This document shows, in pieces, positions 1 through 30,147 of a stretch of 30,147 bases of DNA (positions within the stretch are counted from its first letter, which is position 1; the number at the start of each line of letters is the position of its first letter). Where the stretch lies: the IMG/VR virus record IMGVR_UViG_3300045988_114868, positions 1 through 30,147 of that record; one strand, given 5' to 3'. The translations under genes and the position numbers were made by a program. The notes beneath the pieces are model-generated. The model saw only the letters and a list, made by a program, of their open reading frames with translations, made no database searches and was not told the DNA's origin. This DNA comes from a virus.

Positions 1-55
1 CCCGTTGAAAACTATCGGCATCGAACACTACCTCTTCGATCTCGGATACCCGATC
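1..55. repeat. Terminal direct repeat identical to 30093-30147: assembly overlap closing a circular or circularly permuted 30,092-bp genome
   Basis: cccgttgaaaactatcggcatcgaacactacctcttcgatctcggatacccgatc is read at both window ends. An ORF is continuous across the junction. Confidence 0.95.
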
Positions 56-154
56 GAGAAGGTCGCCGAAATCTACGACATAGATGAAGAATCCGTTAGG
101 AAAATCTACCGCGACTATAAGAAATACATCCTACCGACAGGGAGCATCAAATGA
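2..154 (+). CDS. 3' part of a 58-aa junction-spanning ORF that starts at ATG 30070; small HTH-like protein
   Basis: Product MTRKLNDVPLKTIGIEHYLFDLGYPIEKVAEIYDIDEESVRKIYRDYKKYILPTGSIK. The frame is continuous once the 55-bp overlap is collapsed (177 nt total). Stop TGA 152-154 overlaps the next ATG (ATGA). Preferred over track ORF 84..362, whose product is Arg/His-rich and looks off-frame. Confidence 0.6.
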   Translation, partial: PLKTIGIEHYLFDLGYPIEKVAEIYDIDEESVRKIYRDYKKYILPTGSIK

Positions 155-321
155 AAGCGGAAACAAGGAAACAGATCATCAGATGGCATATGGCCGACTT
201 GACCGTCGACGAAATCGCCCCGATCATCCCGCAGTACAGCAAGGACGAGATCAAAGCCGTCATCAACGAACACGAGAGGCAGGTGGAATGGGAACGACTG
301 ATGAGTGGATTGCGTACCTGA
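151..321 (+). CDS. 56-aa hypothetical small protein, possible HTH
   Basis: Product MKAETRKQIIRWHMADLTVDEIAPIIPQYSKDEIKAVINEHERQVEWERLMSGLRT. Below the track length cut-off. SD AGGGAG lies 6 nt upstream, the start couples to the upstream stop by ATGA, and terminator 385-415 follows. Confidence 0.55.
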   Translation: MKAETRKQIIRWHMADLTVDEIAPIIPQYSKDEIKAVINEHERQVEWERLMSGLRT

Positions 322-384
322 TACTCGCACTAACAATCATCATCTCCTACAGGGGGCGATGATCGGGTGAACCTGCCCGATTAC

Positions 385-415
385 GGCGTGTCGCATCAAC
401 GTGGCACGCCTTTTT
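385..415 (+). terminator. 26-nt hairpin GGCGTGTCGCATCAACGTGGCACGCC plus T5; also carries the GGCGTGTCG box
   Basis: 8-bp arms (one G-U) followed by TTTTT. Ends the unit that starts at 28651. Confidence 0.7.
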
Positions 416-416
416 A

Positions 417-425
417 TGATATATT
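417..425 (+). promoter_or_regulatory. Extended -10 promoter TGaTATATT
   Basis: TGnTATnnT shared with 1552, 3766 and 23878. A conserved ATATCAAGCA follows. Confidence 0.55.
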
Positions 426-471
426 AAGCATATCAAGCAAGGAGCTTGACAAACACAAAAAGGAGCAACCA

Positions 472-828
472 ATGAACACCATCACCACAGACGAAATCAA
501 AACCATGATGCACAACATCGACGTACGCTTCGATCGGAAAAGCCACTACGACACCAACGTCATGCCAAAAGGCATGATCTACCACGTCGGCGACCACAAA
601 TACGTCACACTCGACGACTATGCACAAACCTTCGAAGACTACGAATGGGACCACGACGGAGCTGAATGGGCCTGCTACCTCTACACGCTCACCAAAAACA
701 ATCCGGAACGCATCGACTTCTACACTCAGGCATACGCCATCGGAGGCATGGAAACACTCGAAACCATCTACAACAACGTAACCGAAAACGAACTGCAAAC
801 CATCGTCTACCCGATCTACAAGCACTGA
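472..828 (+). CDS. Hypothetical acidic protein, 118 aa
   Basis: ATG 472 has SD AGGAG 6 nt upstream. The track ORF 367..828 begins at a GTG inside the upstream terminator/promoter, so the internal ATG is preferred. Confidence 0.7.
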   Translation: MNTITTDEIKTMMHNIDVRFDRKSHYDTNVMPKGMIYHVGDHKYVTLDDYAQTFEDYEWDHDGAEWACYLYTLTKNNPERIDFYTQAYAIGGMETLETIYNNVTENELQTIVYPIYKH

Positions 829-853
829 CAACCACACGAAAAAGGAGCCAAAA

Positions 854-1447
854 ATGGAGACCAACAACCTCAACAGGAAATTCGCTGAAGTCCTCAACGA
901 AGTCCCGAACTTCAGCACCGACGAAACCGCCAACGCCGGAAGCCGCACCTACAAATACCTCAACCTCGCCACACTCCTCAAGAACATCAAACCGATCTTC
1001 GCGAAACACGGACTCGCATTCACCCAAAAAGTGACCTTCAACGGCACAGGAGACGGACGCCAAATCCTCGGTACCATCGAAACCATCATTTTCGACGACA
1101 CCGATCAGATGACAGTCTGCGAATACCCGTTCTTCGTGACCGGAGACCCCCAACAAGTCGGCAGCGCCATCACCTACGCACGCCGCTACAGCCTCACCAC
1201 CATTCTCGGCATCTTCCCCGACAAGGACGACGACGGAGCATACGCACGGCAGCAGTACGAAACCGCCGACAAGCAAATCGGAGCCGACCAGTACGCCACA
1301 CTTGTCAAAGCAATGGACGCACACTCCATCCCGACAGAAGCACGAGGTGAATTCATCAGCGGCACACTCAGCCGGTCAGTCAAAGGCTGGCGAGGCATCA
1401 CCCAATCCGACATGACGAAACTCATGAATGCTCTCAACAGAATGTAG
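854..1447 (+). CDS. erf: ERF-family single-strand annealing recombinase
   Basis: Core motif QQVGSAITYARRYSLTTILGIFPDKDDDG is typical of ERF proteins. SD AAGGAG precedes the start and terminator 1456-1485 follows. Confidence 0.8.
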   Translation: METNNLNRKFAEVLNEVPNFSTDETANAGSRTYKYLNLATLLKNIKPIFAKHGLAFTQKVTFNGTGDGRQILGTIETIIFDDTDQMTVCEYPFFVTGDPQQVGSAITYARRYSLTTILGIFPDKDDDGAYARQQYETADKQIGADQYATLVKAMDAHSIPTEARGEFISGTLSRSVKGWRGITQSDMTKLMNALNRM

Positions 1448-1455
1448 CAAAGACA

Positions 1456-1485
1456 AGCCCCGATACTCACACGTCGGGGCTTTTA
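1456..1485 (+). terminator. Intrinsic terminator after erf
   Basis: AGCCCCGA/TCGGGGCT stem followed by TTTT. Confidence 0.7.
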
Positions 1486-1519
1486 TCATATCCGGAACAC
1501 GATGAAGGAGCGAAGAAAA

Positions 1520-1560
1520 CGACACGCCGATATACCCCCAACCTTCATAAATGATATAGT
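1520..1560 (+). promoter_or_regulatory. Inverted box CGACACGCC, 26 nt, then extended -10 TGaTATAGT
   Basis: Read directly. Same box-to--10 spacing as at 385-425. Confidence 0.5.
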
Positions 1561-1587
1561 AAGAATATCAACCAAGAAAGGAAGACA

Positions 1588-2490
1588 ATGAAAATCATCA
1601 ACCTATCACAAACAAACAACACCAACGCATGGCTCAACGAACGCATCGGCCGCATCACTGGCACCAAAAGCGGCGGCCTAGCCCTCGAACCACGCACACC
1701 AATCAACATCGAAAAACTCACAGAATCCCGCAACAAAGCACTAGAACAGTCCAGAACAGCGAAAACACCAGAAAAAACCACCGAATACTACCAAAAAGCA
1801 CAAGAATACGACGAACGAATCATCGAAGCCGAAACCCAAAACAAACAACTCAAGACCGGCATCGAATTCTGGAAATTCCTAGCCGAAACACTCGCCGACC
1901 AGCCAGACAACGAACCACCAATGGAACGAGGACACAGACTCGAACCGGAAAACATCCAACTCACAATCCAACAACTCGGATACCAACAAGAAGACTGCGT
2001 CACCGACTGCGGCATCTGGGAAAGCGATGAAGACAATCGAATCGCATGCAGTCCAGACGCCTACGAAAACACCGAAAACCCCACATGGGCCATTGAATGT
2101 AAAAGCCTAGGCTCCGCCTACCACCTGCAAACAGTCATACCATGGATGACACACATTCAAGCCCTTGACGGAACAACCATTCCACCGGAACTGGCTGACA
2201 TGGCCGACCGAATCCTACCGGCGTGCACCTTAGACCAGCAAGCCACCGGATTCGACTTCATACCAGACAAATACAAGGCGCAAGTACTCCAATACTTTGT
2301 TGTATGCGACACACTCAACACCCTCTACTTCAGCCTGTACGACCCACGCGTCTGCAGCGACGCACGACACCAGATAATCCCAGTCAACCGAAAGGACATC
2401 AGAACACTCATCGCCAATCACAAGCAACGACAACTCGCCGCACTCCACCTCGTAGACACCATCTCAAAAATGACAGGAGCCACATTCTGA
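1588..2490 (+). CDS. YqaJ-type (lambda-exonuclease fold) recombination exonuclease, 300 aa
   Basis: N-terminal WLNERIGRITGTKSGGL and a later ECKSL (E-x-K) PD-(D/E)XK-like motif. Adjacent to erf, as in Erf/exonuclease pairs. A Lys/Glu-rich stretch of about 70 aa lies between the N-terminal motif and MERGHRLEPEN. Confidence 0.7.
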   Translation: MKIINLSQTNNTNAWLNERIGRITGTKSGGLALEPRTPINIEKLTESRNKALEQSRTAKTPEKTTEYYQKAQEYDERIIEAETQNKQLKTGIEFWKFLAETLADQPDNEPPMERGHRLEPENIQLTIQQLGYQQEDCVTDCGIWESDEDNRIACSPDAYENTENPTWAIECKSLGSAYHLQTVIPWMTHIQALDGTTIPPELADMADRILPACTLDQQATGFDFIPDKYKAQVLQYFVVCDTLNTLYFSLYDPRVCSDARHQIIPVNRKDIRTLIANHKQRQLAALHLVDTISKMTGATF

Positions 2491-2768
2491 TGAACACCAC
2501 CGCCCTTACCTCAAGCAAAGACATATGGGTACTCTTCGATGGATGCCCCACCTGCCATCCGGAAAGCGCGACATACCTCAACGAATGCCGGACACAAGCA
2601 CAAAAAACACGACGACAACTCCACGTCGTACCATCAGGCAGCCAAACAGCCACACTGATAAGACTCATCGCCCAAAACCAAGGACAACACATCGAATATC
2701 CAATGATCCTCACGGACGGCATCATCCGATACAGCCCACAAGACATCACAGAAAGGAGCCACCAATGA
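2490..2768 (+). CDS. 92-aa CxxC protein, possibly thioredoxin/glutaredoxin-like
   Basis: VLFDGCPTCH motif. ATG 2490 overlaps the upstream stop (TGATG). This is the internal start of track ORF 2223..2768. Confidence 0.5.
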   Translation: MNTTALTSSKDIWVLFDGCPTCHPESATYLNECRTQAQKTRRQLHVVPSGSQTATLIRLIAQNQGQHIEYPMILTDGIIRYSPQDITERSHQ

Positions 2769-3100
2769 AAACAGAATGGTGGACCGCAGTCATCACAGCC
2801 GGACTCACAGCCGGATACGCCACCACGGTAACCCAACTATCACCAGGACCCGGATACGCCTTCAGCAAACTCAGAAAACAACTCACAGCCAAAACTGAAA
2901 ACCAAACCAACGACCTGACAGCCAGCCTCGAAGAACTCGCCTACTGCGGATGGTGCCTCAGCCCATACCTGGCTCTCCCCGCATGGGTAGCGGCCACAAA
3001 AGCTTTCCACATCCACTTCAGCCTCAAATGGATAATCGGACTGGCCGCAGCAACAAGCATTGCCGCCTACTACCGACACCAAGCAGAAAGCAGAATCTAA
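2765..3100 (+). CDS. 111-aa predicted membrane protein
   Basis: Hydrophobic segments WWTAVITAGLTAGYATTV, LSPYLALPAWVAA and WIIGLAAATSIAAYY. ATGA overlap with the upstream gene. Confidence 0.6.
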   Translation: MKTEWWTAVITAGLTAGYATTVTQLSPGPGYAFSKLRKQLTAKTENQTNDLTASLEELAYCGWCLSPYLALPAWVAATKAFHIHFSLKWIIGLAAATSIAAYYRHQAESRI

Positions 3101-3387
3101 TGCGCAGCATCCCACAACGACACGTGATCATGATCCTTCACCTGATCAAGGAACCCATCACCCAAGAACACCTGACAACAATAGCCCCGATGCTCGGCTG
3201 CCGTGACACGCCACAAAGTCTGAGAAGCCGCTTGGTCGAACTCGAACGCGAAGGATACACACACCGCGTCGACAGGACCGGGATCAGCGCCAGAAAACGC
3301 CCCTGCTGGAGATGGCAGCTCACCAAGAAAGGCGAGGAACTCGCACAGGAACTCCTCGACCCCAACACTCCAGACGAAAGGAAATGA
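3100..3387 (+). CDS. 95-aa winged-helix DNA-binding protein
   Basis: LRSRLVELEREGYTHRVDRTG...WRWQLTKKGEEL resembles a recognition helix plus wing. TAATG overlap with the upstream gene. Confidence 0.5.
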   Translation: MRSIPQRHVIMILHLIKEPITQEHLTTIAPMLGCRDTPQSLRSRLVELEREGYTHRVDRTGISARKRPCWRWQLTKKGEELAQELLDPNTPDERK

Positions 3388-3394
3388 GAACACC

Positions 3395-3721
3395 ATGGCA
3401 ACAAAACCATTCACCGTCACCATCGAAGGCAAGGAAATCACAGTACGCCAGAACGCCTACACAGGACTCTTCTACGCCATCCGGAATGACGGCAGGCATA
3501 CTCCGGTCAACTACCGTCTTGTTAAAGCGCAGACTTCCAGCATGCAGCGGCTTAAATATTGGAGGAACCGTTACGGGTACACGCAGTCAGACCTCGCCGA
3601 AAGACTTCACGTGTCCAGTAAAACCATCATCGAGATGTGGGAAAACGGGTTAAGGCACCCGCTCAAGAAATACAGGCAGTTGATCAATGCCGAACTCAGC
3701 TCGGACATATTCCCCGACTGA
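3395..3721 (+). CDS. 108-aa protein with C-terminal XRE/Cro-type helix-turn-helix
   Basis: LKYWRNRYGYTQSDLAERLHVSSKTIIEMWENGLRHP fits the HTH_XRE pattern. Confidence 0.7.
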   Translation: MATKPFTVTIEGKEITVRQNAYTGLFYAIRNDGRHTPVNYRLVKAQTSSMQRLKYWRNRYGYTQSDLAERLHVSSKTIIEMWENGLRHPLKKYRQLINAELSSDIFPD

Positions 3722-3734
3722 TTCTCCCATCAAT

Positions 3735-3760
3735 GGCGTGTCGCATCAACGTGACACGCC
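3735..3760 (+). promoter_or_regulatory. Second copy of the 26-nt hairpin (GGCGTGTCGCATCAACGTGACACGCC), a perfect 8-bp palindromic pair of boxes
   Basis: Differs from 385-410 at one base. No T-tract follows, so it looks more like an operator than a terminator. Confidence 0.55.
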
Positions 3761-3765
3761 ATATA

Positions 3766-3774
3766 TGATATGAT
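3766..3774 (+). promoter_or_regulatory. Extended -10 promoter TGaTATGAT
   Basis: Same architecture and downstream ATATCAAGCA as at 417-440. Confidence 0.55.
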
Positions 3775-3822
3775 AAATATATCAAGCAGGGAACCCACCA
3801 CAACACAAAAAAGGAACCAAAA

Positions 3823-4092
3823 ATGGAAACCGTCAAATACCTCACCACCATCATCAGCCTCATCATGCAACAGCCGAAAATCGGCACCATCCTCGACGAG
3901 GACGGACTCGACCCGGAAATCACCTACGGACGAATCGGCATCAAAGACTACACCGCGTTCATCAACCTCTACGGCCTATTGAACGGCATCGAAAAAGTCG
4001 AAACCACACCAGTCCACGAAATCGACAACGGCATCGGATATGACTTCACCATGACAACCCCGATCACACTACACTTTTTCCATTGGAAGTAG
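3823..4092 (+). CDS. 89-aa hypothetical protein
   Basis: Canonical initiation context aaaaaggaaccaaaaATG, own promoter 3766-3774, terminator 4107-4152. Confidence 0.65.
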   Translation: METVKYLTTIISLIMQQPKIGTILDEDGLDPEITYGRIGIKDYTAFINLYGLLNGIEKVETTPVHEIDNGIGYDFTMTTPITLHFFHWK

Positions 4093-4106
4093 CCTCCAAA
4101 ACATAC

Positions 4107-4152
4107 AAAAACGCCCCACATCCAGCCAAACAAGCCGGACGCGGGGCGTTTT
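4107..4152. terminator. Bidirectional hairpin between convergent genes 3823-4092 (+) and 4168-4467 (-)
   Basis: AAAACGCCCC ... GGGGCGTTTT outer stem. Confidence 0.65.
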
Positions 4153-4167
4153 ACACACCAGGATCAA

Positions 4168-4467
4168 TCAGCGGCTCACACCGGCATAATGCACGCCGAA
4201 CAAACCAGCCACGCCAGAACCAACCAGCGCACAAGCGCCACCGACGACGGCAACCCACGACGGAACACCCGGAACGGCACTCACCAAACTGGCCACCGCA
4301 CCGGCAATTCCCACCAACCCAGATACCAAATACGCCACACGACGCGTCTCAGCATCAAAAGTCGGCACATAATTATCACTGCCATCCGCGCACTCATTCG
4401 TGATCATGGTTCCCGAAGTCGGATCACCAGACAACGAATCATCAACCAACATCACATGCTTAGCCAT
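4168..4467 (-). CDS. 99-aa membrane protein downstream of the endolysin (holin-like or lysis accessory)
   Basis: Two C-terminal hydrophobic segments: AYLVSGLVGIAGAVASLVSAV and WVAVVGGACALVGSGVAGLFGV. ATG 4467 lies 10 nt after GAAAGGA. The track start 4476 is a TTG. Confidence 0.55.
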   Translation of the reverse strand: MAKHVMLVDDSLSGDPTSGTMITNECADGSDNYVPTFDAETRRVAYLVSGLVGIAGAVASLVSAVPGVPSWVAVVGGACALVGSGVAGLFGVHYAGVSR

Positions 4468-4486
4468 AAACAACAAATCCTTTCAA

Positions 4487-5329
4487 TCAGTGAAAAATAA
4501 TACCGTCATTAAGACGCTTCTGGAATTCCTTCACAGCCATGCTCGGAGCAGGACTGATCACACCATCCCCCTCGAACCCATTCATCTCCACAAGGAACCG
4601 ACGAATGAACTCAGGACCCGCATTACGCGGCAGGTCAGTAATGCCGAAACGGTATGACATCCACTCCACCCAATCACTGCCGGAAGTCCCCTCCTCCAAA
4701 CAGGCGATGTTCTGATTCTCGATACACCGAATCTGCCCGGACATGACACCATCGACAGACGTGCCAGCAACCTCCTGAGCCCTACGCATCGTCAAAGGAC
4801 CCCAAGACCCATCAACCTCAAGCTTCGTAACCGACTGCGTCGCAGGCTGCACAGGCACCGGATTCGACGGAGCCACAAACCCCCGAGCCAAACAATCCAA
4901 ACGATCCAGATCATACGAGCCCGGACACTGCGTCGCAGAACAATCACGATGACGAATCAACGGCAAATCACCATACTCCGCCCGAAGATCACGGATAAGC
5001 TCGGCGATCGTCTCATAATCACCATCCGACTGGCGAGGATTGCACTCAATGCCGATACCCATATCATTGCCCTTGGAACCAACACCAACCCCATCCCCGG
5101 CATTCCATGCACGGTCATCAGGGTCCACGATACACGCCACACGGCCAGCCTCAGCCACATAATGCGCGGAAGCACCACGAGACGGATTGCACAAGGTATT
5201 GATGACGCCCTCGAACGTCGGATTCGTATTCGGGTCACCCCACCAATGAATCACAATGAATTTGATACCGTACGGGCGACCACTCGTATAATTCGGACTA
5301 TCAAACTGAGTGATATTTTCATACGACAT
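4487..5329 (-). CDS. Endolysin: N-acetylmuramoyl-L-alanine amidase (Amidase_2/PGRP type) with a C-terminal putative wall-binding region
   Basis: IVIHWWGDP, HYVAEAGRVACIVDPDDRAWNAGDG, GIECNPR and RHRDCSATQCPG (His/His/Cys zinc ligand pattern). ATG 5329 is preceded by AAGGAG. The track N-terminal extension is rejected. Confidence 0.8.
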   Translation of the reverse strand: MSYENITQFDSPNYTSGRPYGIKFIVIHWWGDPNTNPTFEGVINTLCNPSRGASAHYVAEAGRVACIVDPDDRAWNAGDGVGVGSKGNDMGIGIECNPRQSDGDYETIAELIRDLRAEYGDLPLIRHRDCSATQCPGSYDLDRLDCLARGFVAPSNPVPVQPATQSVTKLEVDGSWGPLTMRRAQEVAGTSVDGVMSGQIRCIENQNIACLEEGTSGSDWVEWMSYRFGITDLPRNAGPEFIRRFLVEMNGFEGDGVISPAPSMAVKEFQKRLNDGIIFH

Positions 5330-5342
5330 TTTCTGTCTCCTT

Positions 5343-5534
5343 TCAAACAGTAAACGCATACCAAACAGTATAAAGAAAACGGGCAAAAGCCGGAATCCCG
5401 GTGGCAAGCAGATAACCGCCCACTACCATGACGCCAATAAGAAATGACGACAAAAGAATGAGAACGACGTTCTCGATGAATTCATGGCTCATATCATCCA
5501 GCATACCAAAGCACCCTACGCTAGACTTAATCAT
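5343..5534 (-). CDS. Small two-TM protein upstream of the endolysin (putative holin)
   Basis: VVLILLSSFLIGVMVVGGYLLA plus GIPAFARFLYTVWYAF. Start is uncertain (5534, 5504 or 5492) and none has a clear SD. Confidence 0.5.
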   Translation of the reverse strand: MIKSSVGCFGMLDDMSHEFIENVVLILLSSFLIGVMVVGGYLLATGIPAFARFLYTVWYAFTV

Positions 5535-5879
5535 ATGACCGAACTAATATCATCCATCATCGGACTCGCCGGCATAGCAGTAGGAGGCACCATCACATGG
5601 GTCACCACACGTCGCACCAACCTCACCACCTCCTACCAACATCTCGTAGAAGCACAAGGCGAACTCAAAAAACAAATCGACGCCCAAGACGAAAAAATAG
5701 ACAAACTCATCCGAACACGAGACGCATTACAACACACAAGCGACCTCGAAACCAGCTACATTCGTAAACTAGGCCACTGGCTCTCCGAATTCTGCGAAAT
5801 AGTCGACGATGAATTCCTCTCACGCCACCCGAAACCATCCCTACCAGACGAACTACGAGACCGCATCTGCCCCCTCTAA
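5535..5879 (+). CDS. 114-aa N-terminally membrane-anchored coiled-coil protein, counter-oriented inside the late block
   Basis: MTELISSIIGLAGIAVGGTITWV followed by heptad-like QHLVEAQGELKKQIDAQDEKIDKLIRTRDAL. Alternative start 5484. The antisense track ORFs here look spurious. Confidence 0.6.
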   Translation: MTELISSIIGLAGIAVGGTITWVTTRRTNLTTSYQHLVEAQGELKKQIDAQDEKIDKLIRTRDALQHTSDLETSYIRKLGHWLSEFCEIVDDEFLSRHPKPSLPDELRDRICPL

Positions 5880-5889
5880 CCGACCCCGA

Positions 5890-5931
5890 CATAAAACAAG
5901 CGCCACGATCGAACAAACACGATCGTGGCGC
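5890..5931 (-). terminator. Intrinsic terminator after the tail fibre gene (minus strand); also closes the plus-strand gene 5535-5879
   Basis: Perfect 12-bp stem GCGCCACGATCG/CGATCGTGGCGC. A T-rich tail (TTGTTTTATG) is present only on the minus strand. Confidence 0.7.
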
Positions 5932-5963
5932 ACTCGTCAAAAAACCGAAAACCCGGCAAACCC

Positions 5964-6863
5964 TTAATACCGTCTGGAAATCGGCCAGCTCACACTACCC
6001 CTACGAGAACCAGTCGAACCGTTAGCACCCCTATTAGTGACCTTAATGGTACCGCCAGTATCCACCATCAACAAGCCAGTAGAACTACCACCATTCTCAA
6101 CGCAAAGCGCAGCCGAAACATCCACCGCGGGGCGACACGCCTGCTTCACCTTATCAGTAAAAGGAACCTCAGCCCACGAGCCGTTATCGATCTGAATACC
6201 GGAAACCTGAACAGTACAAGAATCCGCACCATACAAGAGCGTCAAACTACCATTAAGCCAATTAGTGGAAACCACTTCAAGAGTGTCATGCCAGACACCG
6301 TTCTCCCTCACATACCGGGTGCCGGTAGCTGCCACCAACACCTCCTGCCCGTCAGCTACGGTAAGAGCATTCAACCTATCTGTGTTAGCAACTTCCATCA
6401 GCATGTTCCGATGCAACACAGGAAACACGTCAGAAATAACACCAGCAGTAACATAGGCAAGCACCAAACCGGGAATCGCACTATCGGCAGCTGACTCCGG
6501 ATACACTTTCACCAAGCCACGAGGCACACTCCCCTGTGAATGATTCGGATCCTCCACAATGACCGCGATCTTATAATTGCCAGACGGACCGGGAAGCGTC
6601 ACGGTCTCATCGCTCATAATGGCATAAGTGTAAGCCCCGACACTAGCCCACGGGCTCAATATCCCACAATGAGGTCGGACAGTGACCTTCAACCCGTCGA
6701 TCACACACAACGGGCTCGAAGCCCCATACAACACGCCGGAAACGCAGTTAAAAGCCGTACCATCAGACGGAGCCAGAAACGGGTTAACGACATGCCGAAA
6801 ATTGTCAGCCGTGTAAGACGGAGACCCACCAACAGCAGTCAACGGATGCATGATAATACTCAT
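5964..6863 (-). CDS. 299-aa tail fibre / receptor-binding candidate (structural, function by position)
   Basis: Last gene of the tail module. SD GGAGAG lies 6 nt upstream and minus-strand terminator 5890-5931 follows. Confidence 0.5.
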   Translation of the reverse strand: MSIIMHPLTAVGGSPSYTADNFRHVVNPFLAPSDGTAFNCVSGVLYGASSPLCVIDGLKVTVRPHCGILSPWASVGAYTYAIMSDETVTLPGPSGNYKIAVIVEDPNHSQGSVPRGLVKVYPESAADSAIPGLVLAYVTAGVISDVFPVLHRNMLMEVANTDRLNALTVADGQEVLVAATGTRYVRENGVWHDTLEVVSTNWLNGSLTLLYGADSCTVQVSGIQIDNGSWAEVPFTDKVKQACRPAVDVSAALCVENGGSSTGLLMVDTGGTIKVTNRGANGSTGSRRGSVSWPISRRY

Positions 6864-6866
6864 CAG

Positions 6867-7559
6867 CTACTCTCCAACAGTAGATTTCTTAATATAATTC
6901 TCCTCTATGTTAGCAATCTTTGCAGAAAGACTCTCGACCGTGCCCTTCAACCCATCCACCTCACTCATGCTCTCCTGCGCCAACCGTAAAGCAGCCATAC
7001 TCAACTTCGCATAGTCAACACCGACAGGAACACCATCATCATCATATTCGCAAAAGAAACCAAGACCGGCATCATCCAAATCCTCAGCAAGGAGGCCGAC
7101 AACCGGCTGCGCGTCATCAAGTTTCAAATTCAAATCATCCCTGAACCAATACACGCGCCATTTCACCCGACGGAGAGCATCCAACGGAATGAACCCGTCA
7201 GCATCAGCAACATTCGTCACCGAACACGCCGACGAACAATCACCGCCCAACGTGCCATCATAAAGACAATAAACCGGCTTCCGAGAAGCCGACGAAATCA
7301 TAGCATCAAACACGTTCTGAACACCGGTGCCACCATGAGCTGGCACCACTATCGCACCAGGCCTGCCAACATCGCTCTGACTCACGTCAGTGGCCAACGA
7401 CTCGAAATCACCCTCGACGGCGGCAACACGCCCTCCCAACCGGTTGATGCTCTTACCGATGCTAGCCGTCAACTCCCGCAACTGACGGCGGACCTCCGAA
7501 AACTGGCGTGCGGTAGCATCCACCCCATCAAGCGAAAACCTGAACTTACCTTGCATCAT
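6867..7559 (-). CDS. Tail fibre protein with C-terminal intramolecular-chaperone (Peptidase_S74-like) domain
   Basis: GGTG fibre motif (VPAHGGTGVQN). C-terminal VVGLLAEDLDDAGLGFFCEYDDDGVPVGVDYAKLSMAALRLAQESMSEVDGLKGTVESL matches the S74 chaperone pattern. AGGAGG SD; the second ATG (7556) is equally possible. Confidence 0.65.
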   Translation of the reverse strand: MMQGKFRFSLDGVDATARQFSEVRRQLRELTASIGKSINRLGGRVAAVEGDFESLATDVSQSDVGRPGAIVVPAHGGTGVQNVFDAMISSASRKPVYCLYDGTLGGDCSSACSVTNVADADGFIPLDALRRVKWRVYWFRDDLNLKLDDAQPVVGLLAEDLDDAGLGFFCEYDDDGVPVGVDYAKLSMAALRLAQESMSEVDGLKGTVESLSAKIANIEENYIKKSTVGE

Positions 7560-7565
7560 ATCCTC

Positions 7566-8675
7566 CTACTGCAATACCGGCGTAACAGTCCAAGAACCAC
7601 TGAAATCAATATCATATCCAACGACACGCGCCTCACCATGGTTGAACCCCTCCAAACGTCCACTATCATCAGTGATATCCCACGAGACGACATCACCCGG
7701 ACTCCAATCCCTATAAACAACAGGCGCAGACATCAGATCCAACGTCATGTCGACAGTATTCGTACCATCCTGTAATTGCCGTAACGCGGACATAGCGTGA
7801 GCATCCAACGTGTCCTTCCGTGTAATGCTCTCCGACGCTCGGACCACATATTCAATGACAGGACGGTAAGACTGTCGCACGGTCATCACATCAGAACGCA
7901 ACTGATCCTCACCCGACGTCGACCCCACCGCCACGACCATGTTCGCACCATAACCAGTCGTATAATCCTCCAAAACCTTGAAAGACGTCATCGCACTCTC
8001 ATCAAACGTCGTAACCGGAGTAACGGAACCTATCCTATCTGCAACCGTCAAAACCGGCCGATATCTGCCACCATCGACAGCCAGCCATGACGTGCACCAT
8101 TCCGGACCATTCTGAACGTTCGAAAGGTCCTGAAGGGCACTCAGCAACGTTTTCTCGGAGGACTCTTCATACGTCCTGTCGCGTAGTATTCTACTGGAAG
8201 TCACGTTCATCAGAAGCGTGAACCGATGATCCGTGAGCGTACTCGATACAAGATCCTTCACGATCTCACACTGGTCACGTTTCGAATACGAGTGATCCTT
8301 CACATACACGTGATCAAAATAATGTTCGACGGTCGCCAACGTAAGAGACAGTCCCGAGCCTTGCAGACTACGTTCCCGTTTGACGACGATACCACCCCAT
8401 AATACGGTCAGTTCGCTCACCAAAACGATGGCCGTGCCATACGGGATCGTCGCCTCATTCCAATTAGACGGAATGTTCCGCCACGGAATCATCACCGTCT
8501 CACTCGTCTTTTCCTCGAAACGATACGAAAACTTGGAAACCTGTAAGTCCGGAAACTCTGCCAACACGGTTCCATCGGTCAAAGATACCGAAAGGAATTG
8601 AAACCCGGTCGTAGACCACGATGCGCCACCATCCACGGAACTAGACGAACCAAACCAGTTATCAGCCCAAACCAT
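7566..8675 (-). CDS. Tail-associated lysin-like / baseplate hub protein (Tal N-terminal domain type), 369 aa
   Basis: Position directly after Dit, size typical of a Tal structural domain, SD AAGGAG. Confidence 0.6.
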   Translation of the reverse strand: MVWADNWFGSSSSVDGGASWSTTGFQFLSVSLTDGTVLAEFPDLQVSKFSYRFEEKTSETVMIPWRNIPSNWNEATIPYGTAIVLVSELTVLWGGIVVKRERSLQGSGLSLTLATVEHYFDHVYVKDHSYSKRDQCEIVKDLVSSTLTDHRFTLLMNVTSSRILRDRTYEESSEKTLLSALQDLSNVQNGPEWCTSWLAVDGGRYRPVLTVADRIGSVTPVTTFDESAMTSFKVLEDYTTGYGANMVVAVGSTSGEDQLRSDVMTVRQSYRPVIEYVVRASESITRKDTLDAHAMSALRQLQDGTNTVDMTLDLMSAPVVYRDWSPGDVVSWDITDDSGRLEGFNHGEARVVGYDIDFSGSWTVTPVLQ

Positions 8676-8685
8676 GACATGCTCC

Positions 8686-9576
8686 TTACATGTAAGCCGG
8701 ATAGAAAGAAACCGTCATACGAGCGTCACTCGAATATTCACTCGAACTGAAAGCCCACTCGTTAGACCCAGCAGCAGCCTGACTCCATTCACGTCTGACG
8801 ACATTGCCACGAGCCGGGTCGGACCCGTCAACCAATATCTCATGGTTCATGCCGTTTATCGTCACATAATGGCCGATGCCGAGCCTCATGTCGAAAGCCA
8901 TGACATGCCCGCTCTCGACATGCGATACCTGCGGGTTCACGACAGGGCCATCAATACGAATAAACACCGGACTAGGAGCGTTACCAACGTTCGATAGTAA
9001 GACACGGCCGGATAAGACATCCTCGGACCACATCCAAGCTGATACCGAACCGCTGCACGTCCCGAAACAATAGGGGAGCGTCATACCACCGGACGTGCTC
9101 GGCAACCCCGAAACACCGGACACTAATTCAAGCCCATACATGCACGGATCCAAAGACGTCAAACCGATACTGAAACGAAGCATGTTCACTCCAGCCCATT
9201 TGACCAATGGTGCGGATGCCGACTGCCACACTTGCATTTGAAATCCGACATCCCCAAGCCTTGCGGACAGTCTCATACCGGCAGTGTCCAGAACGCTTTT
9301 AAACGCGGCCCACGCCTTTACGCATGATTCAGTCCACCGGCCGATAATATGACCTTCGATGGTAATGGTGCGACCTTTTAAACGGGGCAGATTACCATAC
9401 CAGCCGTCAGTCATAAGCTTTTCACTGGTTTGCAAAGTCGAACCCACACCGTCGAACAAGCCGGACACGTCCTGGAACGTGACATGCCATTCGCAACCAT
9501 ACGAGTCCACACCGTAGAGTGGAAAATCGTTCAACGTCAACTGAAGGTCACGGGAATCGGGAAAAAACATGCTCAT
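8686..9576 (-). CDS. Distal tail protein (Dit), 296 aa
   Basis: Immediately downstream of the tape measure, as in siphovirus tail-tip modules. Size and position are the only evidence. Confidence 0.6.
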   Translation of the reverse strand: MSMFFPDSRDLQLTLNDFPLYGVDSYGCEWHVTFQDVSGLFDGVGSTLQTSEKLMTDGWYGNLPRLKGRTITIEGHIIGRWTESCVKAWAAFKSVLDTAGMRLSARLGDVGFQMQVWQSASAPLVKWAGVNMLRFSIGLTSLDPCMYGLELVSGVSGLPSTSGGMTLPYCFGTCSGSVSAWMWSEDVLSGRVLLSNVGNAPSPVFIRIDGPVVNPQVSHVESGHVMAFDMRLGIGHYVTINGMNHEILVDGSDPARGNVVRREWSQAAAGSNEWAFSSSEYSSDARMTVSFYPAYM

Positions 9577-9594
9577 AATCCCATCATATCCTTA

Positions 9595-11643
9595 TCACAC
9601 GTAGCAGAAATTGATCATTCGAACTGTTTCACGTGCCGCCATCGTCGGATCGGAAGCATTGACGGTGATCGGAGCGGACACGCGAGGGCCACTATTCTCA
9701 TTCAAAGCCACCGGAGAAGACATTGGAGTCGAGAGAGAGCCTGACAGGGAGACGGGGAGCAGATCCGATACCATGTCCTGTACCGGTCGCACGGCCAAAC
9801 TCTCGTTCATTTCCACACCAACGCCCAAGCCAGCGGGGATCATCTTACCAACCTCGTCACGGAACACTCGTGATGGCGAATGAATGCCAAGAGCGCCCTT
9901 CGCTGCGTTAACTATGCTGGAAGCCGCTCCCTTGACCGCTGCGACGGCATTGCCTATAGCACTCTTGATACCGTTGATCAAACCTTGAATGATGTTATTA
10001 CCAGCGGAAACAAGCCATGATCCGGCCCCGCTGAACGCGCTTTTGATTTTACCTCCGATACCATTGACTGTGTTCAAGACCGCGGTGACACCGTTACGTA
10101 CGGCACTGGTGATACCATTCCAAGCGTTGGAAACGAAACTCTTGACGGAATTCCAAGCATTGGACCAAGTGTTCGAGATCACGCCCATTACCGACGAGAC
10201 GACGCCGGAAACGGCGTTCAACGCGGCCGTCACGTTGGCTTTGATACCATTCCAGACCGTCGAGACAAGATTGCCTATGGCATCCCAGACAGAGTTCCAG
10301 TCGCCTTGCACGCCAGCCAATACGACGGAGATGATGGCGTTGATGACGTTCATCACAGTGGAAACGATCGTCTGAATGTGTGGAAAGACCGCGTTGATAA
10401 CACCTTGGATCGCGTTGGCCCACACGGTGAATTGAGCTTGCAAGGCCGGTAGGACAGCGTTGAATACTGCAGCCATGTTATTGATAACCGGGGTGATAGT
10501 GCTTATGATGGTCGCACCGAGCTGGGTGAGGTTCGCGACCAGTGAACCCAATACCGGCATGAACGTTTGGAAAGCCGCGTTCAGGATCGGCATGATCGCA
10601 CTGCCAAGATTCTGTAAAGCCTGCATGAACGGTTTCAAAGCCGGTAATAGTTGACTGGTGAACACTTGCCCGACCGGAGCGAAAGAAGACTGGACCACGC
10701 TACCAACCTGCTGCAAGGCTGGCATCATCGACGACGTCATGCTTTTGAAAGCCTGAGGCAGACTGCCGATACCCTCGGCAAGCATGCTGATCCCTTGAGT
10801 GGCGGGCCCTTTGAACGAATCCAATATTTGCATGCCGACGTTCACGACGGAAGCTTCCAGATTACCCATCGCACCTTCGATGGTTTGCGTGCTGGTAGCG
10901 GCTTCCTTGGCCGCATCGGTCATACCCAGGTCCATGACGGCCTTGTTGAATTCCTCGGCGGTGATCTCACCTTTGGCCATCGCGTCACGGAAGTCACCGG
11001 TGTAGGCACCGTTTTTCTTCATGGCTTCCTGTAGTTTGCCTGAAGCGCCCGGGATCGCATCGCTTAACTGGTTCCAGTTTTCAGTGGTGAGTTTACCTGC
11101 GCCTGCTGTTTGGGTCAATACCATGCCAACGCTTTTGAACGTGTCTGCGTTACCGCCTGCGACCGCGTTGAGGTTACCGGCTGCTTCTGCTAGGTTCGCG
11201 TAATTGTTGACGCCGTTCGCAGCTAATTGTGCGGTGGTGTTGCGAATGTCGGACAGGTTGTACACGGTTTCGTCCGCGTATTTCTGCGTACTGGCGGTAA
11301 GTTGGTCTATCGTGCTTGTGTCTAGGCCTGCGAAAGACAGTGTGCTGGCGAATTTTTGTGCGGAATCGGAGGCTTCGATGATGTCATCGCTGAGGTTGCC
11401 TATGGCGTCTACGGCCATGCTGATTCCGGTGGACACGAGACCGCCGACGGCTCCTGCGATGGCTGAAAACTTGCCTAGTCCGCTAGATGATTTGTTAGAG
11501 GCTTTGTCCATGTCGTCCATGGAGTCGGAAGCTTGGCGTGCGGATGTTTCGATTTGGTGGCTGCCGGTTTGGATGGTTTTGACGCCGTTTTCCCAGTCGC
11601 TGGTGTTGATTTCGGCGTCGAGTGTGAGTGTGGAGTCAGCCAT
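9595..11643 (-). CDS. Tail tape measure protein, 682 aa
   Basis: Ala/Gly/Ser/Asn-rich with periodic Trp/Asn repeats (VWNGIKANV, TWSNAWNSVKSFVSNAWNGITSAV). GIHSPSRVFRDEVGKMIP motif is typical of TP901-family tape measures. Confidence 0.85.
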   Translation of the reverse strand: MADSTLTLDAEINTSDWENGVKTIQTGSHQIETSARQASDSMDDMDKASNKSSSGLGKFSAIAGAVGGLVSTGISMAVDAIGNLSDDIIEASDSAQKFASTLSFAGLDTSTIDQLTASTQKYADETVYNLSDIRNTTAQLAANGVNNYANLAEAAGNLNAVAGGNADTFKSVGMVLTQTAGAGKLTTENWNQLSDAIPGASGKLQEAMKKNGAYTGDFRDAMAKGEITAEEFNKAVMDLGMTDAAKEAATSTQTIEGAMGNLEASVVNVGMQILDSFKGPATQGISMLAEGIGSLPQAFKSMTSSMMPALQQVGSVVQSSFAPVGQVFTSQLLPALKPFMQALQNLGSAIMPILNAAFQTFMPVLGSLVANLTQLGATIISTITPVINNMAAVFNAVLPALQAQFTVWANAIQGVINAVFPHIQTIVSTVMNVINAIISVVLAGVQGDWNSVWDAIGNLVSTVWNGIKANVTAALNAVSGVVSSVMGVISNTWSNAWNSVKSFVSNAWNGITSAVRNGVTAVLNTVNGIGGKIKSAFSGAGSWLVSAGNNIIQGLINGIKSAIGNAVAAVKGAASSIVNAAKGALGIHSPSRVFRDEVGKMIPAGLGVGVEMNESLAVRPVQDMVSDLLPVSLSGSLSTPMSSPVALNENSGPRVSAPITVNASDPTMAARETVRMINFCYV

Positions 11644-11973
11644 TTATCGTTCCTTTCCGAGTTCGTTTATGATGCGGCTGATTTTTTGGTCTCCGTGTTT
11701 GGTGAATGCGGCTGTTAGGCATTCGAAGGTTAGTCGGTATTGTTCGGCTAGTTGGATTTGGTGTTGGTGGCGGCCTTCTTTGATTAGGGCGAGCATCAGG
11801 TTTGGTGTCAGTTTGTTTTCCAATGCGTCGTGGATGGCCTCCCACCCGTATAGGTTGCCGAGTTCGGCGAGGATGCGGATGCTGGGGGAAGCGGGTTGTT
11901 TTGTTTCCTGTTGTTTGTATGTTTGCATCCGCTGTTTTTCGGCGGGGGTGAGGAGGCTATCCCATGAGCGCAT
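11644..11973 (-). CDS. Second tail assembly chaperone ORF (T-like), 109 aa
   Basis: Sits between the G-like ORF and the tape measure. Same reading frame as 11980..12330, separated by TGA plus two codons. Confidence 0.6.
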   Translation of the reverse strand: MRSWDSLLTPAEKQRMQTYKQQETKQPASPSIRILAELGNLYGWEAIHDALENKLTPNLMLALIKEGRHQHQIQLAEQYRLTFECLTAAFTKHGDQKISRIINELGKER

Positions 11974-11979
11974 TTGTTG

Positions 11980-12330
11980 TCAGCCTTTGATGTCGAGGGT
12001 GAGGTTTTCGGCCATAAGTTTGCAGAGGGCGGTCATCGCTTGATAGTAGGCGAGGTCGCTGCGTTGTTTGGTTTGTGTCATCCATTCGTGGAAGGTGTTG
12101 TTTGGGGTCATGAGGTCGGCGACGAGTGGGAAGATGATGTTTTCTGCGGTGTCGAGTGTTTTTTTGGTCATTTCGCCGGTGGAGAGTTTGTCGAGTGCGT
12201 CGGCGTTGTCAAGGATGGTGAGCATGTCTTTTGAGCCGAGTGGGCGCATGGTGTAGGTGGTGCCGTCGAGTTTGATGGTGAGTTGGCGGAAGGATTTGCG
12301 GGTGTCTATGGTTAGGGTTGGTGTGGTCAT
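11980..12330 (-). CDS. Tail assembly chaperone (G-like), 116 aa
   Basis: Position between the major tail protein and the tape measure; acidic small protein. Confidence 0.65.
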   Translation of the reverse strand: MTTPTLTIDTRKSFRQLTIKLDGTTYTMRPLGSKDMLTILDNADALDKLSTGEMTKKTLDTAENIIFPLVADLMTPNNTFHEWMTQTKQRSDLAYYQAMTALCKLMAENLTLDIKG

Positions 12331-12392
12331 TTGTGTTCCTTTAGCGTGGTATTATTGGTGTTGGCTCTTTTATGCCATTGTGTTGACGGATT

Positions 12393-12435
12393 AGCCCATC
12401 ATCGTATTGTAACGGTGGTGGGCTTTTTCTGTTTT
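12393..12435 (+). terminator. Hairpin plus T-tract oriented for the plus strand, inside the minus-strand late operon
   Basis: AGCCCAUCAUCG/CGGUGGUGGGCU gives 12 bp with two G-U pairs on the plus strand (C-A mismatches on the minus strand), followed by TTTTCTGTTTT. Confidence 0.55.
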
Positions 12436-12437
12436 GA

Positions 12438-13310
12438 TTACTTCTGTTTGGGGGTTAGGTCTGCGGCCTGTTCGGCGGTGGGGACGGTACCCTGTGCGTT
12501 GATGCGGACGGTGGCTTGTGCGCTACCGGATTTGAAGGCGATGGAGCTGATGCCGGCTTTCTTGGCGGTGAGGGTCCAAGTGCCGTCACCGTTGTTGACT
12601 ACGGTGGAAACTCCGGCTTCTGGGTTTTCTACGGTGATGGTGCCGGTGGCTCCGTTCGGTAGGGCGGTCACGGTGATTTTCACTGGTTCGTTCACTTTGC
12701 AGGTGACGTTGGATGGGGTGGCGGTGAGACTGGTGATGGCGTTTTCCGACGGTTTGATGGTTCCGGTGGTTTCGTCGTAGTAGCTTGGCGTGTCGAGGTT
12801 GAGTTCGCCCATGACGACTGCGCCTTCGGGGCTGGCGGTCATGGTGCCGGTGAGAGTGACGACGAATGGGTCGCTGAGGCTGATTTTGAATTCACCTCCG
12901 GCGCTGATGAGGGCTTGCGGGATGCGGAAGTCCTGTGCGCTGGACTGGCCGTCGCACACGTTGTGGATGATGATGTCTCGCGGCGTGTTGGAGACGCATT
13001 CGTTGCCGCCGAATCGTACCTGACCGGTTTCGCCGAGGTCTCCGCCGATGACGCGTTTGAATTTTGCGTTGTGGTAGAGTTCGGGGAACAGCATGCCGAG
13101 GAAACGGACGCTGGGGCAGATGACGTTGAGTTCGAAGCTCATTTCATCGTAACTGCCGTTCGGTACTTTGATGGTGCCGGACTGGCTGGCGATTTCGGTG
13201 GTGCTTGGAGTGAGGGTAAGCGTTCCTACTTCATCCTGAACATAGTCGGGTGGGATGACCATGTCGTCGATGTAGACGGTTTTCTTGCCGATGAGTGGAT
13301 AGGATGCCAT
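12438..13310 (-). CDS. Major tail protein with C-terminal Ig-like (Big_2) domain
   Basis: C-terminal ITSLTATPSNVTCKVNEPVKITVTALPNGATGTITVENPEAGVSTVVNNGDGTWTLTAKKAGISSIAFKSG fits Big_2. Position follows the neck genes. Confidence 0.8.
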   Translation of the reverse strand: MASYPLIGKKTVYIDDMVIPPDYVQDEVGTLTLTPSTTEIASQSGTIKVPNGSYDEMSFELNVICPSVRFLGMLFPELYHNAKFKRVIGGDLGETGQVRFGGNECVSNTPRDIIIHNVCDGQSSAQDFRIPQALISAGGEFKISLSDPFVVTLTGTMTASPEGAVVMGELNLDTPSYYDETTGTIKPSENAITSLTATPSNVTCKVNEPVKITVTALPNGATGTITVENPEAGVSTVVNNGDGTWTLTAKKAGISSIAFKSGSAQATVRINAQGTVPTAEQAADLTPKQK

Positions 13311-13368
13311 TTTTTTCCTTTCGGTTGAAGCGTCCGGTTTGACTGTGGTGTATTATGCCGTTTTCATT

Positions 13369-13794
13369 TTACAGTGTTGCCGAATCGAGTTTGTAGTCGA
13401 TTTGAAAGCGGATGCTTTTCACCCAGTGTCCTTCGTGGTCGATGGCGTCCAAGTCGATTGCGGTGGCTGGATGAGTGCGGATGCTTTCGTAGGTGATGTC
13501 AGTGATTGGCTGGCAGGTGAGCCGGCAGTAGTGGTGGAATGTGTTGTTGATGAGGTTGAGGAGTCTGAGCATGAGTCGGCCTTGTGTAAGGACGTCTTCG
13601 TGGCGGCTACTGATGGTGATCTGGTCCGTGTAGAGGTCGCCGTTGATGTCGACCGTGTTCGCGTTGACCCAGATGCCTTCCGTGCTGGTGACCGTACCGG
13701 TGTCGAGGATTGGGCTGGTACCGAAGAAGAGGTTTTGGCCGTAAATGCCGTAGCCTTCGTTTTGGAGGGCCATGCATACTGCTAGGTCTATCAT
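13369..13794 (-). CDS. Tail terminator / tail completion protein (SPP1 gp17-like position)
   Basis: Synteny only: directly upstream of the major tail protein gene. Confidence 0.55.
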   Translation of the reverse strand: MIDLAVCMALQNEGYGIYGQNLFFGTSPILDTGTVTSTEGIWVNANTVDINGDLYTDQITISSRHEDVLTQGRLMLRLLNLINNTFHHYCRLTCQPITDITYESIRTHPATAIDLDAIDHEGHWVKSIRFQIDYKLDSATL

Positions 13795-13803
13795 GTGTCG
13801 TCC

Positions 13804-14124
13804 TTAGAGGTTGAAGTAGGTTTTAGTGCGTGAGCTTGCGGTGCGGGCGGCTCGTTCCAGATAGCGGACGGTGTTTGGATGCAACCGGTTTTCGTGTTCG
13901 CGAATGCGTGCGTATGGGACTCTGCCGTTACCGAAGGTGATTTGCCAGTGGTTGTTTCCGACTTGTTGGAAGCGGCCGCTGTTGCGTAGTGCGCCGGTTT
14001 TGACTGGCGCGTTTTGGCGGGCCATGCGGAGGATGTCGGTCATCATGCGCACGCCGCCTTTGTTGAGTTGTTGGGTGGAGAGTTTGCGTGCCCATTCGGC
14101 GGTGACTTTGAGCTGGTAGCTCAT
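13804..14124 (-). CDS. HK97 gp10-family neck/tail component
   Basis: ARQNAPVKTGALRNS motif and size (106 aa). ATGA overlap with the upstream gene. Confidence 0.65.
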   Translation of the reverse strand: MSYQLKVTAEWARKLSTQQLNKGGVRMMTDILRMARQNAPVKTGALRNSGRFQQVGNNHWQITFGNGRVPYARIREHENRLHPNTVRYLERAARTASSRTKTYFNL

Positions 14125-14492
14125 AGGCTGGTCCGTCCGTAAGGGTTGCCGGTGAGGGTGATGAACATGGTTTTGCCGATATCCATGTCGTCTCCTCTGC
14201 TGGCTTTGATGACTTGGTAGGCCTGCCCGTTATGGAGTTTGAGGATGAGGTCGGGCCATGCTTCCATGTCTTCGCGGAGTGTTTCGGGAAGATTGTCTGG
14301 TCGGATGTGAAAGCGGCGAGTGGAGATCCGGCTGCCGTATTCGGCTGGCTGGTCGGTTTCAGTGGAGTGTTTGATGATTGTTTTAATGTCGGCGAGTTTA
14401 ATGTTGTCGAGGCCGGGGGCCGTGTATTTCCAGAGCGAGGCTGTTTGCACTTGTGCAGGGAATAGGGTGAACGGGTTACATTGCGGTGCCAT
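14121..14492 (-). CDS. Head closure / head-tail joining protein (SPP1 gp16-like), 123 aa
   Basis: Internal ATG 14492 (MAPQCNPF...) is preceded by GAGGAGG. The longer track ORF start 14642 would overlap the upstream gene by 167 nt. Confidence 0.6.
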   Translation of the reverse strand: MAPQCNPFTLFPAQVQTASLWKYTAPGLDNIKLADIKTIIKHSTETDQPAEYGSRISTRRFHIRPDNLPETLREDMEAWPDLILKLHNGQAYQVIKASRGDDMDIGKTMFITLTGNPYGRTSL

Positions 14493-15138
14493 ATGAGTAG
14501 TCGCCTCCTCGATAGTCTTGCTCGTTTGCCCACCAGGGCAGATCGTAGTGAGTGGTCGGCATGCTAAGGAGTCCCCCGTCGTCTGTGGTGGTTGGGCAGA
14601 GTTTCCACGTGGCCAGCAGCGCCTTGTATGGGGTGATGGCATGTTCTAGTGTGGCCTGTGTCCTGGTGGCGTAGGAGACGCTCACGTCTTCGATTTTCTT
14701 CGAAGTGATGTCGTCCGTCCGGTCGCTTATTGACTGGTCTGCTTGGATGATGGCCGTGAGAATGCCGGCCAGTGGTTTCGGTAGTTTTGCGAAACCGTGG
14801 ATGCCGGTGATCGTGAGGGCCATGCCGGGTAGGTACGGTGTGGCAAGCGTTAATGTCTTGGCGTATTTGGCTTCTGGGGTCAATGCATCTGACTGGGAGT
14901 ATTCGATGGTGTATTCAAGGCTGTTGCCGTACGTGGATTTCACGTCGGTAACTGCCGAATACCATGATGGGAGGATGACGTGTTTTCCGTCATCGCTAAC
15001 GAATCCGGTCAGGTCGGTGGTCGACTGTGATAGTTGGCTCATGCAGAGCATGCTGGCGAGGTCGGCCAATGCTGCGTCTTTCCACGTGTCGTATACGGTT
15101 TCACCGACTTGGGTAATGATGGTGTCGTCTATTATCAT
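14476..15138 (-). CDS. Head-tail adaptor/connector protein, 220 aa (by position)
   Basis: First gene after the capsid-module hairpin 15160-15191; synteny only. Confidence 0.5.
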   Translation of the reverse strand: MIIDDTIITQVGETVYDTWKDAALADLASMLCMSQLSQSTTDLTGFVSDDGKHVILPSWYSAVTDVKSTYGNSLEYTIEYSQSDALTPEAKYAKTLTLATPYLPGMALTITGIHGFAKLPKPLAGILTAIIQADQSISDRTDDITSKKIEDVSVSYATRTQATLEHAITPYKALLATWKLCPTTTDDGGLLSMPTTHYDLPWWANEQDYRGGDYSYGTAM

Positions 15139-15159
15139 TTTTCCTCCGGGGAAATGAAT

Positions 15160-15191
15160 AGGTCCTACCGTAAATTGTAACGGTAGGACCT
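15160..15191. terminator. Perfect 11-bp hairpin after the capsid/collagen-like genes
   Basis: AGGTCCTACCG-N10-CGGTAGGACCT in the 73-nt gap between 15138 and 15212. Confidence 0.55.
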
Positions 15192-15211
15192 AATTGTTTG
15201 TTGGCTGGCTG

Positions 15212-15484
15212 TCAGGCTGATGCTTCCATCAGTCCTGCGTTGATCAGGGCGTTTACTACCTGTTCTACCGTGCCAGTGGTCGGGTCAACGTGAGAGGCTT
15301 TGGTGATCGGGCCAGCGGGGCCAGCCGGGCCAGCGGGACCAGCCGGGCCAGCGGGACCCTGAGCGCCCTGACCGAAGGCCACTGGCTGACCTTCCTCGTC
15401 CACGAAGTTGATGACCTTGACTGTGCCCCTATTGTCTTCCGGCAGTGCCTTGCTGCCGATTCGCGAGTACATTTCAACGTTCAT
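15212..15484 (-). CDS. 90-aa protein with collagen-like Gly-X-Y run; candidate head decoration or fibre
   Basis: GAQGPAGPAGPAGPAGPAGPI (7 G-X-Y triplets) is encoded by a 9-bp tandem repeat. Lies 2 nt downstream of the capsid gene stop. Confidence 0.6.
   Translation of the reverse strand: MNVEMYSRIGSKALPEDNRGTVKVINFVDEEGQPVAFGQGAQGPAGPAGPAGPAGPAGPITKASHVDPTTGTVEQVVNALINAGLMEASA
15309..15359. repeat. 9-bp tandem repeat (GGGCCAGCG/GGGCCAGCC, 5.5 units) encoding (GPA)n on the minus strand
   Basis: Read directly in 15301-15360. Confidence 0.9.
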
Positions 15485-15486
15485 TA

Positions 15487-17298
15487 TCAGGCCTTCGGTT
15501 TGATGACGACAGCGGACTTCTCAGCATCCAAGCCACCGCCAGCGTAGATCTCCTGCAGATATTCGTTGGTGTTAGTCTGGAGTGCAAAATTCGTAAACGA
15601 TTCGACGGAAGTGTCGCCGACGAACGCGTAGTGGGAAGCGGCCATGACCACGCCGGACGTCTTCTTGTCGTCGTCCTCGGTCCACCATTCCGGGGTAATG
15701 ATCTGGGATACGCCAAGAGCGCGGGCGAGGGTGTCGTCACCGCCAAGGGCGATGAAGCTGTTACCGTTCGCGTCGGCGGACATGAGCAGGTCGGCTACCG
15801 TGTCCGCATTGCAGACGAGGACCTTGTTGCCCTGGGCTCGAACCATGTGGGAAGCCTTCACGAAGCCCATGAGCGGCGCGTCTTCGGTGAGGGTGTAGGT
15901 GAGGGCGAACTTGTTACCGGCCCATCCGGAGGACCTGTCGGCCGCGTCGGTAGCGACGGAACGGAAGTGGGCCATGTCCTCGTACCCACCGAGCACGACC
16001 TGACGTTCGATGGTCTGAACGATATAGTTCGGCAATTCGGACAGGATGTAGCGGAGCAGTGCGCCCGGCTTCTGCGTGCGACGGATATCGCCCTTGTTCA
16101 GGGTGATGTACTTGTACGTGTAGTCGGCGGTCAGCTCACGCTTGACAAAGGACGGGGTCTGGTCCTTCTTCTTGGTGCCGTAGAAGTCGACGGGATAGCC
16201 GTGTGCACGGGTGTCTTCGGTGAGTCCGAGGATATTGCCGCCGATGGTGAGCCTGTCCATGCCGGTCTTGCGGAATAGGTTCCACAGTCCGGATCCGCGC
16301 GTGTTGAGCGCGTCGCTGATGGTGGTGATGGCTTCGGTCGGGATGAACTTGTCCACGTCGGTCTTGCCTACGCCAAAGGAGGCGGTGTCGGCCATGTTGT
16401 GGGCCACGGTGTCGGCCCATTCCTTATGGAATGCTTCAACGCCCTTATTGTCATTGTCGATGAGGGTGCGTTCGAAGGCGGCCATGGCGTCCGGAGAGTC
16501 TAGCCACGTCTTACGGTCGTGACCGAAGGAAACGATTCCGGACTGTCTGGCCGTATGATTGCTCTTGTTGACAATGACGAGCGGACGCTTGTTTGCGGAC
16601 TGGACCGGTTCTTCCGGAGAGCGGGTCTGCTGTGAGTCGTCCTGCGTAGCGTCGGTCTGAACGTTGACGGCTTCGGTGATATCGTCAACCGCGTCGGACA
16701 TGATGTCGGTGATGGAAGAGGTCAGGGTGGAAGCCTCGTCCGGGGAGAGCTTAAACTCTGCGACGGTACGTGCCAGCTTCTTCATGAGTTCCGGGTCCAT
16801 GTTATCTCCATTTCTTTTGTTGATTGCTGTGAAGGCTGCTCGCTGGTCGGCTCCACGGTAGACCACGCTGATTTCCACCAGTTCGCTGTCGTGGATGATG
16901 CCGTCCTTGCCGGGCCTTTGAGAAAATTCGACGGTGATACTGAAACTGTTGGTCAGGCATCCGTCTGCGGCGAGTTGGCGAACCCGTTCGCCGTTGTCGA
17001 CTTCGCTGAGCTTTGCCTCGGCCATGAGTCCGGCATCGGCCAGCCATAGGCGAGTGATGACGCCTGCCTGGGAGTTGATGCTTGGCTCGTGGTCGATTAG
17101 GAGCGGCAGCGTTAGTCGGTCGGATTCCGTGAGCTCTTCCACGAGTTTCAAACTGCCGTCGACGAGCGGCGCTTTGAGTGTGGTGAGATCCACGGTGAGA
17201 CCGTCGCACATTGGCTTGCCACTGTTGGCGAGGAATGTGAGGGTGCGGCCTTTTGTTTCAACAGCACCGCTGTGTGTGAGACTCTTGCGAATCTTCAA
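15487..17298 (-). CDS. Prohead protease - scaffold-like linker - HK97-fold major capsid fusion protein, 603 aa
   Basis: N-terminal HK97-type protease motifs: LLIDHEPS, LTNSFSITVEF, ELVEISVVYRGADQRAAF. An acidic linker follows, then a ~370-aa capsid-sized C-terminus. TTG start 17298 lies 6 nt after GAAAGGA. Confidence 0.75.
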   Translation of the reverse strand: MKIRKSLTHSGAVETKGRTLTFLANSGKPMCDGLTVDLTTLKAPLVDGSLKLVEELTESDRLTLPLLIDHEPSINSQAGVITRLWLADAGLMAEAKLSEVDNGERVRQLAADGCLTNSFSITVEFSQRPGKDGIIHDSELVEISVVYRGADQRAAFTAINKRNGDNMDPELMKKLARTVAEFKLSPDEASTLTSSITDIMSDAVDDITEAVNVQTDATQDDSQQTRSPEEPVQSANKRPLVIVNKSNHTARQSGIVSFGHDRKTWLDSPDAMAAFERTLIDNDNKGVEAFHKEWADTVAHNMADTASFGVGKTDVDKFIPTEAITTISDALNTRGSGLWNLFRKTGMDRLTIGGNILGLTEDTRAHGYPVDFYGTKKKDQTPSFVKRELTADYTYKYITLNKGDIRRTQKPGALLRYILSELPNYIVQTIERQVVLGGYEDMAHFRSVATDAADRSSGWAGNKFALTYTLTEDAPLMGFVKASHMVRAQGNKVLVCNADTVADLLMSADANGNSFIALGGDDTLARALGVSQIITPEWWTEDDDKKTSGVVMAASHYAFVGDTSVESFTNFALQTNTNEYLQEIYAGGGLDAEKSAVVIKPKA

Positions 17299-17324
17299 GT
17301 CGTATCCTTTCGGATTGGGTGGTG

Positions 17325-17366
17325 GTGCTCGTCAGGTGCGCCGGTGGTCGGCGTCTTGACGAGCAC
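17325..17366. other. Long hairpin in the portal-capsid intergenic gap
   Basis: GTGCTCGTCA ... TGACGAGCAC (10 bp) plus an inner CGCCG/CGGCG stem. A plus-strand TATGATAT box follows at 17367-17374. Confidence 0.5.
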
Positions 17367-17395
17367 TATGATATCACGGGGCCATATGCGGTTTG

Positions 17396-19486
17396 TTATT
17401 CTTCAACTACTTCGTAGTCTTCGTAGCAACGACAGTTCGGATGCGCGTTCGGCGTGATCATGTCTTCGAAGCCGTTCACGTAATCGTGGCCGTTGATGCT
17501 GATGTTCGCATGTTCTGCCATGTAGGTAGAGTCGAGGGGTTTCGTCATGCCTTCCATATGTCGGCAGAAGTCGCATGTGTTTCCGTCGCCGGTGGTGCGC
17601 CATGTTTTCTGCAGGCGGACGCCGAGTGTTTCGCTTATGTGTTTGGCGGAATATAGGCTGCCGAGTCGCTGGCTTTGGACGGTTTCGCATCGTGCGATGA
17701 GTTTCGCATGCTCGTTGCCAAGGTGTGCGAGTTCATCATGCAGGCGTTGCGCCGGCCACTGTTCCGTATCGGCTTTAGCGAGGATGTCGAGCGTCTTGTC
17801 TGTGATGGTCCTGGAGGACGTGGCTGCGATGGTCTTCAGATGGTCGAGGTATGCGTCCTTCACGTTTGTTGGTAGGTCGGTCCAGTCGTAAAGTTTTTGC
17901 CAGCCGGCTGTCGTGTAGGACTGGAGGTCGGCTGCGAGTGGCGTGTCCGGGTGGAGTTCCGTCCATGCGGTGATGACCTGTTCGAGTTTGAGCCCGGTTT
18001 TGCGGGCGTATTCGGCGAGGTGGTTGATGAGGTCGTCTTTTACGTCGTGGATCCATTGCTGCCCGACGGTTTCGAGGTCGTCAGTCAGGCCGTTGCGGGA
18101 GCGGCTGGCGAGGCGAATGACCCGGTTCACGTAGGTGCGTGTGGCGGTTAGAATGTGTGTTTCGTTCGTGGTGTTGTCTGTTTCCCTGGCTGGTTTCGCC
18201 GCTTTTTCGCGTGAGGCGATGGTTGGCGTGGTTGACGTAGTCGGGTGTAGGTTGAGGTGTTTGTATTCTTCGGGTAGGTTAAGTGCTTCTACTGCGCTTT
18301 CGACGGTTGCTCCGAGGTTTACGAGTTGGATGAGTGTGTTAACGCGGATTTGCTGTGTTTCGGCTTGGACTCGTTCGACTTCGGTTTGGGCTGGTAAGGC
18401 GAGGTCGAATGTGATGCCGTAGCCGAGCCCGCCTGTGATGCGGTCGAGTTCGAACTGCCATTTGTCCCATACTGTCATGCAGAGGGGTTTGAGCGTGTTT
18501 TCGATGAAGGCGCGTTCGGCCATTTCGGCGTTGGCGTAGGTTTGGCCGTTGTCGATGCCTCGGATGATGTCGGGGACTGCGAGCGCGTTGGCGAGTCGGT
18601 TATTGACGACGTTGGAAACGGTTTGCAGGTCGAGTGTGTCGTTGGAGTTTTGGAATGGTGTCCAGATGAGTTTGCTGGCCGTGCTTGGCCTGTGTGTGGT
18701 GGGGTCGACTGGGACCATGTTGTAGACGATGCCGTTGTTGTTTCCGGCTCCGCGGAAGGTGTTTTCGAGGCGTGCGCGGTTGCGTTGGAAGTCTTCGGTG
18801 TTTTCGGAGACGATGCCGAGCATGCCTGCCGGGACGGCGTTGTTACCGAAGAAGCCGCGCTCGTAGTCGGCTATCATGTCGTCGACGTTGGCCCATTTTT
18901 TGATTGTCATGGCGGGGCTGATGCCGCGTGTTTGGTCGTTTGGGTGGCGACTGTAGCTTAGCGAGATGGTTTCGTCGCGGGTGAATTCGTATTGGCGTGG
19001 TCCGTTGCCGAGGTCCATGGTTACGCGGTGGTACCAGTCGGAGCGATTGTCGTTGTATACGCGGCTGTTGGCCGGGAGGATGGTGTAGCCGGTGATGTTG
19101 TTCGGGGTGATGTTGCCGCCAGGGCCTTCAGTTGTCCAGACGAGGATGTCGACGTGTGATTGGGTGAGGATGCCTGAGGCGATGAGTTTTAGAAATTCGA
19201 GGCAGCTGTAGGTGTCGTTTGGTGCGTATAGTGCGGTCAGCGCGGCTGGGGCCGGTTCGAGTTTGCGTCCGTCGGTGGTGACTGCGTAGGGGATGACGGT
19301 GCTGAAGCGTTGTGCGATGGCGTTGACGTAGGGGAAGATGTTGTCGTAGATGTCGTGCATGGGGACGGTGTTGCCTCCGAGTGGCTGCCATGCGTTGCCA
19401 CCTGTCGGGGTGGGGGTATTGTGGGGGGCGTCGGGTCGGCCGAAAGCGCTCGTGAAGCCGGCTCGGATGGTGGCAAGTAAGGTCAT
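17396..19486 (-). CDS. Portal protein fused to a MuF / SPP1 gp7-like head morphogenesis domain, 696 aa
   Basis: Portal-sized N-terminal ~420 aa immediately downstream of TerL. C-terminal TCDFCRHMEG...HPNCRC is the MuF-type Cys/His signature. Confidence 0.75.
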   Translation of the reverse strand: MTLLATIRAGFTSAFGRPDAPHNTPTPTGGNAWQPLGGNTVPMHDIYDNIFPYVNAIAQRFSTVIPYAVTTDGRKLEPAPAALTALYAPNDTYSCLEFLKLIASGILTQSHVDILVWTTEGPGGNITPNNITGYTILPANSRVYNDNRSDWYHRVTMDLGNGPRQYEFTRDETISLSYSRHPNDQTRGISPAMTIKKWANVDDMIADYERGFFGNNAVPAGMLGIVSENTEDFQRNRARLENTFRGAGNNNGIVYNMVPVDPTTHRPSTASKLIWTPFQNSNDTLDLQTVSNVVNNRLANALAVPDIIRGIDNGQTYANAEMAERAFIENTLKPLCMTVWDKWQFELDRITGGLGYGITFDLALPAQTEVERVQAETQQIRVNTLIQLVNLGATVESAVEALNLPEEYKHLNLHPTTSTTPTIASREKAAKPARETDNTTNETHILTATRTYVNRVIRLASRSRNGLTDDLETVGQQWIHDVKDDLINHLAEYARKTGLKLEQVITAWTELHPDTPLAADLQSYTTAGWQKLYDWTDLPTNVKDAYLDHLKTIAATSSRTITDKTLDILAKADTEQWPAQRLHDELAHLGNEHAKLIARCETVQSQRLGSLYSAKHISETLGVRLQKTWRTTGDGNTCDFCRHMEGMTKPLDSTYMAEHANISINGHDYVNGFEDMITPNAHPNCRCYEDYEVVEE

Positions 19487-19541
19487 TTTATCCTCGATCT
19501 ACTGGTTAGATTGCGTATTTTTCAGTATATTACTTGTGGGG

Positions 19542-20801
19542 TTAGCAGACCATGACGTCCCATGAGGGGAGCTTCGGTGGTTCATAGCATGCGAGGAGCA
19601 GGCTGTCGGCCAAGTCCGGGCTTCCTAGGTTCATGGTGTCTTTGTAGTCTTGTTTGCTTTCGATTTGGCGTTGGTTGCGGCTGTTTATATGCCATTTGCG
19701 TGTGGTCAGTTCGGTGGTGAGCTTGGCTAGGTCTGGTATTTGCGGGTTGATGCCGAGCTGGGGGAGCATGTTTGCGAAGTCGAACCAGAGTTCGGATGCG
19801 ATATTGGGGTATTGCTGGTCCTTTGGTTTGCCGGCGTAGTTGATGCCGGTGGCTGGCAGTCCCCATGATTTGAGTAGGTCGGTGAGTCCTCCGCCGACTC
19901 CGGTATCGTCGATTCGAATGTCGATCGGCTGGTGTCGTGAGGCGTGGAGCCTGATTCTTTCGGCGGTTTCGACGATGCTTGTGTGTGACCATGATTCAAG
20001 GGTTTCGATCCGGTTACCTCGTTTGATGGTGAGGGCTGTGCGGTCGTTTCCGTATCGTGCGACGTCGACTCCGAAGGTGACGGGACCGTCCGATGGTGTA
20101 CGGTGGAGGGCTTCGTTGATCATGGAGTCGCTGATGAGCTGGTTGTCGGTGTCCGCGTATGGCAGTCCGAGCCAGACGTGCCCGTAGTCGGCTGTTTGTT
20201 TGTCGGCTTCGATCATGTCGAGGACGTCTTGGCTGATGAGGCGGTGGACGTCCTTGTATGTGGTGTGCCAGTGGCATGTCTGGCGTAGGCGTTCTTCGGA
20301 ATCCGTGGTAATGAAGTAGGTCCAGACCGGGTCGTGGCTGGTGAGCGGATTCCATGTGAAGATCAGCGTCGAGTTGGCTTTGCGGATAGTTGGAATGAGT
20401 GTCGTCAGGCTTGTCTGACTGATGGTTTGGGCTTCCTCTATCCAGCAGACATCGATACCTTCGATGCTTTTTATGGACTGAATGTTGTCGTGCAGGCCGC
20501 GAAAGATGAAGCTGCTGCCGTTGACGTGGCCGATGCCGTCACGTCGGGTTTCGAAGCCTTGCAGGCCGAATCTTTCGATGGTGCCGGTGAGGAGCTTGTA
20601 TACGGAGTCGGTGATGGAGTTCTGGAATTCGCGTGCGCAGAGGACAGTGATTGGCTGTACGGAGGCGCGGAGAATAAGGCTTTGCGCTACTGCGGTGCTT
20701 TTGCCTGAGGCTCTGCCTCCGGAATAGCAGTAATAACGATATGGTGGTGTCTCCGTGTGGAGCCACCACCATAGGTCTCGGTAAGGTCTTGCTATTTGCA
20801 T
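19542..20801 (-). CDS. terL: Terminase large subunit (Terminase_3/PBSX type)
   Basis: Walker A-like YSGGRASGKS, Walker B-like IDVCWIEEAQ, nuclease-domain GVDVARYGNDRTAL. Confidence 0.9.
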   Translation of the reverse strand: MQIARPYRDLWWWLHTETPPYRYYCYSGGRASGKSTAVAQSLILRASVQPITVLCAREFQNSITDSVYKLLTGTIERFGLQGFETRRDGIGHVNGSSFIFRGLHDNIQSIKSIEGIDVCWIEEAQTISQTSLTTLIPTIRKANSTLIFTWNPLTSHDPVWTYFITTDSEERLRQTCHWHTTYKDVHRLISQDVLDMIEADKQTADYGHVWLGLPYADTDNQLISDSMINEALHRTPSDGPVTFGVDVARYGNDRTALTIKRGNRIETLESWSHTSIVETAERIRLHASRHQPIDIRIDDTGVGGGLTDLLKSWGLPATGINYAGKPKDQQYPNIASELWFDFANMLPQLGINPQIPDLAKLTTELTTRKWHINSRNQRQIESKQDYKDTMNLGSPDLADSLLLACYEPPKLPSWDVMVC

Positions 20802-20818
20802 GCTTCCAGTTTACGTGT

Positions 20819-21208
20819 TTACTGGTCGCCCTTGCTGTTTTCTGGGTTGTCGTCGAAAACTTCGAGGGTGATGCGCGGCGGCTCGTAGCCGGTGACGTTG
20901 ACGTCGGTGGATTGGCGCGCTTTGCCGTCCAGCCGGTCGATGTAGTCGGATGTTACGTGCGGGTCCTTGTACGCGTTGAGGACGTGCCTGATGGCGATCC
21001 GCTGCACCATCGTCAAGGTCGGGTCTTTTGCTTTTTCGTCGATTTCCGTCATGGTGAGTTTGCTGAATTCGCGCATCCAGCGTGTGGGGCTGGTGTCTTT
21101 TGTCCAGGAGCCTCGGTCTTCTGGCCGTTCCTGGAATCCGCCTTTACCGGTGGGATTAAGGACGCCGCCGGTAATGCGGCCTCGATGATCTCTTGTTACG
21201 TCTGTCAT
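20819..21208 (-). CDS. terS: Terminase small subunit, 129 aa
   Basis: Directly upstream of terL. N-terminal GGVLNPTGKGGFQERPEDRG resembles small-terminase N-termini. Confidence 0.65.
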   Translation of the reverse strand: MTDVTRDHRGRITGGVLNPTGKGGFQERPEDRGSWTKDTSPTRWMREFSKLTMTEIDEKAKDPTLTMVQRIAIRHVLNAYKDPHVTSDYIDRLDGKARQSTDVNVTGYEPPRITLEVFDDNPENSKGDQ

Positions 21209-21221
21209 GTGGCTGATTATA
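21209..21221 (-). promoter_or_regulatory. Perfect TATAAT (21216-21221) 7 nt upstream of the terS ATG; candidate leaderless late promoter without a -35
   Basis: Minus strand reads ggTATAATcagccacATG. The -35 position is GAGAGG. Confidence 0.45.
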
Positions 21222-21229
21222 CCTGTTTA

Positions 21230-21262
21230 TAAGAAAAGCCTCTCCGTATTGTTGGAGAGGCT
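21230..21262 (-). terminator. Intrinsic terminator ending the minus-strand early-left unit, just upstream of terS
   Basis: AGCCTCTCC-N8-GGAGAGGCT followed by TTTTCTT on the minus strand. Confidence 0.7.
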
Positions 21263-21267
21263 TGGGT

Positions 21268-21405
21268 TTAGTTGAGGATGAAGTCGATGAGGAGTTTCAG
21301 GAGTGCGATGCCTCCTCCGGTTACGAGCAGCGTGGTCAGTACGGTGAGGGTGTAGGCGAGGATGCGGCCTAGCCAGTATCCGAACGGATTGTTGTTATCG
21401 TTCAT
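21268..21405 (-). CDS. 45-aa single-pass membrane peptide
   Basis: Product MNDNNNPFGYWLGRILAYTLTVLTTLLVTGGGIALLKLLIDFILN. Below the track cut-off. SD AAGGAA precedes it and minus-strand terminator 21230-21262 follows. Confidence 0.55.
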   Translation of the reverse strand: MNDNNNPFGYWLGRILAYTLTVLTTLLVTGGGIALLKLLIDFILN

Positions 21406-21423
21406 GAGTGGTTTCCTTTCTTT

Positions 21424-21861
21424 TTACCATACGTTGGCGTATGGGTCGTCGTAGGGGTTCTGCTGTGCGGGTGGAGCGTAGTTGGTGGACTGTGGCTGCG
21501 GTTGGGACTGCTGCTGTTTGGCTTTCGGAAGGATCATGGTGATGGTTGCGTAGTTGATGGTGAAGTCGGTGCGTGGCTGGCCGTCGCGGTCGGTGCCTGT
21601 GGACCATTTCAGGTCGCCCTCGACTCGTACTGGTGTGCCTTTGTGCAGTGACTGCATGTAGGTGGTTGCGAGGCGCTGATCGTATTCGAAGATGGTAGCG
21701 AACATCGTGTCGTGGTCGATCCACTGTTGCGTGTTCTTATCTTTATGGCTTCCGTTGGCGGCTACGCGGACGAGGCAGTATGGCGTGCCGTTCTTGGTCT
21801 GCTTCTGTTCCGGTTCGGCGACGAGTCGTGCTTTCGGGAGGATGATATGCGGGTCGTTCAT
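21424..21861 (-). CDS. ssb: Single-stranded DNA-binding protein
   Basis: OB-fold-like N-terminus (ARLVAEPEQKQTKNGTPYCLVRVAAN...VRVEGDLKW), Gln/Pro-rich linker and acidic/aromatic C-terminal tip DDPYANVW. Confidence 0.75.
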   Translation of the reverse strand: MNDPHIILPKARLVAEPEQKQTKNGTPYCLVRVAANGSHKDKNTQQWIDHDTMFATIFEYDQRLATTYMQSLHKGTPVRVEGDLKWSTGTDRDGQPRTDFTINYATITMILPKAKQQQSQPQPQSTNYAPPAQQNPYDDPYANVW

Positions 21862-21884
21862 TTTGGTGTGTCCTTTTCTTTTAA

Positions 21885-22709
21885 TCAGTGGGCGGTTGTT
21901 TCGAGTGCTTTGGTTAAGAGGGTTTCGCCGAGTCGCTTGTGGAGGAGGACCAAGCCTTTGCGGGTGATTTTGACGGTCGGGGCGAACGCGAAGATGTTGC
22001 CGTCCTTATGCCGTCCGTGTGTTCTTGACTCTACCATGGCCAAGTGTCCGGCTTTTACTCGTTCCGAAGTCGCACTCCACGTTCCAGCGTGTCGGTATAT
22101 CCAATCGTGTGAGTTAAGCCATCCCCGCAGTTCTTTTTCGCCGATTGGAGTGCCGGAGTTGGAGAGGAGTTTCGCCGCGTCCCTGATTAGTAGGGTGTCG
22201 GGCACGTTGGTGAAGTCGTCCAATGCCTTCGCTTTCGATTCCAGTTCCTTGACGTGGTTTTCGGCTTCGATTCGCTTGGTTCGTTCCTCTTTCAGGTCGG
22301 TGAGCAGTCTGATGCCGAAATCCGGGTCGGCGAGGATCCGGTTGATGGTGGTTTCGGTGGCGTAGACGCCATGCTTGCGAATGGTTGGCAACACTTCGTG
22401 GGTGACCCAACGTTGGAAGCGTTTGACGAATTCTTTCTGCTCTCCGTCAAGGTATCCGAGCTCGCGGTTGAGAATCGCACGATAGAGCCCTGATTCGGTG
22501 ATGACCGTCATGTTCTGCACGCCACCACGGGGGGTACTCACTTCGTATGTACCTTTTTCGTCGTGGTCAAGGGTACGAGTAAGGTTGGCGGCGTCACGGT
22601 ATCCGAGGATCTTTGCGATGTCGGTTGCGACGAACATTACTTCATCTCCGTCGGCCAAGGCTCTGACCTGATTGCGCTCGAATTCGAACGGCTGGATTCC
22701 GTTGTTCAT
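21885..22709 (-). CDS. Antirepressor-type protein (Bro-N domain plus KilAC/ANT C-terminal domain)
   Basis: N-terminal FEFERNQVRALADGDEVMFVATDIAKILGY (Bro-N pattern). C-terminal LLIRDAAKLL...GWLNSHDWIYR is KilAC-like. Confidence 0.7.
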   Translation of the reverse strand: MNNGIQPFEFERNQVRALADGDEVMFVATDIAKILGYRDAANLTRTLDHDEKGTYEVSTPRGGVQNMTVITESGLYRAILNRELGYLDGEQKEFVKRFQRWVTHEVLPTIRKHGVYATETTINRILADPDFGIRLLTDLKEERTKRIEAENHVKELESKAKALDDFTNVPDTLLIRDAAKLLSNSGTPIGEKELRGWLNSHDWIYRHAGTWSATSERVKAGHLAMVESRTHGRHKDGNIFAFAPTVKITRKGLVLLHKRLGETLLTKALETTAH

Positions 22710-22746
22710 TCTGTCTCCCTTCTGGAGGTTATGTCTTTACGACTGT

Positions 22747-23586
22747 TCAGTAGACGTTGAATTCGATGACCTGCGGGCTTTCAGTAGTGCCGGTCACCTT
22801 GCAATCGCAGGTAAGGTTCTTCATTTTGACTCCGTATATGTTGGTTACGTCCACGGCCACCTTGTAGTACCATGTGTCGTCGTCGACGGGAGTGAGGGGT
22901 TGCAGGACTCCGGTAAAGTTATGCATTTTGAAGCCTGCCGGGTAGAGGTGATTTCCGTACTGCCGGCAGGTGGCGAGCGCGGAGGCTTGGCTTAGTTTCT
23001 GGTCTAGCTTGTCGGCTTGCGCCTGCTTTGCAATGGCTGCGTCTATATTGGCTTTGGTGTCGACGGTGATGTCGATGCTTCCATCGTTGTCCAAGTGTGG
23101 AGTGGCGTCGGTTACGTCCCATTCGATGCCGTTGGCGTCGTCGTCCCGGATGCGCTGTTCGAGGTTGCCTTCGTTGGTGCCGTTTTTGGTGGCGACCGTG
23201 CCTAACAAGTGTTCCTTTTCAAGGATGTTCATTGCTTGCACGGCGTTTTTTCCTTTGATTTCATTGACGACCTGGTTGAGCTTGTCGGTTTTTGCCTTGG
23301 TTTTTGTCTGCTCATTTTCCAAGGTCAATATGATTTTAGTGGCGGTGGATTGTTCGGTGCCGGCTTTTGGTGTCTGTTTGGTCACGGTGCCGCTGAAGAT
23401 TGGGTTGCCGTCCAGGTCTTGCAGTGTTTGATTGTAGTATCCGGCTTTTTGGAGTGTTTGGGTGGCTTCGGAGATTGTTTGGCCGGTGACGTCTGGAACG
23501 GTTTTCGTTCCGTTCCTACTGCAGTAGGCGAGGCCGAGGACGATGAGGATGGCAGCCAGGATGGCGATGCCTTTGTGCCTGTTCAT
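22747..23586 (-). CDS. Membrane-anchored extracytoplasmic protein with PASTA-like domain(s), 279 aa
   Basis: Signal/anchor MNRHKGIAILAAILIVLGLAYC. VPDVTGQTISEATQTLQKAGY...GTVTKQTPKAGTEQSTATKIILTL fits the PASTA pattern. Confidence 0.6.
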   Translation of the reverse strand: MNRHKGIAILAAILIVLGLAYCSRNGTKTVPDVTGQTISEATQTLQKAGYYNQTLQDLDGNPIFSGTVTKQTPKAGTEQSTATKIILTLENEQTKTKAKTDKLNQVVNEIKGKNAVQAMNILEKEHLLGTVATKNGTNEGNLEQRIRDDDANGIEWDVTDATPHLDNDGSIDITVDTKANIDAAIAKQAQADKLDQKLSQASALATCRQYGNHLYPAGFKMHNFTGVLQPLTPVDDDTWYYKVAVDVTNIYGVKMKNLTCDCKVTGTTESPQVIEFNVY

Positions 23587-23616
23587 AAGGTTTCCTTGCC
23601 TTGTGGGTGTTGTGTT

Positions 23617-23790
23617 TTATTTGTTGTTTGGGTTCTGGTCCGGGATTACGTCGGGGTTGAGGAAGTAGCTTCTGCCGACCTTGACTGCGTGGAGTCGTCC
23701 TTCTCGGATGAATCTGCGGACGGTTTGAATGTTGAGCTTCCAGCGCTGGGCGTATTCGGGGACCGTTGCTGTGTAATCTTTAGCGTTCAT
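23617..23790 (-). CDS. 57-aa excisionase/MerR-type HTH DNA-binding protein, probably leaderless
   Basis: TVPEYAQRWKLNIQTVRRFIREGRLHAVKVGRSYFL fits the Xis-family HTH. TTGCAA-N17-TATAAT ends 7 nt before ATG 23790. Confidence 0.65.
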   Translation of the reverse strand: MNAKDYTATVPEYAQRWKLNIQTVRRFIREGRLHAVKVGRSYFLNPDVIPDQNPNNK

Positions 23791-23797
23791 AGATCCC

Positions 23798-23826
23798 ATT
23801 ATATAACGCTTTAATAATGGTTGCAA
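23798..23826 (-). promoter_or_regulatory. Near-consensus promoter TTGCAA-N17-TATAAT, 7 nt upstream of ATG 23790
   Basis: Read on the minus strand: ccggTTGCAAccattattaaagcgttaTATAATgggatctATG. Confidence 0.6.
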
Positions 23827-23856
23827 CCGGAGTGCGTGAAGTCCTGTAGCCCGCTC

Positions 23857-23886
23857 GGCGTGTCGGTTAACAGAGCATGATATCGT
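23857..23886 (+). promoter_or_regulatory. GGCGTGTCG box, 15 nt, extended -10 TGaTATCGT
   Basis: Divergent from the 23798-23826 promoter. Drives 23944-24156. Confidence 0.55.
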
Positions 23887-23943
23887 AAGTATCACAAAAC
23901 AACGCAGGATGTAAAAAATCCTGCATCTAGAAAGGAACCAAAA

Positions 23944-24156
23944 ATGAACGAGCAGAACACCAACCAGACCGAGGCCCAGCAGCAGCCGACGCAGCAGCCA
24001 ATCATCATCAACAACGTAATGGGGCAGTCGGACGACAGCGGCAAAAAGAAAGCCCCCGGTTTCATCAAGGTGTGCGTATACAGCTTCCTTACCTGCGGCA
24101 TCTACTTCTTCTACTGGCTCGTCAAGAGCCTGAGCGGCGGCTACCGCAATCGCTGA
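23944..24156 (+). CDS. 70-aa small membrane protein, monocistronic
   Basis: Gln-rich N-terminus then FIKVCVYSFLTCGIYFFYWLV. Context gaaaggaaccaaaaATG, own promoter 23857-23886 and terminator 24176-24218. Confidence 0.65.
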   Translation: MNEQNTNQTEAQQQPTQQPIIINNVMGQSDDSGKKKAPGFIKVCVYSFLTCGIYFFYWLVKSLSGGYRNR

Positions 24157-24175
24157 TGCAAACACGGCAAAAAAT

Positions 24176-24218
24176 AATACCCCATCCGATCATCTGACCG
24201 GGTGGGGTATTATTTCAT
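24176..24218 (+). terminator. Hairpin AATACCCCA ... TGGGGTATT plus T-rich tail after the small membrane gene
   Basis: 9-bp stem read directly. Confidence 0.55.
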
Positions 24219-24291
24219 CTCATGAAAGGCAGTCGGAGAGGGAAACCAAAAAACTTTCCGACATCGCAATCATACCACAAGGAGAAACACT

Positions 24292-24702
24292 ATGGAAATC
24301 ATCTTGGATGATGGAGCCTACATGCCGTCGCGAGCCCACAAGACCGACGCAGGATTAGATCTACGCACTCCGGTGGCGGCGACCGTGCCGGCATACTCAA
24401 GCGTCACCGTGGATACAGGAGTGCACGTGGCGCTACCGCACGGATGCGCCGGCCTGCTCGTCAGCAAGAGCGGTCTCAACGTTAAGCACGGCATCACAAG
24501 CACCGGGCTCATCGACGAGGGATACACCGGGAGCATCGTGGTTAAGCTCTACAACGATACAGGCGAGGACCATGAGTTCGAAGCTGGTGACAAGATCACG
24601 CAGCTGGTCGTGATACCGGTGGTCTGCGAGCCGGTGGAACAGGTCTCCTGCTTCATCCAGACAGATCGTGGCGGCAACGGCTTCGGGAGCACCGGGAGGT
24701 GA
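24292..24702 (+). CDS. dut: dUTP diphosphatase (trimeric dUTPase)
   Basis: All five motifs are present: AGLDL, SKSGL, GLIDEGYTG, ITQLV, RGGNGFGSTG. Confidence 0.9.
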   Translation: MEIILDDGAYMPSRAHKTDAGLDLRTPVAATVPAYSSVTVDTGVHVALPHGCAGLLVSKSGLNVKHGITSTGLIDEGYTGSIVVKLYNDTGEDHEFEAGDKITQLVVIPVVCEPVEQVSCFIQTDRGGNGFGSTGR

Positions 24703-24704
24703 CC

Positions 24705-25040
24705 ATGGGTTGGCGTACGAGCAAATATCACGCCAAGAAGGCGACTGTGGACGGTATTACCTTCGATTCACGTAAGGAAGCCGACAGGTATCTCACGCTC
24801 AAGGCCATGGAGGAGGAGGGCCTCATCGGGAACCTCAGGAGACAGGTGCGCTATGAGCTCGTCCCGGCCTTTGACGTGGACGGGAGGCATTACCGGCCTG
24901 TCTTCTACATGGCCGATTTCGTTTACGTGGAAGATGGCCAGGAGGTCGTCGAGGACGTGAAGGGCATGAAGACCGACACGTACAGGCTTAAAAGCAAGCT
25001 CTTCGCACGACGATACGGCATGAGCATCAAAGAGACGTGA
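24705..25040 (+). CDS. DUF1064-family protein (PD-(D/E)XK nuclease-like), 111 aa
   Basis: SKYHAKKATVDGITFDSRKEADRY...ADFVYVEDGQEVVEDVKGMKT matches the DUF1064 signature. ATG 24705 lies 5 nt after GGGAGG. Confidence 0.75.
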   Translation: MGWRTSKYHAKKATVDGITFDSRKEADRYLTLKAMEEEGLIGNLRRQVRYELVPAFDVDGRHYRPVFYMADFVYVEDGQEVVEDVKGMKTDTYRLKSKLFARRYGMSIKET

Positions 25041-25059
25041 CGACCTAGGAAGGTCACGA

Positions 25060-25111
25060 CCCCGGTTGGTTCGGATTTACTTAACCCCGAACCGGCCGGG
25101 GCTTTGTTTTT
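25060..25111 (+). terminator. Strong intrinsic terminator after DUF1064
   Basis: 15-bp stem CCCCGGUUGGUUCGG/CCGAACCGGCCGGGG with two G-U pairs valid only on the plus strand, then CTTTGTTTTT. Confidence 0.8.
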
Positions 25112-25177
25112 CAGGCGGAATAGACGCGATGAATAGAGGGATGAGGCTGTTCTCCCGTCAATATCTGGGGGCTGATA

Positions 25178-25216
25178 TTCAGTATCTAGATATCGGGGTT
25201 CAGTAGCTAGATATCG
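25178..25216. repeat. Two 18-bp direct repeats TTCAGTA(T/G)CTAGATATCG with 21-bp period
   Basis: 25178-25195 and 25199-25216. A related TAGCTAGATATGG lies at 25629-25641. Confidence 0.85.
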
Positions 25217-25254
25217 ACCCCTCGGTACCTAGGCGTCGAACAAGGATCCTTCTA

Positions 25255-25587
25255 CTAGATGACCCTCCCACTGGGGCCCTTCCACTGCATCCAATACGGC
25301 TCCCGCGGGGGGGGGTCGCCTTGCGTGCTTGTGGGAAAGGCAATTTCTGCCGATGGGGGAGCGGGATCCTTGACCGATCGTCGTTGAGACTCGATGGCTT
25401 CGGCGAGCATGGAATGGAGCTGTGGGGGGGGCTGGCCAGATGTCTTCGAAGCTTCTTCTATGGCCCTGAACAAAGAAGGGGTGAGAGCCATCGAGGGCTC
25501 TTTTCTACTACCCTCCCCCTGCCGAATGATAAGCCCGCACTCAAAATGAGGCAGGCTACACTCAAAATGAGGAGGGGCTGTCCTCAA
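25255..25587 (-). CDS. Questionable ORF with a ribbon-helix-helix-like core; contains C8 and C9 homopolymers
   Basis: Core SMALTPSLFRAIEEASKTSGQPPPQLHSMLAEAIES. It is the only ORF over 60 aa on the A/C-rich strand of the non-coding region. No SD is present, its N-terminus overlaps the iterons, and a paralogous frameshifted copy lies at 25733-25839. Confidence 0.3.
   Translation of the reverse strand: MRTAPPHFECSLPHFECGLIIRQGEGSRKEPSMALTPSLFRAIEEASKTSGQPPPQLHSMLAEAIESQRRSVKDPAPPSAEIAFPTSTQGDPPPREPYWMQWKGPSGRVI
25396..25480. repeat. Copy A of a ~85-bp dispersed direct repeat
   Basis: Aligns with 25745-25826: 25-nt block with 4 differences, 38-nt block with 7 differences, and a 4-nt indel between them at the G-run. 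Confidence 0.85.
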
Positions 25588-25617
25588 TATGATGACTAGC
25601 TAAACCTCAAAATGAGG
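25540..25617. repeat. Four iterons CTCAAAATGAGG (three exact, one degenerate CTCAATATGATG) spaced 21, 22 and 23 bp
   Basis: Starts at 25540, 25561, 25583 and 25606. Each has CTCA/TGAG inverted arms. Confidence 0.85.
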
Positions 25618-25620
25618 ACT

Positions 25621-25699
25621 CATATATATAGCTAGATATGGATAGATAGATATAGATAGATATAGATAAGAGAAAGAAAGAAAGATAAATCTTTCTTTC
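25621..25699. repeat. AT-rich block: (TA)4, GATA/GATAGATATA tandem repeats, (GAAA)n and a perfect 10-bp palindrome GAAAGAAAGA-taaa-TCTTTCTTTC
   Basis: Read directly. Almost no C between 25621 and 25690. Confidence 0.9.
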
Positions 25700-25732
25700 C
25701 AAAGAGAGAGAACCCGAAACCAATCTCCGATA

Positions 25733-25839
25733 TCAAGCCTTGAAGGCTTCGGTGATCACGGAGTGGAGCCATGGGGATACTCTCGATGCTTCAAAGCTTC
25801 TTCCATGGCTCTGAGCAAGGAGGAGGATACGGGCTTCAC
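25733..25839 (-). pseudogene. Frameshifted paralogue of the RHH-like core
   Basis: VKPVSSSLLRAMEEALKHREYP / (W)LHSVITEAFKA. The two halves are conserved at protein level with copy A but lie in different frames. One extra C in the CCCC run (plus-strand GGGG 25773-25776) would join them. Confidence 0.3.
25745..25826. repeat. Copy B of the ~85-bp dispersed direct repeat
   Basis: See copy A. Confidence 0.85.
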
Positions 25840-25945
25840 CTCGATGCTGCCCCTCGGGCCTTGGTCCCGACACTCGATCGGGTTAGGGCATGGAGGAGAG
25901 TTGGTCGGTGCTTGGCTTGGGTGGACCTCTCACGGTTTGGTGTTC

Positions 25946-25973
25946 TCGATGCTTTTCGATGCTTTTTGATGCT
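25946..25973. repeat. Tandem TCGATGCTTT x3 (third unit TTGATGCT), 10-bp period
   Basis: Starts at 25946, 25956 and 25966. Further TCGATGCT copies lie at 25783, 25841 and 26622. Confidence 0.8.
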
Positions 25974-25986
25974 GGAACGTCGTTTT

Positions 25987-26080
25987 CGTGCGTAAAGGCC
26001 TTTTTAACGGGCTGTCGTGAGGGAGCCTGACGAGTTATCGGGTTTGACGGGAAAATCGGTTTGAGTGGCCTTTACGCGCG
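25987..26080 (+). other. Long-range 14-bp helix (25987-26000 with 26067-26080, one G-U) enclosing 66 nt
   Basis: CGUGCGUAAAGGCC pairs with GGCCUUUACGCGCG. The G-U would be a C-A mismatch on the minus strand. Confidence 0.4.
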
Positions 26081-26432
26081 TTCTGGAGGTATGTGCGGTG
26101 GAAAGCGTGTGAGAGGAATGCCGTGGATGACATAATGAAAAACCCCACCGCAGCACAATGTACTATGATGGGGCGTAGAGCTTAACAAAGCCAGTATACC
26201 ACATATCTGGGTGCGGAGGCACGAAAACTCCCCAGCCATATCCCTTGCTTGGTTAACGGGACGGCGATTAACACTCGCCGATACACACGTTAGAGGTGCT
26301 GGCTCAACCGACCTGACAGGCGATGGTGAAATAACCGGGATGCCGACGCCATCGCATCAAAGATGCAGCGCGACCTGTTGGGGTATGCCGCATCAGTGGT
26401 AGCAATGCACCACTCTTATGAACGACGCCGTG

Positions 26433-26448
26433 CGACCGACCGACCGAC
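26433..26448. repeat. Tetranucleotide microsatellite (CGAC)4
   Basis: Read directly. Confidence 0.9.
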
Positions 26449-26460
26449 GGAAACAGTCAA

Positions 26461-26504
26461 TAAGCCTTAATCTGAAGCTCTTGAACTTCAGCTCTTAAGG
26501 CTTA
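26461..26504. other. 44-nt imperfect palindrome/hairpin
   Basis: Outer stem TAAGCCTTAA/TTAAGGCTTA (10 bp), inner stem TGAAG/CTTCA. Confidence 0.6.
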
Positions 26505-26691
26505 CTCTCTCTACCAGATCTCGTTCCCTCCCTCAAGAAACACACCATGGCGGTGTGGGGGTTGGGTGGTTGCGAGGGCTGGGATGTGAGGGTATGGGAT
26601 GTGCCCTGGCTGGCTTGGCTTTCGATGCTCGGCGGCATTCTCTACAATCGCAGCCTCTTCAGCTCATTCATCGAAAAAGAGTGAACGCATC

Positions 26692-26721
26692 GGCGTGTCG
26701 TCCAAGAAAACAGGCTATACT
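26692..26721 (+). promoter_or_regulatory. GGCGTGTCG box, 15 nt, -10 TATACT
   Basis: Same box-to--10 spacing as at 23857 and 28571. Confidence 0.45.
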
Positions 26722-26727
26722 GAAGAC

Positions 26728-26839
26728 ATACGCCATGTAAGATGCTCCTACCACTTACGTGGGAAGACAATCTACATGGTACGAATCCCATTGATTGCCA
26801 CCGAGTAGGAGACGGTAGCAGTCGGTGGGATTCCTTTTT
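26728..26839 (+). ncRNA. Candidate ~110-nt leader or small RNA between promoter 26692-26721 and terminator 26783-26839
   Basis: Bounded by a promoter-like element and a strong terminator. Contains mutually exclusive helices. No ORF with an SD. Confidence 0.3.
26783..26839 (+). terminator. Strong plus-strand intrinsic terminator 18 nt before the replication gene ATG
   Basis: 21-bp stem (three G-U, one mismatch) GAAUCCCAUUGAUUGCCACCG/CGGUAGCAGUCGGUGGGAUUC, 9-nt loop, then C plus T5. Confidence 0.8.
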
Positions 26840-26856
26840 AAGATTCGAGACATCTC

Positions 26857-27600
26857 ATGGACATCAAAGACGCTAACTTTGTCACCATCCAAGGCTGGAT
26901 GCGCACCAAACTCAACCTCAAAGGCAACGAACTACTCGCCTACGCCGTCATCTACGGCTTCACCCAGATAGCCGGTACCAAATTCACCGGCTCCAGAAAA
27001 TACCTCGCCGAGTGGTGCGGATGCTCCATAGCCACGATCGACAGAACGCTCATCTCCCTCGTTGACAAAGGCCTCATTTCAAAGACCTCACACATTACGA
27101 AGTACGGCTGCCGCGCCGTTGAATACGCAGCCACGTGCCCGGCACCCCTCGACGAACACTCCGATACGGAACCCCAGACCACGGAGGTGAACGACCTACG
27201 CACTCCGGCCGGCGAACCACAGCCGCTCATCGACGAACCGCAAACCCCCTCACAGCCAAAGGAACCAGACCCCACCGAAGAGGTCGTAAACCACCTCAAC
27301 CGCCGTGCCGGCACCCAGTACAAGCCCACCACCGCAAACACGCGCAAACTCGTCAAGGCCCGCCTCAAGGAAGGCTTCACCGTCGAGGACATGAAACTGG
27401 TCATCGACAAGAAATGCGCAGACTGGCTCAACAACCCGGAGATGGCAAAATTCCTCCGCCCGGACACACTCTTCGGTAACAAATTCGAAGGCTACCTCAA
27501 CGCCCGAACAACCATTCGACCCAACACCAACACCGCAGCCATCGCACAGGACGCCGACGGCCACGTAGCCGAATGCACCCGCGAAAACGGCTGGTTCTAA
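26857..27600 (+). CDS. Replication initiator-like protein: N-terminal winged HTH plus conserved phage C-terminal domain (Phg_2220_C type)
   Basis: KYLAEWCGCSIATIDRTLISLVDKGLI (wHTH). EVVNHLNRRAGTQYKPTTANTRKLVKARLKEGFTVEDMKLVIDKKCADWLNNPEMAKFLRPDTLFGNKFEGYLN matches the conserved phage replication C-terminus. Confidence 0.75.
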   Translation: MDIKDANFVTIQGWMRTKLNLKGNELLAYAVIYGFTQIAGTKFTGSRKYLAEWCGCSIATIDRTLISLVDKGLISKTSHITKYGCRAVEYAATCPAPLDEHSDTEPQTTEVNDLRTPAGEPQPLIDEPQTPSQPKEPDPTEEVVNHLNRRAGTQYKPTTANTRKLVKARLKEGFTVEDMKLVIDKKCADWLNNPEMAKFLRPDTLFGNKFEGYLNARTTIRPNTNTAAIAQDADGHVAECTRENGWF

Positions 27601-27674
27601 CCACGACACGCCGGCACACAATACCGGCAATACGTGAGGTAACATTATCCCGGACGGCAGGAAAGGAACCACAA

Positions 27675-28520
27675 ATGAAAACCAACCTCATCGAAACCAT
27701 GGTCCGCGAAGCAATCCAAAACAGCCACTACGAAGAAGGTGACTACATCAACGAAGACGGCCTCCTAATGTGCGGTAAATGCCACACGCCAAAACAATGC
27801 AGCTTCATCGCCACATGGGACGGCAAGGAAAAGAAACCATACACTCCCTGCAACTGCGCACGTGAACGCCAGAACGCAGAAGAACAGGCACGACAGGCGC
27901 AAAACCTCCGCATCGAAATAAACCGACTCCGCAAACTCGGCTTCCCCGACAGCGAAATGGCCGACTGGACATTCGCTAACGACGACGGGACAGACCCGAA
28001 GACCACGAGCATCGCCCACAACTACGTCGACAACTTCCACGAAATGAAGAAACGAGGCAAAGGACTGCTCCTATACGGTACTGTCGGTACCGGCAAAACA
28101 TACGCAGCAGCCTGTATCGCCAACGAACTCATCAGCCAAGGCCATCCATGCCTCGTAACCAACTTCGCAAGGATCACCAACACCCTCCAAGGAATGTTCG
28201 AAGGGAAGCAACGCTACCTCGACGACTTCAACCGTCTTGATCTGCTCGTCATCGACGATCTGGCCGCAGAACGCGACACATCCTACATGAACGAAATGAT
28301 CTTCAACATCATCGACTCCAGATACCGGAGCGGCAAACCACTCATCGTAACATCCAACCTCACACAAGCCGATCTGAAGGCTCCAAGCTCCGTCGACAGG
28401 AAACGCATCTATTCACGACTGCTTGAAATGTGCGTGCCAATCGAAGTGAAAGGCGCTGACAGGCGGGAAAAGAAGCTCCGCGACGATTCGGTCGACATGG
28501 CAAGACTCCTCGGCCTCTGA
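27675..28520 (+). CDS. DnaC/IstB-like AAA+ helicase loader with N-terminal Cys-rich (zinc-ribbon-like) segment
   Basis: Walker A GTVGTGKT, Walker B LLVIDDL, sensor PLIVTSN; CGKCH...CNC. ATG 27675 has context ggaaaggaaccacaaATG. Confidence 0.8.
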   Translation: MKTNLIETMVREAIQNSHYEEGDYINEDGLLMCGKCHTPKQCSFIATWDGKEKKPYTPCNCARERQNAEEQARQAQNLRIEINRLRKLGFPDSEMADWTFANDDGTDPKTTSIAHNYVDNFHEMKKRGKGLLLYGTVGTGKTYAAACIANELISQGHPCLVTNFARITNTLQGMFEGKQRYLDDFNRLDLLVIDDLAAERDTSYMNEMIFNIIDSRYRSGKPLIVTSNLTQADLKAPSSVDRKRIYSRLLEMCVPIEVKGADRREKKLRDDSVDMARLLGL

Positions 28521-28529
28521 CAATCCCAA

Positions 28530-28560
28530 GGCGACACGTGCAACAGCGTGCCGCCTTTTT
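28530..28560 (+). terminator. 26-nt hairpin GGCGACACGTGCAACAGCGTGCCGCC plus T5, a structural variant of the 385/3735 hairpin
   Basis: Same length, same GGCG...CGCC ends and CAAC-containing loop, but different arm sequence. Follows the DnaC-like gene. Confidence 0.7.
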
Positions 28561-28570
28561 CCATACCCTC

Positions 28571-28600
28571 GGCGTGTCGCATCACGTATGTGGGTATAGT
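28571..28600 (+). promoter_or_regulatory. GGCGTGTCGCATCAC box, 15 nt from box core, -10 TATAGT
   Basis: Followed by TCAGGCAAGGA (compare TCAAGCAAGGA at 432-442). Confidence 0.5.
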
Positions 28601-28650
28601 GTTAAACGTCAGGCAAGGAAAACCACGCCACCAAACAAAAAGGAACCAAA

Positions 28651-28947
28651 ATGAACAAGAACACAAACATCCAAACCCTATTCCATATCCTCAACGGATG
28701 CCTACCACCCGAATACGACGAAAAACTCGTCGCCAACGAAAACACCATCATCATCACAAAGGAAGACTCCGACAGCGCCATGTACATCACACGGAACAAC
28801 AACGACGACCCCGACGACGTAATAGCCATAGGCCACGACGACCCAAACAGGGGCTACTTCGTGGAATACGAGCCCGTCTACCGATCCTCTGAAAACGAAC
28901 AGATCCCCCTCGGCGTCATCATCGACAACATCAAACACAACCTCTGA
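28651..28947 (+). CDS. 98-aa acidic hypothetical protein
   Basis: Context aaaaaggaaccaaaATG; promoter 28571-28600 upstream. Confidence 0.6.
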   Translation: MNKNTNIQTLFHILNGCLPPEYDEKLVANENTIIITKEDSDSAMYITRNNNDDPDDVIAIGHDDPNRGYFVEYEPVYRSSENEQIPLGVIIDNIKHNL

Positions 28948-28978
28948 CAATCCGCCAAACAAAACGAAAGGACCACAA

Positions 28979-29269
28979 ATGACCCTTGAACCAAACACCC
29001 TCGCCATCGAAATCTCCGACAAGCTAAACGCCACCGGAAACGACTACACGACAAAAACCACCGACCTCAACGACTACGGGACCTCATACGAAATCACTAA
29101 ACACGACTCAGACAAGAAACTGTGTATCACACCAGTCGAGGGAGCTCTCATCGACATGGCCCTGTACGACGGGGCAGGAAACACCATCGCAACCAGCACC
29201 CTGTACGACAAAGCCGTCACGGACATCACCATAGAAGACCTCACCAACCTCATCACGATCTACCTCTAA
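28979..29269 (+). CDS. 96-aa hypothetical protein
   Basis: Context gaaaggaccacaaATG. Confidence 0.6.
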   Translation: MTLEPNTLAIEISDKLNATGNDYTTKTTDLNDYGTSYEITKHDSDKKLCITPVEGALIDMALYDGAGNTIATSTLYDKAVTDITIEDLTNLITIYL

Positions 29270-29283
29270 AAAAGGGAAAGACA

Positions 29284-29721
29284 ATGAGCCGCAAGAAAAA
29301 AGAGCCAATCATCATCGACTTCAACGACGATGACACGATGGCCTGGATAAATGAAATGCGCAACAGTCAACCAACAGCGGACGAACGACGCAAAATCAGC
29401 GACTGGAGGTATTACCACAAACACAAGGAAGAAAGAACCGAAGCAAATCGCAAATGGAGAGAAACACACGCCGACAGATACGCCCAAAAACAGAAAGAAT
29501 ACCATTCAAAACCCTCGACACTGAAGAAGAAACGTGAATCCGCACGAACCCGATACCACACCGACCAGGAATGGAGAGAAGCGATGCTCGCTAGACAGAG
29601 AGAGCGCTACCACGCGATGACAGCCGAACAGAAAGCCGAATACGCCCGGAAACAACGCGAACGAGCACGCATCCGGCGAGCCAAAGCCAGAATCGCAAAA
29701 GAAGCAAAGGAAAACAAATGA
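29284..29721 (+). CDS. 145-aa highly basic Arg/Lys-rich helical protein with degenerate R-x-R-Y-H repeats
   Basis: Internal ATG 29284 follows GGGAAAG. The track extension from 29122 is His/Arg-rich and looks off-frame. Confidence 0.6.
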   Translation: MSRKKKEPIIIDFNDDDTMAWINEMRNSQPTADERRKISDWRYYHKHKEERTEANRKWRETHADRYAQKQKEYHSKPSTLKKKRESARTRYHTDQEWREAMLARQRERYHAMTAEQKAEYARKQRERARIRRAKARIAKEAKENK

Positions 29722-30089
29722 CCGACAACATCAACCACCCAACGCATTACACCGACCGCAATATCGGCTACGAATGCATTGACATCGCCCAATACCAGTC
29801 CTTCTGTACCGGCAACGTCATCAAATACTTGTGGAGGTACAACAGTAAAGGAACACCGCTGGAAAACCTCAGGAAAGCACGATGGTATGCGACCAAAGCC
29901 AATACGATGCAGGAAAACGTGAATCTTGACATCAGCCAGTGCAAGACCATCCTGCAAAGGCTCCTCGAAACCACGAGCGGATACGAATCCGCCGCATGGT
30001 TCGGAATATTGGAAAACAAATGGATCATCGTGCTGAGCGCACTTGACATGATGATAGGAAGGACGGGAAATGACCCGCAAGCTCAATGA
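29718..30089 (+). CDS. DUF3310-family protein, 123 aa
   Basis: INHPTHYT...GNVIKYLWRYNSKGTPLENLRKARWY matches the DUF3310 signature. ATGA overlap with the upstream gene. Confidence 0.7.
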   Translation: MTDNINHPTHYTDRNIGYECIDIAQYQSFCTGNVIKYLWRYNSKGTPLENLRKARWYATKANTMQENVNLDISQCKTILQRLLETTSGYESAAWFGILENKWIIVLSALDMMIGRTGNDPQAQ

Positions 30090-30147
30090 TGTCCCGTTGA
30101 AAACTATCGGCATCGAACACTACCTCTTCGATCTCGGATACCCGATC
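30070..30147 (+). CDS. 5' part of the junction-spanning 58-aa ORF (continues at base 56 of the window)
   Basis: ATG 30070 lies 6 nt after GGAAGGA and overlaps the end of 29718..30089 by 20 nt. Confidence 0.6.
   Translation, partial: MTRKLNDVPLKTIGIEHYLFDLGYPI
30093..30147. repeat. Second copy of the 55-bp terminal overlap (equals 1-55)
   Basis: Exact identity to bases 1-55. Confidence 0.95.

Follow-up and report, generated by a model that had tools for sequence, protein, structure and literature searches.

Genome organisation and relatives

The DNA analysed here (the window, 30,147 bp, 53.8% GC) is a siphophage genome with its genes arranged in two arms. The plus-strand arm (23944-30147, continuing 1-5879) encodes a dUTPase, a DUF1064 protein, a replication initiator with HTH_36 and Phg_2220_C domains, a DnaC/IstB-like loader, a DUF3310 protein, an ERF recombinase, a YqaJ-type exonuclease, a small winged-helix protein and an XRE protein. 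The minus-strand arm (5964-23790) encodes a Xis-like HTH protein, a PASTA-domain membrane protein, Ant, SSB, terminase, portal, a protease-capsid fusion, the tape measure and tail proteins. Ant is anti-repressor-like, and a recognisable repressor/integrase pair was not found. With regard to regulators of transcription, no WhiA, WhiB (4-Cys) or sigma domain was detected in any of the phage proteins using Pfam, PHROGs and a check for the four cysteines, nor was an anti-sigma domain found in the phage.

Megablast gave no close nucleotide relatives among cultured phages, the nearest of which are two Bifidobacterium asteroides phages (49% TerL identity). The phage belongs to the Umezonoviridae, as judged by the taxon name on a homologue of its winged-helix protein (Namikivirus ikeda, genus Namikivirus, family Umezonoviridae). 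This family, VC_18 of Nishijima et al. (2022), comprises 113 genomes with a mean length of 30,099 bp and a GC content of 0.546, is highly prevalent in the human gut and is labelled 'not lysogenic'; its hosts according to CRISPR spacers, predicted for the family and not for this genome, are Bifidobacterium (and Coprococcus). In agreement with this, every homologue of the portal protein was located on a contig of about 29-30 kb, and none on a long bacterial contig. A prophage-based search for the host by aligning ERF to species-representative genomes found nothing, and alignment of TerL yielded only matches of at most 45% identity, spread over many phyla. For the comparisons below, relatives were taken from IMG/VR and divided into clade A (35 loci, ERF identity of at least 81%) and its sister clade B (45 loci, about 74%).

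A short box is enriched between genes

The 8-mer GGCGTGTC, hereafter called the box, is present in 12 copies when both strands are counted, whereas dinucleotide-preserving shuffles of the sequence contain 1.5 on average and never more than 5. The copies on the plus strand are found at 385, 3735, 12787, 17940, 23857, 26692 and 28571, and those on the minus strand at 1521, 3205, 3753, 6134 and 27605. An earlier reading of the sequence alone (the sequence-only reading) had counted ten copies; it was right about the enrichment but had overlooked 6134 (minus) and 17940 (plus). Its observation that eight copies are intergenic also holds, now as eight of 12, with intergenic sequence making up 12.9% of the window (binomial P = 2e-5). 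Longer forms of the box deviate even more from expectation: the 9-mer form occurs nine times (0.33 expected), and the 10-mer CGGCGTGTCG six times (0.088 expected), each time at a promoter.

None of the four copies within coding sequence has both the flanking C and the flanking G. Those at 6134, 12787 and 17940 look like chance occurrences, since they have no orthologue among the relatives. The fourth (3205..3212, minus strand), which lies within the gene for the MarR/PadR-like winged-helix protein and encodes Asp-Thr-Pro, is present in 27 relatives. A function for this copy is doubtful, as there is no -10 downstream of it and its conservation is confounded by coding constraint.

Promoter architecture

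Each of the seven transcription units on the plus strand is preceded by a box and a -10 of the form TAnnnT, and thus the claim of the sequence-only reading that every plus-strand promoter carries a box is borne out (seven of seven). The units contain dUTPase/DUF1064, a predicted structured RNA (26722-26839) with the replication initiator, the DnaC-like loader, three small proteins, the ERF recombinase, the operon running from the exonuclease to XRE, and a distal operon; several are bracketed by terminators. The -10 is extended (TGn) at four of the seven promoters. These four might need no activator, and promoters without a -35 are common in actinobacteria.

Three architectures can be distinguished when the spacing is counted from the end of the 8-mer to TAnnnT. 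In the first, 16 nt separate the end of a forward box from the -10, which puts the box at the -35 position (23857, 26692 and 28571). The box of P23857 (23856..23865, plus strand) is located in the divergent region and is followed by the extended -10 TGATATCGT (23878..23886, plus strand), that of P26692 (26691..26700, plus strand) by TATACT (26716-26721), and that of P28571 (28570..28579, plus strand), which comes directly after a terminator at 28529-28559, by TATAGT (28595-28600). In the second, a forward box 26-27 nt before the -10 is accompanied by a complementary arm (385 and 3735). At P385 the WhiA-type box CGGCGTGTCG (384..393, plus strand), which has its GACAC core on the template strand and is also the left arm of a hairpin, lies 27 nt before the hexamer (420-425) of the extended -10 TGATATATT (417..425, plus strand), and at P3735 the distance to the extended -10 TGATATGAT (3766..3774, plus strand) is 26 nt. 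In the third, the box is inverted and again 26-27 nt before the -10 (1521 and 27605). The inverted box of P1521 (1520..1529, minus strand, reading CGACACGCCG on the plus strand) is situated 3' of the ERF terminator and 26 nt upstream of the extended -10 TGATATAGT (1552..1560, plus strand) of this promoter, which drives the exonuclease operon. The inverted box at 27604..27613 (minus strand) precedes the gene for the DnaC-like loader (ATG at 27675) and is 27 nt upstream of TAACAT (27640-27645). At 385, 3735, 1521 and 27605 the box is followed by 3 nt and then by a poor -35 position; at the other promoters the box itself lies on the -35.

These measurements refine what had been read from the sequence before. 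The two spacing classes reported then (15 nt, and 26, 25 and 26 nt) stand, with remeasured values of 16 nt and of 27, 26 and 26 nt; that they are one helical turn apart is only approximately true, since relatives show 15-18 and 25-28 nt. The motif TGnTATnnT described for four promoters was confirmed at four as TGnTAnnnT, and the lack of a canonical -35 at the box promoters is supported. The copy at 27605, for which no clear -10 had been seen, does have one in TAACAT. One sequence-specific factor is plausible for all plus-strand units, in line with the proposal that a single factor controls the whole early regulon.

The initial transcribed element of P385 (430..449, plus strand) consists of ATATCA and a leader hairpin, TCAAGC-AAGGA-GCTTGA (433-449). 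The stem of this hairpin is kept in both clades with variable loops, and compensatory stem variants are found in relatives of the P3735 class; no known RNA family was recognised in the leaders by Rfam or ARAGORN. The downstream motif ATATCAAGCA, which had been placed at 428 and 3778, actually starts at 430 and 3779. At 1565, where it had also been reported, only ATATCAA matches (ATATCAACCA), and TCAGGCAAGGA at 28609 had been located correctly.

The minus-strand promoters provide a contrast, as neither has a box in promoter position. One of them (23798..23826, minus strand) is a box-independent promoter of the form TTGCAA-17-TATAAT in front of the Xis-like HTH gene. Because it ends 7 nt before the ATG (23790), the mRNA of this gene is probably leaderless. 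The second has TATAAT 7 nt before the ATG of TerS.

The palindromes as terminator hairpins

Like the box pair 3735/3753, the box at 385 is palindromic, with a right arm, GGCACGCC, at 403-410. A terminator scan, folding and covariation all identified the hairpin GGCGTGTCGC-AUCAAC-GUGGCACGCC followed by UUUUUAU at 385..410 (plus strand). Its counterpart at 3735..3760 (plus strand) is made up of the box (3735-3742) and the complementary arm (3753-3760), and is located after the stop of the XRE gene and fused to P3735. The calculated folding energies were -18.8 (385) and -21.7 kcal/mol (3735) for the plus strand, compared to -12.7 and -17.8 kcal/mol for the minus strand; other terminators of the genome gave values from -16.4 to -17.5 kcal/mol. 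The hairpins lie 23 nt (385) and 14 nt (3735) past stop codons. The tail is UUUUUAU at 385 and only AUAUAUGA at 3735, and relatives have on average 4.2 U in 8 nt.

Covariation was examined in 38 distinct box palindromes from relatives with arms of 8 bp. The arm cells comprised 269 Watson-Crick pairs, 30 G.T, 3 A.C and 2 other combinations, so that 99% pair if G.U is allowed on the plus strand. The excess of G.T over A.C indicates that the pairing works on the plus strand only. Four compensatory double changes were seen: one at pair 1, two different ones at pair 3 and one at pair 7. Pair 9 covaries as well. Both 385-410 and 3735-3760 thus show the characteristics of rho-independent terminators, i.e. 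a stable stem after a stop codon, a U-rich tail and covariation, and the hairpin at 385..410 is probably the intrinsic terminator of the upstream operon, fused to P385.

The two arms are not equivalent, however: the left arm has a perfect GTGTC in 35 of the 38 palindromes and the right arm a perfect GACAC in only seven, and the centre spacing is 18 bp. Since the arms covary and the right one is imperfect, the palindromes are best understood as one good box with an arm that completes a terminator, and not as dimer half-sites. A dimeric operator of the CI/Cro/Xre type was accordingly rejected, as five of the seven promoters have a single half-site and the right arm is usually imperfect; a cognate dimer regulator was rejected too, because the XRE, MarR/PadR-like and Xis-like proteins also occur in the clade that lacks boxes. 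Nor do the palindromes evolve in concert by cassette conversion, as loop identity within genomes equals that between genomes (5.9 versus 5.8 of 10). In having GC-rich stems after stop codons, U-rich sequence 3' of the stem and comparable stability, the hairpins resemble intrinsic terminators that overlap the next promoter. They differ in that the 5' arm doubles as a consensus transcription-factor site and in that the U-tract, which is weak at 3735, is the A/T-rich extended -10 region of the next promoter.

Conservation of the box among relatives

All 35 loci of clade A have boxes (3-9 per 12-20 kb), and conservation in related genomes, which the sequence-only reading had named as a check, was therefore found throughout the closer relatives. 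In the sister clade B, 44 of 45 loci have no box or a single one, the exception being a locus with three (L057). It is also evident that boxes are restricted to the clade with a specific right-hand gene module (23944-30089).

Orthologous promoters were anchored on the -10 and the downstream sequence only. Among the distinct sequences aligned in this way, the box proved to be the most conserved upstream element, with flanks that vary. At a fixed 16 nt it is present in 28 of 28 distinct orthologues of P26692, 21 of 22 of P23857 and, within one mismatch, about 40 of 41 of P28571, and the inverted box of P1521 is present at 25-28 nt in nearly all of 35 distinct orthologous promoters. The distances from box to -10 in relatives range from 15 to 18 nt and from 25 to 28 nt. 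Variants of the box retain the GTGTC core and drift at positions 1-3 (GGA, GGT, AGC, GGG).

The promoters of clade B have the same TGTGATATAAT -10, there combined with TTGCAA, TTGCAT or TTGCCT as -35 hexamers. At its orthologue of P385, clade B keeps just one GCGTGTCG, which lies 4 nt upstream of the -35. The B. asteroides phages share one conserved GGCGTGTCG-N16-TTGACA-N17-TACTAT. A variant box in clade B was considered and rejected, as the enriched words CGGTATCG and CGGCGTAT fall in conserved coding sequence and not in promoters. Common to both clades is an element spanning the -10 and +1. It reads TGATAT-N7-ATATCA in clade A, and the form of clade B is TGTGATATA-N5-TATATCACA.

The box corresponds to a published WhiA site

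The reverse complement of the box, CGACACGCCG, matches the published WhiA motif of Mycobacterium tuberculosis at ten of ten positions. That motif, GACACGCC, was obtained by ChIP-seq and in vitro by IDAP-seq, and the motif from WhiB2 ChIP is the same (PMC13473873); the same source gives CGACACGCCGn from Minch et al. and cGACACGc for WhiB2 of M. smegmatis (PMC13473873). The phage consensus is cGGCGTGTCg, and six promoter sites are exact 10-mers. In Streptomyces the WhiA motif is only GACAC; the extended motif is that of Mycobacterium and may not be that of Bifidobacterium. WhiA is found in every actinobacterium except one, and both WhiA and WhiB2 are present in Bifidobacteriales (PMC4255298).

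What is known of WhiA agrees with the way the sites are used in the phage. WhiA is a monomer that binds an asymmetric site in either orientation, and it activates and represses about equally often in S. venezuelae (PMC3781837). Cryo-EM has placed WhiB on region 4 of sigma-A, where it is contacted by the N-terminal domain of WhiA, and the sigma4-like C-terminal HTH of WhiA reads GACAC; the long linker of WhiA has been proposed to permit binding to either strand and at variable spacing, and the native -35 of sepX is non-canonical with the site upstream of it (PMC10243135). In M. tuberculosis, holoenzyme by itself shows no activity on the dnaE1, dnaB and ftsZ promoters, whereas WhiA and WhiB2 together activate them. 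Members of the regulon include recA, ruvABC and uvrD2, and either factor can also repress by blocking access of RNAP. The phage sites, which lie 16 or 26-27 nt from the -10 when forward and 25-28 nt from it when inverted, fit the asymmetry and flexibility of WhiA, and the genes with box promoters fall in the same functional classes as the WhiA/WhiB2 targets of M. tuberculosis.

As all ten positions agree with the published site of WhiA, the factor is much more likely to come from the host than from the phage. The sequence-only reading had left both open; its host option is favoured and its phage-encoded one is much the less likely. On the whole, the box is likely a WhiA-type site that is bound by host WhiA. 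The phage thus probably ties its early genes to WhiA, since the box is identical to the published site and is found at all seven promoters.

A model for early transcription

In the model we propose, the seven plus-strand units would be transcribed from sigma-A-type promoters having a good, often extended, -10 and no usable -35, each of them with a single consensus WhiA site (CGACACGCCG) where the -35 would be. By analogy with sepX, dnaE1, dnaB and ftsZ, host WhiB2 would sit on region 4 of sigma-A, the N-terminal domain of WhiA would bind WhiB2, and the flexibly linked C-terminal HTH would read the box in either orientation, so that RNA polymerase is recruited to the box promoters. The replication and recombination genes of the phage would in this way be switched on along with the WhiA/WhiB2 regulon of the host. 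At 385 and 3735 the WhiA site would double as the 5' arm of the terminator hairpin of the preceding operon, and two operons would be outside WhiA control, the leftward one, which has a canonical -35/-10 promoter, and the late one, which has only a -10.

Both WhiA binding at the boxes and activation as its effect are what we infer from these comparisons. Activation is favoured because the box replaces the -35 hexamers of the sister clade and keeps a fixed register with the -10, and because the sole box of clade B and of the B. asteroides phages is upstream of the -35, as at sepX. At three promoters the box is on the -35 and not upstream of it as at sepX, which could equally mean repression by occlusion; this geometry is outside the published WhiA structures. 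Overall, the analysis makes it reasonably probable that host WhiA/WhiB2 controls the early regulon by activation, with the box as WhiA site. Within the reading that host WhiA binds, activation with WhiB2 would take roughly three quarters of the weight, and occlusion or titration the remaining quarter. More tentatively, the Umezonoviridae lineage may have dropped its early -35s in exchange for host WhiA/WhiB2 sites, so that its replication and recombination genes fire only while the Fe-S-dependent WhiB2-WhiA-sigma-A complex is active, a scenario for which we would claim slightly less than an even chance.

Alternative explanations

WhiA might bind the boxes with a negative or indirect effect, which we regard as rather unlikely. 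It could occlude the promoters until WhiA/WhiB2 activity changes, giving a dormancy that is gated by the state of the host and needs no repressor, or it could be titrated from host division genes by the many sites on replicating phage DNA. The position of the box exactly on the -35 at three promoters is compatible with such a role, and so are the reports that WhiA represses about as often as it activates (PMC3781837) and that WhiA or WhiB2 can bar RNAP access. In addition, the four extended -10 promoters could fire unaided, an Ant gene is present with no recognisable repressor/integrase pair, and the family is 'not lysogenic' yet highly prevalent. On the other hand, the fixed -10 register and the replaced -35 hexamers suggest a positive role in recruitment, an essential and always-present repressor on all replication and recombination promoters would be costly to a phage that does not integrate, and titration would not need positions that are locked to promoters. 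That a phage-encoded protein reads the box, its identity with the WhiA site being mimicry or coincidence, is less likely still. The candidates are the MarR/PadR-like winged-helix protein (3100-3387), the XRE protein (3395-3721), the Xis-like HTH protein (23617-23790), the replication initiator (26857-27600) and a clade-specific basic protein of 145 aa (29284-29721). There is room for such a binder, since the box tracks phage genes specific to clade A and occurs only in the clade with the right-hand module; the 3735 palindrome directly adjoins the XRE gene, the winged-helix gene contains a box, and the basic coiled-coil protein of 145 aa is encoded by 35 of 35 box-bearing relatives and absent from the sister clade. 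A match at ten of ten positions to an experimentally defined host-factor site is, however, improbable by chance (2/4^10 per motif), and no sigma4- or WhiA-like domain is encoded. The winged-helix protein of 95 aa is predicted to be a MarR/PadR-type dimer (pLDDT 83; Foldseek matches MepR, Rv0880 and PadR), the XRE protein is an ordinary Xre HTH and the Xis-like protein is of the HTH_17/excisionase (Xis/MerR) type; searches against PDB sequences showed no sigma or WhiA similarity for the winged-helix, XRE and 145-aa proteins. MarR/PadR and Xre types normally read dyads, and five of the seven promoters have a single asymmetric site. The winged-helix, XRE and Xis-like proteins, which the sequence-only reading had put forward as binders, are all encoded in the box-less clade as well, and for that reason they are better candidates for the element at -10 and +1.

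It is very improbable that the box is no protein site at all and arose as a by-product of GC-rich terminator hairpins or of recombined terminator-promoter cassettes. The copies at 385 and 3735 are indeed arms of stable RNA-like hairpins on the plus strand, a related CGACACG lies in the DnaC terminator (28529-28554), and GGCGTGTCGCATCA(A)CGT is common to the loops at 385 and 3735 and the start of 28571. But five of the seven promoter boxes are single and outside hairpins and are nevertheless the best-conserved upstream element at a fixed register, the loop comparison given above speaks against ongoing cassette conversion, the other terminators of the genome lack the box, and its sequence is a known protein site. 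The idea that an alternative or phage-modified sigma factor uses the box as its -35 element is in our judgement hardly credible; an alternative sigma had been listed as an option by the sequence-only reading. It would suit three promoters, whose box occupies the -35 position in a constant orientation and at a constant 16 nt from the -10. It is hard to reconcile with the inverted boxes of 1521 and 27605 and with those of 385 and 3735, which stand 10 nt farther upstream; in all, there are two orientations and three spacing classes. The -10 TGnTATAnT is paired with TTGCAA in the sister clade and in the leftward promoter of the window, pointing to sigma-A as the sigma of the holoenzyme, and no sigma or anti-sigma domain is encoded.

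Comparison with known systems

The closest parallels are the sigma-A promoters regulated by WhiA and WhiB (WhiB2) in S. venezuelae (sepX, ftsZ, ftsW) and M. tuberculosis (dnaE1, dnaB, ftsZ). They have the same site with its GACAC core, asymmetric, in either orientation and at variable distance, together with a good -10 and a poor -35, and their targets include DNA replication and recombination; sepX is moreover leaderless, as is probably the leftward transcript of the phage. The present sites differ in being phage-borne and in making up, as candidates, the whole rightward regulon, and also in that the site overlaps the -35 at three promoters and is built into a terminator at two.

The middle promoters of T4 combine a -10 of the type used by host sigma-70 with a MotA box that replaces the -35, sigma being appropriated with the help of AsiA. 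As in T4, a box at a nearly fixed distance in place of the -35 defines a temporal class of genes. T4 encodes both the activator and the sigma remodeller; here neither is encoded, the site is that of a host factor and its orientation is not fixed. No match to an activator or sigma remodeller of the MotA/AsiA type was found among the phage proteins with Pfam and PHROGs.

Phages whose promoters contain sites for global regulators of the host are already known, among them alphaproteobacterial phages with CtrA boxes and temperate phages with LexA boxes. In those cases, too, key phage promoters are wired to a global regulator of the host and development tracks host physiology. The regulator, the host phylum and the architecture are different, and in the present phage it is the -35 of every early promoter that the site replaces. 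Mycobacteriophage L5 has many short asymmetric sites, the operators or 'stoperators' of gp71, one of which overlaps a -35, and it thus shares with the present phage the multiple copies of one short asymmetric site across an actinophage genome. The L5 sites are bound by a phage repressor, are oriented with transcription and occur also within operons, whereas here there is no recognisable repressor or integrase, and the sites are of mixed orientation and locked to promoters.

Implications

A literature search of incomplete coverage found no prior report of the box motif or of WhiA at phage promoters. If our interpretation is true, this would be, as far as the searched literature shows, the first phage regulon run by WhiA, and it would represent a repressor-free coupling of infection to the growth, cell cycle and redox state of the host. 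Division and replication in Actinobacteria, pathogens and probiotic bifidobacteria among them, are regulated by WhiA and WhiB2, which are essential and conserved and whose DNA site is known from experiments in Streptomyces and Mycobacterium only. Seven conserved, promoter-locked sites across dozens of gut phages would be independent comparative evidence for CGACACGCCG specificity in Bifidobacteriales.

Many actinophages carry WhiB2-like genes (PMC13013590), and a virus that plugs its early programme into WhiA/WhiB2 would bear on these genes. The phage would also supply compact WhiA-responsive promoters (about 45 bp) in three geometries, including one in which the site overlaps the -35. Finally, control of this kind would suggest how a prevalent, non-lysogenic family of gut phages could follow the growth state of its host.

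Conserved elements around the transcription start

Besides the box, the 10-bp promoter element matching the published WhiA site, a second conserved cis-element was found in the form of a dyad that extends across the -10 and +1. It is present in the window at 417-435, 1552-1570, 3766-3784 and 23878-23897, and it recurs in loci L039-L083 of clade B, the nearly box-less sister clade. In the clade to which the window belongs (clade A) the sequence is TGATAT-N7-ATATCA, and the sister-clade form is TGTGATATA-N5-TATATCACA. Among extended -10 promoters, 55/98 and 88/114 have TATCA beginning 5 nt past the hexamer. The dyad could be an operator for one of the regulators shared by these phages, namely the XRE (3395-3721), MarR/PadR-like (3100-3387) or Xis-like (23617-23790) HTH protein, or it could reflect a preference of the initiation region.

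Only a few nucleotides from the predicted +1, a 5'-terminal leader hairpin, TCAAGC-N5-GCTTGA, starts at 433 (433-449). Within the window, neither 3779 nor 1565 has this hairpin, and it is found in relatives of the P3735 class (the rightward box promoter at 3735). The stem shows compensatory variants among relatives (AATC/GATT, AGGC/GCCT and AAAC/GTTT), and the pentaloops are purine-rich and variable (AAGGA, AGAAA, AGGAA and GGAAT). The hairpin could act as an mRNA stabiliser or as a boxB-like hairpin that binds a protein.

With regard to leftward transcription, a TTGCAA-17-TATAAT promoter on the minus strand (23788-23826) ends 7 nt ahead of the Xis-like HTH gene's start codon (ATG). The same distance separates a -10-only TATAAT (21221-21216, minus strand; region 21206-21221), which comes straight after the bidirectional terminator at 21236-21263, from the TerS ATG (21208) of the late operon. 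Both transcripts are probably leaderless.

Structured RNA and candidate origin upstream of the replication initiator

The box promoter at 26691-26721 is followed by a structured RNA of about 115 nt (26722-26839, plus strand), which is kept across 28 distinct relatives despite three different ORFs following it. The predicted fold consists of two hairpins with 33 pairs, eight of which show compensatory changes. A loop-loop pseudoknot, in which CTCCTAC (26745-26751) pairs with GTAGGAG (26805-26811), is retained in 15 of 16 sequences by means of 10 different complementary variants. The 3' end is a strong stem plus U-tract a short distance 5' of the replication-initiator ATG (26857). Comparison with Rfam, tRNA and tmRNA gave no match. 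The RNA may function as an sRNA, in attenuation or in replication control.

On the upstream side, this RNA and the initiator gene adjoin a region of approximately 1.6 kb (25041-26690) without a convincing conserved ORF. The region contains AT-rich short repeats, namely two copies of CTAGATATCG near 25195-25225 and GATAGATAGATATAGATAGATATAGATAAGAGAAAGAAAGAAAGA near 25640-25690, as well as CCGACCGACCGACCGAC near 26435, and it may be a replication origin.

Gene content

The early leftward gene at 22747-23586 (minus strand) encodes a membrane-anchored PASTA-domain protein and is missing from every relative retrieved. PASTA is a peptidoglycan-binding module found in host PBPs and Ser/Thr kinases, and the protein may have a role in superinfection exclusion or cell-wall sensing. 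The ORF at 5484-5879 has a transmembrane-like N-terminus. Neither an endolysin nor an integrase was recognised among the scanned ORFs of the window (Pfam, PHROGs).

Box copies outside the promoters of the window

One box copy (3205-3212, minus strand), conserved among 27 relatives, lies inside the MarR/PadR-like gene, where it encodes Asp-Thr-Pro, and no -10 is found downstream of it. Its conservation may reflect coding constraint or a possible WhiA site. Both cultured B. asteroides phages, BlindBasel1 and BlindUri1, have a single conserved GGCGTGTCG, which a canonical TTGACA-N17-TACTAT promoter follows at a distance of 16 nt (L001:2226-2290 and L002:9820-9890), suggesting that WhiA-type sites are more widespread among Bifidobacterium phages.

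Follow-up and report, generated by a model that had tools for sequence, protein, structure and literature searches.

The window analysed here, the whole stretch of 30,147 nt, is the circular genome of a gut siphophage, and it is split into two arcs of opposite strand composition, with one of the boundaries between them inside the tape-measure gene. This bias arises by mutation, attaches to the DNA strand and is clade-wide, with an antipodal geometry. We propose, with a probability of roughly 45%, that a strand-specific mutational bias linked to replication divides the 30.09-kb circle into two replichores and that this flip marks one of their two boundaries, with the origin at an array of iterons and the forks meeting in the tape-measure gene; the start of forks at the iterons is the part that we infer.

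Strand composition around the circle

Because 55 nt are repeated at the ends of the window, the true circle is 30,092 bp. Over 0–9 kb and 27–30 kb, the GC skew runs from −0.17 to −0.31 and the A–T skew from +0.14 to +0.48 (all sites, 1-kb windows); from 11 to 23.5 kb the signs are flipped (GC skew +0.07 to +0.37, A–T skew −0.12 to −0.48, on the same measure). Cumulative GC skew is lowest at 10323 and highest at 26635, and cumulative T–A skew at 10784 and 23868, respectively. The arcs between the GC-skew extremes are 16.3 and 13.8 kb long, which reproduces the lengths given in an initial annotation of this DNA and its remark that they resemble replichores in size. G and C counts differ from arc to arc with a chi-square p = 4e-154, and T and A counts with p = 8e-287. 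The cumulative keto excursion is 3621, compared with ≤387 in 500 shuffles. This circular replicon carries two sign changes, far above chance, as replichores do. The per-line base counts and the two gene starts quoted earlier are right, save that positions 5581–5640 contain 26 C rather than 28. The features that define the arcs are:

1..8600, arc B beyond the assembly junction; plus strand A/C-rich throughout
854..1447, plus strand, Erf single-strand annealing protein
1588..2490, plus strand, YqaJ-type 5'-3' exonuclease
4108..4152, strong 20-bp bidirectional terminator hairpin, where the early (plus) and lysis (minus) units converge
4168..9576, minus strand, reversed genes; sense strand G/T-rich, opposite to all other genes
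5484..5879, plus strand, conserved ORF (PHROG 1397) among minus-strand genes; sense strand A/C-rich, four-fold G+T 0.10
8600..11500, transition ramp; four-fold G+T climbs from 0.26 to 0.88
9595..11643, minus strand, tape-measure protein gene, 682 aa; contains most of the ramp
11500..23750, arc A; plus strand G/T-rich, four-fold G+T 0.70–0.95
21424..21861, minus strand, SSB
23750..26856, neutral zone of 3.1 kb; G+T ~0.45–0.55, flat, with sharp edges
26857..30147, first part of arc B; plus strand A/C-rich, four-fold G+T 0.17–0.34; early plus-strand genes

At four-fold degenerate sites, the G+T content of the plus strand is 10–30% in arc B (26.86 kb, through the junction, to ~8.6 kb) and 70–95% in arc A (11.5–23.7 kb), and the arcs form two mirror-image plateaus over 12–14 kb, without a clear gradient. 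Positions 1..8600 hold early plus-strand genes (1–4092), minus-strand lysis and tail-tip genes (4168–8675) and the plus-strand ORF at 5484–5879. The reversed genes of 4168..9576 are a holin-like ORF, an amidase endolysin, an unknown gene, the tail fibre, a minor tail protein and Dit. Arc A comprises minus-strand genes from the tail chaperones through TerL, SSB, Ant and a PASTA-domain gene.

The bias is tied to the DNA strand, not to codons or gene orientation. Read on the plus strand, the four-fold composition of arc B is A.31, C.48, G.14, T.08 in plus-strand genes and A.39, C.36, G.19, T.06 in minus-strand genes, and that of arc A is the complement (A.08, C.14, G.55, T.22). Intergenic DNA matches its own arc (plus-strand G+T 0.34 in arc B vs. 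0.67 in arc A), and the bias is greatest at third codon positions. The same orientation-independent bias at synonymous and intergenic sites holds in 18 genomes. The key control is the embedded plus-strand ORF at 5484–5879, which takes the composition of arc B and so shows that the bias follows the DNA strand. The earlier claim that the flip reverses synonymous codon choice is likewise borne out at four-fold sites. As a side observation, the sense strand is A/C-rich in ~85% of genes, and the sign of the skew correlates with gene orientation over ~85% of the genome.

Substitutions polarised among the 18 genomes indicate that this bias is mutational and reflects real strand-asymmetric mutation. 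On the plus strand of arc A, C>T is three times as frequent as G>A, and A>G 2.4 times as frequent as T>C; the ratios in arc B are the mirror image, in genes of both orientations. At four-fold sites of arc A, the window and its 93%-identical relative L315 are separated by 25 G>T changes vs. 0 C>A, and the G>T and C>A rates differ about eight-fold between strands.

The clade has dozens of complete genomes. In all of ~35 relatives the flip lies in the tape-measure gene, at the same place, and four-fold sites among relatives have diverged by 0.17–0.42. Since the relatives keep the pattern despite this 17–42% synonymous divergence, it is actively maintained and is no mosaic junction. Among relatives, it is the tail-tip genes that vary most (fibre 43–83% identity; gene 5964–6863, 44–86%). 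Outside the clade, their sister-clade and Bifidobacterium-phage homologues are neutral, and these genes therefore did not arrive with the bias already in place. A skew gradient in the sister clade was considered and dropped, as whole-genome profiles there consist of weak skew and one local spike. A megablast search with 25 kb against a phage collection gave no match, and portal-protein scans (with a single sequence and with an alignment) of a 185k-species genome collection returned no relatives and no prophage copy. Literature searches turned up neither an account of this clade nor a report of inverted skew in a phage.

The tape-measure ramp and the facing neutral zone

Windowed and cumulative skews both confirm the earlier observation that polarity flips within a single minus-strand operon, in its tape-measure gene. 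Rather than the sharp change at 10.3 kb that had been described, the flip is a ramp of 3–4 kb (~8.6–11.5 kb) with a near-neutral plateau at 9.5–10.9 kb (four-fold G+T ~0.4–0.5), and the cumulative minima of GC (10323) and TA (10784) skew both fall inside it. The ramp zone is wholly coding. A search of the tape-measure gene for origin-type repeats or iteron copies found none, and no AT-rich tract was found in this zone. The repeats that the gene does contain are spaced by multiples of 3 nt, and are therefore read as protein repeats. A synonymous-site conservation scan of the gene detected no embedded conserved cis-element, and synonymous variation is unsuppressed, with a minimum of 0.26 and a mean of 0.41, the highest of six genes. 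The tape-measure gene is without a cis-element of its own, and the switch within it is probably a fork-meeting zone rather than a functional element.

The second switch, previously placed at 26.65 kb, is instead a flat neutral zone at ~23.75–26.86 kb with sharp edges. These edges are the starts of two divergent operons: one lies exactly at the initiator start codon, where arc B begins, and the other at ~23.75 kb, near a promoter-like site (23826–23798). The zone holds a small HTH gene, a plus-strand operon and a 1.8-kb non-coding region. Within and beside it lie:

Neutral-zone operon, plus strand, ORF of 70 aa
24292..24702, plus strand, dUTPase (dut)
24699..25040, plus strand, DUF1064
25538..25617, plus strand, palindromic iteron CTCAAAATGAG in three copies, starting at 25538, 25559 and 25604
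25618..25700, AT-rich tract directly 3' of the iterons; lowest 80-nt GC = 0.24
26857..27600, plus strand, replication initiator (HTH_36 + Phg_2220_C; PHROG 428)
27573..28520, plus strand, DnaC/IstB-like helicase loader

The initial annotation had argued for strand over gene orientation, which holds in arc B (plus-strand genes, minus-strand genes and the plus-strand ORF), but it had also described dut and DUF1064 as G-rich like their surroundings. With a four-fold G+T of 0.45–0.46, both genes are compositionally neutral and hence offer no evidence for the strand rule.

Its placement of iterons and replication genes at this switch was correct: the iteron array, the AT-rich tract and the initiator and loader genes are all present. 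The iterons are spaced 21–22 nt apart; 6 of 17 relatives have 4–5 copies, ~22 nt apart, and the motif is absent from the other relatives. The AT-rich tract overlaps copies of a second repeat, TAGMTAGATAT, and is a putative unwinding element. In 18/18 genomes the corresponding non-coding region contains an AT-rich tract, 220–850 nt past the DUF1064 stop, which directly follows the iteron array wherever the array is present. The lowest 80-nt window by the iterons has 24–34% GC in the window and six iteron-bearing relatives. The array is the sole origin-like element, with the initiator and loader genes downstream. Tandem repeats at helical-turn spacing, an AT-rich tract and an initiator gene together match an iteron-type theta origin, and on these sequence features the replication origin is likely at the iteron/AT-rich element (~25.5–25.7 kb).

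The antipode of the AT-rich element is at ~10.6 kb in the window. Across 18 genomes, the antipode averages 1.60 kb inside the tape-measure gene and the fitted flip centre 1.43 kb inside, and the two are at most about 1.4 kb apart in every one. The long arc from one sharp edge to the other has its midpoint at 10.28 kb, next to the cumulative GC-skew minimum at 10323. On a fine scale, the flip centre did not track the antipode among the 18 genomes (r = −0.2, n.s.), although this test is low in power because the antipodes span just 1.2 kb and the estimates are noisy. The flip centre shifts by ~1.5 kb between subclades.

Polarity and competing explanations

In our preferred explanation, replication would initiate at the iteron array and AT-rich tract of the neutral zone (~25.5–25.7 kb), beside the genes for the initiator and the DnaC-like loader, and two opposite forks would meet half-way round, in or near the tape-measure gene. 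The meeting position would vary from round to round, producing the 3–4 kb ramp. One parental strand in each half would be more heavily damaged, losing A and C via C>T, A>G and G<->T changes, and unconstrained sites would have drifted to ~80–90% G+T on the damaged strand, irrespective of gene orientation. The tape-measure gene would merely sit at the antipode of the origin, with no signal of its own.

The difficulty is polarity. By the standard rule, the origin lies where cumulative GC skew is lowest, and G and T are enriched on the leading strand (PMC3269016). Applied to this genome, the rule has forks diverging at ~10.5 kb and converging at 24–27 kb, against the preferred reading. With an origin at ~25.6 kb, the leading strands are A/C-rich and the skew minimum sits at the antipode; the leading strand would be enriched in G and T only if forks diverged from the tape-measure gene. 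This conflict had been pointed out before, and the skew rule does indeed indicate 10.3 kb, but no origin-like feature is found there and it is the polarity that is anomalous. Since such a feature is lacking and the centre of the ramp is near the antipode of the iteron/AT-rich element, 10.3 kb is better read as a fork-meeting zone. If forks start at the iterons, the G/T-rich strand would be the lagging strand, opposite to the bacterial rule, and the exposed strand would be the leading-strand template, or another phage-specific single-stranded intermediate would take part.

The phage encodes a recombination set of Erf, YqaJ exonuclease, SSB and resolvase, of which the first three are possible makers of long-lived single-stranded DNA. 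It lacks its own polymerase and presumably relies on the replisome of its host. When the unknown early ORFs were scanned against Pfam, no deaminase or polymerase able to serve as a mutator emerged, and Rfam and tRNA scans of the window gave no matches.

Further observations count against the preferred reading. A single origin at 25.6 kb leaves the flat-neutral, sharp-edged stretches at 23.75–25.5 and 25.7–26.86 kb unaccounted for. The magnitude of the bias is mitochondrial-like despite a presumed host replisome, and in bacteria the host replisome gives weak skews. No strong skew was seen in other phages with the same initiator family, which weighs against this reading, as does the failure of the flip centre to track the antipode finely.

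We consider it unlikely that most synthesis instead begins in the tape-measure/Dit zone (e.g. by recombination-dependent or fork-collision-triggered re-initiation) and ends at 23.75–26.86 kb, with the G/T-rich strand as lagging-strand template. The GC-skew minimum at 10323 and maximum at 26635 would then obey the usual rule (PMC3269016), the excess of C>T, A>G and G>T on the G/T-rich strand would be the single-strand damage expected on a lagging-strand template, and the Erf, YqaJ, SSB and resolvase set could power recombination-dependent replication. However, the zone is all coding, without iterons, an AT-rich tract or synonymous-site conservation; a 3–4 kb ramp that shifts by ~1.5 kb between subclades is unlike a defined origin; and an obvious iteron origin with initiator and loader lies at the other switch. 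Moreover, random fork meeting in the neutral zone predicts a gradient, whereas the profile is flat and sharp-edged, and ~85% of genes would be head-on to replication.

Resection of DNA ends would produce the polarity, the sharp-edged neutral zone and a midpoint switch (predicted at 10.28 kb, observed at 10.32 kb) without extra assumptions on fork chemistry. Here linear ends would flank a terminally redundant 23.75–26.86 kb segment, and a 5'-3' exonuclease would strip the 5'-ended strands inward and expose the 3'-ended strands (minus in arc B, plus in arc A), both strands of the redundant segment being equally exposed and the two effects crossing at the midpoint. The YqaJ exonuclease, Erf and SSB are all encoded. 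Nevertheless, we find this improbable. The nearest match of TerL is Sf6 gp2 (E = 8e-43), which we take to be a P22-type headful terminase; a TerL of this kind would go with a pac site close to terS (~21 kb), with permuted ends and with a redundancy that varies, whereas the resection model needs ends fixed at 23.75 and 26.86 kb. Exposure should also decay with distance, and the skew holds a plateau over 12–14 kb. A long exact terminal repeat coextensive with the neutral zone was an attractive idea, set aside as unsupported given the Sf6-like terminase.

A transcription-linked bias has a comparably low standing, and we give it little credence. Two long divergent units would be responsible, with rightward early transcription passing the terminator at 4.1 kb, running antisense over the lysis and tail-tip genes and fading in the tape-measure gene. 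Both sharp edges do lie at operon starts (the initiator start codon; ~23.75 kb, with its promoter-like site at 23826–23798), and the conserved plus-strand ORF at 5484–5879 implies some plus-strand transcription in the region. But the 20-bp bidirectional terminator at 4108–4152 divides the units and composition is unchanged across it, the flip being 6 kb away, and the genes of 4168–9576 are reversed, so that skew sign neither changes at this unit boundary nor tracks orientation. Antisense read-through would need to outweigh the late structural-gene transcripts. The sign is also wrong: transcription-coupled mutation is expected to turn the sense strand G/T-rich, and the sense strand is A/C-rich in ~85% of genes.

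The initial annotation had allowed for a recently recombined module from a lineage of opposite codon bias, spanning the tail-tip and lysis genes at 4.2–10.3 kb. The variability of the tail-tip genes is what exchangeable host-range modules would show, yet a mosaic junction is largely refuted and now very improbable. All of ~35 relatives flip in the same gene, rather than some of them only, and through a 3–4 kb ramp rather than an abrupt break. The plus-strand ORF within the module has the opposite sense-strand bias, the neutral sister-clade and Bifidobacterium-phage homologues reveal no biased donor pool, and the bias has been kept through 17–42% synonymous turnover. Finally, translational selection on codon usage differing by gene class, for which the peak at third codon positions might speak, is refuted by the orientation control, since plus- and minus-strand genes of arc B share a plus-strand four-fold composition and hence have opposite codon preferences, while intergenic DNA also follows the arcs and selection on keto content cannot yield the ~eight-fold strand difference between G>T and C>A.

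Known systems and what the inversion would mean

The arrangement resembles the replichores of bacterial chromosomes and theta plasmids (Lobry and Grigoriev rule; PMC3269016), in which a circle has two arcs of opposite skew with switches ~180 degrees apart. The likeness extends to synonymous and intergenic sites irrespective of orientation, to the co-variation of G and T, and to the position of one switch beside an iteron/AT-rich element and initiator gene. In contrast to bacteria, the magnitude in the phage is about an order of magnitude larger (four-fold G+T 0.1 vs. 0.9), one switch is a 3.1-kb flat neutral zone instead of a point, and, with the iteron element as origin, the polarity would be inverted.

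In magnitude at four-fold sites, the phage is comparable to vertebrate mitochondrial DNA, where the H strand is G/T-rich, a property attributed to long single-strandedness in strand-displacement replication. The two also share an A/C-rich sense strand in most genes, an excess of C>T and A>G on the G/T-rich strand, and a control region that combines divergent promoters and an origin (putative in the phage). Mitochondrial DNA, however, has a single polarity round the whole circle, with a gradient, and the phage has prominent G<->T transversions.

Origins of the lambda/SPP1 type combine iterons and an AT-rich region with an O-/DnaD-like initiator and a P-/DnaC-like loader that brings the host helicase, and theta replication is followed by concatemer synthesis. 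The phage has iterons about two helical turns apart, an adjoining AT-rich tract, a winged-HTH initiator, a DnaC/IstB-like loader and the Erf/exonuclease/SSB/resolvase set, all in keeping with this type. Unlike in lambda and SPP1, its iterons are outside the initiator gene, in non-coding DNA ~1.2 kb upstream of it, and from sequence their role as origin is putative. We know of no replichore-type skew this strong in lambda and its relatives.

Szybalski purine loading, as in T7 and T4, would fit the correlation of skew sign with orientation in ~85% of the genome and the neutral-zone edges at operon starts. Six minus-strand genes, together with half of the tape-measure gene, break the correlation, however, and the sense strand of the phage is C-rich and A-rich, not purine-rich.

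So extreme a bias distorts codon usage, with opposite synonymous preferences in one operon; it also distorts phylogenetic models and ORF calling, where the T-poor strand yields long spurious ORFs. Cumulative GC skew is in routine use for locating the origin and terminus of uncultivated phage genomes; for this clade, the skew rule would place the origin in the tape-measure gene, directly opposite a textbook-like iteron origin. Either the rule is off by 180 degrees here, or most DNA synthesis starts where no origin is recognisable. We raise as possible, if somewhat doubtful, that these small and apparently virulent gut siphophages, a widespread clade, replicate via an intermediate that leaves the expected leading-strand template (or else a single strand that has been resected or annealed) single-stranded for extended periods over each half-genome, generating mitochondrial-grade asymmetry with a polarity opposite to the bacterial rule. 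If an intermediate with an exposed leading-strand template is real, skew-based origin prediction would be 180 degrees wrong for such phages. Both outcomes bear on how small polymerase-less phages copy their DNA and on the persistence of long single-stranded intermediates.

Circular gene map

The two ends of the window share an exact 55-nt direct repeat (1-55 and 30093-30147), a k-mer-sized assembly overlap, and the record is therefore a 30,092-bp circular assembly, with genes crossing its junction. PHROG and Pfam scans gave a map of small-siphophage type with no integrase in the window; tRNA and Rfam scans of the window returned zero matches, and portal-protein scans of 185k species genomes gave no relative. 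An early operon runs rightward on the plus strand across the junction, and a leftward minus-strand set carries early-type, then packaging/head, tail and lysis genes. The portal carries a fused Mu-F/SPP1-gp7-like head-morphogenesis domain (PF04233), and matches to both PHROG family types suggest that the 603-aa capsid protein is a protease-capsid fusion.

Genes and regions of the window
26857-27600, plus: initiator (HTH_36 and Phg_2220_C)
27573-28520, plus: DnaC/IstB-like loader, early operon
plus: nucleotide kinase, early operon
854-1447, plus: Erf, early operon
1588-2490, plus: YqaJ exonuclease, early operon
plus: HTH protein, early operon
minus: small HTH gene, early-type, also in the neutral zone
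22747-23586, minus: PASTA-domain protein, early-type
minus: Ant, early-type
21424-21861, minus: SSB, early-type
minus: TerS (tentative), packaging
19542-20801, minus: TerL, packaging
17396-19486, minus: portal (PF04860 and PF04233)
15487-17298, minus: capsid protein, 603 aa (prohead-protease and major-head PHROG families)
minus: major tail protein and chaperones, tail
9595-11643, minus: tape-measure protein (TMP), tail
8686-9576, minus: Dit, tail
minus: minor tail protein, fibre and a gene without assigned function, tail
4487-5407, minus: amidase, lysis
4168-4476, minus: holin-like ORF, lysis
5484-5879, plus: conserved ORF embedded among minus-strand genes
24292-25040, plus: dUTPase and DUF1064, between the two divergent operons
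1.8 kb: non-coding region between the two divergent operons

Strand composition in two arcs

The plus strand is A/C-rich from ~26.86 kb through the junction to ~8.6 kb (arc B) and G/T-rich from ~11.5 to ~23.75 kb (arc A). The polarity flip that the initial annotation had placed in the TMP gene is real: GC and AT skew over all sites have opposite signs in the two arcs, far beyond chance (p = 4e-154 for G/C, p = 8e-287 for T/A), and the cumulative keto (G+T) excursion is nine times the largest among 500 shuffles. Cumulative GC skew runs from a minimum at 10323 to a maximum at 26635, and cumulative T-A skew from a minimum at 10784 to a maximum at 23868. The line counts and codons quoted earlier were all correct except for a single count, where C28 should read C26.

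Whether the bias follows the DNA strand or the genes was decided at four-fold degenerate sites.

Plus-strand composition at four-fold sites
Arc B, plus genes: A.31, C.48, G.14, T.08
Arc B, minus genes 4168-9576: A.39, C.36, G.19, T.06
Arc A, minus genes 11644-23586: A.08, C.14, G.55, T.22

Arc B genes of both orientations agree, as does the embedded plus-strand ORF (four-fold G+T 0.10), bearing out the earlier claim that strand rather than gene orientation sets the bias. Intergenic G+T also goes by arc (0.34 in arc B vs. 0.67 in arc A). The first gene of an operon and its last thus make opposite synonymous codon choices, with plus-strand composition constant within each arc. Translational selection is excluded, since four-fold sites and intergenic DNA go by arc whatever the gene orientation. 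A simple transcription rule is excluded by the four-fold sites and by the strong bidirectional terminator at 4108-4152, the convergence point of the early and lysis operons, across which composition does not change.

On the A/C-rich strand T is scarce, so stop codons are few and long spurious ORFs lie opposite real genes (e.g. 689-1324, minus; 13339-13785 and 11204-12043, plus). Naive longest-ORF gene callers put genes on the wrong strand in this genome.

The two switches have different shapes. In the window the TMP-side switch is a ramp: four-fold G+T is 0.26 at 8.6 kb, then 0.33-0.39, levels at ~0.4-0.5 over 9.5-10.9 kb, and climbs from 0.57 to 0.88 over 11.1-11.55 kb. With 18 complete genomes pooled, it extends over -3000 to +1250 nt from the TMP start codon. 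The second switch is a flat neutral zone of ~3.1 kb. Arc A composition stops at ~23.75 kb, where the leftward operon begins (a promoter-like site lies at 23826-23798), and arc B composition sets in no more than ~100 nt from the initiator's start codon (four-fold G+T 0.12 in the gene's first 150 nt). Between them, G+T is 0.45-0.53 in the small HTH gene, dUTPase and DUF1064, and 0.52 in the non-coding DNA; dUTPase and DUF1064 are thus neutral, not G-rich like arc A as first described.

Relatives and the mutation process

IMG/VR scans with TMP, portal and initiator recovered dozens of contigs of 28-31 kb, and 17 complete syntenic relatives were rebuilt, most with k-mer-sized terminal overlaps. 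All close relatives (TMP 74-93% identical) carry the flip inside TMP. Divergence at four-fold sites is 0.17-0.42 between these genomes, so the bias has been kept through large synonymous turnover; the flip is not a recent import. In a sister clade (portal ~70% identical) with another replication module, skew is weak and the tail-tip genes are neutral. The nearest named relatives, two Bifidobacterium asteroides phages (portal identity 50%), have almost no GC skew and a weak AT skew that turns with gene orientation, and strong skew is missing from unrelated phages whose initiator belongs to the window's family. Given the shared flip, the turnover and the lack of strong skew outside the clade, a mosaic junction, raised initially as a module recombined from an oppositely biased lineage, is rejected.

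Replication modules are swapped between near-identical genomes. The closest relative, L315, is 93% identical to the window over 15.3-23.8 kb, and window 26100-28500 cannot be aligned to its initiator region. Relatives either have an initiator of 55-90% identity or have none, and their loaders are of two types (46-49% or 69-92% identity); skew is unchanged despite the swap. The PASTA-domain gene (22747-23586) occurs only in the window, L315 and another close relative, L316, and is absent from 17 other complete genomes. It already has full arc A bias (four-fold G+T 0.80) and probably moves within a gene pool internal to the clade.

Eight or more independently assembled relatives (IMG/VR contigs, ENA NODE_855 and one Logan contig) stop 150-220 nt past the capsid-gene stop (window ~15.27-15.33 kb), inside a 90-aa ORF (15212-15484) with weak collagen-repeat matches. 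This is probably a repeat-induced break, not a physical end. In the sister-clade contig IMGVR_UViG_3300045988_010531 (rebuilt from contigs L160 and L299), a block at ~20.8-22.8 kb in window-like coordinates holds a Vut_1/YhhQ-type transporter gene adjoining a ParB-like nuclease and a 340-aa ORF that matches no family; a local keto-skew spike (+0.4) in the otherwise weakly skewed genome falls on it. One sister-clade genome lies within a 142.6-kb contig (L244, IMGVR_UViG_3300014917_000051), integrated or as a chimeric assembly, which might point to the host.

Four-fold substitutions, polarised by a nearest-neighbour plus outgroup scheme, were asymmetric on the arc A plus strand: C>T 0.095 vs. 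G>A 0.032, A>G 0.19 vs. T>C 0.079, and G>T 0.045 vs. C>A 0.019. Arc B rates mirror these for plus and minus genes alike. Parsimony with skewed composition likely understates such asymmetry. Between the window and L315, the closest pair, arc A four-fold sites had 25 G>T vs. 0 C>A, with C>T at 0.069 vs. G>A at 0.044 per site; with all codon positions taken together, the per-G rate of G>T was 8x the per-C rate of C>A. The G>T/C>A asymmetry cannot be G+T fixation bias, because G-T exchanges leave keto content unchanged. The strands differ in the mutation process itself, and the G/T-rich strand behaves as a damaged strand, with deamination- and oxidation-type changes.

Candidate origin and proposed replication geometry

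Opposite the flip, the non-coding region holds three copies of a palindromic repeat, CTCAAAATGAG (25538-25617). Directly past them, 25618-25700 includes the 80-nt stretch of this region that is highest in AT. Copies of a second repeat family, TAGCTAGATATCG, lie at 25183-25217 and, overlapping the AT-rich tract, at 25629-25666. Arrays of the CTCAAAATGAG motif occur in 6/17 relatives (4-5 copies, ~22-nt spacing, AT-rich tract directly after); the others lack the motif and have an AT-rich tract in the same non-coding region, 220-850 nt past the DUF1064 stop. Iterons and an AT-rich tract beside initiator and loader genes make this a putative classical iteron origin. An imperfect direct repeat of ~95 nt (25387-25481 and 25736-25826; 78-82% identical) brackets this core, and a perfect-stem 21-nt palindrome lies at 24172-24215.

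We tentatively favour a two-replichore geometry (probability about 0.45): replication would start in the neutral zone and forks would meet half-way round the circle, where TMP happens to sit, making the flip a replication by-product and not a feature of the TMP gene. The antipode of the putative origin is at ~10.6 kb in the window, and the long arc running from one sharp edge to the other has its midpoint at 10.28 kb. Across 18 genomes the antipode averages 1.60 kb into TMP and the area-fitted flip centre 1.43 kb, always within ~1.4 kb of each other; the flip does not track the antipode genome by genome (r = -0.2, 18 genomes, a low-power test).

By the usual rule the leading strand is G/T-rich and the skew minimum marks the origin (PMC3269016). 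Here the minimum lies opposite the putative iteron origin, a serious difficulty for the replichore reading. Damage in this clade could fall on the leading-strand template or on some other single-stranded intermediate specific to the phage. A sequence-independent start of most synthesis in the TMP zone is unlikely; searches along TMP found neither a copy of the origin repeats nor any stretch where synonymous variation is lowered. Exposure by 5'-3' resection inward from ends flanking a redundant neutral zone yields the polarity, neutral zone and midpoint but is improbable, clashing with the plateau shape of the skew and with the Sf6-like terminase, which we take to be of headful type.

No single one of these possibilities covers everything: a neutral zone that is flat and has its edges at operon starts is left over, as is a mitochondrion-like magnitude in a phage that borrows its host's polymerase. 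The searchable literature yielded no description of the clade or of such a skew inversion. Skew of the replichore type is already known from phage genomes, and an in-gene switch is the expected outcome of a sequence-independent terminus. The unusual points are how strong the bias is, how fully it is uncoupled from transcription over 6 kb within a single operon, the presence of a neutral zone, and an apparent clade-wide 180-degree clash with the standard origin rule.

What the first reader, a model, noticed from the sequence alone, without database searches (positions are those of the whole stretch)
26692..26859. Promoter, alternative helices and a 21-bp terminator sit directly before an SD-less replication gene
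- Promoter: a GGCGTGTCG-N15-TATACT element (26692-26721) would start a transcript near 26728.
- Terminator: about 55 nt later comes a very strong terminator (26783-26839, a 21-bp stem plus T5). It ends only 18 nt before the ATG of the initiator gene (26857).
- No SD: this gene, unlike nearly every other plus-strand gene, lacks the AAAGGA(A/G)C SD. Only GAGA is present.
- Alternative pairing in the leader: CCAUGUAAG (26733-26741) can pair with CUUACGUGG (26754-26762). Alternatively, CCAUGUA can pair with UACAUGG (26773-26779), which abuts the terminator's 5' arm.
- Interpretation: this looks like an attenuator controlling read-through into the replication genes, or a discrete ~110-nt RNA that regulates or primes replication.
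Basis: partly seen in the sequence, partly recalled or inferred. Interest (0 to 1): 0.65.

Follow-up and report, generated by a model that had tools for sequence, protein, structure and literature searches.

The report
Two-state kissing-loop leader RNA before replication genes
Just ahead of this gut phage's DNA-replication genes sits a conserved, previously undescribed ~110-nucleotide RNA that starts at a phage-specific promoter, can fold in two alternative ways, has two hairpin loops that match each other perfectly, and ends in a terminator that transcription must pass to reach the replication genes.

Summary
The element (26689-26844, + strand) occurs once per genome in 34 distinct relatives, all ~30-kb human-gut phages with a probable actinobacterial host. 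It has no Rfam match.

- **Promoter:** GGCGTGTCG-N14/15-TAnnnT recurs three times in the window, against 0.13 expected.
- **Terminator:** the 21-bp hairpin is a plus-strand RNA helix followed by a U-rich tail.
- **Alternative helices:** A:B and A:C both covary.
the loop of the first hairpin (L1, CUCCUAC) is the exact complement of the terminator's apical loop (L2, GUAGGAG). All 34 sequences keep 6-8 such pairs through at least 9 compensated variants. L1 alternatively pairs with the segment after B.

The RNA therefore has two near-isoenergetic states: A:B plus an L1·L2 kiss, or A:C plus L1:B' with L2 free. Neither alternative helix overlaps the terminator stem, and no anti-terminator was found, so classical attenuation is not supported.

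Best reading: a leader RNA ending in a partial terminator. Its two-state, self-complementary 5' domain tunes or feeds back on replication-operon expression. The lack of a Shine-Dalgarno sequence is not a family trait.

The parts
26692..26700 (+). Upstream promoter element GGCGTGTCG. It occupies the -35 region but is not TTGACA-like.
   Evidence: Invariant or nearly so in 34 relatives, and conservation starts abruptly here. The same 9-mer lies 15 nt upstream of a TAnnnT at 23857 and 28571 and at the homologous places in relatives.
26716..26721 (+). -10 hexamer TATACT
   Evidence: Relatives carry TATACT, TACACT, TATGCT, TAGACT, TACGCT or TAATAT, always TAnnnT. Nearly all relatives have an extended -10 TGn, which the window has lost.
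26726..26732 (+). Inferred transcription start (about 26728) and single-stranded 5' leader AUACG
   Evidence: Placed by its distance from the -10 hexamer (inference). GACAUACGCC is nearly invariant. The start site was not verified experimentally.
26733..26741 (+). Segment A (CCAUGUAAG): the 5' strand of both alternative helices
   Evidence: It pairs with B or with C. Both pairings covary (0/20000 permutations each; pairs 51:92, 52:91 and 53:90 have changes on both sides).
26745..26751 (+). L1 core (CUCCUAC), within the loop 26742-26753 of hairpin A:B
   Evidence: It is the Watson-Crick complement of L2 in all 34 sequences. It alternatively pairs with B' and the linker.
26754..26762 (+). Segment B (CUUACGUGG): the 3' strand of the first-formed, weaker hairpin HP1
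   Evidence: A:B averages -12.2 kcal/mol and always carries a G-U, mismatch or bulge, whereas A:C is a near-perfect match. B covaries independently in L081.
26759..26766 (+). B' (GUGGGAAG; GUGGAG in relatives): the alternative partner of L1 in state II
   Evidence: The inner hairpin appears in the minimum-free-energy folds of nearly all relatives, with compensatory changes: L004 AUCCU/AGGAU, L170 GGUAU/AUACC, L091 ACCCAC/GUGGGU.
26773..26779 (+). Segment C (UACAUGG): the stronger partner of A
   Evidence: A:C averages -15.8 kcal/mol and is chosen by RNAalifold. The tether from the end of B to the start of the terminator is 19-21 nt in all 34 sequences.
26783..26803 (+). Terminator hairpin T, 5' arm (GAAUCCCAUUGAUUGCCACCG)
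   Evidence: Only 4 of 19 paired positions vary across the family, against 12 of 19 in the 3' arm. This arm therefore carries a sequence constraint beyond pairing.
26804..26812 (+). L2, the apical loop of T (AGUAGGAGA); core GUAGGAG 26805-26811
   Evidence: Complementary to L1. Six of 8 pairs show changes on both sides; the covariation score is 0.48 against 0.18 for shuffles (0/500) and at most 0.20 for slid controls.
26813..26833 (+). Terminator hairpin T, 3' arm
   Evidence: All of its substitutions are transitions that keep U-A/U-G or G-C/G-U pairs, so the helix is read on the + strand as RNA.
26835..26839 (+). U-tract (T5)
   Evidence: At least 4 U in the 8 nt after the stem in 29 of 34 relatives, typically ACUUUU.
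26857..27600 (+). Replisome-organizer / initiator gene (HTH_36 + Phg_2220_C), the first gene downstream
   Evidence: Pfam match. The start codon lies 21-25 nt after the hairpin in most relatives.
27573..28520 (+). DnaC/IstB-like helicase-loader gene, second gene of the unit (its true start is probably internal to this ORF)
   Evidence: Pfam IstB_IS21 / Bac_DnaA. It always follows the initiator gene in relatives.
28529..28561 (+). Hairpin GGCGACACG...CGUGCCGCC followed by U5. It closes the initiator-loader transcription unit; the next GGCGTGTCG promoter follows at 28571.
   Evidence: Read directly from the sequence; the promoter is.

Best explanation
The locus encodes a promoter-proximal structured leader RNA of a previously undescribed family.

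**Architecture**
- Transcription starts about 26728 from a phage-specific promoter (GGCGTGTCG-N14/15-TAnnnT).
- The first ~110 nt end in a very stable hairpin (T) plus a U-tract.
- T acts as an intrinsic but incomplete terminator. It releases a short RNA and limits how many polymerases continue into the initiator and helicase-loader genes.

**Two competing folds of the 5' domain**
- State I forms first. It is the A:B hairpin, which displays loop L1; L1 base-pairs with the apical loop L2 of the terminator hairpin in a kissing or pseudoknot contact.
- State II is the more stable nested fold. It has A:C, with L1 hidden by pairing to B', which leaves L2 exposed on top of T.

**Proposed function**
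- L1 and L2 are each other's only partners, and the switch does not compete with the terminator stem.
- I therefore propose that the switch controls RNA-RNA recognition between copies of this same leader, either in cis or between the released short RNA and nascent or read-through leaders.
- That would give dosage-dependent feedback on replication-gene expression.

**Shown:** the promoter architecture; the plus-strand RNA helices; both alternative helices; the L1:L2 and L1:B' covariation; the U-rich tail; and the fixed position ahead of the replication module.

**Inferred:** the transcription start; that T actually terminates; the order of folding; and the whole regulatory output, including its sign.
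For: **Family**
- One copy per genome in 46 loci (34 distinct sequences), scoring 149-177 bits with the covariance model. No copy elsewhere.

**Promoter**
- The motif recurs in the window (4 matches against 0.13 expected) and at homologous sites in relatives.
- The -10 hexamer varies only within TAnnnT, and relatives have an extended -10.

**Terminator T**
- -31.2 kcal/mol, z -8.
- The 3'-arm changes are all G-U-compatible transitions.
- The plus strand folds much better than the minus strand (-47.3 against -25.1).
- The tail is U-rich in 29 of 34 sequences.
- The unit is closed by a second terminator and the next promoter, so the initiator and loader genes can only be transcribed through T.

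**Switch**
- A:B and A:C both covary (0/20000 permutations each), and A:C is the stronger.
- L1:L2 forms 6-8 contiguous pairs in 34 of 34 sequences, with 13 sequence variants including a compensated indel (0/20000).
- The formal count has 6 of 8 pairs changed on both sides, with a covariation score of 0.48 against 0.18 for shuffles.
- L1:B' shows compensatory changes.
- The crude energy difference between the two states averages -3.5 kcal/mol, range -9 to +4.
- The tether length is fixed at 19-21 nt.

**Link to replication**
- The element precedes the initiator + DnaC-like loader pair even where the initiator is replaced by a different type.

**Precedents**
- A short terminated RNA acting on its own read-through transcript: IsrK (PMC4825925).
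- Kissing-loop-initiated RNA control of rep-gene attenuators: pT181 (PMC4878617).
Against: - No anti-terminator was found. Nothing upstream pairs with the 5' arm of T better than shuffled sequence does, and neither alternative helix overlaps T. There is therefore no structural route by which the switch would change termination.
- No pairing between the leader and the ribosome-binding site is conserved, because the spacer is variable.
- The U-tract is short (usually 4 U after a 2-nt spacer) and degenerate in 5 of 34 sequences.
- The near-invariance of the T 5' arm points to an unidentified extra partner, protein or RNA, that the model does not include.
- The covariation tests use related sequences, so the permutation results overstate independence.
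- There are no expression data of any kind, and the host is unknown.
Confidence: 0.42

Rival explanations
1. It is a free-standing trans-acting small RNA gene. The ~110-nt RNA ending at T is the product. Its targets are host or phage RNAs or proteins elsewhere. The kissing contact and the two folds serve only its own architecture or activation, and read-through into the replication genes is mere leakiness.
For: It has its own promoter and its own terminator, and its length is tightly conserved at 107-113 nt. The 5' arm of T is invariant in sequence, as expected for a protein- or target-binding surface. Terminator loops are known to serve as pairing sites in sRNAs (PMC11979758, listed).
Against: No third complementary site for L1 or L2 was found within +/-4 kb in any genome or anywhere in the window. 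The hypervariable loops match only each other. The initiator and loader genes have no other promoter, so read-through is obligatory rather than incidental. The position is fixed 21-25 nt before the first replication gene.
Confidence: 0.2
2. It is a 5'-UTR processing or stability element. The 21-bp helix T, or the roughly 37-bp quasi-continuous HP1-kiss-T stack of state I, is a double-strand-specific RNase (RNase III) substrate. The fraction of leaders in state I then sets the half-life or translatability of the replication mRNA.
For: The helix is about two turns long, with a conserved single mismatch or bulge and conserved G-U pairs. It lies at a fixed distance from the start codon. The switch changes what is stacked on T without changing T itself.
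Against: This does not explain the conserved U-rich tail. No sequence feature specific to RNase III sites can be tested here, and no data on cleavage exist.
Confidence: 0.12
3. It is a cis-acting RNA that modifies RNA polymerase for processive antitermination (put-like or EAR-like). That would let the polymerase read through T and the later terminators of the early region.
For: It consists of two stem-loops directly downstream of an early-region promoter, with terminators downstream at 26835 and 28529-28561.
Against: Only one of the three GGCGTGTCG promoters carries it. The second stem-loop is itself followed by the U-tract. The parts that would contact polymerase are hypervariable. There is no Rfam match.
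Confidence: 0.07
4. It is a DNA-level element: an operator, iterons or a single-strand hairpin origin signal. On this reading the repeats A, B, C and L1/L2 are protein-binding sites rather than RNA helices.
For: It lies next to replication genes. GGCGTGTCG...GACAUACGCC form an inverted repeat around the -10 hexamer. A, B and C could be read as one inverted and two direct copies of a site.
Against: The substitutions keep G-U pairs on the + strand only. L1 and L2 sit exactly in hairpin loops and change by compensated substitutions and a compensated indel. The element stays the same while the initiator's DNA-binding type is swapped.
Confidence: 0.03

Closest known systems
Antisense-RNA-mediated transcription attenuators of rep genes in plasmids pT181, pIP501 and pAMbeta1
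   Same: A structured leader with an intrinsic terminator lies directly before a replication-initiator gene. A 5' 'sensing' hairpin has a loop that engages a complementary hairpin loop by kissing. Specificity resides in fast-evolving loops (mechanism as summarised in PMC4878617).
   Different: Here the complementary loop is encoded on the same strand in the same RNA, as the terminator's own apical loop. No counter-transcript promoter is conserved on the minus strand. No anti-terminator pairs with the terminator's 5' arm. The setting is a phage, not a plasmid.
Same-strand immunity RNAs of phages P4 (CI RNA with seqA/seqB/seqC) and P1/P7 (c4 RNA)
   Same: (From my own knowledge.) The regulator and its complementary targets lie on one strand of one transcript. 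These RNAs control an operon that includes replication or antirepressor genes, and the complementary segments covary between related phages to define specificity.
   Different: Those RNAs are cut out of the leader by RNase P. They act on sites that overlap a ribosome-binding site or cause Rho-dependent termination. Here the 3' end is made by a terminator, no ribosome-binding site is involved, no tRNA-like feature exists, and the Rfam c4 family does not match.
IsrK of the Gifsy-1 prophage (dual small RNA and messenger RNA)
   Same: One promoter gives a short terminated RNA and a read-through transcript. Alternative structures exist, and the short form acts in trans on the long form (PMC4825925).
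   Different: IsrK opens a ribosome-binding site of a downstream ORF. Here no pairing with the ribosome-binding site is conserved, the complementary partners are two hairpin loops within the first 110 nt, and there is no sequence relationship.
phi29 packaging RNA (pRNA)
   Same: (From my own knowledge.) A phage RNA of ~120-170 nt with two loops that are complementary to each other and covary among relatives.
   Different: pRNA belongs to phi29-type protein-primed podoviruses with a dedicated packaging ATPase. This phage has a classical large terminase and portal. The RNA sits before the replication genes, and Rfam's pRNA model does not match.
HK022 put RNAs and lambda oop RNA
   Same: (From my own knowledge.) put: two stem-loops just downstream of early promoters. 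oop: a short terminated RNA encoded next to the replication gene O.
   Different: put suppresses terminators rather than carrying one. oop is antisense to cII and reads away from O. Neither has mutually complementary loops.

Membership tests
Intrinsic (factor-independent) terminator | Stable G+C-containing stem-loop in the RNA | tested here: met
   -31.2 kcal/mol, z -8.05. The helix is kept in 34 of 34 relatives through G-U-compatible changes.
Intrinsic (factor-independent) terminator | U-rich tract immediately 3' of the stem | tested here: met
   T5 starts 1 nt after the stem in the window. At least 4 U in the next 8 nt in 29 of 34 relatives; the tract is degenerate in 5.
Intrinsic (factor-independent) terminator | Transcripts actually end there | not testable with these tools
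   No transcript data are available. The generic terminator scan misses the hairpin because its loop is 9 nt and its stem exceeds 20 bp.
Sigma-70-type promoter | -10 hexamer TAnnnT at a suitable distance from the structured RNA | tested here: met
   TATACT at 26716-26721. All variants in relatives keep TAnnnT, and relatives carry an extended -10 TGn.
Sigma-70-type promoter | -35 hexamer resembling TTGACA, 16-18 nt upstream | tested here: not met
   The -35 region is occupied by the invariant GGCGTGTCG. The generic promoter scan does not call it. It is instead a recurrent phage-specific upstream element.
pT181/pIP501-type antisense-controlled attenuator | Terminator in the leader of a replication-initiator gene | tested here: met
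   T ends 17 nt before the ATG of the initiator gene.
pT181/pIP501-type antisense-controlled attenuator | Anti-terminator segment that pairs with the 5' arm of the terminator | tested here: not met
   The best duplex between the upstream RNA and the T 5' arm is no better than for shuffled sequence (mean z +0.24) and sits at inconsistent places. Truncated-transcript folds show none.
pT181/pIP501-type antisense-controlled attenuator | Counter-transcript made from the opposite strand of the leader | tested here: inconclusive
   No TAnnnT on the minus strand is conserved across the alignment (my reading). The minus strand folds far worse. Transcription was not tested.
P4 CI / P1 c4 same-strand immunity RNA | Regulator segment and complementary target on the same strand of one transcript, covarying among relatives | tested here: met
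   L1 and L2.
P4 CI / P1 c4 same-strand immunity RNA | Sequence or structure membership (Rfam c4 model); a processed, tRNA-like RNase P substrate | tested here: not met
   No Rfam match, even at E <= 5. No tRNA-like gene was found.
Riboswitch | Multi-helix junction with invariant unpaired pocket nucleotides, and an expression platform that shares a strand with the aptamer | tested here: not met
   The loops and most helices are hypervariable. The invariant positions lie in the promoter region, the 5' end and the T stem. The terminator shares no strand with the switch.
phi29-type pRNA | Two mutually complementary loops | tested here: met
phi29-type pRNA | Association with a phi29-type packaging system; match to the Rfam pRNA model | tested here: not met
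   The phage has a classical large terminase, portal and tape-measure protein (siphovirus layout). No Rfam match.

The most novel reading that the evidence does not exclude
This would be a sense-strand, self-recognising dosage sensor.

- The short RNA released at the terminator exposes L2 on top of its terminator hairpin (state II).
- It kisses loop L1 of the transient first hairpin on nascent leaders made from sister genomes.
- That contact decides their fold and, with it, how much functional replication mRNA is made.

This would be antisense-style copy-number control without an antisense gene. The rapidly covarying L1/L2 pair (and A/B/C) would then define compatibility groups among co-infecting phages.
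Probability: 0.18. Interest if true: 0.8.

Novelty: new variant of a known kind. Interest (0 to 1): 0.62.

Why it matters
- **A new RNA class.** It adds a well-supported structured RNA, with strong covariation, a pseudoknot or kissing contact and two selected folds, to the very small set of known RNA regulators at phage replication modules. It comes from uncultured human-gut phages of actinobacteria, where nothing is known about gene control.
- **An unusual design.** The terminator's own apical loop is the specific partner of an upstream hairpin loop. If this works in trans between copies of the leader, it would show that plasmid-like copy-number sensing can be built from a single sense transcript. 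It would also provide naturally orthogonal loop pairs for RNA engineering.
- **A phage promoter class.** GGCGTGTCG-N14/15-TAnnnT can be used to annotate transcription units in these genomes.

Tried and rejected
- **Rfam:** no match at gathering thresholds on the whole window. Only three weak sub-threshold matches (E 2.2-3.9: mir-39, mir-9201, sR4), taken as chance, at E <= 5 on 24900-27000. No match at E <= 1 on four relatives.
- **tRNA/tmRNA scan:** none found.
- **Nucleotide search of isolated phages:** no match.
- **Search for prophage copies or a host in 185,579 reference genomes:** 53 hits to the hairpin pattern. None carries the rest of the element, and the number is what chance predicts for that pattern.
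- **Covariance-model search of the nearest isolate and of distant initiator homologues:** no copy in Bifidobacterium phage BlindBasel1 or the distant loci.
- **Anti-terminator or pre-emptor pairing with the terminator's 5' arm:** no better than shuffled sequence.
- **Leader peptide:** A contains AUG-UAA or AUG-UGA only in some types. The AUG in C is followed by a stop after two codons in many relatives (AUG GCA UGA), so no peptide is conserved (reading).
- **Third partner for L1, L2, A or C elsewhere in the phage:** only scattered chance hits, none at a homologous place.
- **Complement of L1/B at 26388-26402 (I6):** it belongs to a separate local hairpin that covaries on its own and does not track L1.
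- **Strong match of the T 3' arm at 17103-17117:** it lies in capsid-gene coding sequence and is not kept in relatives.
- **T-arm or tRNA-like reading of GGUACGAAUCCC:** the junction is variable (YAN) and the stems do not fit.
- **Minus-strand RNA:** it folds much worse, and its G-U pairs would become A·C mismatches.
Full report
**Observation**

- Promoter: GGCGTGTCG 26692-26700, a 15-nt spacer, then TATACT 26716-26721.
- Segments: A CCAUGUAAG 26733-26741; B CUUACGUGG 26754-26762; C UACAUGG 26773-26779.
- Hairpin: arms 26783-26803 and 26813-26833, 9-nt loop, T5 at 26835-26839.
- Start codon: ATG at 26857.

The hairpin folds at -31.2 kcal/mol against -12.4 +/- 2.3 for dinucleotide shuffles (z -8.05, 0/200). 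The 133-nt leader as a whole has z -5.9.

**Context**

The window is a complete-looking ~30-kb siphovirus genome.
- The late genes, from terminase to endolysin, run on the minus strand from about 21.2 to 4.5 kb.
- The early and replication genes run on the plus strand.
- No integrase was found.
- The gene at 26857 is a replisome organizer (HTH_36 + Phg_2220_C). The next gene is a DnaC/IstB-like loader.
- After the loader comes a hairpin plus U5 (28529-28561) and then another promoter of the same type at 28571.
- The initiator and loader genes therefore form one transcription unit. Its only promoter is the one in the finding, and its 5' untranslated region contains the big hairpin.
- The nearest cultured relatives are Bifidobacterium asteroides phages (terminase 49% identical). 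The endolysin resembles those of Arthrobacter, Brevibacterium, Propionibacterium and Rothia phages. The host is therefore probably an actinobacterium.

**Relatives**

- Searching viral contigs with the initiator protein gave about 20 genomes of 28-31 kb.
- Pattern searches added more from viral and human-gut metagenome collections.
- The 190 nt upstream of the first replication gene are conserved in all of them.
- Conservation starts abruptly at CGGCGTGTCG and ends at GGGAUUC-ACUUUU.
- A covariance model built from 31 sequences finds exactly one copy per genome (149-177 bits) in 46 loci, which are 34 distinct sequences.
- It finds none in the B. asteroides phage or in distant initiator homologues.
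- Hits to the hairpin pattern in reference bacterial genomes lack the rest of the element and are as numerous as chance predicts.
- Rfam has no matching family.

**Promoter**

- GGCGTGTCG-N15-TAnnnT occurs three times exactly in the window, all on the plus strand: at 23857, 26692 and 28571. Each is ahead of plus-strand genes. A fourth copy has one mismatch.
- The chance expectation is 0.13, and 0/100 shuffles reach the observed number.
- The two other sites are kept at homologous positions in relatives.
- In the element itself, relatives have a 14-nt spacer and an extended -10 (CGTGnTAnnCT). The hexamer varies only as TATACT, TACACT, TATGCT, TAGACT, TACGCT or TAATAT, so A2 and T6 are always kept.
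- The -35 position is not TTGACA-like. The 9-mer is a phage-specific upstream element whose reader (sigma factor or activator) is unknown.
- The window's copy has lost the TG and gained one spacer base.
- The transcription start near 26728 is inferred from spacing only.

**The hairpin T is a plus-strand RNA helix**

- Across 34 sequences the 5' arm varies at 4 of 19 paired positions, and at only one position within the lower stem. The 3' arm varies at 12 of 19.
- Every 3'-arm change is a transition that converts U-A to U-G, or G-C to G-U, or the reverse. On the minus strand these would be A·C mismatches.
- The consensus fold is -47.3 kcal/mol on the plus strand against -25.1 on the minus strand.
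- The asymmetry means the 5' arm, GAAUCCCAUUGAUUG, carries a constraint beyond pairing, which remains unexplained.
- The stem is followed by a U-rich tail: typically ACUUUU, with at least 4 U of 8 in 29 of 34 sequences.
- The start codon lies 21-25 nt further on.
- Most relatives have a good Shine-Dalgarno sequence there. The window and a few initiator variants do not.

**The 5' domain has two selected folds**

*Both helices of A covary.*
- A pairs with B: cognate mean -12.2 kcal/mol against -8.9 for non-cognate pairs.
- A pairs with C: cognate mean -15.8 against -10.8.
- In each case 0 of 20,000 permutations of partners do as well.
- RNAalifold shows pairs with changes on both sides in A:C.
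- B always departs from the perfect complement by a G-U, a mismatch or a bulge, whereas C is nearly perfect. The hairpin that can form first is therefore systematically the weaker one.

*The two loops are complementary.*
- When the two hairpins are folded separately, their apical loops come out as exact complements:

| L1 | L2 |
|---|---|
| CUCCUAC | GUAGGAG |
| CCCAC | GUGGG |
| CCCUAC | GUAGGG |
| CCCCC | GGGGG |
| UGCACC | GGUGCA |
| CUCCAC | GUGGAG |

- All 34 sequences keep 6-8 contiguous pairs through 13 sequence variants. These include a compensated insertion (CCACC/GGUGG against CCUACC/GGUAGG). The permutation test gives 0/20,000.
- A formal count on register-anchored loop sequences:
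  - 89.8% of cells are paired, against 75.3% in shuffles.
  - 6 of 8 pairs have changes on both sides.
  - The covariation score is 0.48, against 0.18 for shuffles (0/500) and at most 0.20 for slid partners.
- The sequences are related, so these numbers overstate independence. The variety of compensated states is nonetheless convincing.

*L1 has a second partner.*
- In the nested minimum-free-energy fold (A:C), L1 pairs with the GUGGAG that overlaps the 3' end of B and the following linker.
- This pairing has its own compensatory changes: AUCCU/AGGAU in L004, GGUAU/AUACC in L170, ACCCAC/GUGGGU in L091.

*The two states.*
- State I is the A:B hairpin with L1 kissing L2, leaving C and the linker single-stranded.
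- State II is A:C enclosing L1:B', leaving L2 free on top of T.
- A crude energy sum puts them within a few kcal/mol of each other: mean -3.5, range -9 to +4, with large error.
- The tether between B and T is 19-21 nt in every sequence, and the whole RNA is 107-113 nt.

**What the switch does not do**

- Neither alternative helix overlaps the terminator stem; C ends 3 nt before it.
- The best pairing of any upstream segment with the 5' arm of T is no better than for shuffled sequence and lands at inconsistent places (mean z +0.24).
- Folds of transcripts truncated before the 3' arm show no conserved anti-terminator.
- There is no conserved leader peptide.
- There is no conserved promoter on the minus strand for a counter-transcript.
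- There is no third site complementary to L1 or L2, either in +/-4 kb of any genome or anywhere in the window.
L1 and L2 are each other's only partners.

**Link to replication**

The element always precedes an initiator + DnaC-like loader pair, even where the initiator is a different protein type:
- a 292-aa MKYTIEG type in seven genomes;
- an MKKHILD type in L095;
- an extra small gene in L013.

The L1/L2 types are not correlated with the initiator type. The element therefore belongs to the head of the replication transcription unit and works at the RNA level, independently of the initiator's DNA specificity.

**Mechanism: what is shown and what is inferred**

Shown:
- the promoter architecture;
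- a plus-strand RNA with a terminator-like 3' end;
- two mutually exclusive folds, each kept by compensatory change;
- a specific loop-loop contact that involves the terminator's apical loop;
- obligatory passage of replication-gene transcription through T.

Inferred:
- T is a partial terminator, giving a short RNA and a read-through mRNA.
- A:B forms first and displays L1.
- Either the RNA's own L2, or L2 on an already released short RNA in state II, captures L1 before C displaces B.
- The outcome tunes how much functional replication mRNA is made.

I cannot derive the sign or the molecular output (termination, decay or translation) from sequence. The invariant 5' arm of T suggests a missing protein or RNA partner. 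I put 0.42 on this leader/attenuator-with-self-recognition reading. The rivals are:
- a free-standing trans-acting sRNA, 0.20;
- an RNase III-type processing or stability element, 0.12;
- a put-like antitermination RNA, 0.07;
- a DNA-level element, 0.03.

**Comparison with known systems**

- It works most like the rep-gene attenuators of pT181/pIP501: a kissing-loop sensing hairpin plus a terminator before the initiator gene (PMC4878617). However, it fails two defining tests of that family, since it has no anti-terminator and no antisense gene.
- It shares the same-strand logic of P4 CI and P1 c4 RNAs, and the short-RNA/read-through duality of IsrK (PMC4825925). It lacks their processing and their ribosome-binding-site targets.
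- The mutually complementary loops recall phi29 pRNA, but the packaging system here is a classical terminase.
- It is not a member of any described family. I rate it a new variant of a known kind: a regulatory leader or small RNA at a replication module.

**By-products**

The 1.8-kb ORF-poor gap upstream (25041-26690) is not empty. It contains short direct repeats and an AT-rich tract. It also holds two large conserved regions with extensive predicted structure and compensatory changes, one favouring the plus strand and one the minus strand. Neither has an Rfam match.

Noticed in passing
window 26130-26560: A large conserved structured region of about 350 nt.
- Structure: in 14 relatives RNAalifold predicts 95 pairs on the plus strand, 15 of them with changes on both sides. 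One example is GAUGGUG/CGCCAUC changing to GGCAGUG/CACUGCC. A long-range closing helix joins 26210-26219 to 26505-26515.
- Strand: the minus strand folds even better (-109.7 against -84.0 kcal/mol; 114 pairs). A strong minus-strand hairpin plus U5 lies at 26137-26175, so the RNA may be transcribed leftward.
- Distribution: there is no Rfam match. The region is present in only a subset of relatives; the others have about 275 nt of different sequence there.
   Followed up: partly
window 25700-26135: A second conserved block, present in nearly all relatives, with an extensive consensus structure. It has 111 pairs, many of them G-U, and 9 with compensatory changes. It strongly favours the plus strand (-97.5 against -43.0 kcal/mol). 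Part of it (25736-25826) is a diverged duplicate of 25387-25481. It may be another large non-coding RNA.
   Followed up: partly
window 25100-25700: Iteron-like short direct repeats: TTCAGTAkCTAGATATCG twice, 21 bp apart; CACTCAAAATGAGG three times; TAGATAGATATAGA runs. There is also an AT-rich tract at 25620-25700. The layout looks like an origin of replication or another protein-binding array. The cumulative GC skew peaks at about 26-27 kb.
   Followed up: partly
window 385-410 and 3735-3760: The promoter 9-mer GGCGTGTCG also forms the 5' arm of two near-identical hairpins, GGCGTGTCGCATCAACGTGrCACGCC. The first is followed by T5. Both are followed by TATGAT-type -10 boxes and a Shine-Dalgarno sequence. 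They look like terminator-promoter cassettes between early genes. The motif GGCGTGTCG is over-represented overall (13 near-matches against 5.2 expected).
   Followed up: partly
window 1-30147 (composition): Very strong strand composition skew: GC skew reaches +/-0.35 and AT skew +/-0.5. The sign flips at about 10.5 kb, inside the tape-measure gene, rather than at the boundary between plus- and minus-strand genes. It flips again at about 26-27 kb. The skew therefore follows something other than coding strand, perhaps replication direction.
   Followed up: no
window 26547-26684; L012 3294-3853: Relatives carry two small plus-strand genes directly upstream of the element: one of 82 aa and one of 102 aa that looks like a winged-helix protein. 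The second one's stop overlaps the GGCGTGTCG box. The window keeps only the last ~20 codons of the first gene (…LGGILYNRSLFSSFIEKE), so it has suffered a deletion here.
   Followed up: partly
window 23857-23943: The promoter of the same class at 23857 drives a leader with a small hairpin (GCAGGAUGUAAAAAAUCCUGC). Downstream is a 70-aa Q-rich membrane-like protein (23944-24156), followed by dUTPase and DUF1064. The 182-aa minus-strand ORF listed at 23617-24165 is probably a much shorter HTH gene ending near 23799.
   Followed up: no
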